Origin: Mobula hypostoma
Lineage: Eukaryota
Direction of reading: 5' to 3'
Length of the DNA: 64,000 nucleotides
Assembly (NCBI RefSeq): GCF_963921235.1
Contig: NC_086097.1
Coordinates: 168,394,001-168,458,000, forward strand
The position numbers and the translations under genes are program-made. The notes below the pieces were generated by a model, which saw nothing but the letters and a program-made list of their open reading frames with translations, did no database searches and had not been told where the DNA came from. Positions 1 through 64,000 of the stretch are shown here, piece after piece. The first letter of the stretch is position 1. Each line of letters opens with the position of its first letter.

Positions 1-285
1 TTATAGTCTCCAGCTTTCAGCCGTTCAGCGTGGGAGCGTCTGCAAAGCCATCTAAGGTACGGTGTGCCGATGTCATCTGGCCGGAGCAAGTCTAGTCTCT
101 GCCGAAGCGAGTGCCGGTAATTCGCCTTTTCCTCACCGGAGCAACCCTGTCCAGTTACCTCACCAAAGTGAGCCTGCAAAGTTTCCTCACCGAGGTGGGT
201 CCGTCAGTTAACCCGCCGGAGGGAATCAAGAACCGCTGTTTACCGTTTCTGGGCCGAGTCGAGAGCTCGCCACTACCCAGAGGCT

Positions 286-695
286 CCAAGTCAAGTCCTG
301 GCTCTGGGGGCATTCAAGTACCAAGTCAAGTACTGGCTCCGGGGGCATTCAAGCACCAAGTCAAGTCCTGGCTCCGGCGGTATTCAAGCACCAAGTCAAG
401 TCCTGGCCCTGGTGGCATTCAAGCACCAAGTCAAGTCCTCGCCCTGGCGGCATTCAAGCACCAAGTCAAGTCCTTTCCCTGGCGGCATTCTAGCACCAAG
501 TCAAGTCCTGTCCCTAGTGGCATTCAAGCACCAAGTCAAGCCCTGGCCCTGGCGGCATTCAAGCACCCAGTCAAGTCCTGGTCCTGGCGGCATTCTAGCA
601 CCAAGTCAAGTCCTGTCCCTAGTGGCATTCAAGCACCAAGTCAAGTCCCGGTCCTGGCGGCATTCAAGCACCAAGTCAAGCCCTGGCCCTGGCGG
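286..695 (+). repeat. 35-bp minisatellite, ~11-12 copies (CAAGTCAAGTCCTGGCCCTGGCGGCATTCAAGCAC-like)
   Basis: CCAAGTCAAG recurs every 35 bp (321, 356, ...). Confidence 0.9.
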
Positions 696-837
696 TCTGT
701 GATTCCTGTCCTACCCCTTGTCTGAATCCCTCCTCTACCCCTCTCGCCTCTAGCCCTCATCTGCAGCCCCCGCCTGCACTTCGGTCTAGTTCCATCGCTG
801 AAGCTGGATAGGTACTGTCTGGTGTTCATTCGTGTTG

Positions 838-1250
838 GTCTTGTCTTGTCTTGTCCTCGCCTCCGTGGGGTAAGTCAGGCCATCTTGCCATTGCTCCGCA
901 GGGGGTCATGTTCTGTCTTGTCTGGTCCTTTCCTCCGTGGGGTAAGTCAGGCCGTCTTGCCGTTGCCCCGCGGGGAGTCATGTCTTGTCTTGCCTTGTCC
1001 TCGCCTCCATGGGGTAGGTCAGGCCGTCTTGCCATTGCCCCGCGGGGGGGGGGTCATGTTTTGTCTTGTCTTGTCCTTGCCTCCGTGGGGTAAGTCAGGC
1101 CATCTTGCCGTTGCCCCGCTGAGGGTCATGAGTCCCAGCCCTATGTCCTGTACCCAAGGAGGGGTCCCGGCTCTCTGTTCTATGTGTGAGTCCCGGCCCT
1201 ATGTCCTGTACCCAAGGAGGGGTCCCGACTCTGTGTTCTGTGTATGTGTC
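838..1250 (+). repeat. ~70-77-bp tandem repeat (4 copies), then a ~59-bp tandem repeat (2 copies)
   Basis: CCTCCGTGGGGTAAGTCAGGCC recurs four times; GAGTCCC.GCCCTATGTCCTGTACCCAAGGAGGGG recurs twice. Confidence 0.85.
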
Positions 1251-1764
1251 CATGGTTCCATGTACCTGCTCTCCGGAGACCGAGGCTCTGTGTTCCTATG
1301 TTCCTCCTCTCCCTAGCCCATGTCATGTCCATGCCTGGTTCTGGGGTCCAAGCCCGAGGCAAGACCCAGGTACTGGGTTTTGCCCAGTCTCTGGCTCGGA
1401 GTCCATACCCTAGCCTCTTCATGTCTCCTCTAGTTCTGGGAGCCGATTCCAAGCCCAAGCCCAGACCCTTAGTCCCAGCCTAGTTGTAGTCCTGAATCCT
1501 TGTCCAGTTCGCTATTCCTGCTCCTGCCTTGCTCTCCTGGTATCGAACAATAAATTAAATCTAAGTAACCTCACAAGATGTGTCTTGCATTTGGGTCCAC
1601 CCTTGCTCCCAATACCCCCATCATTGTGACATAAACCTATGTAGTTCTAAGGTAAGAACATGTTCAACACAGCTTTGTGAGCTGAAGGGCCTGTATTGTG
1701 CTGTAGGTTTTATATGTTTCTATGTTACAGTTTTGTCTCAGTTCTCTGCTCCGTGCATACAGTA

Positions 1765-2275
1765 GATGACCATGCTGATCTTCAATTGGAATATTCCTTA
1801 TAATTCCTTATTATCCCTTTGCTCTTAAAATATCCGTAGAAACCCTTAAGATTCTCCTACACCTTGTCTGCCAGAACAATTTCATGCCTTCTTTTATTCC
1901 TCCTGATTTCCCCCTTATGTACCCACACACAGCTCTTACACTCTTCAAGCACCTCAGTTGTTCTCTGCTGCCTGTACTTACTGTGCACCTTTGTTTCTTT
2001 ATAACCTCAATAACTCCAGAAAACCAAGGTCTCCTAAACCTGTTAGCCTTGCCTTTTATTCTACAGGAACATACAAATTCTGTTCTCTCACTACTTCAAC
2101 ACCACCTTTGAATGCCGCTCACTTCTAAGCATCACTTTGTCAGGAAACAACCTATCCCAAAACACATTTGCCAGATCCTTTCTGATGCCATCAAAATTGG
2201 CCTTTCACCTATTTAGAATCTCAAACCGAGGACCAGACCTATCCTTCTTTATCATTATCTTGAAACTAATGGAAT
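1765..2275 (-). mobile_element. Degraded CR1 LINE fragment
   Basis: Similar to 22420-22920 of the long minus-strand CR1 (e.g. CACATTTGCCAGATC..TTCT, AAATTGGCCTTTC). Confidence 0.65.
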
Positions 2276-4719
2276 GAAACACTAGTTTCAAAGTTGGAAA
2301 TATAATTATGTACAAAAGATTAAGAAAACTTGAAAAATAATGATAAGTGCCGTATTGGGTTTGATATAAGAATAAAAACACAAAGTTCAGACTAAAATAA
2401 AATGATTTGGTTTAGCCTATCTGGTTGGAAATGCTAGGAAATATATCAGCTGATCAGATGTGGGAATATTTGAAATTAGAATGCAAACAAACCCTTCATG
2501 GATGAATAAGAAACATCTTCTTGGGGTTATAAATTTGTTTAAAACAATTTTTGACTCCTATCAGAAAAACAGCTGAAATCACACAAAACTGTTTTACCAG
2601 GTAGACAAAAGAAAGGAAAATCACAGTTACAAATTACGACGGGGATAAAGCATGCTATCTTCCTAAACGGTAGGTAGATAGATAAGATACTTAATTGATC
2701 CCAAAGGAAATTATAGTGTCACAGTAGCATTACAAGTGCACAGATATGCCAATATTAGGAGAGGTAAGAGTTGACGTGTCTGTGTGAATGATAGCGATAG
2801 ATGAACGACTGTACCTTATTACTAACGTTCTTATGCCAGTAAACACATAACGGACTGCTCTCGGCGGCGAGTGTTGTTGAAACTCTAACTCTTGCCACGC
2901 TCAGCCGTCTGCTGCTATTTAAAAATAACAGATCAGGAGATGGCTAAGCGTAATTTTGTCTTCTTACTGGTGACCTTTTAATTTATTTTAACATTTTAAG
3001 TGTAAGGCTGCAAGAATTTTAGCAGAGCCTCCAACTCGTCTTAGTGCACTTTCAACCCTCGTAGTCACCGGAACTGCTCATTGATACCGATATTAATGCG
3101 TCTTGCGCCATGACGCACCTCTCACCCTGCACAATTGATTCATCATAAACCCCAGTCCCAACTCAACAAAGTAACTTTGACTCAAGCCCAAACCTTGACA
3201 TGGGCTTTCTCGCCACTTTGCTTTTCCGTATTTGCAAATATTTCTATTTTTGTTTTTTTGTACTGGTTTTCATTATTGTTATAACTTTCCTTTCTATTTT
3301 CGACCTAGAATCCTACTTGCCTAACTACCAAGTATTTTAGTGGCCATTGCCAATAGTCATTCACTGCGCGAGATCAGACTAAGCAAAACTGTCGACGTGA
3401 CGCTGAAATAGTATGGAATGAGATAGAAGGTGAGGCAGATTACAAACGCATCTAAATTCGAGTAATTATGGTTTAATCATTTTTGGATATTGCAAAATAC
3501 ATGATAAATGAACCGACTTTCTCTCTTAGTTTGTGGATTCCTTGGGAATGGCAAATGAATTGCTGTCGCGGAATACCAAAGTTGCGTGGGATTTTTCTAA
3601 TTGCGAAAGGGAGTTTTTAAGGTCTTTATCCAGCACTGCTAACAACAAAGCGCTGTGGGTTATTTAGCAGAAACTCTCGCCGGAGTCCCACATACTAATA
3701 ATTTTTTTGGACGGTTATCCATCAGACTAGATCATACAGATTAAAAATAAACAAAATCATAAAACAGTGCAGCAATAAACATCAAAACATTTAAAAAGAA
3801 CTGTACAAATTTATTAACACCAGATCCGAAATATCGGTTAACTTTTCAGATGGGACCTGTTCTTGGAGCGTCTAATTAACGTTAATCCAACAAACACTGA
3901 CCTTCATTATACTTTTCTGCTTGTAAGATTTTTACTTTACTAATTTTAGGGTTAGTCGTCTGGGCGAGGACTTCTTCCTCATCAGTAACATAATAGGATT
4001 ATTTGAAATAAGCAGATCTAAACTGATCAAAGACAAATTGACAAAAATCTGAAATAATGGATGTTTACTGAGTTCAGAAATAGGATGTCTTTTTAAGTTT
4101 CAAAATTTATTTGATAAGAGTTTCCTCGTGTGTTGTGCAAGGGAACTTGTATGTATCACTTCTTTGCCTTTCACAGGAACTGTCAGAACAATACTGAGAC
4201 ACAAGAGGGAGCAGATACTCTAACCCGGAGCGAAAAAAATCGAACTGCTGGAATAACTCAGCCGGGACCCTCCTTCTGCCTTTACAGATGCTGCCTGAGT
4301 CGCTGAGTTTCTCCGGGGAGGGGTGTTTAAACAACACTAGTAATCTCAATTTAAAACGCTGGATGCTCTGAGCAGGATCTGTTGAAATCAGATGAACAGT
4401 CATCGAAATAAAACATTAACTCAAGTGTTGCCAGTTCAGATGCTGCTTAAACCGTCCGGTATTCCTATGCCATAAATATTAGTGGCTGCCTGTAACTGAA
4501 ACAATTCCAAGGACTGCAATAGTCGGGATGGAGAATTGAAAGATGTCACTGACCACCGTCATTGGGGACGAAGACGGAGGCGGGGCTGGACGTGGCGCGA
4601 ACGTGCGCTGGGGTGGGGGAAGAATGCGCGCTCGTAGCCGCGGCGAAGCGGCTTGGGTGCGCGCTGATGGGCTCGGTGCGAGTCCACGGCTCGAGAAAAG
4701 AGTAAACTCAGTAGATCCT

Positions 4720-5262
4720 ACAGATGCTGGAAATTTTAAGCAACACACAAAATGCCAGGGGAGCTCAGCAAGTCATGGAACATCTATGGAGGGGAATAAA
4801 CAATCGACGTTTCTGGCCGAGCCCCTTCATCAAGGCTGGTATGGAAGAAAACAGATGTCATAATATGAAGGTGGGGTTGGGAGAGGAGTACAGGCTGGCA
4901 GGTGATAGGTGAGACCAGCTGAGGGGGAACGCGGGTGGGGATGAAGTGGGAGGGTGAACGGGTCGGGGATGGGAAATGAGGTAAGAAACTGAGAGGGGAT
5001 AGGTGAGAGAGGTAGAGGGTTAAATAAGAAGGAATCTAATAGGAAAGGACAGTGGACCATGGAAGAAAGGGAAGGTGGAGGGAAATCAGAGAAGATGATG
5101 GGGAATGGTAATGAATAGAGAGAAGGGTGCGAGGGTGACCAGAAATTAAAATGGAAAGAGAGGGGGAGTAAAATTAATCCTTTAAAATGTACAGAGTCTT
5201 CCCTACTGCCATAGTGAGGCCAAATTCGGGTTGGAGGAGCAACACCTCATATTCCGCCTGGA
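4720..5262 (-). mobile_element. Penelope-like retroelement 3' fragment
   Basis: Same tail as the other copies (GCAACACACAAAATG...CATCTATGGA), a degenerate hammerhead motif at 4801-4838 and a GGAGCAACACCTCATATTCCG motif. Confidence 0.7.
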
Positions 5263-5298
5263 GGTACGTACACGGATTTCTTTAAACTGGGCAAGTCT

Positions 5299-5375
5299 GT
5301 GGGCGGGACTATGGGAACGAGACGATTGGCTGAGCAGGGGAGATTGTGGGCGGGACGACGCGGCTGACGGACCTA
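5299..5375 (+). promoter_or_regulatory. GC-box/CCAAT-box cluster upstream of PRELID3A
   Basis: GGGCGGGAC at 5301 and 5348, with ATTGG (reverse CCAAT) at 5325 between them; CpG-rich. Confidence 0.4.
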
Positions 5376-5384
5376 CCAGTGAGT

Positions 5385-6450
5385 GGGACTATTTGTCGGG
5401 AGAATGAACAGCCGACGTTTCGGGCTGAGACCCTTCATCAGGACTGAAAAGGAAGAGGGCAGAAACCAGAGTAGGAAAATGCGTGGAGGGGAAGGAGAGC
5501 AAGCTGGCAGGTGATAGGTGAGACCAGGTGAAGGGATGAAGTAAGAAGGTAGGAGATGGTCACCGGGAGTTCCTGCCATTTGCGGCGGATAAAGCGGTCT
5601 CCTAATCTGTACCGGGTCTCACCGATTTAGAGGAGGACACATCAGGAACCCCGGCATACTCACAGGTGAAGCGTCGCTCACCTGGAAGGACCGTCTGGGG
5701 CTCTGAATAGTCATGAAGGAGGAGGTGTAGGGACAGGTGTAGCATTCGTCACAGGTAAAAGTAGAGAGCGATTCCTGCGGAAAGGGGTGGGGGAGACGTT
5801 GGGTGGAAGGGAAAGGTGTGTTGTTGGAGCTGGCGGAAATAATGAAGAATGATGTACTGGATCCGTCGATTCGTGGGGTGGTAGGTAAAGGGGAGGGGAA
5901 CTCCATCTCTAATATGGTGGCTGGAAGATGTGGTGAGAGCAGATGTGCTGGAAATGGAGATGTGGGTGAGGGCAACATCGACAGTGGTGGAAGGGAGACC
6001 ACGTCCTTTGAAAGAAAGAGGCCATCTCAGATGTCCTGGGATGGAAAACCTCATCCTAAGAACACATGCGGTAGAGGCGGAGGAATTGAGAGAAGGAAGA
6101 ACCATTTTTTTTCAAGTGCCGGAATGGGAAAGAGGAATAGTCAAGATAGCCGTGAGAGTCAGTAGATTTGCAAAACAAATCTGTAACCAGAGATGGAGAC
6201 AGAGACAGAGAGCTCGAGAGCAGTGTGCGAGGTGGACCAAGTAAATTTGAGGGCGGGGTGGAAGTTCAAAGTAAAATTGATGAAATAGGCGGGCTCAGCA
6301 CGGGGTACAGGAAGCAGCACTGATGTAGCGCTGAAAAAGGTGGGGGGCGTTAACATTTTAGGCTTGGAACATGGACTATTCTACGTAGCCTACGAAAATG
6401 CAGACATAGCAAGGGCCCCTGGCTACGCATTTAATTTGGAGAAAATGGGA
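5385..6450 (-). mobile_element. Penelope-like retroelement fragment (RT C-terminus and GIY-YIG linker, decayed)
   Basis: Minus-strand translations FINFTLNFHPALKFTWS, RDGVPLPFTYHPTNRRIQYIIL and CDECYTCPY are typical of vertebrate Penelope ORFs; tail carries a hammerhead motif. Confidence 0.8.
5409..5446 (-). ncRNA. Minimal type-I hammerhead ribozyme motif in a Penelope-like tail
   Basis: Minus strand reads CAGUC-CUGAUGA-A-GGGU(CUCA)GCCC-GAAACGUC-GGCUG: conserved core, stem II, palindromic ACGU stem III, GUC cleavage triplet and closing stem I. Confidence 0.7.
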
Positions 6451-6559
6451 AGCGTCGAAAGAGAAATGGTTGAATGTGACGATTAATCCGAGGAGGGGAG
6501 CTGGTTGAAAGAAAGAAGCAGAGAGCTTTAACGGTGGCTGAAAACTGTAGGAGTGGGCG

Positions 6560-6900
6560 TTCTATGGGCGTCGCGTAAACGTTGTCATGCACGCCTGCCC
6601 TGGAGGCGGAGCGACGGGCGGCAGCGCGCCCTGGTGCTCGCTCCCACGGATGGCAGCGGCTGAATCCATCTCCTCCGGAGCGGAGCCGCAGCTCGAGCCC
6701 GGCGCCGGTTAACTGGCCGTTTGTAGTCACGGAAGCCGCCGAGTCTGTCGGCGACCGGGCCGGTCACTGAGGGCTGTTGGCGGACGCAGCGGCCGCTGCT
6801 GCAGCCGCCGGTGCCGCAGAACGACGACATGAGGATCTGGAGCTCGGAGCATTTGTTCAGGTGATCCGTCGGCCCGCGAGTAACTGGCTGGAGGTGGAGA
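6560..6900 (+). promoter_or_regulatory. CpG island / 5' end of PRELID3A copy 1
   Basis: Very high GC and CpG density around the ATG-containing exon. Confidence 0.75.
6829..6860 (+). CDS. PRELID3A: PRELI domain-containing protein 3A, copy 1, coding exon 1 (MRIWSSEHLF-S)
   Basis: ATG at 6829; matches the family N-terminus MKIWSSEHVF; GT donor at 6861; 32 nt. Confidence 0.92.
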
Positions 6901-9392
6901 GGGGTGGCCCGGCCTCTCCGAAAGTAGGGGGAGGAGGATGGGGAGGGGGTTAGGGTGATGTCCCGGATTCTGCCGTGGTCTCGGGCAGAGGTGCAAACGT
7001 CCGGTACTCACCTTGATGTAAGAGGAGCGTGTCAGGCAGCATTTGAGAGGCAAAAGGACTGATGCAGGGTCTCAACCCGAACCGTCAACTTTCATACTCT
7101 GTCTCCACACAGGCTAATCGACCCGCTTTGAGTCTACCCGATTCCAGCGCCTGTTGTCCCTTACCCTTACTTTGCTGTGGACTCGTCGAAGAGATAGCTT
7201 GCCCTACTGATTAAGCTGGTGTAGGTCGGGGTATGCAGGCTTTGGCTATGAGGCGAACGTTATTCATCTTTACCACAGTTATGTTCACCTCAAAACTGAC
7301 CATTTTTCCTTCTGTTTAAGATCTAATTTGCACTCAAATCTTTGTGCCATTTGTAGTTTTATGCTCCTGGTTGTAGTCGTTGCATTTATTATAGCCATGA
7401 CTTCTTTGAGCTTCATGCAGATAATGAATCTCACTGCGCCTTATGGTATATGATAAACTAATCATATATTAAAGTGTATTACATGATATAAAAGGATCTG
7501 CCTTGACAAAGAAATTTGTCATAAGCTGGAGTGATAGGAAAATGACAGCTTGATTTGAAAGGCAAATTAATTGCAATGTGTCTCTTTCCCAGCTGCAACT
7601 AATTCATCTGGGAAATATCTACAATAATAAACCTTATGTTTGGAAAATAGATTTGGGCTGCAGTTGAGGCAAAATATCTACCTCTTTGTAACTACACTGG
7701 TCCAATGAAATAATGGCCACGCATCATGCAGATGTCCTTGAAGATTTATTTTTATATCTCTCTCTCTTTCTTCAGCAGACACCGTGAAAACTACAAGAAA
7801 ATAAAAGACATAAAAAGTTTGAAACATACATCTCAGTCTTTTAAAGTCTCTCAAGCTAGTGTCTGCTGGTAAACAGGCCCAAAACACGTCAGCACAACAG
7901 AAGTGTGCTGAAATCAAATAAAGTCACTAAAAACTTATCACACTGTCCATATAAAGGCATGTCAACAACATTATACACAATATAAAACAAATAAAAACAA
8001 TTACCATGTGTGCCTCTTGGACCACGTGCAGAATAAGGTTATTTTAGGGCCATGTGTCTTTCTCTGCTTCCAGATTGGTTCTGACCCATAATGCTACAGT
8101 CATGCTCTTAGTAAACTCTGGTCATGTGACCCATTACACTCTACATTAAATAACACCTTACATAAAAAGCACAAAATTTTTAATCAAACATTATTTAAAG
8201 ATTTTTAAAAAGTCATAAATTTATGACAAAAACATATAAAATAAACATCGCAATGAAACATGTCTCCGAGACAGTTACACTCTTATCCAAACTTAGAATC
8301 TCAGCCACTTTGTATTTAGCCCTGGCTTATTCTTGCTTCAAAAGTTACTAGCTCAAATTCCACATGAGATTTCTGCTCATATTCAGGACTGACACATGAA
8401 ATGCATATTGAGATGCAGATATTTCATTGAGTTTCAGTTCTCTCTCAAGTACACTTAAAAGGTGCACAGCATTATCTGAAGATCAGCACTTTTTCTCATT
8501 TTATGTACTGCTCTTTGGAGCAATGATGTCACATTTATTGATGACATCCAAATGGAACCTGCTGCCACTTCTCTGGTCATCTGTTGTATTTAAAATACAA
8601 TATGTCTTGTACTTTAAGAGCAGATAATTATTTGGTAGACAGAAGCAATTGTCTTGGGAGCCTGATGTTTCAGTTGAATTGGATGGTTTGGAACTATACT
8701 TGACTTAAAAATGTGTTTTTGAGGATATATTTGGTTCATTACCAAGAACACCTGCTTCAACATCTGTAATCTCACCTGGCTCTATTCCTCTCTCAGTTCA
8801 TCTAATGCTGAACTCTTCATTCATGCCATGATTACTTTAGGAATTGACTAGTCCAACTTCCTAGCCACTGTGAAATTGCTCTCAACCAAAATCCCATTAT
8901 CTTTGTTCTAGCTCTCACAAAGCACGGTACAGACATTAGCACTGTCTTTGAGACTGATAATGACTTCCAGTCCAACAATGTTTTTTGTTAGTTTTCAGAC
9001 TCCTGCATGACCTTGCCCTATTGTGATGTGCTGTCATAGTAAGTCATGTGGCTCACAACATTGTCTATTCATTTGGTAGAAATGTTTGGAGAAAATGTGA
9101 TTTGATTGTGAACTTGTGAGGAATACATTTTGGTATAGAGAAAGGAGAATCACAATTTCTCCTGGAGTTAAACAACTTGATATCTTTGTAGTTGATTTCT
9201 AAGCTGTAGTGTATTTTACGTCTTTTTTCCCTGAGTTTTTAAAAATTAGAAGTACTTGTTCATGCATTTTAGATTATTATTGATTTTTATGCTAGATTTA
9301 AACTTTTTTAAACTTTGAATCATGCAATGCAGGAAGAGGCCATTATCCCTTCTATGACCAAATCATTTTATGTTGTGCGGTGATCTCAGTAA

Positions 9393-9644
<252 letters not shown>

Positions 9645-10829
9645 TAATACTGACACCTTTTTTTTGTATTGTATGTCCAAAATCAATAGGAAGTTTTAAA
9701 AAACAAAAATGTTTACTTATATGAATGTAGAGACTTTAGGAGAATTGGCACAGTTGCTCCTTCTGAAGTAGATATTAAACTGGAAAAAAAATCGATAAAG
9801 TTTGATATAGTGATGATCTGTCAATTCAATTAGTTTTAACATTTGAGGATGACATAGTTTCTGACCTTGGGTGCTGTCTGTGTACAGTTTGTATGTTCTC
9901 CCTGTGAACACACACTTCAGTTTCCTCCTTTGTCACAAAGACATGCTGGTAAGTTAATTGGCTACTGTAGATTGCTCCTATTGTAGATCAACGAAAGTAG
10001 AATTGGTGAAGTAGGTAAGCATGTGAGAGAAAACTGTGCATTTCACTGTATGAGTCAATGTGCATGTGATAAATAAATCTGAAATAGGATACAGGGGAGA
10101 ATGGGACTGACAGGATTGATCTAGACCTGGTGAGTAATTATAATTAAAATGATCAATTTTAGAAGTAATGTTTGTTCAATCCGAACAGAGAACAATGAAG
10201 GCATTAGGACAGGTTGCCTGTGAAAGACTGGCAAACTATTAAAGGGTATGATAAAAGGCAAGGAGTGACTAGCACTTAAAAATGTTCTGATAATGGTTCT
10301 CTACCCAAAATATCAACTCTCCATTTCCCTCCATAGATGCTGCCTGACCTACTGAGTTCTTCCAGCATTTTGTATGTTGCTGCAGATTTCCAGCATATAT
10401 AGTCTTTCTTGTGTCTGCATTTAACAAAATAATATGTTTGTAAAAAGAAAAATTCCTTCCATTTGAAAATATGGTCCTGCAGATTGCAGAGAAAATAAAT
10501 ATGGTATTAGATCTTGGAGACTTAAAGTAGCCAGGAAAGGTAGAAATCCTGAAGACTGAGAACATTTTAGAATTTGACAAAGTATGGCCATGAAGTTGAA
10601 GGGGAAAATCAAACATTAGAGTAAACTTATTAAAAAGACAATAAGAATATCTTTATCCATGTTAAAAATGTCTATTAGTTAAAAGAAAAACAGTAGCAAC
10701 AAGAAATGGGGGTCTGTTACATAGATGGTGGATTTATAACAGGAAATGAGAAAATGACAGGTAATTTATTAAGTATTATTATTGTTTGGCTTTGGTAAAC
10801 AAAATACAAGAAACATTATAAGTGATGAA

Positions 10830-11270
10830 GAAATAAGGGTACAGTTTGGATGAGAAAATGAAAGAAGTACTGCTAGAGAAGATAACAAATCTGAAAGCTG
10901 GTAAGTCACAAGAACCTGATAATTTGCACTTCAAACTTTTGAAAGAAATGTATACAGAGGTGGTGGATGCTCTGAGATTTCTTGCAGGACTCTATAGATC
11001 CAGGAATGATTCTTGTAAATTGGTGGATAATATATGCAGCCTCACTTTTTAAGGAAGCAGAGCGAAAATTGGAAGCTACCTGTTAGCTTGACATCAGTAG
11101 TTAGCATAACTCTGGATCCTCAATAAAGGATGTGCTATCAAGACACTTAGACTCATATTAATTGTGCATTTTATTATGAAGAGGAAGTTGTATTAACTCA
11201 TCTATCAGAGTTTTTTTGAAGGTGTGTCCAGAGAATAGATTAGGGGAAATCAGTGGAGGTGATGAAAAGG
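10830..11270 (+). mobile_element. Old CR1 LINE fragment in intron 2
   Basis: EVLLEKITNLKAGKSQEPDNLHFKLLKE resembles the CR1 KSPGPDGLHPRVLKE motif. Confidence 0.7.
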
Positions 11271-11980
11271 ATGCAAAGGCTGAGAACTTGGAGAAAAATG
11301 ATAGAAGAAAATCTGAGCAAAAATGTCAGATTTCCATGATGAGCGATTGATAACACTCAGTATAAACTTACATGTAACTAAACCCACCTATCATGGCATT
11401 TTGTTTTTTTTCTGCAGGCTTTTATCTTAAATGCAACGTTTCTCTATACTTGTAGCATAGGTCAGTTAAAATAATTAGAATGTTTTTGGCTTGGTGTAAA
11501 ATCAAAACTACCTAGCCTGCTTTTCAAACAAATTTTAAATGTGGCAGTTGAGAAGCAATTTAAAAAATGCAGGCAATGGAAGCTGAAAATAAGAGCATAT
11601 TTCTAGAAATTCTTGATAAGTTAGGCAGATCTGTACAGAAAGAACAGTTTCTCAGTTAACTTTATTTTTCTTCCTACTGAAAACAAGAATTTCCAGCATT
11701 CTTTTGCATTATAAATGTCAATATTGTTCGCAGCGATTGCTCCAACTGTCATTGCTGCAATGTTGTATTAAAATATGTACACTGTCTTAATTGCATTTAC
11801 TATTATGTATTAAAAATGACTGCAATGTCTGGTGTGAATTCAAATGTTGTTTGCTGTCTGTGCTTCTATTACATTTTTTTTCTGGATTGAGGGAATTTGA
11901 CATTTTACAGAACTTGAATCTCAATTAATGCCCCAGTGAGTTGATTCATATGGTAATCTTTTATAATATGTTTTTGTTAG

Positions 11981-12196
<216 letters not shown>

Positions 12197-12829
12197 TAGC
12201 AGCGTTGATTGTGGCTCAGTGCCAAGCACAAAGCACAAGACAGTACCATAACAGAACAACACTTTACAAGACAATAATGCAAACAGCAATGAGCAATCAA
12301 CAATTAGCAGAATGGTCACATGGGCAGACATCAATCAAACTTAAAGAAATGTGAACAGATCAACAGAACAAGGAGAGCAGGAAGGACCATTTAACAGATG
12401 TTGTGCAGGGACAGTTAGAATATTACACCTGAGTGAGTTGTTGAGAAGCAGGATGGCTACAGAAAAGAAGCTTCAAAGATGACATGTAGTCCTGGTGTTG
12501 ATGGACTTGTGGCATCTCCCTGATGGCAGTTTGGTAAACAGGTGACTGCTAGGGTTGGGGCATCAGCAGTAATTTTTTTCAGCTTAGCCTTGATTTAATC
12601 CATCTGTAGACTATTTCAATATCATTGGACTTGTTATTCCTGAAGCTGTTATTGTAAAATCTTCAGGGAAAATTGCCATTCTCAAGTAATGTAATGTTAT
12701 TTATGAAACAGTTGAAGATGATTCTGCCAGGGATCCTTCCCCAAGGAGTTCATGCAGTAATACCCTTGGATTATAATGAATGGGCTACCGTACTGGTACC
12801 TGTTTTTCTTAACATTATTTATTATTCAT

Positions 12830-13020
12830 TCATTGAGGTACAGTGCAGAATAGGCACTTCTGGCCCTTCAAGTTACGTTACGCATTAACCCCTGATTTAA
12901 CCCTAGCCTAATCACAGGACAATTTACAATGACTAATTAACCTACCAACCTGTCCACCTTTGGACTTTGGGAGGAAACCCACACAGTGATGAGGAGACGG
13001 TACGAACTCCTTTTAGACAG
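12830..13020 (-). mobile_element. V-SINE-like fragment
   Basis: CTTTGGACTTTGGGAGGAAACCCACACAG is the reverse complement of the V-SINE core; GGACAATTTACAATGACTAATTAACCTAC. Confidence 0.55.
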
Positions 13021-13466
13021 TGTGGATCCTTAAAGAAAGTACAAAGGAGGTGTGCAAGGCAAGTTTTTTTTATTTACACAGAATGCTGGGGGCCTGGACT
13101 GCACTACCAGAGGTGCTGGTGCGGGCAGATATTGTAGGAGTGTTTATTAGACTTTTAGATTGACACATGAATATAGAGAGAAGGGAAAGATATGGTCAAC
13201 GTGTGGAAAAGGAGGATTAGATTGGTAAAAATCATTGGTTTAACTCGTGCAGCACATCATGGCCAAAGGTCCTTTCCTGTGCTGTACTGTTCTATGTTCT
13301 ACATTAACTCCAGTCTTGGCACCAGATAGTTTTTAAAGCAGTAATTCTTTAAAGTTGAAGCAGATGTATCCACGTTTGAACAAAACTTTTAGTTGTTTAT
13401 GTACAAGCTGTACGTTTGGTGCTAAAAGTAAATGAAGGTTTTGTGATTGTGAATCTATAATGTTAA

Positions 13467-13559
<93 letters not shown>

Positions 13560-14689
13560 TGAGTTGAGTTTGGATTTTAATAATGTCTTTGGTTTTACAT
13601 GCAATATCAGTGTCTTGCAAGTTACATCTAAATAGCAATCATTATTCATTCTGCTGACAACTGCTCAGAGACATTGACGAATTTAGGGAAAATGGCCCTG
13701 AAATGCTTGATCCTGTTCTGCACCCTCTGTTGGATATTTTGGAAAAGCAACAATGAGGTTCATAAAACCAATCAGATTCAAGAAACTTTACTGAGTGCAT
13801 AATTTCTTAGTCATAGGGCACAGAAACTAGGAAGTATTTCTTAGCTTTAAATTGTGCACTAGAAAGAAAATCAAGATAAAGGAAAGCATGGGTTGAAAGA
13901 GGTGTGAGAAATTTGTGAAAGAATGAGTCACCATATTTGTAAAATTTTAGAACCAAAGTGATTGTTTCCCATTTATTATTGGTGATCGCACTTTAAAAAA
14001 TCATAGACACTTAAATAACTAGTGTTCTTCTGTTGCTTTTAGTAGGTTTTTGATGGGTAATTGCCACAACTTCATAACTATAAAGATTTCAGAGTTGAAT
14101 CTCTTGGTGATTCAGCACTACAGGATATCCTAGAAGAATGAGATATCTTTGGCCAAAATTTTGGAATTTGATATTTAATTAATAGCACATACCCTAAAAA
14201 TTGCTGTCCAGTTTATTCCATGATAATTGCCGATAATTAAGATCCGTTGTTAGAATCAGTGTACAATCCAGATTTTCTTTGTGAATTAGTGGATTTGGAT
14301 TTGAGCAGTTAAGGGCTTTGATTTTTCAGATCAACACAGCCAGCAACGTTGTCTACCTGCTGATAAGGAGGTTAAAAGACAACGATATAACATAGCAGTA
14401 ACTGTTTGGGAGAAATTGTGTACAGAGTAGAATCAAATTTGGGAATAAAGTTCTCCATCACAATAAAAGTCTCATTTTCAACACTTTTGTTGGATCAGAG
14501 AATGTTGCCACTTTGAATACAATAACATACATAACAGGAATAGGCCACTTAGCCACCTCAAGTCTGTTCTTCCATTCAATAAAATCATGGCAGATCTGTC
14601 TTGGGCTTCATCTCTTCTGTACCAGTTCTCCAAATCCTTCAATTCCCTGATCTTTCAAAAATATACCTACTTCCTCTTTTAAAATGTGA

Positions 14690-14860
<171 letters not shown>

Positions 14861-16198
14861 TAGATTCACAGATTTTTCTTAACCAAACATGCCCAAGGGA
14901 CTAAATGGACTTTTCCTGTTCCAGTGCCTTTCGCATCTTCTGGAATTTCTAAAGCATTGCCCAATCAAGTATTTTTGCGGTGTATCTATTGCAAAGTAAT
15001 ATAAAGTTTTTTTTACTTTAACCAGTACACCATGAAGAACTCTTATTAAGTATTTTGCATCAATTTAGAGAGAGAAAATGGTTTTAACATCTCATACTAA
15101 AGGCAGTGCAGCATTCCTCAATACTACCCTCTGGAGTTTACATTACACTTTTTAAGCATTCAGGCCCTCAGGTTTATTCGTGAATTCACCGAAGAAGCTC
15201 TGCCTTGTTGAATCTTGTTAATTTTGTTACTCTGTCATTCCTATCTTATCTATGCTTGAGCTGTTGTATCTACTAACTTATGCAGTTCTATGCACCATTA
15301 ACCTATTTTGGTTTAATTTTACTGTGTGTCTTTAAAGTTGAGGGACCTACTTGGCTTCCATGTCTACTACTTCTAAAGCTTAAAAAAATGAACCACTTTC
15401 TTCTCTACCTGTTACTGTCTCTCAGACTAATCCATTGAAATATCCTAAAATCTATCATTACCATTAAATTAACGAATCAACTTAATCTAATGATTCAGTA
15501 AATAGTTTTGTTTTATTATCCTTTGACATTGAATTCTGATACCCACCTTGGAATGTTTGGATAAATGAGAGTAGAATTCAAATCAGCTTATTTGTTTGGA
15601 TAAGGGATGATTATTACTTCACATGTAAAAAAAAATTAATTCTATAACATTATGGCTAATCTGATTGTAACTTAAACTCTGCATTCCTTCATATCCCCAG
15701 TAGTTTTTTCTCAAATCCCCTTGCCTGCCAAGAATCTTTCTTTGCCTTAAATGTACTACCATCCTTTGAGGAAAAAAAGTTCCAAAGATACATAGAATTC
15801 TATAACAAATCATATGGCTATGTATATCTCTTGAATATTTGATCCTTTAGTAACTCTGACTTCAGATTCTCCTAAAGAGGTAACATCCTCTCCATATCCA
15901 TCCTCTGAAGGTTTCTCAGGATCTTGTATGTTTTAATCAATATTCCTTTCACTCATGTAAACTCCAGTGGATGTTAACCTCATCTGTAAAGCTTTCCCTC
16001 ATAAGGCCACACTTTGTATAAAGAATATAAACATTGTCTGAATACCTTGAGTGAAGATAAAACTTGCCGTTAAAGGACTGTATGAAGAATTTTAGTTTTT
16101 ATCCTACTATTAATACAAAAAAGATGTTTTATTGTATGGTGAGAATACTGCAGACTTTGTATGCCCCTGTATGACATTCCTTTTCTGTGTTGCTCTAG

Positions 16199-16249
16199 GG
16201 GTGGGATGCTATTGAGTGGATAATTCAAAACTCTGAAAGTGTTAACTAA
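16199..16249 (+). CDS. PRELID3A: PRELID3A copy 1, C-terminal coding exon 6a (GWDAIEWIIQNSESVN*), giving a 171-aa isoform
   Basis: Polypyrimidine tract and ctctag acceptor, phase 0; resembles the mammalian PRELID3A tail as I recall it (GWAAIEWIIEHSESAVS). Confidence 0.85.
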   Translation, partial: GWDAIEWIIQNSESVN

Positions 16250-18482
16250 CAGCTTACACTTCTGCAATTTGCATTAACCAGTGGTAACTATTTATTGAAA
16301 TACCCAGCTAGTCTAATGTTTTATTGCATGTAATGGGCTCATGTTTGAGTGGCATGGACTGCATGTTTGTTATGCTTATAGCTAGCTATAATTTAGAAGG
16401 TGTGCTATCTTGTCATTAAAAAAATCAAATGTTTAATCTTTCAGCTGTATATATTTTACACCATGTGTTGCATTTTTCCCAAACATGCATTGATTATAGC
16501 ATCTATCCTCTGGTACTTAAAAAAATGATGTGCATTGTCTTGGGTGAATTTTGATAGAGAAGCAGGGTCATTTCAGAGTTTTGGGTCGTTGAGTGGTATC
16601 AGTTAGTGGCCACTCCTGAGGGATGATTATGAAAGAAACCTTGTTTGCTCGGTTTGAAGCATTAGATATATTTTATAGTGATAAGTTAATATAAAATTAA
16701 AATCTTTAAAATACTAAACAAGGTCTTAGTTTAGTACAAATTGTTACAGATTTTTGAGAGTTCTGTCAACTGCATTGTGTACTTTGAGTATTGAGGGTTA
16801 TTTTTTAACCCGAGAAAGAGAGAGAGGACAGCCACCTTAAACCTGAAATCACATTTGTTTCATTCGATCTGACTTTGAATGAATTTCTGGAACAAATGAT
16901 TAAGAGTGGACTGTTTAGACTATAGTGTCTGATTTATCAATGAAATCACTGGTGATTGTTAACATCCATCTTCCACATAGCCTCTTTAGAAAATCAATCT
17001 TGAATTTAAAATTAACTAAAGTTAATTAAGCTGAATTAATGACAGCTAAAGTTTGAAAAGCTGAATTTTGAGCGTACTTTAAACATTATGTCTATGGGCT
17101 TCAGCATCGATTATTCATGGCGAACGAGTTCCAGTTTCTGCCACCCTCATTTCTTTGGTTTCCTAACTTGAAGGATGAGCTGTAATTTTTAGACTCCTGC
17201 CCCTTTGGCTTTTTTGCCTACCTTGACTCCCGCATGTAAGATGACAGAAAGCTTGATTTCACAGAATCATACTGGACAGAAATGGGCTCTTTCAGCCCAC
17301 CTCTTTCTTGCTATCTGTGATGCCTACATAGTACTTGCATACTTTATGAACTTCTTTGGTTCTTTAACTTCAACTTAAGGCAATAGATGGAGATTGATGA
17401 CGTGCAGATATATTCTACTGTTTTTCCTTTTGGGAATCCAAGTATTTACTGAAGAGGATCTTTTATAAAGTTCTGTGACTATAGGAAAATAGATACTGTT
17501 TATATCCATTATTTTTTAAAGTTATCCATGGGATGATACTTGTGCAAGGGTTTTGCATGCCAAAATGTACTTTTCTATACATTTTGTGAGTAACAACAGA
17601 TGAATATTACAAAACCAAATTGAAATTATTTATTGCTTTAGATGTTAGCTTTTAATTTTAGTCAGTGATTTGTTTTGATAATATTTCTGTTCTGCAGGTG
17701 CATGACAGAAATATCATTTGTGTATTGGTATTTCATTGTGAAACTTGACCTGTATTTATTTTTAATTGTTGTAATTCAACCTTTGTTTTCCAGATTATAT
17801 TATCTTTCCTCCAGCCTGTGTATCCTCCAGACCATTCTAGGCATGTAATCTGAAACTGTTCTGCTGTTATGTACTGTAGCTAAGGAGTATTTTTTACTGA
17901 GAAAAACTTATTTCATCATTTGGTAGAAAAGCCAAGCATTGAAGAATAATACAAGTATATCTGTGTTAATCTTTCTCTCAGATTCTATGTGTAATGGCCA
18001 CAATTAGTTGAAAGATGCCTTGCATTTTGACTCATTTGTGCACATCCATTGTGGATTCTTTATCCCGTGCAAAGTTGGTCTTTCAAGTTGAATATAAATT
18101 AGTGATTTGCTTCAAAAAAGTACAGATGTAATTTTATAAGTTGTTCTTTGATAAGTCTGTGCATAGATAACAAATAGGAATAGGACTATGACAGGCAGCA
18201 GAAACAGTACTAATTCTGGAATCCAGAATTATACAGTATAAGGTTGCATAAAACAAGAGCATGAATAGGTCAGTCAATCAACCTTTGGAGTTCATTCAGT
18301 CAGATCATGGCTGATCCTGATCCAACCTAAGTCTCAACATTACTTTCCCATTTGCTCCCCATACCCTTTGATTCTTTTGTCAGTCACCATTTGATTCTAA
18401 TGTTCTCCTGGACAGAGAATACCTAAGATTCACGACCCTCAGAAGAACTTTTTCTTCATCCATCCTCAAACTTCTTATTCTG

Positions 18483-18682
18483 GCAACACACAAAATGCTG
18501 GAGGAACTCAGCAGGCCAGGCAGCATCTATGGAAAAAAATCCTGCTGAAGGGTCTAGGCCTGAAACGTCGCCTGTACTCTTTTCCATAGATGCTGCCTGG
18601 CCTGCTGAGTTCCTCCAGCATTTTGTCTGTGTTGCTTGGATTTCCAGCATCAGCAGATTCTCTCTTGTTTGTGATTTGACTC
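18483..18682. mobile_element. Short fold-back element made of two inverted Penelope-like tails
   Basis: ~50-bp inverted repeat (AAAATGCTGGAGGAACTCAGCAGGCCAGGCAGCATCTATGGAAAA and its reverse complement) around a degenerate hammerhead; flanked by the direct repeat CTTATTCTG (18474-18482 and 18683-18691). Confidence 0.75.
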
Positions 18683-19384
18683 CTTATTCTGAATGCCTAG
18701 ATGATATCTATGGAGAAGTATCTCTTCACAATCTTAAATATTTAAGTAAGATCACCACTCGCTATTCTAAACTATAATTACAACACCATATCCATCAACT
18801 TTTATCAATCTTTTCAAACCAGTTTTTGTTCTGTATTTAAGGAATTATATACTTGCCTGCAGTAAAAATGTATTATTTCTTAAGTAGGGAGTCAAATCTA
18901 TGTGCAGTAGTTCAGTTTCAGTCTCACACACTGCCCTGCAAAGCTGTATCAAATCTACTCCATGTTAATATTGTAAAAAATATTAGTCTTACTTATAGTT
19001 CCTATACCTGCATGCTAACCTTTTGGTGCTTCATGCTTTAGAATTTTCTTGGATTCCTTTGAACTGCATCATTTACTTATTCTATCACACTCTAACTAAT
19101 TATCCAATAATGGATAATCACATTTCCCCATAATAAATAGCAATTTTGAACCAGGCATCTATATTATTTCGCTCACTTCTCCTGGAGTAACAAGGCAATT
19201 GTCCTCTGTATGATTTAGGATCTGTAATTCATGCTTATAAAATGAGAGAGGTTACGATATTCCCCTTTAGAGTTAACGGAACATATTCCACTAATTCTCT
19301 CAGCAGTGAAGAAGTTTGCATTCATTTATCAGCACCTTTTAGTCTTAATTTCTGCTTAATTCCTTTATCTATGTTCTCTTTCAG

Positions 19385-19498
19385 GGCTGCAAAGCTATAG
19401 AGTGGGTAATAAACAAGACAAATGAGACTGAAGAATTATCAGCATCCGTCCAAGAGAATGTAAAGTCACCAACAGCTGTAGCAGCTGCTGAAGATTGA
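19385..19498 (+). CDS. PRELID3A: PRELID3A copy 1, alternative C-terminal coding exon 6b (GCKAIEWVINKTNETEELSASVQENVKSPTAVAAAED*), giving a 192-aa isoform
   Basis: ctcttttcag acceptor, phase 0; resembles the PRELID3B tail as I recall it ([35 protein letters not shown]); AATAAA at 19651. Confidence 0.8.
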   Translation, partial: GCKAIEWVINKTNETEELSASVQENVKSPTAVAAAED

Positions 19499-20899
19499 TG
19501 ACCCCTGGTTGTGCCACACCTCTGACTTCTATTCAGGAAATTCACTTAGTAATGTGTTCGGTGTTATTTTAAGATGTCGTACCTTTTTTATGGAAAGACA
19601 TTATAAGCTGCAAAATTGACTTTGGATGTATCAAACATTCAGGTCATTAAAATAAACAGCCAGCAGCCAAGCCTGTGAACATGGGGTACCAAGTTTCAAA
19701 TTATTTATAGTAAGTTTTGTTTTTATAGTGTCCTTTGTTTGACCAACATCTAGTCAATAACAGTTCACAAAGTGGCATCTTTTGGTAGGTGTGTATGTAT
19801 TTTTCTTTAAAGTAAGTGGTCTTATCCTTGAAATGCAACCAGAGGCATGGACAAGCATATGCACCTAAAGGAGCGTGCTGTTTGGCACCTATTGCGTTGC
19901 ACTGGATTAATACTTGACTGTGTAGTGGTTAATGTTGATGCCTTACAGCACTGAGTTAACAAAATGTTTATGTTTCAGAATGATGGTACAACGTCCTAAG
20001 TAAAATTTATTTTTATCATGAAGTTGAAATTTGGTTGTCTATCATTAGTGGCAGATCTCTGGAGGCTGGCCAGCTAGAATGCATAGGCATTCAACCAATG
20101 TTTTGGTCCTAAACTATAAAGAAATATGTATTTGAAGTCAGCCTAAGTATGTGGGCTGAACAAAAGTACACTGACCAGTAACTCAATCACTTCAGCACAG
20201 CACTGTTACCATAAAGATGTAACGCAATTTTGTGAAAGGCACGCATATCATAGTTCCAGAAATATTTCTATCAACGCAAAACTATTTACAATGTTTGCGC
20301 AAAAGGATTCCCATACCAGTCAGCTTTAGATAACTTCTAGCTTGACATTTGGACTATTTTTGCATAATTCTTTCTCAAATAATTTCATTTTGTTCCAATA
20401 CAATTATTTTAAAAACATTTAACAGAGGTTAGATTGTTTTCTGAATATTTATGTATTTAAATCCTGACTTGTGCTTAAAATACAGGATATTTTCTCTGAA
20501 ATACCTTGTTTTTTTTCCAACATTATCATGTATTTAAAAAAAACTCTGAAAATTCTTTAGAATAGCAAGTTGAGGCATACTGTATTTTGGAGAAGTAAAC
20601 TGAAATTGATTGTACTGTATCCATGCAATCTGCAGCTGACAATCCTTGTTTAACTTTTAGCATTAAATCCACATGTATTCTGCTCTCCCGAGCATGTGGA
20701 TCAGTGGAGAACAACTCATTTACTTGTGATTTTGATAGCAGTGTTTCTGTTTCCTATTTATGTGACTAGAAAATGTTGGAAACAGTCTGCTAACAAGGGT
20801 GGGGTTCAGGCCCAATCTAACCCACAGCTTCAACTGCCTGTTGCAGTATACCTGTCTCTCTATGGGGTAGCAAGGTTCTTTCTACCATGGGATGAGTCT

Positions 20900-23090
20900 C
20901 AGAGTCACAGAACACTAAAGCACAAACAAGCCCTTTAGCCCATCTAGCCTGTGCCCAACAATTAAACTGCCTCGAGTCAATTATCTGCACCCAGACCGTA
21001 GCCCTCCATACCCATCCCATTCTTGTACCTATCCAAATTTCTCTTAATTGTTGAAATTGGACCCCCATCCACCACTTGCATTGGCAGCTCATTCCGCACT
21101 CTGAGTGAAGAAGCCCCCCCTTTTGACCCTGTTCACCTTTCACCCTTAACTTATGACCTCTAGTTGTAGTCTCACCCAATCTCAGTGGGCAAAGTTGCTT
21201 GCATTTACCTTGTTTATCACCCCTCATAATTTTGTATACCTCTATCAAATCTCCCGTCCATCTTCTATATTCCCAGGAATAAAGTCTTAACCTACTCAAT
21301 CTTTCCCTGGAACTTAGGTCCTCAAATTCTGACAACATCCTTGTAAATAAGATTGAAAGAGAGCAAAGAAAATTTACACCTTTCCTGTAGGCAGTTGACG
21401 AAAGCTGCACACAGTACTTCAAATTAGGCCTCAATAATGTTGTATACAATTTCAACATAATATCCCAACTCTACTCAGTACATTGGCCTTCATTAAACCA
21501 TGTGCCAAAAGCTTACTTTTCAACCCATGGCTAAGGATGCCACTTCCAAGGAATCTTGGATCTGTATTGCCAGATCCCTCTGTTCTACTGCACTCGTCAG
21601 TGCCTTACCACTGACCATGTAAGACTTATACTGGTTGTCGTCCCAAAGTGCAATGCCTCACATTTGTCTGCATTTAATTTCATCTGCCATTTTTCCAGCT
21701 GATCCAGACCCTGCTGCGAGCTTTAATAGTCTTCCTCACAGTCCACTATACCCAAAATCTTGGTGTCATCTGCAAATTTTTCTGATGCAGTTTACCACGT
21801 TATCATCCAGTTGCTATAGATGACAAGCAACAATGGACCCAGTACTAGCCCCTGCAGAATGCCACTAGTCACAGACCTCCAAACAGAGAGGCAACCATTT
21901 ACAACCATTCTCCTGCAAAGCCAGAGACTAATCCAATTTATTACCTCATCTTGACCAACCTCCCATACAGGACCTTGTCAAAGGCATTGCTAAGGTCCAT
22001 GTAGACAACATCCACTGCCTTGCCTTCATCAACTTTCCTGGTAGCTACCTTAAAAAACTGTATAAGATTGACTAGACCTGACTTACCACGTACAAAGCCA
22101 TGCTGACTAGCCCTAATCAGTCCCTGTCAACCCAAATACTTATAGATCCAGTCCCTTAGAATACTTTCCAATAGCTTTCCCACCTATATTGTCAAGCTGA
22201 CTGGCCTATAATTTCCTGGCTTATTCTTAGGGCTTTTCTGGAAAAAAAAGAGAACAAATTTATCTATCCTCCAATCCTCTGGCACCCTACCCATGGCTAA
22301 GGATGTTTTAAATATCTCTGCTAGGACCCTGGCATTTTCTGCACTTGCCTCCTGCAGGGTCTGAGGGAACACCTTGTCAGGTCATGGGGATTTATCCACC
22401 TAATACGTCTCTTTCAGCTCCATGTATAGATTACCATTCTGATCTTCTAGAGAACCAATTTTGTCCCCTGCTATCCTTCTGCTCTTAATATATTTGTAGA
22501 AGCCCTTAGGATTCTCCTTCACTTTGCTAGAGCAGTCTCATATCTTCTTTTAGCCCTTCTGATTTCCTCCTTAAATGTTCTCTTGCATTTCTTATACCTA
22601 CTCCTTTAGAATCTCATTTGTTTCCGCCTACCTATACCTGCTGTGCATCTCCTTTTTCTTAACCAGGGCCTTAACACCTCTCAAAAACGAAGGTTCCCTT
22701 ATCCTTGCCTTTTATTCTGGCAGGAACATAGAGACTGTACTCTCAAGAATTCACTTTTGATGGCTTCCCACTTACTAGGTACAGCTTTGGTAGAGAACAG
22801 CCTGTCCCAATCCACATTTGCCAGATCGTTTCTAATACCTTCAAAATTGGCCTTTCTCCAATTTAGAATCTTAACTCCAGGACTAGACCTATTCTTTTCT
22901 ATAATTACCTTGAAAGTAACGGCATTATGCTCACTAGATGCAAAGTGTGCCCCTTCATAAACTTTTATTACCTGCCCTGTCTCTGTCCCTCACAGGAGAT
23001 GTGGTTTCACCCTCTCTCTAGTTGGAATTTATATGTACTGTTTAAGGAAACTTTCCTGAATGCATTTGACAAACTCCCTCCCTTAAATCC
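20900..23090 (-). mobile_element. CR1 LINE, decayed ORF2 and 3' end
   Basis: Translations LYTTLLRPNLKYCVQ, DLIEVYKIMRG and VPEDWRI...PGNYRPVSLT. Confidence 0.88.
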
Positions 23091-24267
23091 GGTTTACAGT
23101 ATGCTGATGAAAAGTAATGTGTCTTGTTTCTCTTAAAGTGGTACCTTGTTGGATTTTAATTACGTAGCCTAGTAATTTGGATTTCCCAATATAAGGAATC
23201 CATTACATAGTCATTATCTTGCAATTGGAGGGAGAAGGCAGAAATTCGAACGGACTGGGATGTCTGAGATTATAAAAATCCTGCCTTAATGAAATCCATG
23301 CCTCTTTCCTCTGGAAATCCGGCAGACATCATGGAAAGCTAGCCAATTTTTGGATTGATCCAGAAGTTTTTTTTTTCTCCAAGAATATATTTACATAGAA
23401 AACTTAAACTGTTTGGATGTTATAATAGCAAATAAGTATCAAATGGACGAATAGGATTAATAAGTTATCTGAAAAGAGATGAACTGCTTAGAATATGCTG
23501 TACAGCACTAGGTATCTTTACTAATTCATGATTTTTTTTTTAGAGGATTCAGGCGTTGCCTTCTCACTCTAATCTTGAATGCATTGTGGAAAAGAGTATA
23601 GTCAACGTTTCGGGCCCAGAACCTTCATTGGGACTCAATACGTACTCTTTTCCATAGGTACTTAGTGGCCTGCTGAGTTCCTCCAGCTTTGTGTGTGTGT
23701 TGTTTGGATTTCCAGCATTTGCAGAATTTCTCTTGTTTGTGACACCAGTGTAGGAAAGCTTTGCTGTAGTTATAAATAATGTTGTAAACCACAACTGAAG
23801 TACTGAATGTAGATTTGGATGCTTTGTTTATGGGAAGATGTACTTGCCACAAACAAATATAAGAGTGGGTATGTTGGACCTATAGTCTTTTGAAGTTTAG
23901 AAGAATAAGAAAGTCGGTGAAATATAAGAACCTGGGCAGATGCTGATCAGAGTAGATGTTGAGAGGCTATTTCCTTCAGGGGGAAGAATTGAGAAGTCGG
24001 GGTGAATAGTCTTAAGCAAAGTCTCCATTTAAGATGAGCTTAGAAGGAATTTCTTTTTCTAAAGAGAGTTGAATCTTTGGAATCTTCTGGCTCTCAGATT
24101 CATAGATATTGAGTTCTTCATTACATTAATGGATGAGACATGATTAGACTTTAGGAGAATGGAGGGTTACAGAAAACAGACAGGAATGTAGAGCCAAAGA
24201 CAAGATCAGAGTAACTATGGTCTCTCTGAATGGCAAACAATCCCAATGGGCAGTAAAGCCTACTATT

Positions 24268-26710
24268 TAGAACATAGAAAACTCACAGCACAATACAGGC
24301 CCTTCGCCCCACAAAGCTGTGCCGAACATGTCCTCACCTTAGAAATTACCTAGGGTTACCCATAGCCTTCTATTTTTCTAAGCTCCATGTACCTATCCAG
24401 GAGCCTCTTAAAATACCCTATCATATCCGCCTCCACCACTGTCGCCGGCAGCCCCTTCCATGCACTCACCACTCTCTGCATAAAAAAAACTTACCCTGAC
24501 ATCTCCTCTGTACCTACTTCCAAGCACCTTAAAACTGTGCCCTCTCATGTTAGTCATTCAGCCCTGGGAAAAAGCCTCTGACTATCCACATAATCAATGC
24601 CTCTCATCATCTTATATACCTCTATCAGGTCACTTCTCATCCTCTGTCACTCCAAGGAAAATAGGCTGAGTTCACTCAACCTATTCTCATTCTCATAAGG
24701 CACACTCCCCAATCCAGGCAACATCCTTGTAAACCTCCTCTGCACCCTTTTCTATGGTTTCCACATCCTTTCTGTAGTGAGGCGACCAGAACTGAGCACA
24801 GTACTCCAAGTGAGGTCTGACCAGGGTCCTATATAGCTGCAACATTAGCTCTCGGTCTCCTAAATCCATTTCCACGATTGATGAAGGCCAATACACCGTA
24901 TGTCTTCTGAACCACAGAGCCAACCTGCTCAGCTCCTTTGAGTGTCCTACGGACTCGGACCCCAAGATCCCTTGATCCTCCACACTGCCAAGAGTCTTAC
25001 CATTAATACTATATTCTGCCATCATATCATTGACCTACCAAAATGAGACGTCACTTCACACTTATCTGGGTTGAACTCCATCTGCCACTTCTCAGCCCAG
25101 TTTTGCAGTCCTATCAATGTCCCCTTGTAACCTCTGACGGCCTTACACACTATCCACAACACTTCCAACTTTTGTGTCATCAGCAAATTTACTAACCCCT
25201 CCCTCCACTTCCTCATCCAGGTTATTCATAAAAATCAGGAAGAGCAGCATTCCCAGAAGACATCCCTGAGGCACACCACTCTGGTCAACGACCCCCCCCC
25301 CCCATGCAGAATATGACCCACCTACAACCACTCTTTGCCTTCTGTGGATGAACAAAGCAACGTTCCTCTTTGGGATTTCATGCCTCCTTACTTTCTCAAT
25401 AAGCCTTGCATGGGGTACCTTATCAAATGCCTTGCTGAAATCCATATACACTACATCTACTGCTCTATCTTCATCCATGTGTTTAGTCACATTCTCAAAA
25501 AATTCAATCAGGCTGGTAAGGTACGACCTGCCTTTGACAAAGCCATGCTGACTATTCCTAATCATATTATGCTTCTCCAAATGTTCATAAATCCTGCCTC
25601 TCAGGATAATTTCTCCATTAACTTACCAACCACTGAAGTAAAACTCATTTGTCTATAATTTCATGGGCTATCTCTACTCCCTTTCTTGAATAAAGAAATA
25701 ATATCTGCAATCCTCCAGTCCTTCTCTGGAACCTCTCCCGTCCCTATTGTTGATGCAAAGATCATTGCCAGAGGCTCAGCAATCTCTTCTCTCACCTCCC
25801 ACAGTAGCCTGGGGGTACACCTCATCCAGTCCCAGTGACTTATCCAACTTGATGCTTTACAAAAGCTCCAGCACATCCTCTTCCCCTGAATATCTACATG
25901 CTGCAGCTTTTCAGTCTGCTGTAAGTCTGGTATCTGACAATTGCCAAGATCCTTTTCCAGCTAGTGAATACTCTTGAAGCAAAGTACTCATTAAGTACCT
26001 CTGCTATCTCCTCTGGTTCCATACACACTTTTCCACACTGTCAAACTTGATTAGTTCTGTTCTCTCACAACGTCTTATCCTCTTGCTCTTCACGTACATG
26101 TAAAATGCCTTGGGGTTTTCCTTAATCCTGTCCACCAAGGCCTTCTCATGGCCCTCTCTGGCTCTCTTAATTTCATTCTTAAGCTCCTTCCTGCTAGTCT
26201 TATCATCTTCTAGATATCTATCATTACCTAGTTTTTTGGACCTTTCGTAAGCTCATCTTTTCTTTCTTGACTAGATTTACAACAGCCTTTGTACACCACA
26301 GTTCCTGTCCCCTCACCCATCCTTTCCCTGTCTCATTGGCAATTAGGTACCTATGCAGAACTTGCTCATGCCAAGTATCCCCTGAACATTTGCCACATTT
26401 CTTCCATACGTTTCCCTGCAAGAACATCTGTTTCCAATTTATGCTTCCAAGTTCCTGCCTGATAGCATCATATTTCCCTTACTCCAATTTAAACACTTTC
26501 CTAACTTGTCTGTTCCTATCCTTCACCAAAGCTATGGTAAAGGAGATAGAATTGTGATCACCATCTCCAAAATGCTCTCCCACTGAGAGAAATCCCACAC
26601 TTGGCCAGGTTCATTTCCCAATACCAGATCAAGTACAGCCTCTCCTCTTGTAGGCGTATCCACATATTGTGTCAAGAAACCTTCCTGAACACACCTAACA
26701 AACTCTTTCC
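24268..26710 (-). mobile_element. CR1 LINE, 5'-truncated, frameshifted RT
   Basis: SQHGFVKGRSYLTSLIEFFE, VYMDFSKAFDKVPH, SGVPQG, SKFADDTK, LVRPHLEYCAQFWSPH. Confidence 0.92.
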
Positions 26711-27339
26711 TACATTCTTACCTTTAGTGACATGATAGCAAACTTGATTATTTAAATGCAAATCTGTGGTGCATTAGAAGAATAATGTTAGAATGAGTGT
26801 CTCTGTGCTACATTTGCTCAGGGATGGCTCTCGGGAATCGGGTAAAGATAAAGCATGATATTGCTAACAGCAACCAAGGTGAAAGTCCTTTTTCTTTTTG
26901 CAATGTTTACATACAAGAAAGGAAATGAACCCTGCAAGCACAAGGAATCACAAATGAGAAAATCTGCAGATGCTGGAAATCCGAACAACACACACACAAT
27001 GCTGGAGGAACCCAGCAGGCCAGGCAGCATCTATGGAAATGAATAAATAGTCGACATTTTGGGCCGAGGCCCTTCAACAGCACAATGCATAGTTGCCCAT
27101 TTGTCTCTTGAGTCTGAGCTACTACTCCGAAAGATCAGGACTAATCTTGCAATCTGAATACTCTATCTATTTACTTAAACCTCAATGACCTCAGCCTACC
27201 ACTTTCTAACTCTGACTTTTTTTTTTCTCCAGTCCTGATTAAGGGCCTCGGCCCAAAACATGCACTATACTATTCTCCATAGGTGCTGCCTGGCCTGCTG
27301 AGTTTCTCCAGTATTTTGTGTGTGTTGCAAGTATTCCAT

Positions 27340-28340
27340 AAGCCTTCTTAACCACCTTATCAACCTGTGTAGCTACTTTCAAGGAGCTATGACCTTTCTA
27401 CCTGATGATCTCTCTGCTCAACAACACTGTTAAGGATCATGTGCTTAACTGTGGACTGCTCCTTGCATTTACCCTACCAAGGGTGCAACACCCTCACATT
27501 TATCTGGGGTAAGCTCCTTTTGACATTTCTCTACCTATATCTACAACTGATCTATATCAGGCTGTATTCTTTATCAGTCTCCTAAACTATTTGCAACTCC
27601 ACCAATATTGGTTTCATTGGCAAACTTACTAATCCCTTCACCTACTATTCTCTGTTTTCTATGTGCAAGCCAGTCTTCCTTATCCAAACAGCTTATTCAC
27701 CATGGACCCCATGAATCTTAATCTTCTGAATGTATTTTCCCATGAGAGGCATTGTCAAACACCGGACTAAATTCCATGTTCTCACACAGCATCCACTGCT
27801 CCTACCCACATCTATCACTCTTGTGCTAATAGAAACTCATTCACAAGTTAGTAAGACACGACTTGCCCGGCACAAAGCCATGCTGGGCTTCCCCCAAATT
27901 AAGCCATGGGTTTCCACATGCTCATATATCCCCCATCTCCTAGAATTCTCTCCAGCAATTTCTCTTCAAACTGGTTTATAGTTCCCAGGATTTTCCTCTG
28001 TTCCCTTCTTAAATAGAGATTAGAACATTAGTCTATTTGCCAGTCCTCCAGGACCTCAATGGTGCCTAGATGGACAAGAAGGTACTGGGTCAAGGCACCA
28101 GTAATCTCATCTCTTGCCTCCCTCAATAACTTGAGGTAAATTCCAAAAAGCTCTGGGGACTTATTCACCTTAATACTCCCTCAGGAGATCTAATACTTTT
28201 TCTCCTTGACCTCTAAATGCCCTAGACATCTTTATGCACTCTGCACTGATCTTCTGGTCCTCCATGTCCTTTTCTTTGGTAAGTATTGAAGTAAAATACT
28301 CATTCAGGACCTCACTCACATTCTCCGCATCCAAACAAGT
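27340..28340 (-). mobile_element. Older CR1 LINE fragment
   Basis: Nucleotide similarity to the neighbouring CR1 copies (GCAAACTTACTAATC, ACAAAGCCATGCTG, TTCCCTTCTTAAATAGAG). Confidence 0.65.
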
Positions 28341-29675
28341 GCTACACTTGCCCTTACACTTCCTCCTTCATGCAGGCAAGCAGGGCCTTCTCAGAACCTT
28401 TGCAGCAATAAATGCCTAAATCTCATCCATTAAGATGTGTGAAACATGGGCAAATGAAAGCTTGCCTAGATCAAGAAGTACAGTTACAAAATGGAGCCAA
28501 GTATCAGAACTTACATAGATATCAGTTCACTATTAGTAATGCGCAGTGACTTCAATGGTTTGAAAGCCAACAGATTCATAAATCATGGAAGCTCATCTCA
28601 GTCAGAATCATTCTTCAAGTATATCAACACAGCATTATCTATGAATGCTGTAGAAGAAGAATTCACGTCACTACAGGTAGGGAAATGATTGCTGGGGCAG
28701 TGATGATCCTTCATGTCCTTACTGGCCATAGAAGTCATATCAGAGGAGGTTTTAGAAAATGGCAAATGTTCCATCTGTTTCTGATGTTTGACCTCTTCAA
28801 TAGCTGGCATTAGATCACTGAGTTTAAAATGCATCAGTTTTGCAAGCTAATAGAGAGGATCCTGAGAGATAGTATTTTCAATAAGGGATGGGTCATCATG
28901 GCTAACTTGTGATGGGCAGGTTGTGCCACACAACCTTGATGGACTCTTTGGTGTCTCAACTGAGTCCAGCAACTGAATACCATGGCATGTCTATGAACTT
29001 GGATGTCCAACTCTATCTGATGGAGGCTGACTTGAAAGTCCAGAGCAATTGCAGGCAACAAATTGACACAGGATAGTATGGAGATAAGAGAACAACCTGG
29101 GCAATGTCATTAGCTTGTGAAGTGCTCACCTGAGCTTTGGTTTCTTTGAAACGCTTCTTCCATCCTCACTAATTTAGGTTGGCACTGAGCAACTCCTTTG
29201 CTTGCATCTGTCAGAAAAAGCTGTGTTTGGTTGTTGTTGGTGATATCTCTTTTTTACCTTTTCAAGGTTCTTTTGAAGACCTTGATTGGATAAGTGAAGG
29301 TTACACTCTGACTAGTGGACCTGGACTTGCAGGGATGTGTGTCCCGCATGAGCAATCATGGGCCTCCAACAAAGCATCAGGCTGATGGTGGTTTGAGCCA
29401 AGGAGGTGGCCACCCTTGAATAATTATTTCAGGGTGCCGGAAATCTGTGGAGGATGATGGGCTGATTCAAGGTCGGTTTTAAAATGGCATCGTGGGAGAA
29501 CTTAGAGTTAGCTGTGTGCTCGGAGACCTGAGCCTGGTCCAGGGCCAATTCTCTGGGTGTGGAACTCGGAAGAAAGTGATCACAGAGCCGATGACTGGTT
29601 GAATTGCCCAGGCGACGTGTGAGGGATGACAGGAGTATGTCTCACGTTGATAATATTTAAAACTGTGAAACGGTG

Positions 29676-30250
<575 letters not shown>

Positions 30251-30450
30251 NNNNNNNNNNNNNNNNNNNNNNNNNNNNNNNNNNNNNNNNNNNNNNNNNN
30301 NNNNNNNNNNNNNNNNNNNNNNNNNNNNNNNNNNNNNNNNNNNNNNNNNNNNNNNNNNNNNNNNNNNNNNNNNNNNNNNNNNNNNNNNNNNNNNNNNNNN
30401 NNNNNNNNNNNNNNNNNNNNNNNNNNNNNNNNNNNNNNNNNNNNNNNNNN
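30251..30450. other. Assembly gap (200 N)
   Basis: Run of exactly 200 N, typical of a scaffolding gap of unknown size. Confidence 0.99.
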
Positions 30451-32620
30451 GTTCTTACACGTGATATCACCACATTCTTCCTTTCCTTAACAACAGAAAC
30501 AAGTAGCCACATTAACCAGAACAAACGCATAATTTAACATGTTTTTATCAGTCTCTCTGGGGTTTACGAACACGAGGAGACCTTCTAAGTGGTTCACACA
30601 GTTCTTGTGTTTTGTTGTTATTTCCATGTTTTGTCTGGTTTGCATCAGTTAACTAAAACTCTGAAGTTGGCTCTTTCTTTAGGTCTTTGTGATTTCTTCT
30701 TAACACTGCTCCTTCGTCTGTTTGGACCATGTATGACCTGGGTTGTACTTCTTCAAGTACTGTAGCTTTCTTAATTCCTTCCACTTCCGCTTGTAATGAA
30801 ATACGAATCTTCTTTTCTTCATCTAATTTATTCATTCACTGTGTAATCTCTTTTTTATGCTGAGACTTCATCATTTCAATAACACTTCTCAATTCCTTCA
30901 CTTGTGCTTTCACTTCTTCAATTGGATCCTGATTCTTGTCATTCTTTGGCTTCAGATCAGTATTGTACTGTACCGGCAAGTTTGGCCTCTGTCCTCCTGC
31001 AGAGGTGAGATTGTGATGGAATGCATGGCCCATTGATGCATGTGCATTACTTCCAGAGGGCAAAATTGCAACTCCTGGTTGTGGTGGCAATGCTTTGCCA
31101 GATGCTGGTAACAAAAGGGATGGGTCTGGGAGTTTTCTTTATGACTTCTGAGCCATTCTATTCTGTCACTGTATTCTGACTCTGTCACTGTCCAGGACTA
31201 AGACTCTTTTCACCAAATTCAGTCTCTCACAGACAGATAGACCCAGTATTGACTGTACATTCTTTGGCACCACCACAAATGAAAGCATGTGCACAATATT
31301 TTTGTGTGATACTTTTACCACACATGTTCCTTTAACTGGAAATGTCTGCACCTGAATACCCAGTCACTTTTACATTTGTCTTATATAACTTTGGCTTGGC
31401 TTTAATACATTAAACTCAGATTCTGCAAGAATATTTACTTGTGCTTCAGTATCAAGCACAAACAGAATATTGTTTTGGTTCACTTGCAATGGAATAGTCC
31501 AGTCATTCTTACTTTGTTTTCACAGAGCATATCTATATAAAACTCCTCAAGTTCATTTTCAAGCACTGAGTTTACTTGTTTTATTTTCATTCTACTTCTG
31601 CAACAGAGTGAAAAATTATTACTGTTACCGCAGTTGCTGCACATTTTCCCATATGCTGGACACTGTTTAGGTCGATGCTGCCCACAGCGATCACATAGCT
31701 TAATTCTCTCAGATGACGTCTTGCTCTCTGTCGGTTTTGTTGTCGTATTATTATTTATTCTAATACGTGTTCGCACTTTTTCACAGCACAGCTCTGAATG
31801 AAAAGCACTTTAGCCCGTGACATCATGGTTTCTGAAGCTTTGCAAAGCATCAAAGCTTTTGCTGTCTAAATCTTGTTCTCTTAACAGTCTTTCTCTCACA
31901 CCATTATCCCAAATGTCACAAACAACTCTGTCTTTAGTGAGAGAGTCTGTCAGTTCTGCAAACTCGCATGATTTACTCCTGTGTCTCAACTCCATAATAT
32001 ATTGATCAATTGTTTTCAGCAGCTCTCTACGCACGTGTAAAAAATTTATGCCTTTCATACGTCACATTACGCTTCGGTATGCTTTAAATTTGTCCATTAT
32101 CGATTCCAATTTCAAATTACCTCCATCTTCAAAAATAAAGTGATTATATACCTCAATTGTGTCATCACCTATTATGTGGAGTAGAAGCGCAGCTTTTGTT
32201 TTTCCGGTTTTCTATCAGCTTCAATCGCCGATAAATATATTTCAAAACACTGCTTGAATTTTCTCCAGTTCTCAGCTACATTCCCAGTCAGCTGAAGTGT
32301 CAGTGGAGGTTGCAAACCTTCCATTTTTAAAACTGTTAGCGAACACCAAAACAGTTTGAACTCTTTTTTCTTCGATTATCTTCGCTTCTCCCATGTTAGT
32401 GAACATATTATTCTTCCAGACCGACTTCTGACACCATGTTGTGTTCTTAATATTTATACGTACCGTGGGTTAACAATCATATTCTGGAAGAATTAGAACT
32501 TTTATTTACAGCAACAAAACAAAACCATGTTTTTACCAAGCCATGTTCCAGATCATTCTATCATTTCTGCGCATGCTTAGAGCTCTCTCCAATCACGTTC
32601 TTACACGTGATATCACCACA
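30451..32620 (-). mobile_element. Mirror copy of the Gypsy-type LTR element (3' LTR cut by the gap)
   Basis: Reverse complement of 34353-36517 with a few small indels. Confidence 0.88.
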
Positions 32621-34352
32621 GTGGCCACTCATTTTAATTCCACTTCCCATTTCCATTCCTCCTCCACTGTCGTGATGAGGCCACACTTCAGGTTGGAGTA
32701 ACAACACCTTGAATTCCATCTGGGTAGCCTCCAACCGGATGGGATGAACATGATTTCTTGAACTTCCGGTAATCACCACCCCTCCTTCACCTTTCCCCAT
32801 CTCCTTTTCCCTCACTCACCTTATCTCCTTGCCCGGCCATTGCCTCTTCTGGTGCTCCTCCCCCTCTTCTTTCTTCCATGGCTTTCTGTCCTCTTCTATC
32901 CAGATTTCCCCTTTCTCTTTCACCAATCAACTTCCCAGCTCTTTACTTCATCCCTCCCCCATCTTTTAAATCTGCTCAACTACTTTTCTCCAGTCCTGCC
33001 GAAGGGTCGCGGTCTAAAACGTCGACCGTACTTTTTTTTCCCATAGATGCTGCTCAGCCTGCTGAGTTCCTCCAGCGAGTTTGTGGTGTTTTGCTTTGAT
33101 TTCAGTTGAGCCTAATTTGTCTAGCAGATTCCAAACATATTTGAAATTAAATCCATTCTAGGGGGGTTGAATTGCTTTTTTAAATGTGTGTCTACAGTTG
33201 GGTTCACCTTTTGGAGTGAAAATACAATTGCTACAGCTCGGAAGTGGAAGTGATGCCAGGAGGTCCACTGAGCACTTCACCATATGGTTACCTGGCAGAT
33301 TTATGAAACGCAGAGGAATCGAGCAAATAAATGGATTCGACGAAAAGAAGCGTGAAAAGCATGCAAAGACAACATGATGGGCACAGAAGGTCAGCAGCGG
33401 CACAGGCAGAACAAAAGCAGAACATGGTCAACCTATTAGCTCCGGAGGAGTCAGATAAACTTTACCCGGTGTTTTGTTGGTCAGTCTACCTACTCACCCA
33501 GACTCGGTGACGTCACTGACCAACAAAACACCGGGTAAAGTTTATCTGACTCCTCCGGATGGTTGACCATGTTCTTGCTTTTGTTCTGCCTGTGCCGCTG
33601 CTGCCTTCTGTGCCCATCATGTTGTCTTTGCATGTTTTTCACGCTTCTTTTCGTCGTCATTTATTTGCTCGATTCCTCTGCGTTCATAAATCTGCCACCA
33701 TATGGTGAAGTGCCATAACCTCCTCCACTCTCACTTCCGAGCTGTAGCAATTGTATTTTCACTGCAAAAGGTGAACCAAACTGTAGACCCATTTAAAAAA
33801 GCAATTCAACCCCCCTAGAATGGATTTAATTTCAAATATGTTTGGAATCTGCTAGACAAATTAGGCTCAACTGAAATCAAAGCAAAACGCCACAAACTCG
33901 CTGGAGGAACTCAGCAGGCTGAGCAGCATCTATGGGAAAAAAAAGTACGGTCGACGTTTTAGACCGCGACCCTTCGGCAGGACTGGAGAAAAGTAGTTGA
34001 GCAGATTTAAAAGATGGGGGAGGGATGAAGTAAAGAGCTGGGAAGTTGATTGGTGAAAGAGAAAGGGGAAATCTGATAGAAGAGGACAGAAAGCCATGGA
34101 AGAAAGAAGAGGGGGAGGAGCACCAGAAGAGGCAATGGCCGGGCAAGGAGATAAGGTGAGTGAGGGAAAAGGAGATGGGGAAAGGTGAAGGAGGGGTGGT
34201 GATTACCGGAAGTTCAAGAAATCATGTTCATCCCATCCGGTTGGAGGCTACCCAGATGGAATTCAAGGTGTTGTTACTCCAACCTAAGTGTGGCCTCATC
34301 ACGACAGTGGAGGAGGAATGGAAATGGGAAGTGGAATTAAATGAGTGGCCAC

Positions 34353-36683
34353 TGTGGTGATATCACGTGTAAGAACGTGATTGGAGAGAGCTCTAAGCAT
34401 GCGCAGAAATGATAGAATGATCTGGAACATGGCTTGGTAAAAACATGGTTTTGTTTTGTTGCTGTAAATAAAAGTTCTAATTCTTCCAGAATATGATTGT
34501 TAACCCACGGTACGTATAAATATTAAGAACACAACATGGTGTCAGAAGTCGGTCTGGAAGAATAATATGTTCACTAACATGGGAGAAGCGAAGATAATCG
34601 AAGAAAAAAGAGTTCAAACTGTTTTGGTGTTCGCTAACAGTTTTAAAAATGGAAGGTTTGCAACCTCCACTGACACTTCAGCTGACTGGGAATGTAGCTG
34701 AGAACTGGAGAAAATTCAAGCAGTGTTTTGAAATATATTTATCGGCGATTGAAGCTGATAGAAAACCGGAAAAAACAAAAGCTGCGCTTCTACTCCACAT
34801 AATAGGTGATGACACAATTGAGGTATATAATCACTTTATTTTTGAAGATGGAGGTAATTTGAAATTGGAATCGATAATGGACAAATTTAAAGCATACCGA
34901 AGCGTAATGTGACGTATGAAAGGCATAAATTTTTTACACGTGCGTAGAGAGCTGCTGAAACAATTGATCAATATATTATGGAGTTGAGACACAGGAGTAA
35001 ATCATGCGAGTTTGCAGAACTGACAGACTCTCTCACTAAAGACAGAGTTGTTTGTGACATTTGGGATAATGGTGTGAGAGAAAGACTGTTAAGAGAACAA
35101 GATTTAGACAGCAAAAGCTTTGATGCTTTGCAAAGCTTCAGAAACCATGATGTCACGGGCTAAAGTGCTTTTCATTCAGAGCTGTGCTGTGAAAAAGTGC
35201 GAACATATTAGAATAAATAATAATACGACAACAAAACCGACAGAGAGCAAGACGTCATCTGAGAGAATTAAGCTATGTGATCGCTGTGGGCAGCATCGAC
35301 CTAAACAGTGTCCAGCATATGGGAAAATGTGCAGCAACTGCGGTAACAGTAATAATTTTTCACTCTGTTGCAGAAGTAGAATGAAAATAAAACAAGTAAA
35401 CTCAGTGCTTGAAAATGAACTTGAGGAGTTTTATATAGATATGCTCTGTGAAAACAAAGTAAGAATGACTGGACTATTCCATTGCAAGTGAACCAAAACA
35501 ATATTCTGTTTGTGCTTGATACTGAAGCACAAGTAAATATTCTTGCAGAATCTGAGTTTAATGTATTAAAGCCAAGACCAAAGTTATATAAGACAAATGT
35601 AAAAGTGACTGGGTATTCAGGTGCAGACATTCCAGTTAAAGGAACATGTGTGGTAAAAGTATCACACAAAAATATTGTGCACATGCTTTCATTTGTGGTG
35701 GTGCCAAAGAATGTACAGTCAATACTGGGTCTATCTGTCTGTGAGAGACTGAATTTGGTGAAAAGAGTCTTAGTCCTGGACAGTGACAGAGTCAGAATAC
35801 AGTGACAGAATAGAATGGCTAGAAGTCATAAAGAAAACTCCCAGACCCATCCCTTTGTTACCAGCATCTGGCAAAGCATTGCCACCACAACCAGGAGTTG
35901 CAATTTTGCCCTCTGGAAGTAATGCACATGCATCAATGGGCCATGCATTCCATCACAATCTCACCTCTGCAGGAGGACAGAGGCCAAACTTGCCGGTACA
36001 GTACAATACTGATCTGAAGCCAAAGAATGACAAGAATCAGGATCCAATTGAAGAAGTGAAAGCACAAGTGAAGGAATTGAGAAGTGTTATTGAAATGATG
36101 AAGTCTCAGCATAAAAAAGAGATTACACAGTGAATGAATAAATTAGATGAAGAAAAGAAGATTCGTATTTCATTACAAGCGGAAGTGGAAGGAATTAAGA
36201 AAGCTACAGTACTTGAAGAAGTACAACCCAGGTCATACATGGTCCAAACAGACGAAGGAGCAGTGTTAAGAAGAAATCACAAAGACCTAAAGAAAGAGCC
36301 AACTTCAGAGTTTTAGTTAACTGATGCAAACCAGACAAAACATGGAAATAACAACAAAACACAAGAACTGTGTGAACCACTTAGAAGGTCTCCTCGTGTT
36401 CGTAAACCCCAGAGAGACTGATAAAAACATGTTAAATTATGCGTTTGTTCTGGTTAATGTGGCTACTTGTTTCTGTTGTTAAGGAAAGGAAGATGTGGTG
36501 ATATCACGTGTAAGAACGTAATTGGAAAGGGTTCTGAGCATGCGCAGAAATGATAGAATGGTCTGGAACGTGGCTTGGTAAAAACGTAGTTTGGCTTTGT
36601 TGCTGTAAATAAAAGTTCTAATTCTTTCAGAATATGATTCTTTATTGTTAACCCACGGTACGTATAAATATAAGAACACAATA
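34353..36683 (+). mobile_element. Non-autonomous Gypsy-type LTR retrotransposon (gag, protease, captured host sequence, integrase C-terminal remnant)
   Basis: LTRs 34353-34536 (TG...CA) and 36494-36683 (TG...TA); PBS TGGTGTCAGAAGT at 34537; PPT AAGGAAAGGAAGA at 36481-36493; TSD GCCAC (34348-34352 and 36684-36688); gag GNVAENWRKFKQ; Zn knuckles; protease FVLDTEAQVNIL; PRSY...LRRN motif. Confidence 0.92.
35807..36205 (+). pseudogene. SH3KBP1: Captured intronless fragment resembling the C-terminal coiled-coil region of SH3KBP1/CIN85 (CD2AP family)
   Basis: [52 protein letters not shown] versus the human SH3KBP1 tail as I recall it ([53 protein letters not shown]); one in-frame TGA at 36131. Confidence 0.8.
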
Positions 36684-36984
36684 GCCACTGGGAGATGTGC
36701 TCGGCGAAGCGACACTCTCCAATCTACGTCGGATCTGACCAATATGCAGGAGGTCACACCAGGAGCACCGGACACAGTATATGACCCCAACAGACTCACA
36801 GGTGAAGTGTCGCCTCACCAAAAGAACTGTTAATGGCCCTGAATGGTAGTGAGGAGGAGGTGTTGGGCAGGTGTAGCACTTGTTCCGTTTGCAAGGATAA
36901 GTGCCAGGAGGGAGATTAGTGGGGGGAGGGGAACAAATGGACAAGGGAGTCACGGAGGGAGCGTCCCTGTGGAAAGCAGAAAGG

Positions 36985-36985
<1 letters not shown>

Positions 36986-37050
<65 letters not shown>
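36986..37050 (+). repeat. (TG)n microsatellite inside the Penelope-like element
   Basis: ~32 TG units. Confidence 0.95.
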
Positions 37051-37053
<3 letters not shown>

Positions 37054-38229
37054 GGGGGGCGCGGGGAGATGTACTTCGTGGTGGGATCCTGTTGGAGATG
37101 GTGGAAGCTGAGGAGAATTATGTGCTGGACACAGAGGCTGGTGTGGTAGGTGGTGGAACAAGAGGAACCCTATCCCTGGTAGGGTGGTGAGAGGATGGGG
37201 TAAGAGCAGACGTGTGTGAAATGGAAGAGGTGTGGTTGAGGGCAGCGTTGATGGTGGAGGAAGAGGAAACCCCTCTCTTTGAAAAAGTAGGACATCTTCG
37301 ATATGGAATGAAAAGCCTCATCCTGACAGCAAATACGGCGGAGACTCAGGAATTCAGGGAAGGGGATGGCATTTTTACAAGTGACAGGATGGGAGGAGGT
37401 ATAGTCCAGGTCCAAACAGTCCTTTCAGGTGAGGCGACACTTAACCTGTGAGTCTGTTGGGGCCATATACTGTGTTTGGTGCTCCCAGTGTGGCCTCCTG
37501 TATATCAGTGAGACCCGTCATAGATGGGAGACTGCTTTGCCAAGCACCTACACTCTGTCTGCCAGAAAAAGTGATATCTCCCAGTGACCACCAATTTTAA
37601 TTCCACTTTCCATGTCTAATCATGGCCGTCTCCACTGTCGTGATGAGGCTACACTTAGGGTGGAATAATAACACCTTATATTCCGTCTGGGTAGCCTCCA
37701 ACCTGATGGCATGAACATTGATTTCTGGAACTTCTGGTAGTGACCCTTCACCTTTCCCCATCTCCGTTTCCCTCTCTCACCTTATTTCCTTGCACTCCAA
37801 TTCCCTCCCTCTGGTGCTTCCCCCCCCCCCACTTTCTCCCATGGCCTTCTGTCCTCTTCTATCATACTCTCCCTTCTCCAGCCTTGTATCTCTTTCACCA
37901 ATTTCCAAGCTTTTTACTTATCGCTCCCCCTTCAGGTTTCATATATCACCCTTTGTTTCCCTTGTCTACCGCTCCCCCCACTTTTTAAATCTACTCCTCA
38001 GCCTTTTCTCCAATCCTGCCGAAGGGACTCGATCCGAAACGCCAATTGTACTCTTTTCCATAGATGCTGCCTGGCCTGCTGTGTTCCTCCAGCAGTTTGT
38101 GTGTGTTGCTTGTATTTCCAGCATCTGCAGATTTTCTCATTTTTCAACTGAAAACAAGCCCACTTCTTCAATAAAGTTTGCACGTACAGTGTAAGCGGGG
38201 CAAAATACTCTCAGCAAGTTACTAACAGG

Positions 38230-38400
38230 TACTTTGAAATTAACCAATAGATCTTTGGACTGTAGAAGGAGACTGGAGCACCCGAAGAAACCCATGCATT
38301 CAATGGAGAGGACAAACAGACTCCTTACGGATGACGTTGGAATTGAACTCCAATGCCCTGAGCCGTAATCGCGTCTCGCTAACCACTGCGCTAATGTGAC
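38230..38400 (-). mobile_element. V-SINE-like tRNA-derived SINE
   Basis: Minus strand: TAGCGCAGTGG (A-box-like), GAGTTCAATTCC (B-box-like), then GGGTGCTCCAGTCTCCTTCTACAGTCCAAAGA (V-core-like). Confidence 0.65.
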
Positions 38401-38999
38401 ATGAATCTTGTGTTGGTCTGTTTTAGCTCTCGTTTCCATTTAGATTAATATTTCAAATAAATGTTTCATCAAAACTACAGAAGTATGTGAAACAGCTTTA
38501 AAAATAATGATTGACTTTCATATGAAATAACCATAAATGCTTTCATTAAGATGGAAATTTCAAAAATGATAGATAATGGTCAAATACTGATTTTTAGCAT
38601 TGTGTTCTATGGAAGTCAAATTACTAACATATCATTACCTGAGTTTCTCAGGAGTTTTTTTTTAATCCAGGTGTTAATCCTTGCATATATAAAAAAGTAG
38701 TCTTGACATCCTTGTACCTGTGTTTCCTTGTATCACTACTTTGTTAAATGGTGCTAGGATTCAATTTTACCTGAGCCACCAAGTAACTTATTAGACTCAG
38801 AATGAAGGTTTAGCTAACATAGTGATGAACTATGAGGCAAAAAGGTCAATTTGAAAGTGAAAAACAAAAACGTAGATGCAGATAGGCACAATATTAAAAT
38901 ACAGAAAGTGAGGAGAAAGAATAAAGATAAAGCATCCCAAAAATTGGATAGAGGATAGGAATTTCACTGCAGGGCAGGAGACAATGTTAATGAAATGAT

Positions 39000-39950
39000 C
39001 TTTGAAGAAATAACAGGCAGAACAGAGACTCTGTGGATGTTGTTTATTTGGATTTTTAGAAGGCCTTTGACAAGGTGTCTCATATGAGACTGCTTAAAAA
39101 GATAAGAGCCCATGGTATTAAAGTAAAGATGTGTGTGTGTGCCCTTAAGTCCTGGTGGAGTTGTCGGGGCACCATCATGACAAGCTTTCTGGTATGCTCA
39201 TCGTACGGTGTGTCTTGGGCATCTGAAACCTGGTGGAGCCCATCCCTCTTCAGGTTTTTTTTTACGAGGTCGAGTTATTAGCTTGACACTCAACCCAGGC
39301 ACAGATGGAGAACTAGGGACCTCTCGCCCCGAAGTCCAGTGCTAATGCCACTATGCCACCAGCTAGCCAGGTAAAGATATTAGCATGGAAAGAGATTGAC
39401 CAAATGGCAGGAGGCCAATGGTAGGAATAAAGGGGTCTTTACTGAGTGGCTGCTAGTGATTAGTGGTGTGCCATCGGGGTCAGTGTAGGGACTGCTTCTT
39501 CTCACGTTATGTCAATGATATCGAAGAAGCAATTGATGGATTTGTGACCAAGTTTGCAGACGAAAGAAAGATAGGTGGAAGGGCAGGTGGTGTTGAAGAA
39601 GCAGGGTGTCTGCAGAAAGACTGAGACAAATTGGAAGAATGGACAAAGAAGTGGCAGATGGAATAATGCTGAGGGAAGTGCATGGTGATGCACTTTGGTA
39701 GAAGGAATAAAAGTGTGGACTATTCAAAATGGGGAGAAAATTCAAAACTATGAGATGCAAAGGGACTTGGGAGTCCTTGTGCAGGATTCCCTAAAGGTTA
39801 ACTTGCAGATTGAGTCAGCGGTAAGGAAGACTAATGCAATGTTAACATTCATTTCGAGAGGACTAGAATACAAAAGCAAGGATATGATGCTGAGGCTTCA
39901 TAAGCCAATAGTCAGACCGCACTTGGTGTATTGTGAGAAATAGGGCACCT
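39000..39950 (+). mobile_element. CR1 LINE RT fragment
   Basis: YLDF*KAFDKVSHMRLLKKIRAHGI, KFADE.KIGG, QRDLGVLVQDSLKV. Confidence 0.85.
39131..39370 (-). mobile_element. tRNA-derived SINE inserted in CR1
   Basis: TSD GTAAAGAT (39123-39130 and 39371-39378); minus strand starts with A-box TGGCATAGTGG and ends in a (CA)n tail. Confidence 0.7.
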
Positions 39951-42063
39951 TACCTCCTTCTCTCTCCACCTTGTTATTGGGGCTTCTGCCCCCACCCTTT
40001 TCAGTCCTGGTAAAAGGTTCTCAACCGAAAACGTTAAGTTTACGTCCCTCCATAGATGCTACCTGACCTGCTAACCTCCTGCAGCATTCTATGCGTGTTG
40101 CATGTATCTCTGACAAAAAGGACTTGCATTTATACAAAAAATAGTCTCATAGGATGCTTTCTGTCTATTTGGTGGGGTGGATTGGAGCTTCTTTTTATAC
40201 CTCATTTCATTCTGTACTTTGCTGCCACCCTCATTTATTCTACTTCCATCCCTGGAGTGGGACTTGAATCCACAACCTTCTGACCCTGATGTGAGAGTTC
40301 TGCGAAAATAGCTATGGTTGACACTGATCAAGCCTATCCAGTACCAGGCCAACGTTACAGCAAGATCCAAAAAAGTACAATGAAAAGTCACCTCACTAGT
40401 CCACTGCTCATGTGCTCTCTTAATGAATCAATTCATATCATTGCAGCTATTAGACCACCCTGCGATCGTGCAATCCCTAAAAGCGAACAAAATAAAACCT
40501 GAGATCAATTTAGTAAATAAAGACAGAATGTGCTATAAATACTCAACAACTTAGACAGCATCTATGGAGAGAAAATTGGAATTAGCATCTCAGGCCTCAT
40601 GTTGGAAGTGGAAAAAGTTAGATATAGAGATATAGAGAAGAGTGGGAGGGGAGGCACAAGTAAAGCTCTGATATGTGTTGGAATGCAGGAGAGATTGAAC
40701 AATCAAAATTATGGTATAAAGCCAAAAGGATGATAGTAGAATAAAAATATTGATCCACCAAAGGTCTTATTTGAATTATTAGAATTACTGTATGAAATTT
40801 TTAAATTTAGAGGATTGGATTGTGCTTGGGATTGAATAGTCCACAAGCCCAGGGGGGTCATATCATTGGGAGAATTAACTAAAATAAATGTGTCAACTAT
40901 GTTAAGTAACTTCATTGAATTCATAATGCTGGAAGCACTACACCATCTAACTTGTGATTCCTTCCACTTGCAGAAATAAATCTATCTCCTACTCCAACAC
41001 GTACAGTGAATTCGTACCTGTCGGCAACTTATTCCAGATGTTCGTGACTTTCAAGGAAAAGTAATTCCATTTATGATATCTAATTTCATTGTCTATTGAG
41101 GTCTTCTTTTTCTTATCGGTTCCTTTGGGTTTCTTTGTTTTGTGGCTGTCTGCTAGATGAATCTCAAGGCTGTATAATGTATATATACTTTGATAACAAA
41201 CGTACTTTGAACTTTGGTAACATGATGATATAAAATAAGAACTCTATAAATTATAGTCATAACCACTGCCAAAGTGGTTGTCCTCCCAAAGTGCAACACC
41301 TCACACTTATTTGAATTAAATTACATCTGCCATTTTTCAGCCCATTTTTCCAGCTGGTCCAGATCCAGCTGCAAGTTTTGATTGCCTATCTCGCTGTCCA
41401 TTACACCCCCAATTTTGATGTCATCTGCAAATTTGCTGATCTAGGGTTTACCACATTATTATCAATGTTACAATGGAACAACATTAGCTATTGTCTAGTT
41501 CTGTTGCACCTCCCCCATGGCTGAGGACGTTTTAAGTACCTTTGCCCGAACTCTTGAAATTTCTGCACTAGCCTGCCAGAAAGTCCCGGGGAACACTTTA
41601 TCAGGCACTGGGGACTTATCCATTCTAATTTTCCTCAAGACAGCAAGAGGAAATCTGTAATCTGAATATGGTCCATGACCTCACTACTGGGGTCCGAGTC
41701 CATAGGACACTCAAAGCTGCTGCGGAGGTTGACTCTGTGGTTAAGAAGGGATACAGTGCATTGGCCTTCATCAACCGTGGGATTGAGTTTAAGCCAAGAG
41801 GAAATATTAGATTAGATTACGAGGATACCCAGTCCTCGTTTATTGTCATTTAGAAATGCATGCATTAAAAAACGATACAATTTTCCTCCAAAATGATATC
41901 ACAAAAAAAGGACAAACCAAGACTAAAACTGATGAAATCACATAATTATAACATATAGTTACAACAATACAAAGCAATACCATAATTTGAAAAAGAGCTT
42001 GATAAAGAGCAGACCATGGGCATGGTAAAAAAAAGTCTCAAAGTCCCGATCGACTCATCATCT

Positions 42064-43879
42064 TTTTTTTTAAATCTTTTTATTGAGTAAGTATACAAAA
42101 AAGGTAAACCATATAAACATTAATACAATGTTAAAGTATAATAAAATTCCAAAAGATAACAATACCAAAAAGAAAATACTACAATGTAATTTAAGCATAA
42201 GAAACCAAGATAACATAATAGTTTACTAAATTTTATATATATCAATGGAAAAAAAGAAAAAAAAACCCCAAAAAAAACCCACCGTGCAACTAACTAAAAG
42301 CAAGGCAAAGCAATGGGCTAACTTGAAACCAAACAGAGTTAAACTTAAAATCACGTCCTCAATCCCGACCTCCATTAAAACAGTGAAAAAAAAACAAGAA
42401 GGGTAAATATTACATTAAATGAAAATATCGAATAAAAGGTCCCCAAATCTGTTCAAATTTAAATGAAGAATCATAAAGGTTACTTCTAATTTTCTCCAGA
42501 TTCAAACATAAAATCGTCTGAGAAAACCAAAAAAAGGTAGTTGGGGCATTAAGCTCTTTCCAATGTTGTAAAATACATCTTTTCGCCATTAAAGTAAGAA
42601 ATGCAATCATTCTACGGGCTGAAGGGGAAAGATTACTAGAAATTTTAGGTAGTCCAAAGATAGCAGTAATAGAAGCAAAACATTTATAAAATTCAACGGT
42701 AAATCCATCAGGGCCAGGAGCTTTCCCCAGATTCATAGAAAAAATAACATTCTTAATCTCATCCATTGTAATGGAAGTATCTAATAAAGAAGACATATCC
42801 CGTGAAATCTGAGGGAAGTCTAACTTATCTAAAAAATCATTCATATATTTAGAATCTCGAGGAGACTCTGATTGATATAAAGAAGAATAAAAATCACAAA
42901 AGGTTTGATTAATCCCCACATGATCCAATATCAATCGATCATTTTGGTTATAAATCTGATTGATTTGAGATTTAACATAATTAGATTTCAATTGATTAGC
43001 CAGCAGCTTGCCAATTTTATCACTGTGAACATAAAAATCACTTCTTGTTTTCTTTAATTGGTTTACAATCGAGGACGAGAGTAGTAAACTGTGTTCCATT
43101 TGAAGTTCAGTTCTTTGTTTGTATAGCTCCTCAGAAGGAGCCATAACATATTTCTTATCAATTTCTTTAATCTTGTCCACAATTGCCATCTCCTCCTGCT
43201 TCTGTTTCTTCCTCAAAGCAACGGAATACGAAATAATCTGACCCCGAATATAGGCTTTAAAAGTGTCCCAAAGAGTGTTAACCGAAATATCTTCTGTATA
43301 GTTAATTGTAAAAAAAAGCTCAATCTGTTCATTCATAAAATTAACAAAGTCTGAGTCCTGAAGCAACAACGAATTAAAACGCCATTGTCTATTGTTTGGT
43401 ATATTGGCCATAATTTTAATAGAAAGCTTAAGTGGAGCATGATCCGAAATGGTTATAGAATCATAATCACATTTAATCACTGAAGGAATGAGACGAGAAT
43501 CAATGAAAAAATAATCAATTCTTGAATAGGAATGATGAACATGTGAAAAGAAGGAAAAATCTTTTTCCTGAGGATGCAGAAAACGCCAAATGTCTGTCGA
43601 CCCAGAATCAGAAAGGAAAAAATTAATCAAATTTGCAGATTTATTAGGTAAAGTCCGTAAAGGAGCCGAACGGTCCAAAGCTGGAGATAAACAGGTATTA
43701 AGATCTCCGCCCCAAATCAATGAAAACTCGTTCAAATTCGGAAACTGATCAAACAATGATTTATAAAATTCCGGACAATCCATATTAGGAGCATAAACAT
43801 TAACCAAAACTACTTTTTTATTAAATAGTAAACCACTAACCAATAAAAATCTACCATTCGGATCAGAGATAATATCCTG
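42064..43879 (-). mobile_element. L1-clade LINE, 5'-truncated and internally deleted
   Basis: TSD GACTCATCATCT (42052-42063 and 43880-43891); AATAAA plus poly(A) on the minus strand; APE endonuclease motifs. Confidence 0.9.
42410..43843 (-). CDS. L1 ORF2 remnant, 477 open codons: partial APE endonuclease and linker fused to the ORF2 C-terminus, RT domain missing
   Basis: NVYAPN, GGDLN, YSRIDYFF, SDHAPL, WRFN, KAPGPDGF, followed directly by the C-terminal LMAKRCILQHWK...FEQIWGPF. Confidence 0.8.
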   Translation of the reverse strand: MVSGLLFNKKVVLVNVYAPNMDCPEFYKSLFDQFPNLNEFSLIWGGDLNTCLSPALDRSAPLRTLPNKSANLINFFLSDSGSTDIWRFLHPQEKDFSFFSHVHHSYSRIDYFFIDSRLIPSVIKCDYDSITISDHAPLKLSIKIMANIPNNRQWRFNSLLLQDSDFVNFMNEQIELFFTINYTEDISVNTLWDTFKAYIRGQIISYSVALRKKQKQEEMAIVDKIKEIDKKYVMAPSEELYKQRTELQMEHSLLLSSSIVNQLKKTRSDFYVHSDKIGKLLANQLKSNYVKSQINQIYNQNDRLILDHVGINQTFCDFYSSLYQSESPRDSKYMNDFLDKLDFPQISRDMSSLLDTSITMDEIKNVIFSMNLGKAPGPDGFTVEFYKCFASITAIFGLPKISSNLSPSARRMIAFLTLMAKRCILQHWKELNAPTTFFWFSQTILCLNLEKIRSNLYDSSFKFEQIWGPFIRYFHLM

Positions 43880-44757
43880 GACTCATCATCTAACGCAGGC
43901 AGCAGAAGGGAGAAACTCTCCCTGCCATGAACCTCCAAGCACCAACAACTTGCCAATGCATCGGAAGCACCTGACCGCAGCCGACTCTGAGTCTGTCTGA
44001 AAACTTCGAGCCCCTGACCAGCCCCTCCGATACAGCCTCTCCGAGCACCATCCTCTGCCGAGCGCTTCGAACCCGCCCCGGCTGCCGAGCAACAAGCAAA
44101 GCCGAGGACTCGGGGCCTTCTCCTCCAGAGATTCCGGACCACACAGTAGCAGCAGCAGCGAAGCAGGCATTTCAGAAGTTTCTCCAGATGTTCCTCCGTG
44201 CTCTCACGTCCGTCTCCATCAAATCAGGATTGTGCATGGCACCCTACTTGACAAACAACAGACATTATATTAATATTACAGTTATATAGGACCCTGGTCA
44301 GACCCCACTTGGAGTACTGTGCTCAATTCTGGTCACCTCACTACAGGAGGGATGTGGAAGCTATAGAAAGGGTGCAGAGGAGATTTACAAGGATGTTGCC
44401 TGGATTGGGGAGCATACCTTATGAGAATAGGTTGAGTGAACTTGACCTTTTCTCCTTGGAGCGACAGAGGATGAGATATGACCTGATAGAAGTGTACAAG
44501 ATCATGAGAGGCATTGATTGTGTTGATAGTCAGAGGCTTTTTCCCAGGGCTGAAATGGCTAGCACGAGCGGGCACAGTTTTAAGGTGCTTGGAGGTAGGT
44601 ACAGAGGAGATGTCAGGGGTAAGTTTTTTACACAGAGAGTGGTGAATGCGTGGAATGGGCTGCTGGTGGCGGCGGTGGAGGCGGAAATGATAGGGTCTTT
44701 TAAGAGACTCTTGGATAGGTACATGGAGCTTAGAAAAATAGAAGGCCAAGGGTAAAC

Positions 44758-46519
44758 TGTCATGGTCTGGATCGGGGTCCCTTTAAATTTCCTTGTTTAT
44801 GTTATGATCCGGACTGTTGATTCCCTGTTTTCCCGTGTCCCTCGACTTTGGTGATTAGAGGCAATTAACGCTCGGCTGAACCGATAGTTTATAGTCTCCA
44901 GCTTTCAGCCGTTCAGCGTGGGAGCGTCTGCAAAGCCATCTAAGGTACGGTGTGCCGATGTCATCTGGCCGGAGCAAGTCTAGTCTCTGCCGAAGCGAGT
45001 GCCGGTAATTCGCCTTTTCCTCACCGGAGCAACCCTGTCCAGTTACCTCACCAAAGTGAGCCTGCAAAGTTTCCTCACCGAGGTGGGTCCGTCAGTTAAC
45101 CCACCGGAGGGAATCAAGAACCGCTGTTTACCGTTTCTGGGCCGAGTCGAGAGCTCGCCACTACCCAGAGGCTCCAAGTCAAGTCCTGGCTCTGGGGGCA
45201 TTCAAGTACCAAGTCAAGTACTGGCTCCGGGGGCATTCAAGCACCAAGTCAAGTCCTGGCTCCGGCGGTATTCAAGCACCAAGTCAAGTCCTGGCCCTGG
45301 TGGCATTCAAGCACCAAGTCAAGTCCTCGCCCTGGCGGCATTCAAGCACCAAGTCAAGTCCTTTCCCTGGCGGCATTCTAGCACCAAGTCAAGTCCTGTC
45401 CCTAGTGGCATTCAAGCACCAAGTCAAGCCCTGGCCCTGGCGGCATTCAAGCACCCAGTCAAGTCCTGGTCCTGGCGGCATTCTAGCACCAAGTCAAGTC
45501 CTGTCCCTAGTGGCATTCAAGCACCAAGTCAAGTCCCGGTCCTGGCGGCATTCAAGCACCAAGTCAAGCCCTGGCCCTGGCGGTCTGTGATTCCTGTCCT
45601 ACCCCTTGTCTGAATCCCTCCTCTACCCCTCTCGCCTCTAGCCCTCATCTGCAGCCCCCGCCTGCACTTCGGTCTAGTTCCATCGCTGAAGCTGGATAGG
45701 TACTGTCTGGTGTTCATTCGTGTTGGTCTTGTCTTGTCTTGTCCTCGCCTCCGTGGGGTAAGTCAGGCCATCTTGCCATTGCTCCGCAGGGGGTCATGTT
45801 CTGTCTTGTCTGGTCCTTTCCTCCGTGGGGTAAGTCAGGCCGTCTTGCCGTTGCCCCGCGGGGAGTCATGTCTTGTCTTGCCTTGTCCTCGCCTCCATGG
45901 GGTAGGTCAGGCCGTCTTGCCATTGCCCCGCGGGGGGGGGGTCATGTTTTGTCTTGTCTTGTCCTTGCCTCCGTGGGGTAAGTCAGGCCATCTTGCCGTT
46001 GCCCCGCTGAGGGTCATGAGTCCCAGCCCTATGTCCTGTACCCAAGGAGGGGTCCCGGCTCTCTGTTCTATGTGTGAGTCCCGGCCCTATGTCCTGTACC
46101 CAAGGAGGGGTCCCGACTCTGTGTTCTGTGTATGTGTCCATGGTTCCATGTACCTGCTCTCCGGAGACCGAGGCTCTGTGTTCCTATGTTCCTCCTCTCC
46201 CTAGCCCATGTCATGTCCATGCCTGGTTCTGGGGTCCAAGCCCGAGGCAAGACCCAGGTACTGGGTTTTGCCCAGTCTCTGGCTCGGAGTCCATACCCTA
46301 GCCTCTTCATGTCTCCTCTAGTTCTGGGAGCCGATTCCAAGCCCAAGCCCAGACCCTTAGTCCCAGCCTAGTTGTAGTCCTGAATCCTTGTCCAGTTCGC
46401 TATTCCTGCTCCTGCCTTGCTCTCCTGGTATCGAACAATAAATTAAATCTAAGTAACCTCACAAGATGTGTCTTGCATTTGGGTCCACCCTTGCTCCCAA
46501 TACCCCCATCATTGTGACA
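44758..46519 (+). mobile_element. Complete 1762-bp solo LTR-like element with internal minisatellites
   Basis: TGTCA...TGACA termini; 5-bp TSD TAAAC (44753-44757 and 46520-46524); AATAAA at 46437. Confidence 0.8.
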
Positions 46520-49500
46520 TAAACCTATGTAGTTCTAAGGTAAGAACATGTTCAACACAGCTTTGTGAGCTGAAGGGCCTGTATTGTGCTGTAGGTTTTA
46601 TATGTTTCTATGTTACAGTTTTGTCTCAGTTCTCTGCTCCGTGCATACAGTAGATGACCATGCTGATCTTCAATTGGAATATTCCTTATAATTCCTTATT
46701 ATCCCTTTGCTCTTAAAATATCCGTAGAAACCCTTAAGATTCTCCTACACCTTGTCTGCCAGAACAATTTCATGCCTTCTTTTATTCCTCCTGATTTCCC
46801 CCTTATGTACCCACACACAGCTCTTACACTCTTCAAGCACCTCAGTTGTTCTCTGCTGCCTGTACTTACTGTGCACCTTTGTTTCTTTATAACCTCAATA
46901 ACTCCAGAAAACCAAGGTCTCCTAAACCTGTTAGCCTTGCCTTTTATTCTACAGGAACATACAAATTCTGTTCTCTCACTACTTCAACACCACCTTTGAA
47001 TGCCGCTCACTTCTAAGCATCACTTTGTCAGGAAACAACCTATCCCAAAACACATTTGCCAGATCCTTTCTGATGCCATCAAAATTGGCCTTTCACCTAT
47101 TTAGAATCTCAAACCGAGGACCAGACCTATCCTTCTTTATCATTATCTTGAAACTAATGGAATGAAACACTAGTTTCAAAGTTGGAAATATAATTATGTA
47201 CAAAAGATTAAGAAAACTTGAAAAATAATGATAAGTGCCGTATTGGGTTTGATATAAGAATAAAAACACAAAGTTCAGACTAAAATAAAATGATTTGGTT
47301 TAGCCTATCTGGTTGGAAATGCTAGGAAATATATCAGCTGATCAGATGTGGGAATATTTGAAATTAGAATGCAAACAAACCCTTCATGGATGAATAAGAA
47401 ACATCTTCTTGGGGTTATAAATTTGTTTAAAACAATTTTTGACTCCTATCAGAAAAACAGCTGAAATCACACAAAACTGTTTTACCAGGTAGACAAAAGA
47501 AAGGAAAATCACAGTTACAAATTACGACGGGGATAAAGCATGCTATCTTCCTAAACGGTAGGTAGATAGATAAGATACTTAATTGATCCCAAAGGAAATT
47601 ATAGTGTCACAGTAGCATTACAAGTGCACAGATATGCCAATATTAGGAGAGGTAAGAGTTGACGTGTCTGTGTGAATGATAGCGATAGATGAACGACTGT
47701 ACCTTATTACTAACGTTCTTATGCCAGTAAACACATAACGGACTGCTCTCGGCGGCGAGTGTTGTTGAAACTCTAACTCTTGCCACGCTCAGCCGTCTGC
47801 TGCTATTTAAAAATAACAGATCAGGAGATGGCTAAGCGTAATTTTGTCTTCTTACTGGTGACCTTTTAATTTATTTTAACATTTTAAGTGTAAGGCTGCA
47901 AGAATTTTAGCAGAGCCTCCAACTCGTCTTAGTGCACTTTCAACCCTCGTAGTCACCGGAACTGCTCATTGATACCGATATTAATGCGTCTTGCGCCATG
48001 ACGCACCTCTCACCCTGCACAATTGATTCATCATAAACCCCAGTCCCAACTCAACAAAGTAACTTTGACTCAAGCCCAAACCTTGACATGGGCTTTCTCG
48101 CCACTTTGCTTTTCCGTATTTGCAAATATTTCTATTTTTGTTTTTTTGTACTGGTTTTCATTATTGTTATAACTTTCCTTTCTATTTTCGACCTAGAATC
48201 CTACTTGCCTAACTACCAAGTATTTTAGTGGCCATTGCCAATAGTCATTCACTGCGCGAGATCAGACTAAGCAAAACTGTCGACGTGACGCTGAAATAGT
48301 ATGGAATGAGATAGAAGGTGAGGCAGATTACAAACGCATCTAAATTCGAGTAATTATGGTTTAATCATTTTTGGATATTGCAAAATACATGATAAATGAA
48401 CCGACTTTCTCTCTTAGTTTGTGGATTCCTTGGGAATGGCAAATGAATTGCTGTCGCGGAATACCAAAGTTGCGTGGGATTTTTCTAATTGCGAAAGGGA
48501 GTTTTTAAGGTCTTTATCCAGCACTGCTAACAACAAAGCGCTGTGGGTTATTTAGCAGAAACTCTCGCCGGAGTCCCACATACTAATAATTTTTTTGGAC
48601 GGTTATCCATCAGACTAGATCATACAGATTAAAAATAAACAAAATCATAAAACAGTGCAGCAATAAACATCAAAACATTTAAAAAGAACTGTACAAATTT
48701 ATTAACACCAGATCCGAAATATCGGTTAACTTTTCAGATGGGACCTGTTCTTGGAGCGTCTAATTAACGTTAATCCAACAAACACTGACCTTCATTATAC
48801 TTTTCTGCTTGTAAGATTTTTACTTTACTAATTTTAGGGTTAGTCGTCTGGGCGAGGACTTCTTCCTCATCAGTAACATAATAGGATTATTTGAAATAAG
48901 CAGATCTAAACTGATCAAAGACAAATTGACAAAAATCTGAAATAATGGATGTTTACTGAGTTCAGAAATAGGATGTCTTTTTAAGTTTCAAAATTTATTT
49001 GATAAGAGTTTCCTCGTGTGTTGTGCAAGGGAACTTGTATGTATCACTTCTTTGCCTTTCACAGGAACTGTCAGAACAATACTGAGACACAAGAGGGAGC
49101 AGATACTCTAACCCGGAGCGAAAAAAATCGAACTGCTGGAATAACTCAGCCGGGACCCTCCTTCTGCCTTTACAGATGCTGCCTGAGTCGCTGAGTTTCT
49201 CCGGGGAGGGGTGTTTAAACAACACTAGTAATCTCAATTTAAAACGCTGGATGCTCTGAGCAGGATCTGTTGAAATCAGATGAACAGTCATCGAAATAAA
49301 ACATTAACTCAAGTGTTGCCAGTTCAGATGCTGCTTAAACCGTCCGGTATTCCTATGCCATAAATATTAGTGGCTGCCTGTAACTGAAACAATTCCAAGG
49401 ACTGCAATAGTCGGGATGGAGAATTGAAAGATGTCACTGACCACCGTCATTGGGGACGAAGACGGAGGCGGGGCTGGACGTGGCGCGAACGTGCGCTGGG

Positions 49501-50296
49501 GTGGGGGAAGAATGCGCGCTCGTAGCCGCGGCGAAGCGGCTTGGGTGCGCGCTGATGGGCTCGGTGCGAGTCCACGGCTCGAGAAAAGAGTAAACTCAGT
49601 AGATCCTACAGATGCTGGAAATTTTAAGCAACACACAAAATGCCAGGGGAGCTCAGCAAGTCATGGAACATCTATGGAGGGGAATAAACAATCGACGTTT
49701 CTGGCCGAGCCCCTTCATCAAGGCTGGTATGGAAGAAAACAGATGTCATAATATGAAGGTGGGGTTGGGAGAGGAGTACAGGCTGGCAGGTGATAGGTGA
49801 GACCAGCTGAGGGGGAACGCGGGTGGGGATGAAGTGGGAGGGTGAACGGGTCGGGGATAGGAAATGAGGTAAGAAACTGAGAGGGGATAGGTGAGAGAGG
49901 TAGAGGGTTAAATAAGAAGGAATCTAATAGGAAAGGACAGTGGACCATGGAAGAAAGGGAAGGTGGAGGGAAATCAGAGAAGATGATGGGGAATGGTAAT
50001 GAATAGAGAGAAGGGTGCGAGGGTGACCAGAAATTAAAATGGAAAGAGAGGGGGAGTAAAATTAATCCTTTAAAATGTACAGAGTCTTCCCTACTGCCAT
50101 AGTGAGGCCAAATTCGGGTTGGAGGAGCAACACCTCATATTCCGCCTGGAGGTACGTACACGGATTTCTTTAAACTGGGCAAGTCTGTGGGCGGGACTAT
50201 GGGAACGAGACGATTGGCTGAGCAGGGGAGATTGTGGGCGGGACGACGCGGCTGACGGACCTACCAGTGAGTGGGACTATTTGTCGGGAGAATGAA

Positions 50297-50334
50297 CAGC
50301 CGACGTTTCGGGCTGAGACCCTTCATCAGGACTG
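50297..50334 (-). ncRNA. Minimal hammerhead ribozyme motif (duplicate of 5409-5446)
   Basis: Same sequence as copy 1. Confidence 0.65.
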
Positions 50335-51716
50335 AAAAGGAAGAGGGCAGAAACCAGAGTAGGAAAATGCGTGGAGGGGAAGGAGAGCAAGCTGGCAGGT
50401 GATAGGTGAGACCAGGTGAAGGGATGAAGTAAGAAGGTAGGAGATGGTCACCGGGAGTTCCTGCCATTTGCGGCGGATAAAGCGGTCTCCTAATCTGTAC
50501 CGGGTCTCACCGATTTAGAGGAGGACACATCAGGAACCCCGGCATACTCACAGGTGAAGCGTCGCTCACCTGGAAGGACCGTCTGGGGCTCTGAATAGTC
50601 ATGAAGGAGGAGGTGTAGGGACAGGTGTAGCATTCGTCACAGGTAAAAGTAGAGAGCGATTCCTGCGGAAAGGGGTGGGGGAGACGTTGGGTGGAAGGGA
50701 AAGGTGTGTTGTTGGAGCTGGCGGAAATAATGAAGAATGATGTACTGGATCCGTCGATTCGTGGGGTGGTAGGTAAAGGGGAGGGGAACTCCATCTCTAA
50801 TATGGTGGCTGGAAGATGTGGTGAGAGCAGATGTGCTGGAAATGGAGATGTGGGTGAGGGCAACATCGACAGTGGTGGAAGGGAGACCACGTCCTTTGAA
50901 AGAAAGAGGCCATCTCAGATGTCCTGGGATGGAAAACCTCATCCTAAGAACACATGCGGTAGAGGCGGAGGAATTGAGAGAAGGAAGAACCATTTTTTTT
51001 CAAGTGCCGGAATGGGAAAGAGGAATAGTCAAGATAGCCGTGAGAGTCAGTAGATTTGCAAAACAAATCTGTAACCAGAGATGGAGACAGAGACAGAGAG
51101 CTCGAGAGCAGTGTGCGAGGTGGACCAAGTAAATTTGAGGGCGGGGTGGAAGTTCAAAGTAAAATTGATGAAATAGGCGGGCTCAGCACGGGGTACAGGA
51201 AGCAGCACTGATGTAGCGCTGAAAAAGGTGGGGGGCGTTAACATTTTAGGCTTGGAACATGGACTATTCTACGTAGCCTACGAAAATGCAGACATAGCAA
51301 GGGCCCCTGGCTACGCATTTAATTTGGAGAAAATGGGAAGCGTCGAAAGAGAAATGGTTGAATGTGACGATTAATCCGAGGAGGGGAGCTGGTTGAAAGA
51401 AAGAAGCAGAGAGCTTTAACGGTGGCTGAAAACTGTAGGAGTGGGCGTTCTATGGGCGTCGCGTAAACGTTGTCATGCACGCCTGCCCTGGAGGCGGAGC
51501 GACGGGCGGCAGCGCGCCCTGGTGCTCGCTCCCACGGATGGCAGCGGCTGAATCCATCTCCTCCGGAGCGGAGCCGCAGCTCGAGCCCGGCGCCGGTTAA
51601 CTGGCCGTTTGTAGTCACGGAAGCCGCCGAGTCTGTCGGCGACCGGGCCGGTCACTGAGGGCTGTTGGCGGACGCAGCGGCCGCTGCTGCAGCCGCCGGT
51701 GCCGCAGAACGACGAC

Positions 51717-51748
51717 ATGAGGATCTGGAGCTCGGAGCATTTGTTCAG
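51717..51748 (+). CDS. PRELID3A: PRELID3A copy 2, coding exon 1
   Basis: Same as 6829-6860. Confidence 0.88.
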
Positions 51749-54280
51749 GTGATCCGTCGGCCCGCGAGTAACTGGCTGGAGGTGGAGAGGGGTGGCCCGG
51801 CCTCTCCGAAAGTAGGGGGAGGAGGATGGGGAGGGGGTTAGGGTGATGTCCCGGATTCTGCCGTGGTCTCGGGCAGAGGTGCAAACGTCCGGTACTCACC
51901 TTGATGTAAGAGGAGCGTGTCAGGCAGCATTTGAGAGGCAAAAGGACTGATGCAGGGTCTCAACCCGAACCGTCAACTTTCATACTCTGTCTCCACACAG
52001 GCTAATCGACCCGCTTTGAGTCTACCCGATTCCAGCGCCTGTTGTCCCTTACCCTTACTTTGCTGTGGACTCGTCGAAGAGATAGCTTGCCCTACTGATT
52101 AAGCTGGTGTAGGTCGGGGTATGCAGGCTTTGGCTATGAGGCGAACGTTATTCATCTTTACCACAGTTATGTTCACCTCAAAACTGACCATTTTTCCTTC
52201 TGTTTAAGATCTAATTTGCACTCAAATCTTTGTGCCATTTGTAGTTTTATGCTCCTGGTTGTAGTCGTTGCATTTATTATAGCCATGACTTCTTTGAGCT
52301 TCATGCAGATAATGAATCTCACTGCGCCTTATGGTATATGATAAACTAATCATATATTAAAGTGTATTACATGATATAAAAGGATCTGCCTTGACAAAGA
52401 AATTTGTCATAAGCTGGAGTGATAGGAAAATGACAGCTTGATTTGAAAGGCAAATTAATTGCAATGTGTCTCTTTCCCAGCTGCAACTAATTCATCTGGG
52501 AAATATCTACAATAATAAACCTTATGTTTGGAAAATAGATTTGGGCTGCAGTTGAGGCAAAATATCTACCTCTTTGTAACTACACTGGTCCAATGAAATA
52601 ATGGCCACGCATCATGCAGATGTCCTTGAAGATTTATTTTTATATCTCTCTCTCTTTCTTCAGCAGACACCGTGAAAACTACAAGAAAATAAAAGACATA
52701 AAAAGTTTGAAACATACATCTCAGTCTTTTAAAGTCTCTCAAGCTAGTGTCTGCTGGTAAACAGGCCCAAAACACGTCAGCACAACAGAAGTGTGCTGAA
52801 ATCAAATAAAGTCACTAAAAACTTATCACACTGTCCATATAAAGGCATGTCAACAACATTATACACAATATAAAACAAATAAAAACAATTACCATGTGTG
52901 CCTCTTGGACCACATGCAGAATAAGGTTATTTTAGGGCCATGTGTCTTTCTCTGCTTCCAGATTGGTTCTGACCCATAATGCTACAGTCATGCTCTTAGT
53001 AAACTCTGGTCATGTGACCCATTACACTCTACATTAAATAACACCTTACATAAAAAGCACAAAATTTTTAATCAAACATTATTTAAAGATTTTTAAAAAG
53101 TCATAAATTTATGACAAAAACATATAAAATAAACATCGCAATGAAACATGTCTCCGAGACAGTTACACTCTTATCCAAACTTAGAATCTCAGCCACTTTG
53201 TATTTAGCCCTGGCTTATTCTTGCTTCAAAAGTTACTAGCTCAAATTCCACATGAGATTTCTGCTCATATTCAGGACTGACACATGAAATGCATATTGAG
53301 ATGCAGATATTTCATTGAGTTTCAGTTCTCTCTCAAGTACACTTAAAAGGTGCACAGCATTATCTGAAGATCAGCACTTTTTCTCATTTTATGTACTGCT
53401 CTTTGGAGCAATGATGTCACATTTATTGATGACATCCAAATGGAACCTGCTGCCACTTCTCTGGTCATCTGTTGTATTTAAAATACAATATGTCTTGTAC
53501 TTTAAGAGCAGATAATTATTTGGTAGACAGAAGCAATTGTCTTGGGAGCCTGATGTTTCAGTTGAATTGGATGGTTTGGAACTATACTTGACTTAAAAAT
53601 GTGTTTTTGAGGATATATTTGGTTCATTACCAAGAACACCTGCTTCAACATCTGTAATCTCACCTGGCTCTATTCCTCTCTCAGTTCATCTAATGCTGAA
53701 CTCTTCATTCATGCCATGATTACTTTAGGAATTGACTAGTCCAACTTCCTAGCCACTGTGAAATTGCTCTCAACCAAAATCCCATTATCTTTGTTCTAGC
53801 TCTCACAAAGCACGGTACAGACATTAGCACTGTCTTTGAGACTGATAATGACTTCCAGTCCAACAATGTTTTTTGTTAGTTTTCAGACTCCTGCATGACC
53901 TTGCCCTATTGTGATGTGCTGTCATAGTAAGTCATGTGGCTCACAACATTGTCTATTCATTTGGTAGAAATGTTTGGAGAAAATGTGATTTGATTGTGAA
54001 CTTGTGAGGAATACATTTTGGTATAGAGAAAGGAGAATCACAATTTCTCCTGGAGTTAAACAACTTGATATCTTTGTAGTTGATTTCTAAGCTGTAGTGT
54101 ATTTTACGTCTTTTTTCCCTGAGTTTTTAAAAATTAGAAGTACTTGTTCATGCATTTTAGATTATTATTGATTTTTATGCTAGATTTAAACTTTTTTAAA
54201 CTTTGAATCATGCAATGCAGGAAGAGGCCATTATCCCTTCTATGACCAAATCATTTTATGTTGTGCGGTGATCTCAGTAA

Positions 54281-54532
<252 letters not shown>

Positions 54533-56868
54533 TAATACTGACACCTTTTTTTTGTATTGTATGTCCAAAATCAATAGGAAGTTTTAAAAAACAAAAATGT
54601 TTACTTATATGAATGTAGAGACTTTAGGAGAATTGGCACAGTTGCTCCTTCTGAAGTAGATATTAAACTGGAAAAAAAATCGATAAAGTTTGATATAGTG
54701 ATGATCTGTCAATTCAATTAGTTTTAACATTTGAGGATGACATAGTTTCTGACCTTGGGTGCTGTCTGTGTACAGTTTGTATGTTCTCCCTGTGAACACA
54801 CACTTCAGTTTCCTCCTTTGTCACAAAGACATGCTGGTAAGTTAATTGGCTACTGTAGATTGCTCCTATTGTAGATCAACGAAAGTAGAATTGGTGAAGT
54901 AGGTAAGCATGTGAGAGAAAACTGTGCATTTCACTGTATGAGTCAATGTGCATGTGATAAATAAATCTGAAATAGGATACAGGGGAGAATGGGACTGACA
55001 GGATTGATCTAGACCTGGTGAGTAATTATAATTAAAATGATCAATTTTAGAAGTAATGTTTGTTCAATCCGAACAGAGAACAATGAAGGCATTAGGACAG
55101 GTTGCCTGTGAAAGACTGGCAAACTATTAAAGGGTATGATAAAAGGCAAGGAGTGACTAGCACTTAAAAATGTTCTGATAATGGTTCTCTACCCAAAATA
55201 TCAACTCTCCATTTCCCTCCATAGATGCTGCCTGACCTACTGAGTTCTTCCAGCATTTTGTATGTTGCTGCAGATTTCCAGCATATATAGTCTTTCTTGT
55301 GTCTGCATTTAACAAAATAATATGTTTGTAAAAAGAAAAATTCCTTCCATTTGAAAATATGGTCCTGCAGATTGCAGAGAAAATAAATATGGTATTAGAT
55401 CTTGGAGACTTAAAGTAGCCAGGAAAGGTAGAAATCCTGAAGACTGAGAACATTTTAGAATTTGACAAAGTATGGCCATGAAGTTGAAGGGGAAAATCAA
55501 ACATTAGAGTAAACTTATTAAAAAGACAATAAGAATATCTTTATCCATGTTAAAAATGTCTATTAGTTAAAAGAAAAACAGTAGCAACAAGAAATGGGGG
55601 TCTGTTACATAGATGGTGGATTTATAACAGGAAATGAGAAAATGACAGGTAATTTATTAAGTATTATTATTGTTTGGCTTTGGTAAACAAAATACAAGAA
55701 ACATTATAAGTGATGAAGAAATAAGGGTACAGTTTGGATGAGAAAATGAAAGAAGTACTGCTAGAGAAGATAACAAATCTGAAAGCTGGTAAGTCACAAG
55801 AACCTGATAATTTGCACTTCAAACTTTTGAAAGAAATGTATACAGAGGTGGTGGATGCTCTGAGATTTCTTGCAGGACTCTATAGATCCAGGAATGATTC
55901 TTGTAAATTGGTGGATAATATATGCAGCCTCACTTTTTAAGGAAGCAGAGCGAAAATTGGAAGCTACCTGTTAGCTTGACATCAGTAGTTAGCATAACTC
56001 TGGATCCTCAATAAAGGATGTGCTATCAAGACACTTAGACTCATATTAATTGTGCATTTTATTATGAAGAGGAAGTTGTATTAACTCATCTATCAGAGTT
56101 TTTTTGAAGGTGTGTCCAGAGAATAGATTAGGGGAAATCAGTGGAGGTGATGAAAAGGATGCAAAGGCTGAGAACTTGGAGAAAAATGATAGAAGAAAAT
56201 CTGAGCAAAAATGTCAGATTTCCATGATGAGCGATTGATAACACTCAGTATAAACTTACATGTAACTAAACCCACCTATCATGGCATTTTGTTTTTTTTC
56301 TGCAGGCTTTTATCTTAAATGCAACGTTTCTCTATACTTGTAGCATAGGTCAGTTAAAATAATTAGAATGTTTTTGGCTTGGTGTAAAATCAAAACTACC
56401 TAGCCTGCTTTTCAAACAAATTTTAAATGTGGCAGTTGAGAAGCAATTTAAAAAATGCAGGCAATGGAAGCTGAAAATAAGAGCATATTTCTAGAAATTC
56501 TTGATAAGTTAGGCAGATCTGTACAGAAAGAACAGTTTCTCAGTTAACTTTATTTTTCTTCCTACTGAAAACAAGAATTTCCAGCATTCTTTTGCATTAT
56601 AAATGTCAATATTGTTCGCAGCGATTGCTCCAACTGTCATTGCTGCAATGTTGTATTAAAATATGTACACTGTCTTAATTGCATTTACTATTATGTATTA
56701 AAAATGACTGCAATGTCTGGTGTGAATTCAAATGTTGTTTGCTGTCTGTGCTTCTATTACATTTTTTTTCTGGATTGAGGGAATTTGACATTTTACAGAA
56801 CTTGAATCTCAATTAATGCCCCAGTGAGTTGATTCATATGGTAATCTTTTATAATATGTTTTTGTTAG

Positions 56869-57084
<216 letters not shown>

Positions 57085-58354
57085 TAGCAGCGTTGATTGT
57101 GGCTCAGTGCCAAGCACAAAGCACAAGACAGTACCATAACAGAACAACACTTTACAAGACAATAATGCAAACAGCAATGAGCAATCAACAATTAGCAGAA
57201 TGGTCACATGGGCAGACATCAATCAAACTTAAAGAAATGTGAACAGATCAACAGAACAAGGAGAGCAGGAAGGACCATTTAACAGATGTTGTGCAGGGAC
57301 AGTTAGAATATTACACCTGAGTGAGTTGTTGAGAAGCAGGATGGCTACAGAAAAGAAGCTTCAAAGATGACATGTAGTCCTGGTGTTGATGGACTTGTGG
57401 CATCTCCCTGATGGCAGTTTGGTAAACAGGTGACTGCTAGGGTTGGGGCATCAGCAGTAATTTTTTTCAGCTTAGCCTTGATTTAATCCATCTGTAGACT
57501 ATTTCAATATCATTGGACTTGTTATTCCTGAAGCTGTTATTGTAAAATCTTCAGGGAAAATTGCCATTCTCAAGTAATGTAATGTTATTTATGAAACAGT
57601 TGAAGATGATTCTGCCAGGGATCCTTCCCCAAGGAGTTCATGCAGTAATACCCTTGGATTATAATGAATGGGCTACCGTACTGGTACCTGTTTTTCTTAA
57701 CATTATTTATTATTCATTCATTGAGGTACAGTGCAGAATAGGCACTTCTGGCCCTTCAAGCTACGTTACGCATTAACCCCTGATTTAACCCTAGCCTAAT
57801 CACAGGACAATTTACAATGACTAATTAACCTACCAACCTGTCCACCTTTGGACTTTGGGAGGAAACCCACACAGTGATGAGGAGACGGTACGAACTCCTT
57901 TTAGACAGTGTGGATCCTTAAAGAAAGTACAAAGGAGGTGTGCAAGGCAAGTTTTTTTTATTTACACAGAATGCTGGGGGCCTGGACTGCACTACCAGAG
58001 GTGCTGGTGCGGGCAGATATTGTAGGAGTGTTTATTAGACTTTTAGATTGACACATGAATATAGAGAGAAGGGAAAGATATGGTCAACGTGTGGAAAAGG
58101 AGGATTAGATTGGTAAAAATCATTGGTTTAACTCGTGCAGCACATCATGGCCAAAGGTCCTTTCCTGTGCTGTACTGTTCTATGTTCTACATTAACTCCA
58201 GTCTTGGCACCAGATAGTTTTTAAAGCAGTAATTCTTTAAAGTTGAAGCAGATGTATCCACGTTTGAACAAAACTTTTAGTTGTTTATGTACAAGCTGTA
58301 CGTTTGGTGCTAAAAGTAAATGAAGGTTTTGTGATTGTGAATCTATAATGTTAA

Positions 58355-58447
<93 letters not shown>

Positions 58448-59577
58448 TGAGTTGAGTTTGGATTTTAATAATGTCTTTGGTTTTACATGCAATATCAGTG
58501 TCTTGCAAGTTACATCTAAATAGCAATCATTATTCATTCTGCTGACAACTGCTCAGAGACATTGACGAATTTAGGGAAAATGGCCCTGAAATGCTTGATC
58601 CTGTTCTGCACCCTCTGTTGGATATTTTGGAAAAGCAACAATGAGGTTCATAAAACCAATCAGATTCAAGAAACTTTACTGAGTGCATAATTTCTTAGTC
58701 ATAGGGCACAGAAACTAGGAAGTATTTCTTAGCTTTAAATTGTGCACTAGAAAGAAAATCAAGATAAAGGAAAGCATGGGTTGAAAGAGGTGTGAGAAAT
58801 TTGTGAAAGAATGAGTCACCATATTTGTAAAATTTTAGAACCAAAGTGATTGTTTCCCATTTATTATTGGTGATCGCACTTTAAAAAATCATAGACACTT
58901 AAATAACTAGTGTTCTTCTGTTGCTTTTAGTAGGTTTTTGATGGGTAATTGCCACAACTTCATAACTATAAAGATTTCAGAGTTGAATCTCTTGGTGATT
59001 CAGCACTACAGGATATCCTAGAAGAATGAGATATCTTTGGCCAAAATTTTGGAATTTGATATTTAATTAATAGCACATACCCTAAAAATTGCTGTCCAGT
59101 TTATTCCATGATAATTGCCGATAATTAAGATCCGTTGTTAGAATCAGTGTACAATCCAGATTTTCTTTGTGAATTAGTGGATTTGGATTTGAGCAGTTAA
59201 GGGCTTTGATTTTTCAGATCAACACAGCCAGCAACGTTGTCTACCTGCTGATAAGGAGGTTAAAAGACAACGATATAACATAGCAGTAACTGTTTGGGAG
59301 AAATTGTGTACAGAGTAGAATCAAATTTGGGAATAAAGTTCTCCATCACAATAAAAGTCTCATTTTCAACACTTTTGTTGGATCAGAGAATGTTGCCACT
59401 TTGAATACAATAACATACATAACAGGAATAGGCCACTTAGCCACCTCAAGTCTGTTCTTCCATTCAATAAAATCATGGCAGATCTGTCTTGGGCTTCATC
59501 TCTTCTGTACCAGTTCTCCAAATCCTTCAATTCCCTGATCTTTCAAAAATATACCTACTTCCTCTTTTAAAATGTGA

Positions 59578-59748
<171 letters not shown>

Positions 59749-61086
59749 TAGATTCACAGATTTTTCTTAACCAAACATGCCCAAGGGACTAAATGGACTT
59801 TTCCTGTTCCAGTGCCTTTCGCATCTTCTGGAATTTCTAAAGCATTGCCCAATCAAGTATTTTTGCGGTGTATCTATTGCAAAGTAATATAAAGTTTTTT
59901 TTACTTTAACCAGTACACCATGAAGAACTCTTATTAAGTATTTTGCATCAATTTAGAGAGAGAAAATGGTTTTAACATCTCATACTAAAGGCAGTGCAGC
60001 ATTCCTCAATACTACCCTCTGGAGTTTACATTACACTTTTTAAGCATTCAGGCCCTCAGGTTTATTCGTGAATTCACCGAAGAAGCTCTGCCTTGTTGAA
60101 TCTTGTTAATTTTGTTACTCTGTCATTCCTATCTTATCTATGCTTGAGCTGTTGTATCTACTAACTTATGCAGTTCTATGCACCATTAACCTATTTTGGT
60201 TTAATTTTACTGTGTGTCTTTAAAGTTGAGGGACCTACTTGGCTTCCATGTCTACTACTTCTAAAGCTTAAAAAAATGAACCACTTTCTTCTCTACCTGT
60301 TACTGTCTCTCAGACTAATCCATTGAAATATCCTAAAATCTATCATTACCATTAAATTAACGAATCAACTTAATCTAATGATTCAGTAAATAGTTTTGTT
60401 TTATTATCCTTTGACATTGAATTCTGATACCCACCTTGGAATGTTTGGATAAATGAGAGTAGAATTCAAATCAGCTTATTTGTTTGGATAAGGGATGATT
60501 ATTACTTCACATGTAAAAAAAAATTAATTCTATAACATTATGGCTAATCTGATTGTAACTTAAACTCTGCATTCCTTCATATCCCCAGTAGTTTTTTCTC
60601 AAATCCCCTTGCCTGCCAAGAATCTTTCTTTGCCTTAAATGTACTACCATCCTTTGAGGAAAAAAAGTTCCAAAGATACATAGAATTCTATAACAAATCA
60701 TATGGCTATGTATATCTCTTGAATATTTGATCCTTTAGTAACTCTGACTTCAGATTCTCCTAAAGAGGTAACATCCTCTCCATATCCATCCTCTGAAGGT
60801 TTCTCAGGATCTTGTATGTTTTAATCAATATTCCTTTCACTCATGTAAACTCCAGTGGATGTTAACCTCATCTGTAAAGCTTTCCCTCATAAGGCCACAC
60901 TTTGTATAAAGAATATAAACATTGTCTGAATACCTTGAGTGAAGATAAAACTTGCCGTTAAAGGACTGTATGAAGAATTTTAGTTTTTATCCTACTATTA
61001 ATACAAAAAAGATGTTTTATTGTATGGTGAGAATACTGCAGACTTTGTATGCCCCTGTATGACATTCCTTTTCTGTGTTGCTCTAG

Positions 61087-61137
61087 GGGTGGGATGCTAT
61101 TGAGTGGATAATTCAAAACTCTGAAAGTGTTAACTAA
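61087..61137 (+). CDS. PRELID3A: PRELID3A copy 2, C-terminal coding exon 6a (exon 6b would fall just past the window end)
   Basis: Same as 16199-16249. Confidence 0.82.
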   Translation, partial: GWDAIEWIIQNSESVN

Positions 61138-64000
61138 CAGCTTACACTTCTGCAATTTGCATTAACCAGTGGTAACTATTTATTGAAATACCCAGCTAGT
61201 CTAATGTTTTATTGCATGTAATGGGCTCATGTTTGAGTGGCATGGACTGCATGTTTGTTATGCTTATAGCTAGCTATAATTTAGAAGGTGTGCTATCTTG
61301 TCATTAAAAAAATCAAATGTTTAATCTTTCAGCTGTATATATTTTACACCATGTGTTGCATTTTTCCCAAACATGCATTGATTATAGCATCTATCCTCTG
61401 GTACTTAAAAAAATGATGTGCATTGTCTTGGGTGAATTTTGATAGAGAAGCAGGGTCATTTCAGAGTTTTGGGTCGTTGAGTGGTATCAGTTAGTGGCCA
61501 CTCCTGAGGGATGATTATGAAAGAAACCTTGTTTGCTCGGTTTGAAGCATTAGATATATTTTATAGTGATAAGTTAATATAAAATTAAAATCTTTAAAAT
61601 ACTAAACAAGGTCTTAGTTTAGTACAAATTGTTACAGATTTTTGAGAGTTCTGTCAACTGCATTGTGTACTTTGAGTATTGAGGGTTATTTTTTAACCCG
61701 AGAAAGAGAGAGAGGACAGCCACCTTAAACCTGAAATCACATTTGTTTCATTCGATCTGACTTTGAATGAATTTCTGGAACAAATGATTAAGAGTGGACT
61801 GTTTAGACTATAGTGTCTGATTTATCAATGAAATCACTGGTGATTGTTAACATCCATCTTCCACATAGCCTCTTTAGAAAATCAATCTTGAATTTAAAAT
61901 TAACTAAAGTTAATTAAGCTGAATTAATGACAGCTAAAGTTTGAAAAGCTGAATTTTGAGCGTACTTTAAACATTATGTCTATGGGCTTCAGCATCGATT
62001 ATTCATGGCGAACGAGTTCCAGTTTCTGCCACCCTCATTTCTTTGGTTTCCTAACTTGAAGGATGAGCTGTAATTTTTAGACTCCTGCCCCTTTGGCTTT
62101 TTTGCCTACCTTGACTCCCGCATGTAAGATGACAGAAAGCTTGATTTCACAGAATCATACTGGACAGAAATGGGCTCTTTCAGCCCACCTCTTTCTTGCT
62201 ATCTGTGATGCCTACATAGTACTTGCATACTTTATGAACTTCTTTGGTTCTTTAACTTCAACTTAAGGCAATAGATGGAGATTGATGACGTGCAGATATA
62301 TTCTACTGTTTTTCCTTTTGGGAATCCAAGTATTTACTGAAGAGGATCTTTTATAAAGTTCTGTGACTATAGGAAAATAGATACTGTTTATATCCATTAT
62401 TTTTTAAAGTTATCCATGGGATGATACTTGTGCAAGGGTTTTGCATGCCAAAATGTACTTTTCTATACATTTTGTGAGTAACAACAGATGAATATTACAA
62501 AACCAAATTGAAATTATTTATTGCTTTAGATGTTAGCTTTTAATTTTAGTCAGTGATTTGTTTTGATAATATTTCTGTTCTGCAGGTGCATGACAGAAAT
62601 ATCATTTGTGTATTGGTATTTCATTGTGAAACTTGACCTGTATTTATTTTTAATTGTTGTAATTCAACCTTTGTTTTCCAGATTATATTATCTTTCCTCC
62701 AGCCTGTGTATCCTCCAGACCATTCTAGGCATGTAATCTGAAACTGTTCTGCTGTTATGTACTGTAGCTAAGGAGTATTTTTTACTGAGAAAAACTTATT
62801 TCATCATTTGGTAGAAAAGCCAAGCATTGAAGAATAATACAAGTATATCTGTGTTAATCTTTCTCTCAGATTCTATGTGTAATGGCCACAATTAGTTGAA
62901 AGATGCCTTGCATTTTGACTCATTTGTGCACATCCATTGTGGATTCTTTATCCCGTGCAAAGTTGGTCTTTCAAGTTGAATATAAATTAGTGATTTGCTT
63001 CAAAAAAGTACAGATGTAATTTTATAAGTTGTTCTTTGATAAGTCTGTGCATAGATAACAAATAGGAATAGGACTATGACAGGCAGCAGAAACAGTACTA
63101 ATTCTGGAATCCAGAATTATACAGTATAAGGTTGCATAAAACAAGAGCATGAATAGGTCAGTCAATCAACCTTTGGAGTTCATTCAGTCAGATCATGGCT
63201 GATCCTGATCCAACCTAAGTCTCAACATTACTTTCCCATTTGCTCCCCATACCCTTTGATTCTTTTGTCAGTCACCATTTGATTCTAATGTTCTCCTGGA
63301 CAGAGAATACCTAAGATTCACGACCCTCAGAAGAACTTTTTCTTCATCCATCCTCAAACTTCTTATTCTGGCAACACACAAAATGCTGGAGGAACTCAGC
63401 AGGCCAGGCAGCATCTATGGAAAAAAATCCTGCTGAAGGGTCTAGGCCTGAAACGTCGCCTGTACTCTTTTCCATAGATGCTGCCTGGCCTGCTGAGTTC
63501 CTCCAGCATTTTGTCTGTGTTGCTTGGATTTCCAGCATCAGCAGATTCTCTCTTGTTTGTGATTTGACTCCTTATTCTGAATGCCTAGATGATATCTATG
63601 GAGAAGTATCTCTTCACAATCTTAAATATTTAAGTAAGATCACCACTCGCTATTCTAAACTATAATTACAACACCATATCCATCAACTTTTATCAATCTT
63701 TTCAAACCAGTTTTTGTTCTGTATTTAAGGAATTATATACTTGCCTGCAGTAAAAATGTATTATTTCTTAAGTAGGGAGTCAAATCTATGTGCAGTAGTT
63801 CAGTTTCAGTCTCACACACTGCCCTGCAAAGCTGTATCAAATCTACTCCATGTTAATATTGTAAAAAATATTAGTCTTACTTATAGTTCCTATACCTGCA
63901 TGCTAACCTTTTGGTGCTTCATGCTTTAGAATTTTCTTGGATTCCTTTGAACTGCATCATTTACTTATTCTATCACACTCTAACTAATTATCCAATAATG

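Follow-up and report, generated by a model that had tools for sequence, protein, structure and literature searches.

Two homologous last coding exons, likely alternative, in the PRELID3A gene of Mobula hypostoma

Introduction

The studies of human PRELID3A considered here all used a single form of the protein, the one that ends in the exon here called 6a. A stretch of 64,000 nucleotides from Mobula hypostoma (GCF_963921235.1 NC_086097.1:168394001-168458000), hereafter the window, carries a PRELID3A gene in which exon 5 is followed by 6a and by a further exon, 6b, that opens in a similar way. The locus raises the question of whether one gene makes two proteins with different C-terminal tails, how old such an arrangement is, and what the exchange could do to the protein. 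The product shares its fold with human PRELID3A/SLMO1 (4XZV, 8AG0) and PRELID3B/SLMO2 (6I4Y), which belong to the Ups/PRELI group of lipid transfer proteins. In its available portions, the literature on human PRELID3A and PRELID3B treats each gene as one protein and does not mention a 3B-like isoform of PRELID3A.

The analysis presented here makes it likely that PRELID3A has two homologous alternative last coding exons, and that the choice between them replaces the latter half of helix alpha3, with a predicted change in membrane docking. Isoform pairs that have residues 1-155 in common would offer a clean test of the part played by this half-helix in the difference between PRELID3A and PRELID3B. 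The arrangement would also be an ancient duplicated-exon switch, missed by human-centred catalogues and retained or eroded differently by lineage.

The PRELID3A gene and the exon pair 6a/6b

The coding parts of the gene in the window are as follows.

6829-6860, plus strand: exon 1, coding part, 32 nt, inside a CpG island; found from sequence, N-terminus equal to that of named ray proteins
9452-9620, plus strand: exon 2; 100% identity to five batoid PRELID3A proteins, AG/GT ends
11981-12070, plus strand: exon 3; AG/GT ends, frame maintained
13488-13558, plus strand: exon 4; joint 13558-14749 seen in four of four RNA runs
14749-14851, plus strand: exon 5; phase 0 end at Lys155, mid helix alpha3; RNA joints
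16199-16283, plus strand: exon 6a, 16 codons, stop TAA at 16247-16249, donor after 16283 used in RNA run X9; acidic Trp157 tail, probably derived
19385-19498, plus strand: exon 6b, coding part, 37 codons and TGA; 3B-like tail, probably ancestral, identical in the Mobula proteins P0121, P0123 and P0124

Exons 1-5 supply 465 coding nucleotides and end in phase 0. The initial annotation had proposed two acceptors after exon 5, two peptides and a donor behind the 6a stop, and all of these hold: AG precedes both 16199 and 19385, translation reproduces both peptides, in proteins of 171 aa (6a) and 192 aa (6b), and 34 nt separate the TAA from the GT donor after 16283. The pyrimidine fraction before the acceptors is 0.77 for 6a and 0.86 for 6b, compared with 0.68-0.73 for exons 2-5. 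The 6a donor fits the consensus at 6 of 9 positions, and constitutive donors at 5-7 of 9 by the same count. Both exons are on the same strand, 3.1 kb apart, with a spliced 47-nt alternative exon between them in rays.

Over their first 30 nt, 6a and 6b are identical at 21 positions and different at 9. When the first 10 residues of 6b were compared with all frames opened by AG within the window's unique 44.9 kb, 6a ranked second among 2834 plus-strand frames, behind 6b itself, with a score of 34 (next, 21); the best of 3084 minus-strand frames scored only 18. The homology of 6a and 6b exceeds chance. Their homologous peptides, of 16 and 37 aa, stand against the minimum of 7 aa that PMC9741552, in its available part, sets for the homologous translated regions of tandem duplicated exon substitutions. 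The 6a peptide is identical to the tails of several named ray isoforms. Furthermore, the proposed likeness of 6a to the mammalian PRELID3A tail and of 6b to the longer PRELID3B tail was confirmed, human PRELID3A (4XZV) being of the 6a type and human PRELID3B (6I4Y) aligning right through the 6b tail.

At the other end of the gene, an upstream SINE-like segment (4752-4838, GT donor after 4838) codes alternative RefSeq N-termini, which start at 4786 in P0123 and P0004 and at 4752 in P0001 and P0129.

Spread and direction of the duplication

A core tree of 44 hand-picked proteins, with the rabbit row left out as too short and the window's joined protein not included as a row, separated 3A from 3B at 98/97 support and placed the batoid rows inside the 3A clade. 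On these sequences, the gene is a PRELID3A orthologue.

Isoforms were surveyed from the listings of named cluster members, most of which are automatic RefSeq models. Both tails are named for PRELID3A in at least 17 species among the members listed: batoids (Hypanus sabinus, Hemitrygon akajei, Mobula birostris, Amblyraja radiata, Rhinoraja longicauda, Narcine bancroftii), sharks (Scyliorhinus canicula, Heterodontus francisci, Cetorhinus maximus, Stegostoma tigrinum), the chimaera Callorhinchus milii, where 6b follows an extra segment, squamates (Anolis carolinensis, Pogona vitticeps, Ahaetulla prasina) and mammals (Equus przewalskii, Sus scrofa, Phacochoerus africanus). In these mostly automatic models the two tails belong to distinct transcripts of one gene, and within each of Hypanus, Heterodontus, Anolis and Equus the 6a and 6b isoforms have the same core. 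The tandem exon duplication had been supposed to be ancient, and the presence of both tails on PRELID3A from chimaera to mammals bears this out; judged by sequence comparison, the exon pair is older than the split of jawed vertebrates.

Among the members listed, the 6b type alone was found for coelacanth, gar, turtle, tuatara and birds, and the 6a type alone for frogs, primates and most teleosts. Additional 6b-type models come from rhinoceros, donkey, stoat, mink and rabbit, and the PRELID3A tails of conger and tarpon are 6b-like. No 6b type appears for frogs or acanthomorph fishes among the members listed, and a word-limited search gave no primate 6b model among the 23 matches listed. The 6b open frame and 3B-like pattern are intact in stingrays, devil rays, sharks, coelacanth, turtle, tuatara, squamates and birds; horse, rhinoceros, mustelids, pig and rabbit retain some 18 residues of 6b. 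Several batoids have an eroded 6b, of 16 aa in three skates and the sawfish and of 7 aa in Narcine. The skates and sawfish (P0126, P0132, P0139, P0140) have a common shifted-frame 6b ending relative to 19385-19432. Stingrays and devil rays retain the shark 6b frame, which leaves two independent shifts or one reversal.

A wider census of tails covered 582 proteins, 486 of them aligned through exon 5. The 3A group held 97 tails of the 6a type, 65 of the 6b type, 6 ambiguous ones (5 being stingray or devil-ray 6b) and 69 others. In the 3B group the 6b type was found in 190 of 192 proteins and the 6a type in 0 of 192, in a teleost-heavy sample with 120 3B rows from one teleost query, with 6b-type queries that favour 6b tails, and with no named shark, lamprey or other cyclostome 3B. 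The divergent homologues were of the 6b type in 50 of 57 cases, with 2 ambiguous, 4 other and 1 called 6a; this lone call is a goby 3A-type model and not a genuine divergent 6a. Over the first 12 residues of the tail, identity in the hand-picked panel was 0.86 for 6a-6a, 0.66 for 6b-3B, 0.60 for 6b-6b, 0.42 for 6a-3B and 0.41 for 6a-6b. The ray 6b is about equally close to 6a (0.50) and to 3B (0.55) over 12 residues.

In the simplest reading, which is probably right, the ancestral exon is 6b, and a single event in the 3A lineage gave rise to 6a. The initial annotation had instead entertained an ancestral state later partitioned between the paralogues. Full partition is excluded, because PRELID3A retains both exons in sharks, squamates and mammals, even placental ones. 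The census yielded no genuine 6a tail on a 3B protein or a divergent homologue.

At position 157, 37 of the 48 distinct divergent tails have Arg, and the 6a type has Trp. A quail 6b-type tail (P0095) carries Trp157, which suggests that Arg157 could become the 6a residue through a single base change. The Cys or His at 157 in sharks, coelacanth and gar may reflect decay of a CpG codon.

Transcripts of the ray gene and the 47-nt exon

RNA was examined as contigs from 4 of 12 runs (organisms A, A, B and C; three studies) on 13400-20900, and the runs were treated as RNA because spliced exon 4-5 joints are present. They added two features.

17794-17840, plus strand: 47-nt alternative exon with a GC donor; joints 14851-17794 (X1, X4) and 17840-19385 (four of four runs)
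19499-20636, plus strand: 3' UTR within the terminal exon 6b, end approximate; contig ends at 20474 (X1), 20536 (X9) and 20636 (X4)

The 47-nt exon, which the initial annotation had missed, is demonstrated in organisms A, B and C only. Its joint 17840-19385 reads GC..AG once the cut is shifted two places, and its frame 1 occurs in RefSeq isoform P0004. A long X4 contig runs from exon 5 through the 47-nt exon into 6b, which is the frameshifted form. The donor after 16283 is used in RNA in one of the four runs, X9, where one contig goes from 6a (16283) to the 47-nt exon with three additional letters; in this one contig, these letters form a stop if read in the exon-5 frame. A second X9 contig joins the 47-nt exon to 6b. 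These suggest that 6a and 6b are co-included in X9, as separate contigs and not as proof of a single transcript. Contig depth cannot rank isoforms, and cover over 6a, lacking in X4 and flat in X1 and X2, was not read as absence.

Exon 5 is skipped in X1 and X2 (joint 13558-19385). In X2, one contig spans 14823-17841 and others cover the next intron; together with the skipping of exon 5, such intron-spanning contigs suggest much unproductive splicing or retained introns. The three proposed junctions 14851-16199, 14851-19385 and 16283-19385 are absent among the 15 joints listed, 161 others not being among those listed. Noise from a SINE at 18480-18670 crowds the joint list, and the three junctions are neither shown nor excluded. 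As they are not among the listed joints, neither full protein isoform is directly shown for the species of the window.

For the unusual tails of Pristis (P0005) and Callorhinchus (P0015, P0380), an origin in the 47-nt exon was considered, and mapping rejected this. The odd last exon of P0005 is homologous to an intron 5 stretch (15719-15840), and the inserts of P0015 and P0380 have no clear match.

Three products were computed. Exon 5 followed by the 47-nt exon and 6b yields 175 residues, the last 20 of them an unrelated tail, with the stop in the last exon; exon 4 joined to 6b, with exon 5 skipped, gives a 125-aa product; exons 5, 6a, 47-nt and 6b in a row encode the 171-residue protein, the junctions lying 34 and 81 nt beyond the stop. 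A stop more than 50-55 nt ahead of the last junction marks a transcript as a target of nonsense-mediated decay (NMD), and by this rule the last of these transcripts would be a target. Poison exons are a general class coupled to NMD. Like them, the 47-nt exon is short, is not a multiple of three and has a weak GC donor, and its inclusion spoils the product, through a shifted frame (175 aa) or an 81-nt junction after 6a. Unlike usual poison exons, it would act by two putative routes, frameshift without NMD after exon 5 and a distant junction after 6a. Its assignment as a candidate poison exon is an even call. Assembly of X9 nevertheless recovered the joint of 6a to the 47-nt exon with ease, and high abundance is possible for transcripts with introns in their 3' UTR (PMC13223760, available part). 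The proposal of 6a as a cassette exon that escapes NMD survives in one part. Its donor is in use; escape was not shown, because the sole contig leaving that donor enters the 47-nt exon and not 6b, and because the 47-nt exon puts the last junction 81 nt beyond the 6a stop.

The exon pair in helix alpha3

In structure models of the two stingray isoforms, whose fold is best matched by 8AG0 (PRELID3A-TRIAP1, TM 0.83), alpha3 comprises residues 138-170 in the 6a form and 138-190 in the 6b form, model confidence dropping beyond about 170 in the long (6b) form. Therefore, intron 5, placed after Lys155, halves the helix. The statement that the tail helix lines the lipid cavity is right only in part; the exon does code the second half of alpha3, but in a simulation of yeast Ups1 residues 158, 162 and 166 are turned to the membrane.

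According to the available part of that Ups1 study (PMC7447767), the alpha3 residues K154, M158, F162, K166 and R171 touch the membrane in simulation and alpha3 charge reversals impair binding; K166 was tested only in a quadruple mutant, of which the two N-terminal changes alone abolished transfer. Judging from matched ranges, Ups1 numbering appears to match PRELID3 here, and PRELID1 likewise has Lys at the alignment column of 166. Position 166 is Lys or Arg in 15 of the 24 distinct 6b tails, 14 of the 17 3B tails, 27 of the 48 divergent tails and 1 of the 22 tails binned as 6a, this one being the quail 6b tail that carries Trp157. Residues 156-168 have a mean charge of -2.4 in 6a and of about 0 in the other tail types. 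The long tail of the 6b form is neutral to basic, as in PRELID3B, and the 6a tail is short and acidic.

With a confidence just short of even, we propose that the loss of the basic residue 166 and the added aromatic would weaken electrostatic docking of the 6a form on anionic membranes. According to the available parts of two reports, human SLMO1, which is of the 6a form, moves PA weakly in vitro (PMC4515122); as a GFP fusion it is found in the cytosol, and it fails where SLMO2 succeeds, in the rescue of fly slmo (PMC11649117). Weakened 6a docking fits the lower PA transfer, the cytosolic location and the failed rescue of SLMO1, as a consistency and not as proof. TRIAP1 binds residues 13-39 (PMC4515122, available part); hence, both isoforms should bind TRIAP1. 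A point against the docking proposal comes from yeast Ups2, for which the available part of PMC6408443 reports that the Omega loop set lipid specificity and that removal of the distal tail did not, though mutations clustered at R151-G159.

A proposed explanation and its rivals

In the arrangement of two alternative last coding exons, skipping of 6a would give the 192-aa form with its long PRELID3B-like, neutral-to-basic tail, and inclusion of 6a would give the 171-aa form, with Trp157 and the short acidic tail, and turn 6b into 3' UTR. In rays, the 47-nt exon would likely be an off switch for both tails. After exon 5 it is computed to throw 6b out of frame, and after 6a it would lengthen the distance between the stop and the last junction from 34 to 81 nt, inviting NMD. 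A more far-reaching version, which we hold doubtful, is that the PRELID3B-like isoform of PRELID3A is the mitochondrial, phosphatidylserine-carrying form across jawed vertebrates, placental mammals included, that the 16-codon swap is why the textbook PRELID3A is cytosolic and cannot take the place of SLMO, and that the ray 47-nt poison exon gates both.

The same evidence can be read otherwise. The exon could have been duplicated before the 3A and 3B genes split, PRELID3B losing 6a afterwards, and 3A 6b is indeed closer to 3B (0.66) than to the neighbouring 6a (0.41). However, rapid change in 6a alone yields the same identity pattern, and such a history needs one gain and one loss where one gain suffices; with the 6a tail in 0 of 192 3B-type proteins and the lone divergent call traced to a goby 3A-type model, we regard it as unlikely. 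It is somewhat less improbable, and still rather doubtful, that the ray 6b is a decaying coding exon retained as terminal UTR, so that only the 6a protein matters and 6a skipping means off. Skates, sawfish and Narcine do have a frameshift or early stop, conservation is lower for the 6b tails (0.60) than for those of 6a (0.86), the listed joints into 6b, from exon 4 and the 47-nt exon, are all out-of-frame or UTR-forming, and frogs and acanthomorph fishes lack a retrieved 6b type among the members listed. Yet the open frame and 3B-like pattern persist in the groups named above, from stingrays to birds, the 18 or so residues remain in horse, rhinoceros, mustelids, pig and rabbit, and the frameshifts of skates and sawfish leave the first 11 residues intact and a tail as long as that of 6a.

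A role of 6a chiefly as an alternative terminal exon, ending in a poly(A) site of its own rather than serving as a cassette, would accord with the ATTAAA hexamers at 16415 and 16696 and with a donor matching at just 6 of 9 positions. Constitutive donors score no differently (5-7 of 9), however; there is no AATAAA between 16199 and 19131, and the X9 contig exits exactly at 16283 and continues downstream, which makes this reading unlikely. Finally, the 99.98% identical whole-gene repeat that the window contains beside a gap could prompt the thought that 6a or 6b is a product of assembly duplication, or else a chance look-alike. This is scarcely credible: the two have 9 differences in their first 30 nt and lie inside one gene copy, and the cross-species isoform pairs, with both exons conserved from chimaera to mammals, refute it.

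Relation to known systems

Two homologous exons giving alternative C-termini, and dating from in or before the jawed vertebrates, resemble the tandem exon substitutions of Martinez Gomez et al. (PMC8373072, PMC9741552), among which the C-terminal class accounts for 77 of 236 human events (PMC9741552; available parts in both cases). Unlike that class, the PRELID3A 6a transcript can retain 6b as UTR, and in rays the 47-nt exon intervenes. In the human catalogue, the supplement table of PMC8373072 gave 0 matches to PRELID3A or SLMO1, with the controls CALU and KRAS found; both names are also absent from the main texts of PMC9741552 and PMC4494069.

The locus also recalls splice isoform separation (Abascal et al. 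2015, PMC4494069, available part), in that the paralogue 3B has only one exon type. There, each paralogue keeps a different exon; in contrast, PRELID3A retains both, and the outgroups show the 6b type only. Since they do, nothing shows that the ancestor possessed both exons.

A literature search that lacked most subscription papers found no paper on the two tails of PRELID3A. In their available parts, PMC7657496 gives three cattle PRELID3A isoforms without making the two-tail point, and PMC13343711 counts PRELID3A with the genes whose splicing is altered in FTD tissue. The SLMO1 exon of an NMD paper (10.1101/2023.09.21.558767, available part) is exon 1B, unrelated to 6a/6b. The exon pair stands already in automatic annotations and is apparently undescribed in the literature.

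The repeated gene copy and its surroundings

Positions 1-19112 of the window repeat at 44889-64000 (offset 44888), with 4 mismatches, no gaps and 99.98% identity. The repeat contains a second gene copy.

51717-62728, plus strand: exons 1-5 once more, with 6a at 61087-61171 and the 47-nt exon at 62682-62728, each identical to the first copy

The 6b of this copy would begin at 64273, past the window end. Within 29675-36517, a GGC run ends at a gap of 200 N (30251-30450), directly followed by a 6.07-kb fold-back palindrome; a GGC run with a fold-back is typical of contig-end artefacts. RefSeq has identical Mobula hypostoma proteins in two accession series. The second gene copy is probably a false duplication at a contig join, a very recent genuine duplication being less likely, and the repeat has no bearing on the 6a/6b pair. 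Around the gene, a search for conserved neighbours covered 98 of 211 flanking ORFs and gave LINE fragments and one weak LRRNT match only. Minus-strand LINE reverse transcriptase and endonuclease fragments lie at 21795-25622 and 42413-43882.

Follow-up and report, generated by a model that had tools for sequence, protein, structure and literature searches.

A Gypsy family of Mobula hypostoma whose RT, RNase H and integrase core is replaced by spliced SH3KBP1 sequence

In the acutely transforming defective retroviruses, host coding sequence stands in frame behind gag (Gag-onc fusions), the replication genes are lost and propagation depends on a helper. LTR-mediated retroposition with secondary mobilisation is also known in animals, as set out in the available part of Tan 2016 (PMC5131818). 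In the chimeras described there, a partial spliced mRNA substitutes part of the internal ORF, both LTRs are kept, the junctions show microsimilarity and the switch lies near an exon boundary; multi-gene chimeras occur, and the products are re-mobilised as non-autonomous elements. Copy numbers in that part of the source are low: 18 insertion sites for nine fly retrocopies, and one to five copies for maize Bs1, an LTR element with several host-gene pieces that was re-amplified and has common switch points.

A Ty3/Gypsy family of Mobula hypostoma is described here, starting from one copy in a 64,000-nucleotide stretch of contig NC_086097.1 (the window). The family shares the features listed above, the switch near an exon boundary being found at a captured RABEP1 piece that begins at an exon's first bases. 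Unlike the cases in the available text of Tan 2016, about 44% of its ~500 members carry cargo, at least 17 in-frame variants recur and the origin is common to several ray genera. Unlike Bs1, it is a vertebrate family of well over a hundred copies, and both of its cargoes are in frame with gag (PMC5131818, same part). The mechanism is thus already known; the scale, the two-gene mosaic and the frame bias are unusual. The family resembles the Gag-onc retroviruses in its host coding sequence in frame behind gag, its lost replication genes and its presumed helper dependence, but it is a germ-line Gypsy without env, its cargo is a non-catalytic coiled coil and no host effect is evident. It also resembles the K02A2.6-like single-ORF Ty3/Gypsy elements (P0018-P0020): over the well-matched segments of gag, protease, RT start and integrase tail, identity to P0018 is 42-71%. 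Unlike these, the window element is without RT, RNase H and integrase core. No description of the ray chimeric family was found in the openly accessible literature searched.

When LTR elements capture a host gene, the chimera is usually known from one or a few copies; the present family is a fossil population of an estimated ~200. The parent, both donor genes and many intermediates lie in one genome, which provides a record of successive template switches. The family permits a direct count to decide if a non-autonomous LTR element depends on an open Gag frame in cis. It also bears on what captured domains are selected for, their function or their sequence likeness.

Anatomy of the window copy and source of its insert

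The coordinates of all features are given in Table 1. The element was assigned to Ty3/Gypsy by its direct LTRs with TG...CA ends, its primer-binding site, polypurine tract and target-site duplication (TSD) of the 4-6 bp class, and by its gag and protease together with a parent of the order PR-RT-RH-IN. A first-pass annotation had already recognised a Gypsy-type element with LTRs of ~185 bp, both cis-signals and a GCCAC TSD, and this description holds. The primer-binding site presumably fits the 3' end of tRNA-Leu. Gag and protease match the single-ORF Gypsy polyprotein P0018, and the protease also matches Pfam aspartyl-protease models; in Pfam, the SH3KBP1 piece, gag and the integrase tail had no matching family. 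With its own RT, RNase H and integrase core absent, the window element is not an autonomous Ty3/Gypsy.

Table 1. Features of the window copy and of its inverted duplicate (window coordinates)
Feature	Position	Strand	Remarks
Gypsy element	34353..36683	+	2,331 bp, flanked by two GCCAC copies
Left target-site duplication	34348..34352	+	GCCAC
5' LTR	34353..34536	+	TG...CA, 184 bp
Primer-binding site	34537..34549	+	TGGTGTCAGAAGT
gag	34649..35451	+	CCHC-like end; matches P0018 aa 1-275
Aspartyl protease	35452..35794	+	Pfam PF13975 (E 3e-6), PF13650 (E 3e-5)
RT-start remnant	35795..35820	+	behind in-frame 147-nt deletion at shared TGAC
5' switch tract	35821..35836	+	parent RT and captured sequence alike at 14/16 nt
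Captured spliced SH3KBP1/CIN85 3' coding region	35821..36204	+	Pro-rich stretch, then coiled coil
SH3KBP1 exon pieces	35821-35864, 35865-36114, 36115-36178, 36179-36204	+	
3' switch microhomology	36198..36204	+	AGAAAGC; host last exon = parent integrase tail
Integrase C-terminal tail	36205..36435	+	in frame with host piece
Polypurine tract	36481..36493	+	
3' LTR	36494..36683	+	190 bp
Right target-site duplication	36684..36688	+	GCCAC
Inverted duplicate of window insertion	30451..32620	-	99.6%, same 5' flank, cut by N gap

The two LTRs of the window copy differ at 13 of 183 aligned bases, and its 3' LTR terminates in TA, where other copies have CA. Five frameshifts (near 34895, 35105, 35455 (gag), 35785 (protease) and 36410 (tail)) and three in-frame stops (34945 in gag, 36131-36133 in the SH3KBP1 piece and 36314 in the tail) were counted; broken eight times, the copy is dead, in agreement with the earlier view that it does not code now. 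That view had also placed the switch away from element sequence at ~35807. The switch is real, but the host sequence begins at 35821, and 35807-35820 belongs to the element's own RT-start remnant. The 147-nt in-frame deletion in the RT start lies at the TGAC of 35803-35806 and is common to 28 copies.

The insert had been taken for the terminal coiled coil of SH3KBP1/CIN85. In a protein search with 938 candidates, 15 of the 16 matches were full-length SH3KBP1-type proteins of rays and sharks, the best being a ray SH3KBP1 labelled Mobula hypostoma (P0002, 93% aa); SH3KBP1, and not Gypsy pol, ranked best. Against the human SH3KBP1 coiled coil (PDB 5ABS/2N64), the insert gave an E of 2e-14 when its stop was entered as X. 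The host SH3KBP1 gene lies at G000:C18:80.87-80.91 Mb, and 371 of the 384 bases of 35821-36204 are identical to its exons (G000:C18:80,902,168-80,909,855). The piece consists of one exon's end, two whole exons and the last exon's start; three GT-AG introns (4180, 1087 and 2037 bp) are precisely gone and the exon-exon joins are exact, which bears out the proposal that an intronless fragment of several host exons was taken from spliced mRNA. It ends four codons short of the host stop, without UTR or poly(A). A weaker SH3KBP1-like exon (58% aa) at G000:C2:30,664,721 probably belongs to the paralogue CD2AP.

Parent, junctions and spread of the family

A full-length parent, such as the first-pass annotation had proposed to seek, was found by RT search in the same genome: it is 84-92% identical to the protease region of the chimera, is 4.4 kb long and has the same LTRs, and all 20 copies that were fetched whole are decayed. 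Parent bases 1633-3899 (2267 bp; RT/RNase H/integrase) are missing from the chimera and the host piece stands instead. At the 3' junction, the proposed microhomology (a shared KA) is present and its extent is greater than supposed, with 7 nt (AGAAAGC) common to parent and host mRNA. The two main 5' junctions have microhomologies of 14/16 nt or 5 nt. The 5' tract of the chimera carries the host form, which fits an RT that copied the mRNA first and then landed on element RNA.

It had been suggested that the chimera was inserted as a unit and may form a family. Its 3' junction was found at 138 genome places (at most 2 mismatches; none in the reversed control), three of which represent the window insertion together with its copies in local duplications. 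Of the 39 chimeric copies with both LTR ends, 34 are flanked by a 5-bp TSD (at most one mismatch), and 31 different 5-mers are represented. The family has spread to well over a hundred sites. In these respects it has the marks of an LTR-mediated retrocopy: secondary mobilisation with common junctions and new TSDs, microsimilarity at the fusion points, replacement rather than interruption of part of the element, no poly(A) or inner TSD, and precise removal of three SH3KBP1 introns and one RABEP1 intron.

For a cargo-blind sample, the first 91 of 495 exact matches to an integrase-tail motif were classified: 46 retain the core, 27 carry SH3KBP1, nine carry both host genes, four carry RABEP1, two are plain deletions and three are unclassifiable. 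Host-piece carriers thus make up 40/91 of this sample (about 44%) and plain deletions 2/91; extrapolation to a family of roughly 500 members suggests about 200 cargo-bearing copies.

Beyond the first-pass annotation, the family contains a second captured gene, many 5' junction variants and a frame bias. The 5' junction occurs with 147 more bases of RT start, in the window form, with 45 more host bases and no RT stub, and in shorter forms. The RT-stub and longer-host forms are not interconvertible by deletion, which implies that parent RNA or host mRNA took part in later switches. In a gag-protease tree of 90 of 146 copies (those covering at least 780 of 850 bases), junction types are intermixed with parents, as recombination predicts, with rough support. 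Of the 118 copies that bear SH3KBP1, 113-115 retain the coiled-coil part, whereas the Pro-rich part, which some lineages deleted, is present in about 60. Five miniature chimeras of ~0.8-1.2 kb (L090, L105, L164, L184 and L193) lost gag and kept the LTRs and partial SH3KBP1.

An unexplained segment in 6 of 40 copies chosen by their 3' junction was identified as RABEP1 residues 61-172 (Pfam Rabaptin, E 3e-28; 95% aa to ray RABEP1). This piece consists of two exons with a 9-kb intron gone, and its switch microhomologies are 6 and 8 nt. RABEP1 was found at 30 loci, alone at five and joined to the SH3KBP1 coiled coil at 25, most of which are RABEP1-SH3KBP1-RABEP1 sandwiches. The gag end runs directly and in frame into RABEP1, with the protease lost, in at least six copies (L160, L180, L181, L187, L233, L269, L309, L315). 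SLU7 was not found as a third cargo when the middle parts of 127 cargo-bearing copies were compared with 50 kb of the SLU7 locus, a comparison that a short or rare piece could escape, and no other cargo gene was indicated by common unexplained segments of at least 25 nt. The apparent insert of L296 was rejected as a cargo; it is an ordinary short repeat inside a plain deletion.

Reading frame and competing explanations

Structural junctions common to at least two independent insertions were collected from the 127 cargo-bearing copies, and 17 of 17 are in frame, including internal deletions in host sequence and in the RT start. Fifteen of them were scored in frame by script; by direct translation, one flag (RT stub to RABEP1) was overruled and one junction was added. 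One out-of-frame junction was left out of the count because its three copies have one TSD (a segmental triplicate). Common tail deletions are multiples of three in 3 of 3 cases. As a crude null, the available microhomologies are in frame in a fraction of 0.38-0.42, and the junction events are not fully independent of one another. In 30 of the 80 copies with an SH3KBP1 3' end, one nucleotide is deleted four codons from where the host piece ends; counting this deletion, the score is 17/18, and its frequency implies that the integrase tail need not be in frame. A stop near the RABEP1 piece start occurs in 15 of 35 copies, a frequency above that of C-to-T change at CpG codons elsewhere; its linkage is weak (p 0.03), and part of the RABEP1 lineage may have multiplied with its cargo untranslated.

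In gag and protease, the few chimera-specific changes (4 non-synonymous, 3 synonymous; p 0.44) do not point to purifying selection, and every part has changed neutrally since insertion (N+stop/S 2.3-3.8). A dN/dS contrast between subfamily changes (48 N:68 S) and singletons (p 2e-22) was rejected because the singleton baseline is biased; 93 of 100 subfamily-level changes occur in parents too, and the synonymous bias comes largely from parent sublineages. While the family multiplied, it was likely important that the frame stayed open through gag and most of the cargo, but not through the integrase tail.

We consider it probable that this non-autonomous family, with spliced SH3KBP1 replacing RT/RNase H/integrase, arose by template switching, was spread by parent enzymes and was selected for an open Gag-fusion frame. 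In the proposed course of events, element RNA and SH3KBP1 mRNA would have been packaged together. While synthesising the minus strand, RT would have switched from the integrase tail to the mRNA at AGAAAGC, copied ~430 nt of it and landed again on element RNA at a short match after the protease, giving the junctions that are observed. As its LTRs, primer-binding site and polypurine tract stayed intact, the short chimera could be integrated by the parent at many sites, where distinct TSDs are found. Repeated switching between chimeras and parents would have remodelled the 5' junction and lost the Pro-rich part in some lineages, and the SH3KBP1 coiled coil would have been spliced into a separately captured RABEP1 coiled coil; the resulting structures are observed, and this is their probable order. 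Successful variants retained an open frame from gag through the host piece; the simplest cause may be that RNA stability or packaging required translation to near the 3' end. Once inserted, the copies decayed neutrally.

How much of this needs selection on the cargo can be weighed from the same data. A wholly neutral history, in which two lucky captures gave short RNAs that replicate well and the in-frame junctions reflect codon-phased similarity, agrees with the neutral decay of all parts, with the common late frameshift and RABEP1 stop, and with in-frame microhomologies that somewhat exceed one third; it appears unlikely, since common length changes are in frame in 17 of 18 cases against an expectation of about 0.4. 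At the other end, the coiled coil itself may have aided the element and so add to the reading preferred above: behind Gag-protease it would take over multimerisation from the lost RT/integrase and promote assembly or packaging of the short RNA. Each of the two independent captures is a helical oligomerisation region, the RABEP1 N-terminus being presumably a dimeric coiled coil; the coil outlasts the Pro-rich part, the late frameshift spares nearly all of it, and cargo carriers outnumber plain deletions 40:2. The CIN85 coiled coil trimerises (PMC10786037, available part); in HIV-1, RT promotes Gag-Pol dimerisation (PMC11998509, likewise), and a leucine zipper behind the protease raises Gag-PR multimerisation and cleavage, although it lowered particle yield (PMC3291649, in the text available). 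Against this, just two founding captures underlie the 40:2, which are not 40 independent events, and retention is inflated by the sampling of most copies through 3'-side or coiled-coil anchors. Coiled-coil codons are also richer in purine and A (0.70 and 0.46, against 0.52 and 0.32 in the Pro-rich part) and would suit microhomology with an A-rich element. The copies that join RABEP1 to gag without protease, the frequent early RABEP1 stop and contigs of two other organisms that cut the coiled-coil end also speak against a benefit, which we regard as a tentative possibility. That a Gypsy lineage twice swapped RT-integrase for a host coiled coil, shuffled both into a longer helix and gained a replicative advantage is likewise conceivable rather than expected; if true, the family would be a natural, selected counterpart of the laboratory construct in which a leucine zipper replaces Pol.

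Two further readings were weighed against selection for an open Gag-fusion frame after template switching. LINEs are abundant in these genomes, as stated in the accessible part of a preprint (bioRxiv 10.64898/2026.10.27.761883), and a LINE-made SH3KBP1 retrocopy might have inserted into, or recombined as DNA with, a resident Gypsy copy. An L1-type processed pseudogene would not account for the piece, which is without 3' UTR, poly(A) or TSD of its own, ends before reaching the host stop codon and continues directly as integrase tail; it stands in place of 2267 bp of parent instead of interrupting them, and microhomology is found at both ends. This origin is largely refuted and extremely improbable. 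Domestication by the host, either as dominant-negative restriction factors against the parent or as modulators of CIN85/Rabaptin complexes, could draw on the lower HIV-1 particle yield with a zipper behind the protease (PMC3291649, same part), on three stingray chimeras annotated as genes and, weakly, on a contig from a run guessed to be RNA (X16) that joins the protease to the SH3KBP1 piece. It is very unlikely: stops and non-synonymous changes pile up at neutral ratios, no conserved single locus was identified, and neither the window copy, with its eight breaks, nor the copies in bulk, without purifying selection, look like a domesticated Gag-derived gene.

Age, other rays and surroundings of the element

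The median LTR distance is 8.1% in 39 chimeras and 9.0% in eight parents (p 0.40), which indicates that both were active in one old period. Annotated proteins with the same junctions are present in two stingray genera, Hemitrygon (P0005, P0062) and Hypanus (P0063), and these 'uncharacterized' and 'RABEP1-like' gene models are explained as transposon chimeras. The residues of the insert side with devil-ray and stingray hosts against sawfish, and one residue changed in the Mobula-labelled host SH3KBP1 is retained; with the stingray chimeras, this pattern suggests that the capture preceded the split of these families. The 3' junction is bridged by contigs from public runs of two other organisms, with more than 31 bases on each side, and is thus no assembly artefact. 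Contigs of two other organisms (runs X14 and X8) skip about 36143-36280, with ~10-13 other letters between; this variant, in which the coiled-coil end and tail start are lost, is absent from the sampled G000 copies. Deep cover in the runs guessed to be RNA is host mRNA.

Within the window, the minus-strand copy (Table 1) is not an independent insertion. It belongs to a 6-kb inverted duplication (30451-36517, 98.3%, centred near 33484) that adjoins a gap of 200 N (30251-30450) and a GGC run. The palindrome may be real or the product of a fold-back error in assembly. A tandem duplication of 44.9 kb with 99.98% identity (window 1-19112 and 44889-64000), which either arose very recently or was produced in assembly, places a further copy of the element upstream of the window (L002). 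Two neighbouring element copies were rejected as new insertions, both being duplicates. Elsewhere, one short chimera is present three times with an identical target site (L165-L167, G000:C9:86.0-86.4 Mb), as a segmental triplication. Directly to the right of the window element lies a widespread interspersed repeat (36747-37500) that has inverted arms and a GT microsatellite; the element seems to be nested in a repeat of this type.
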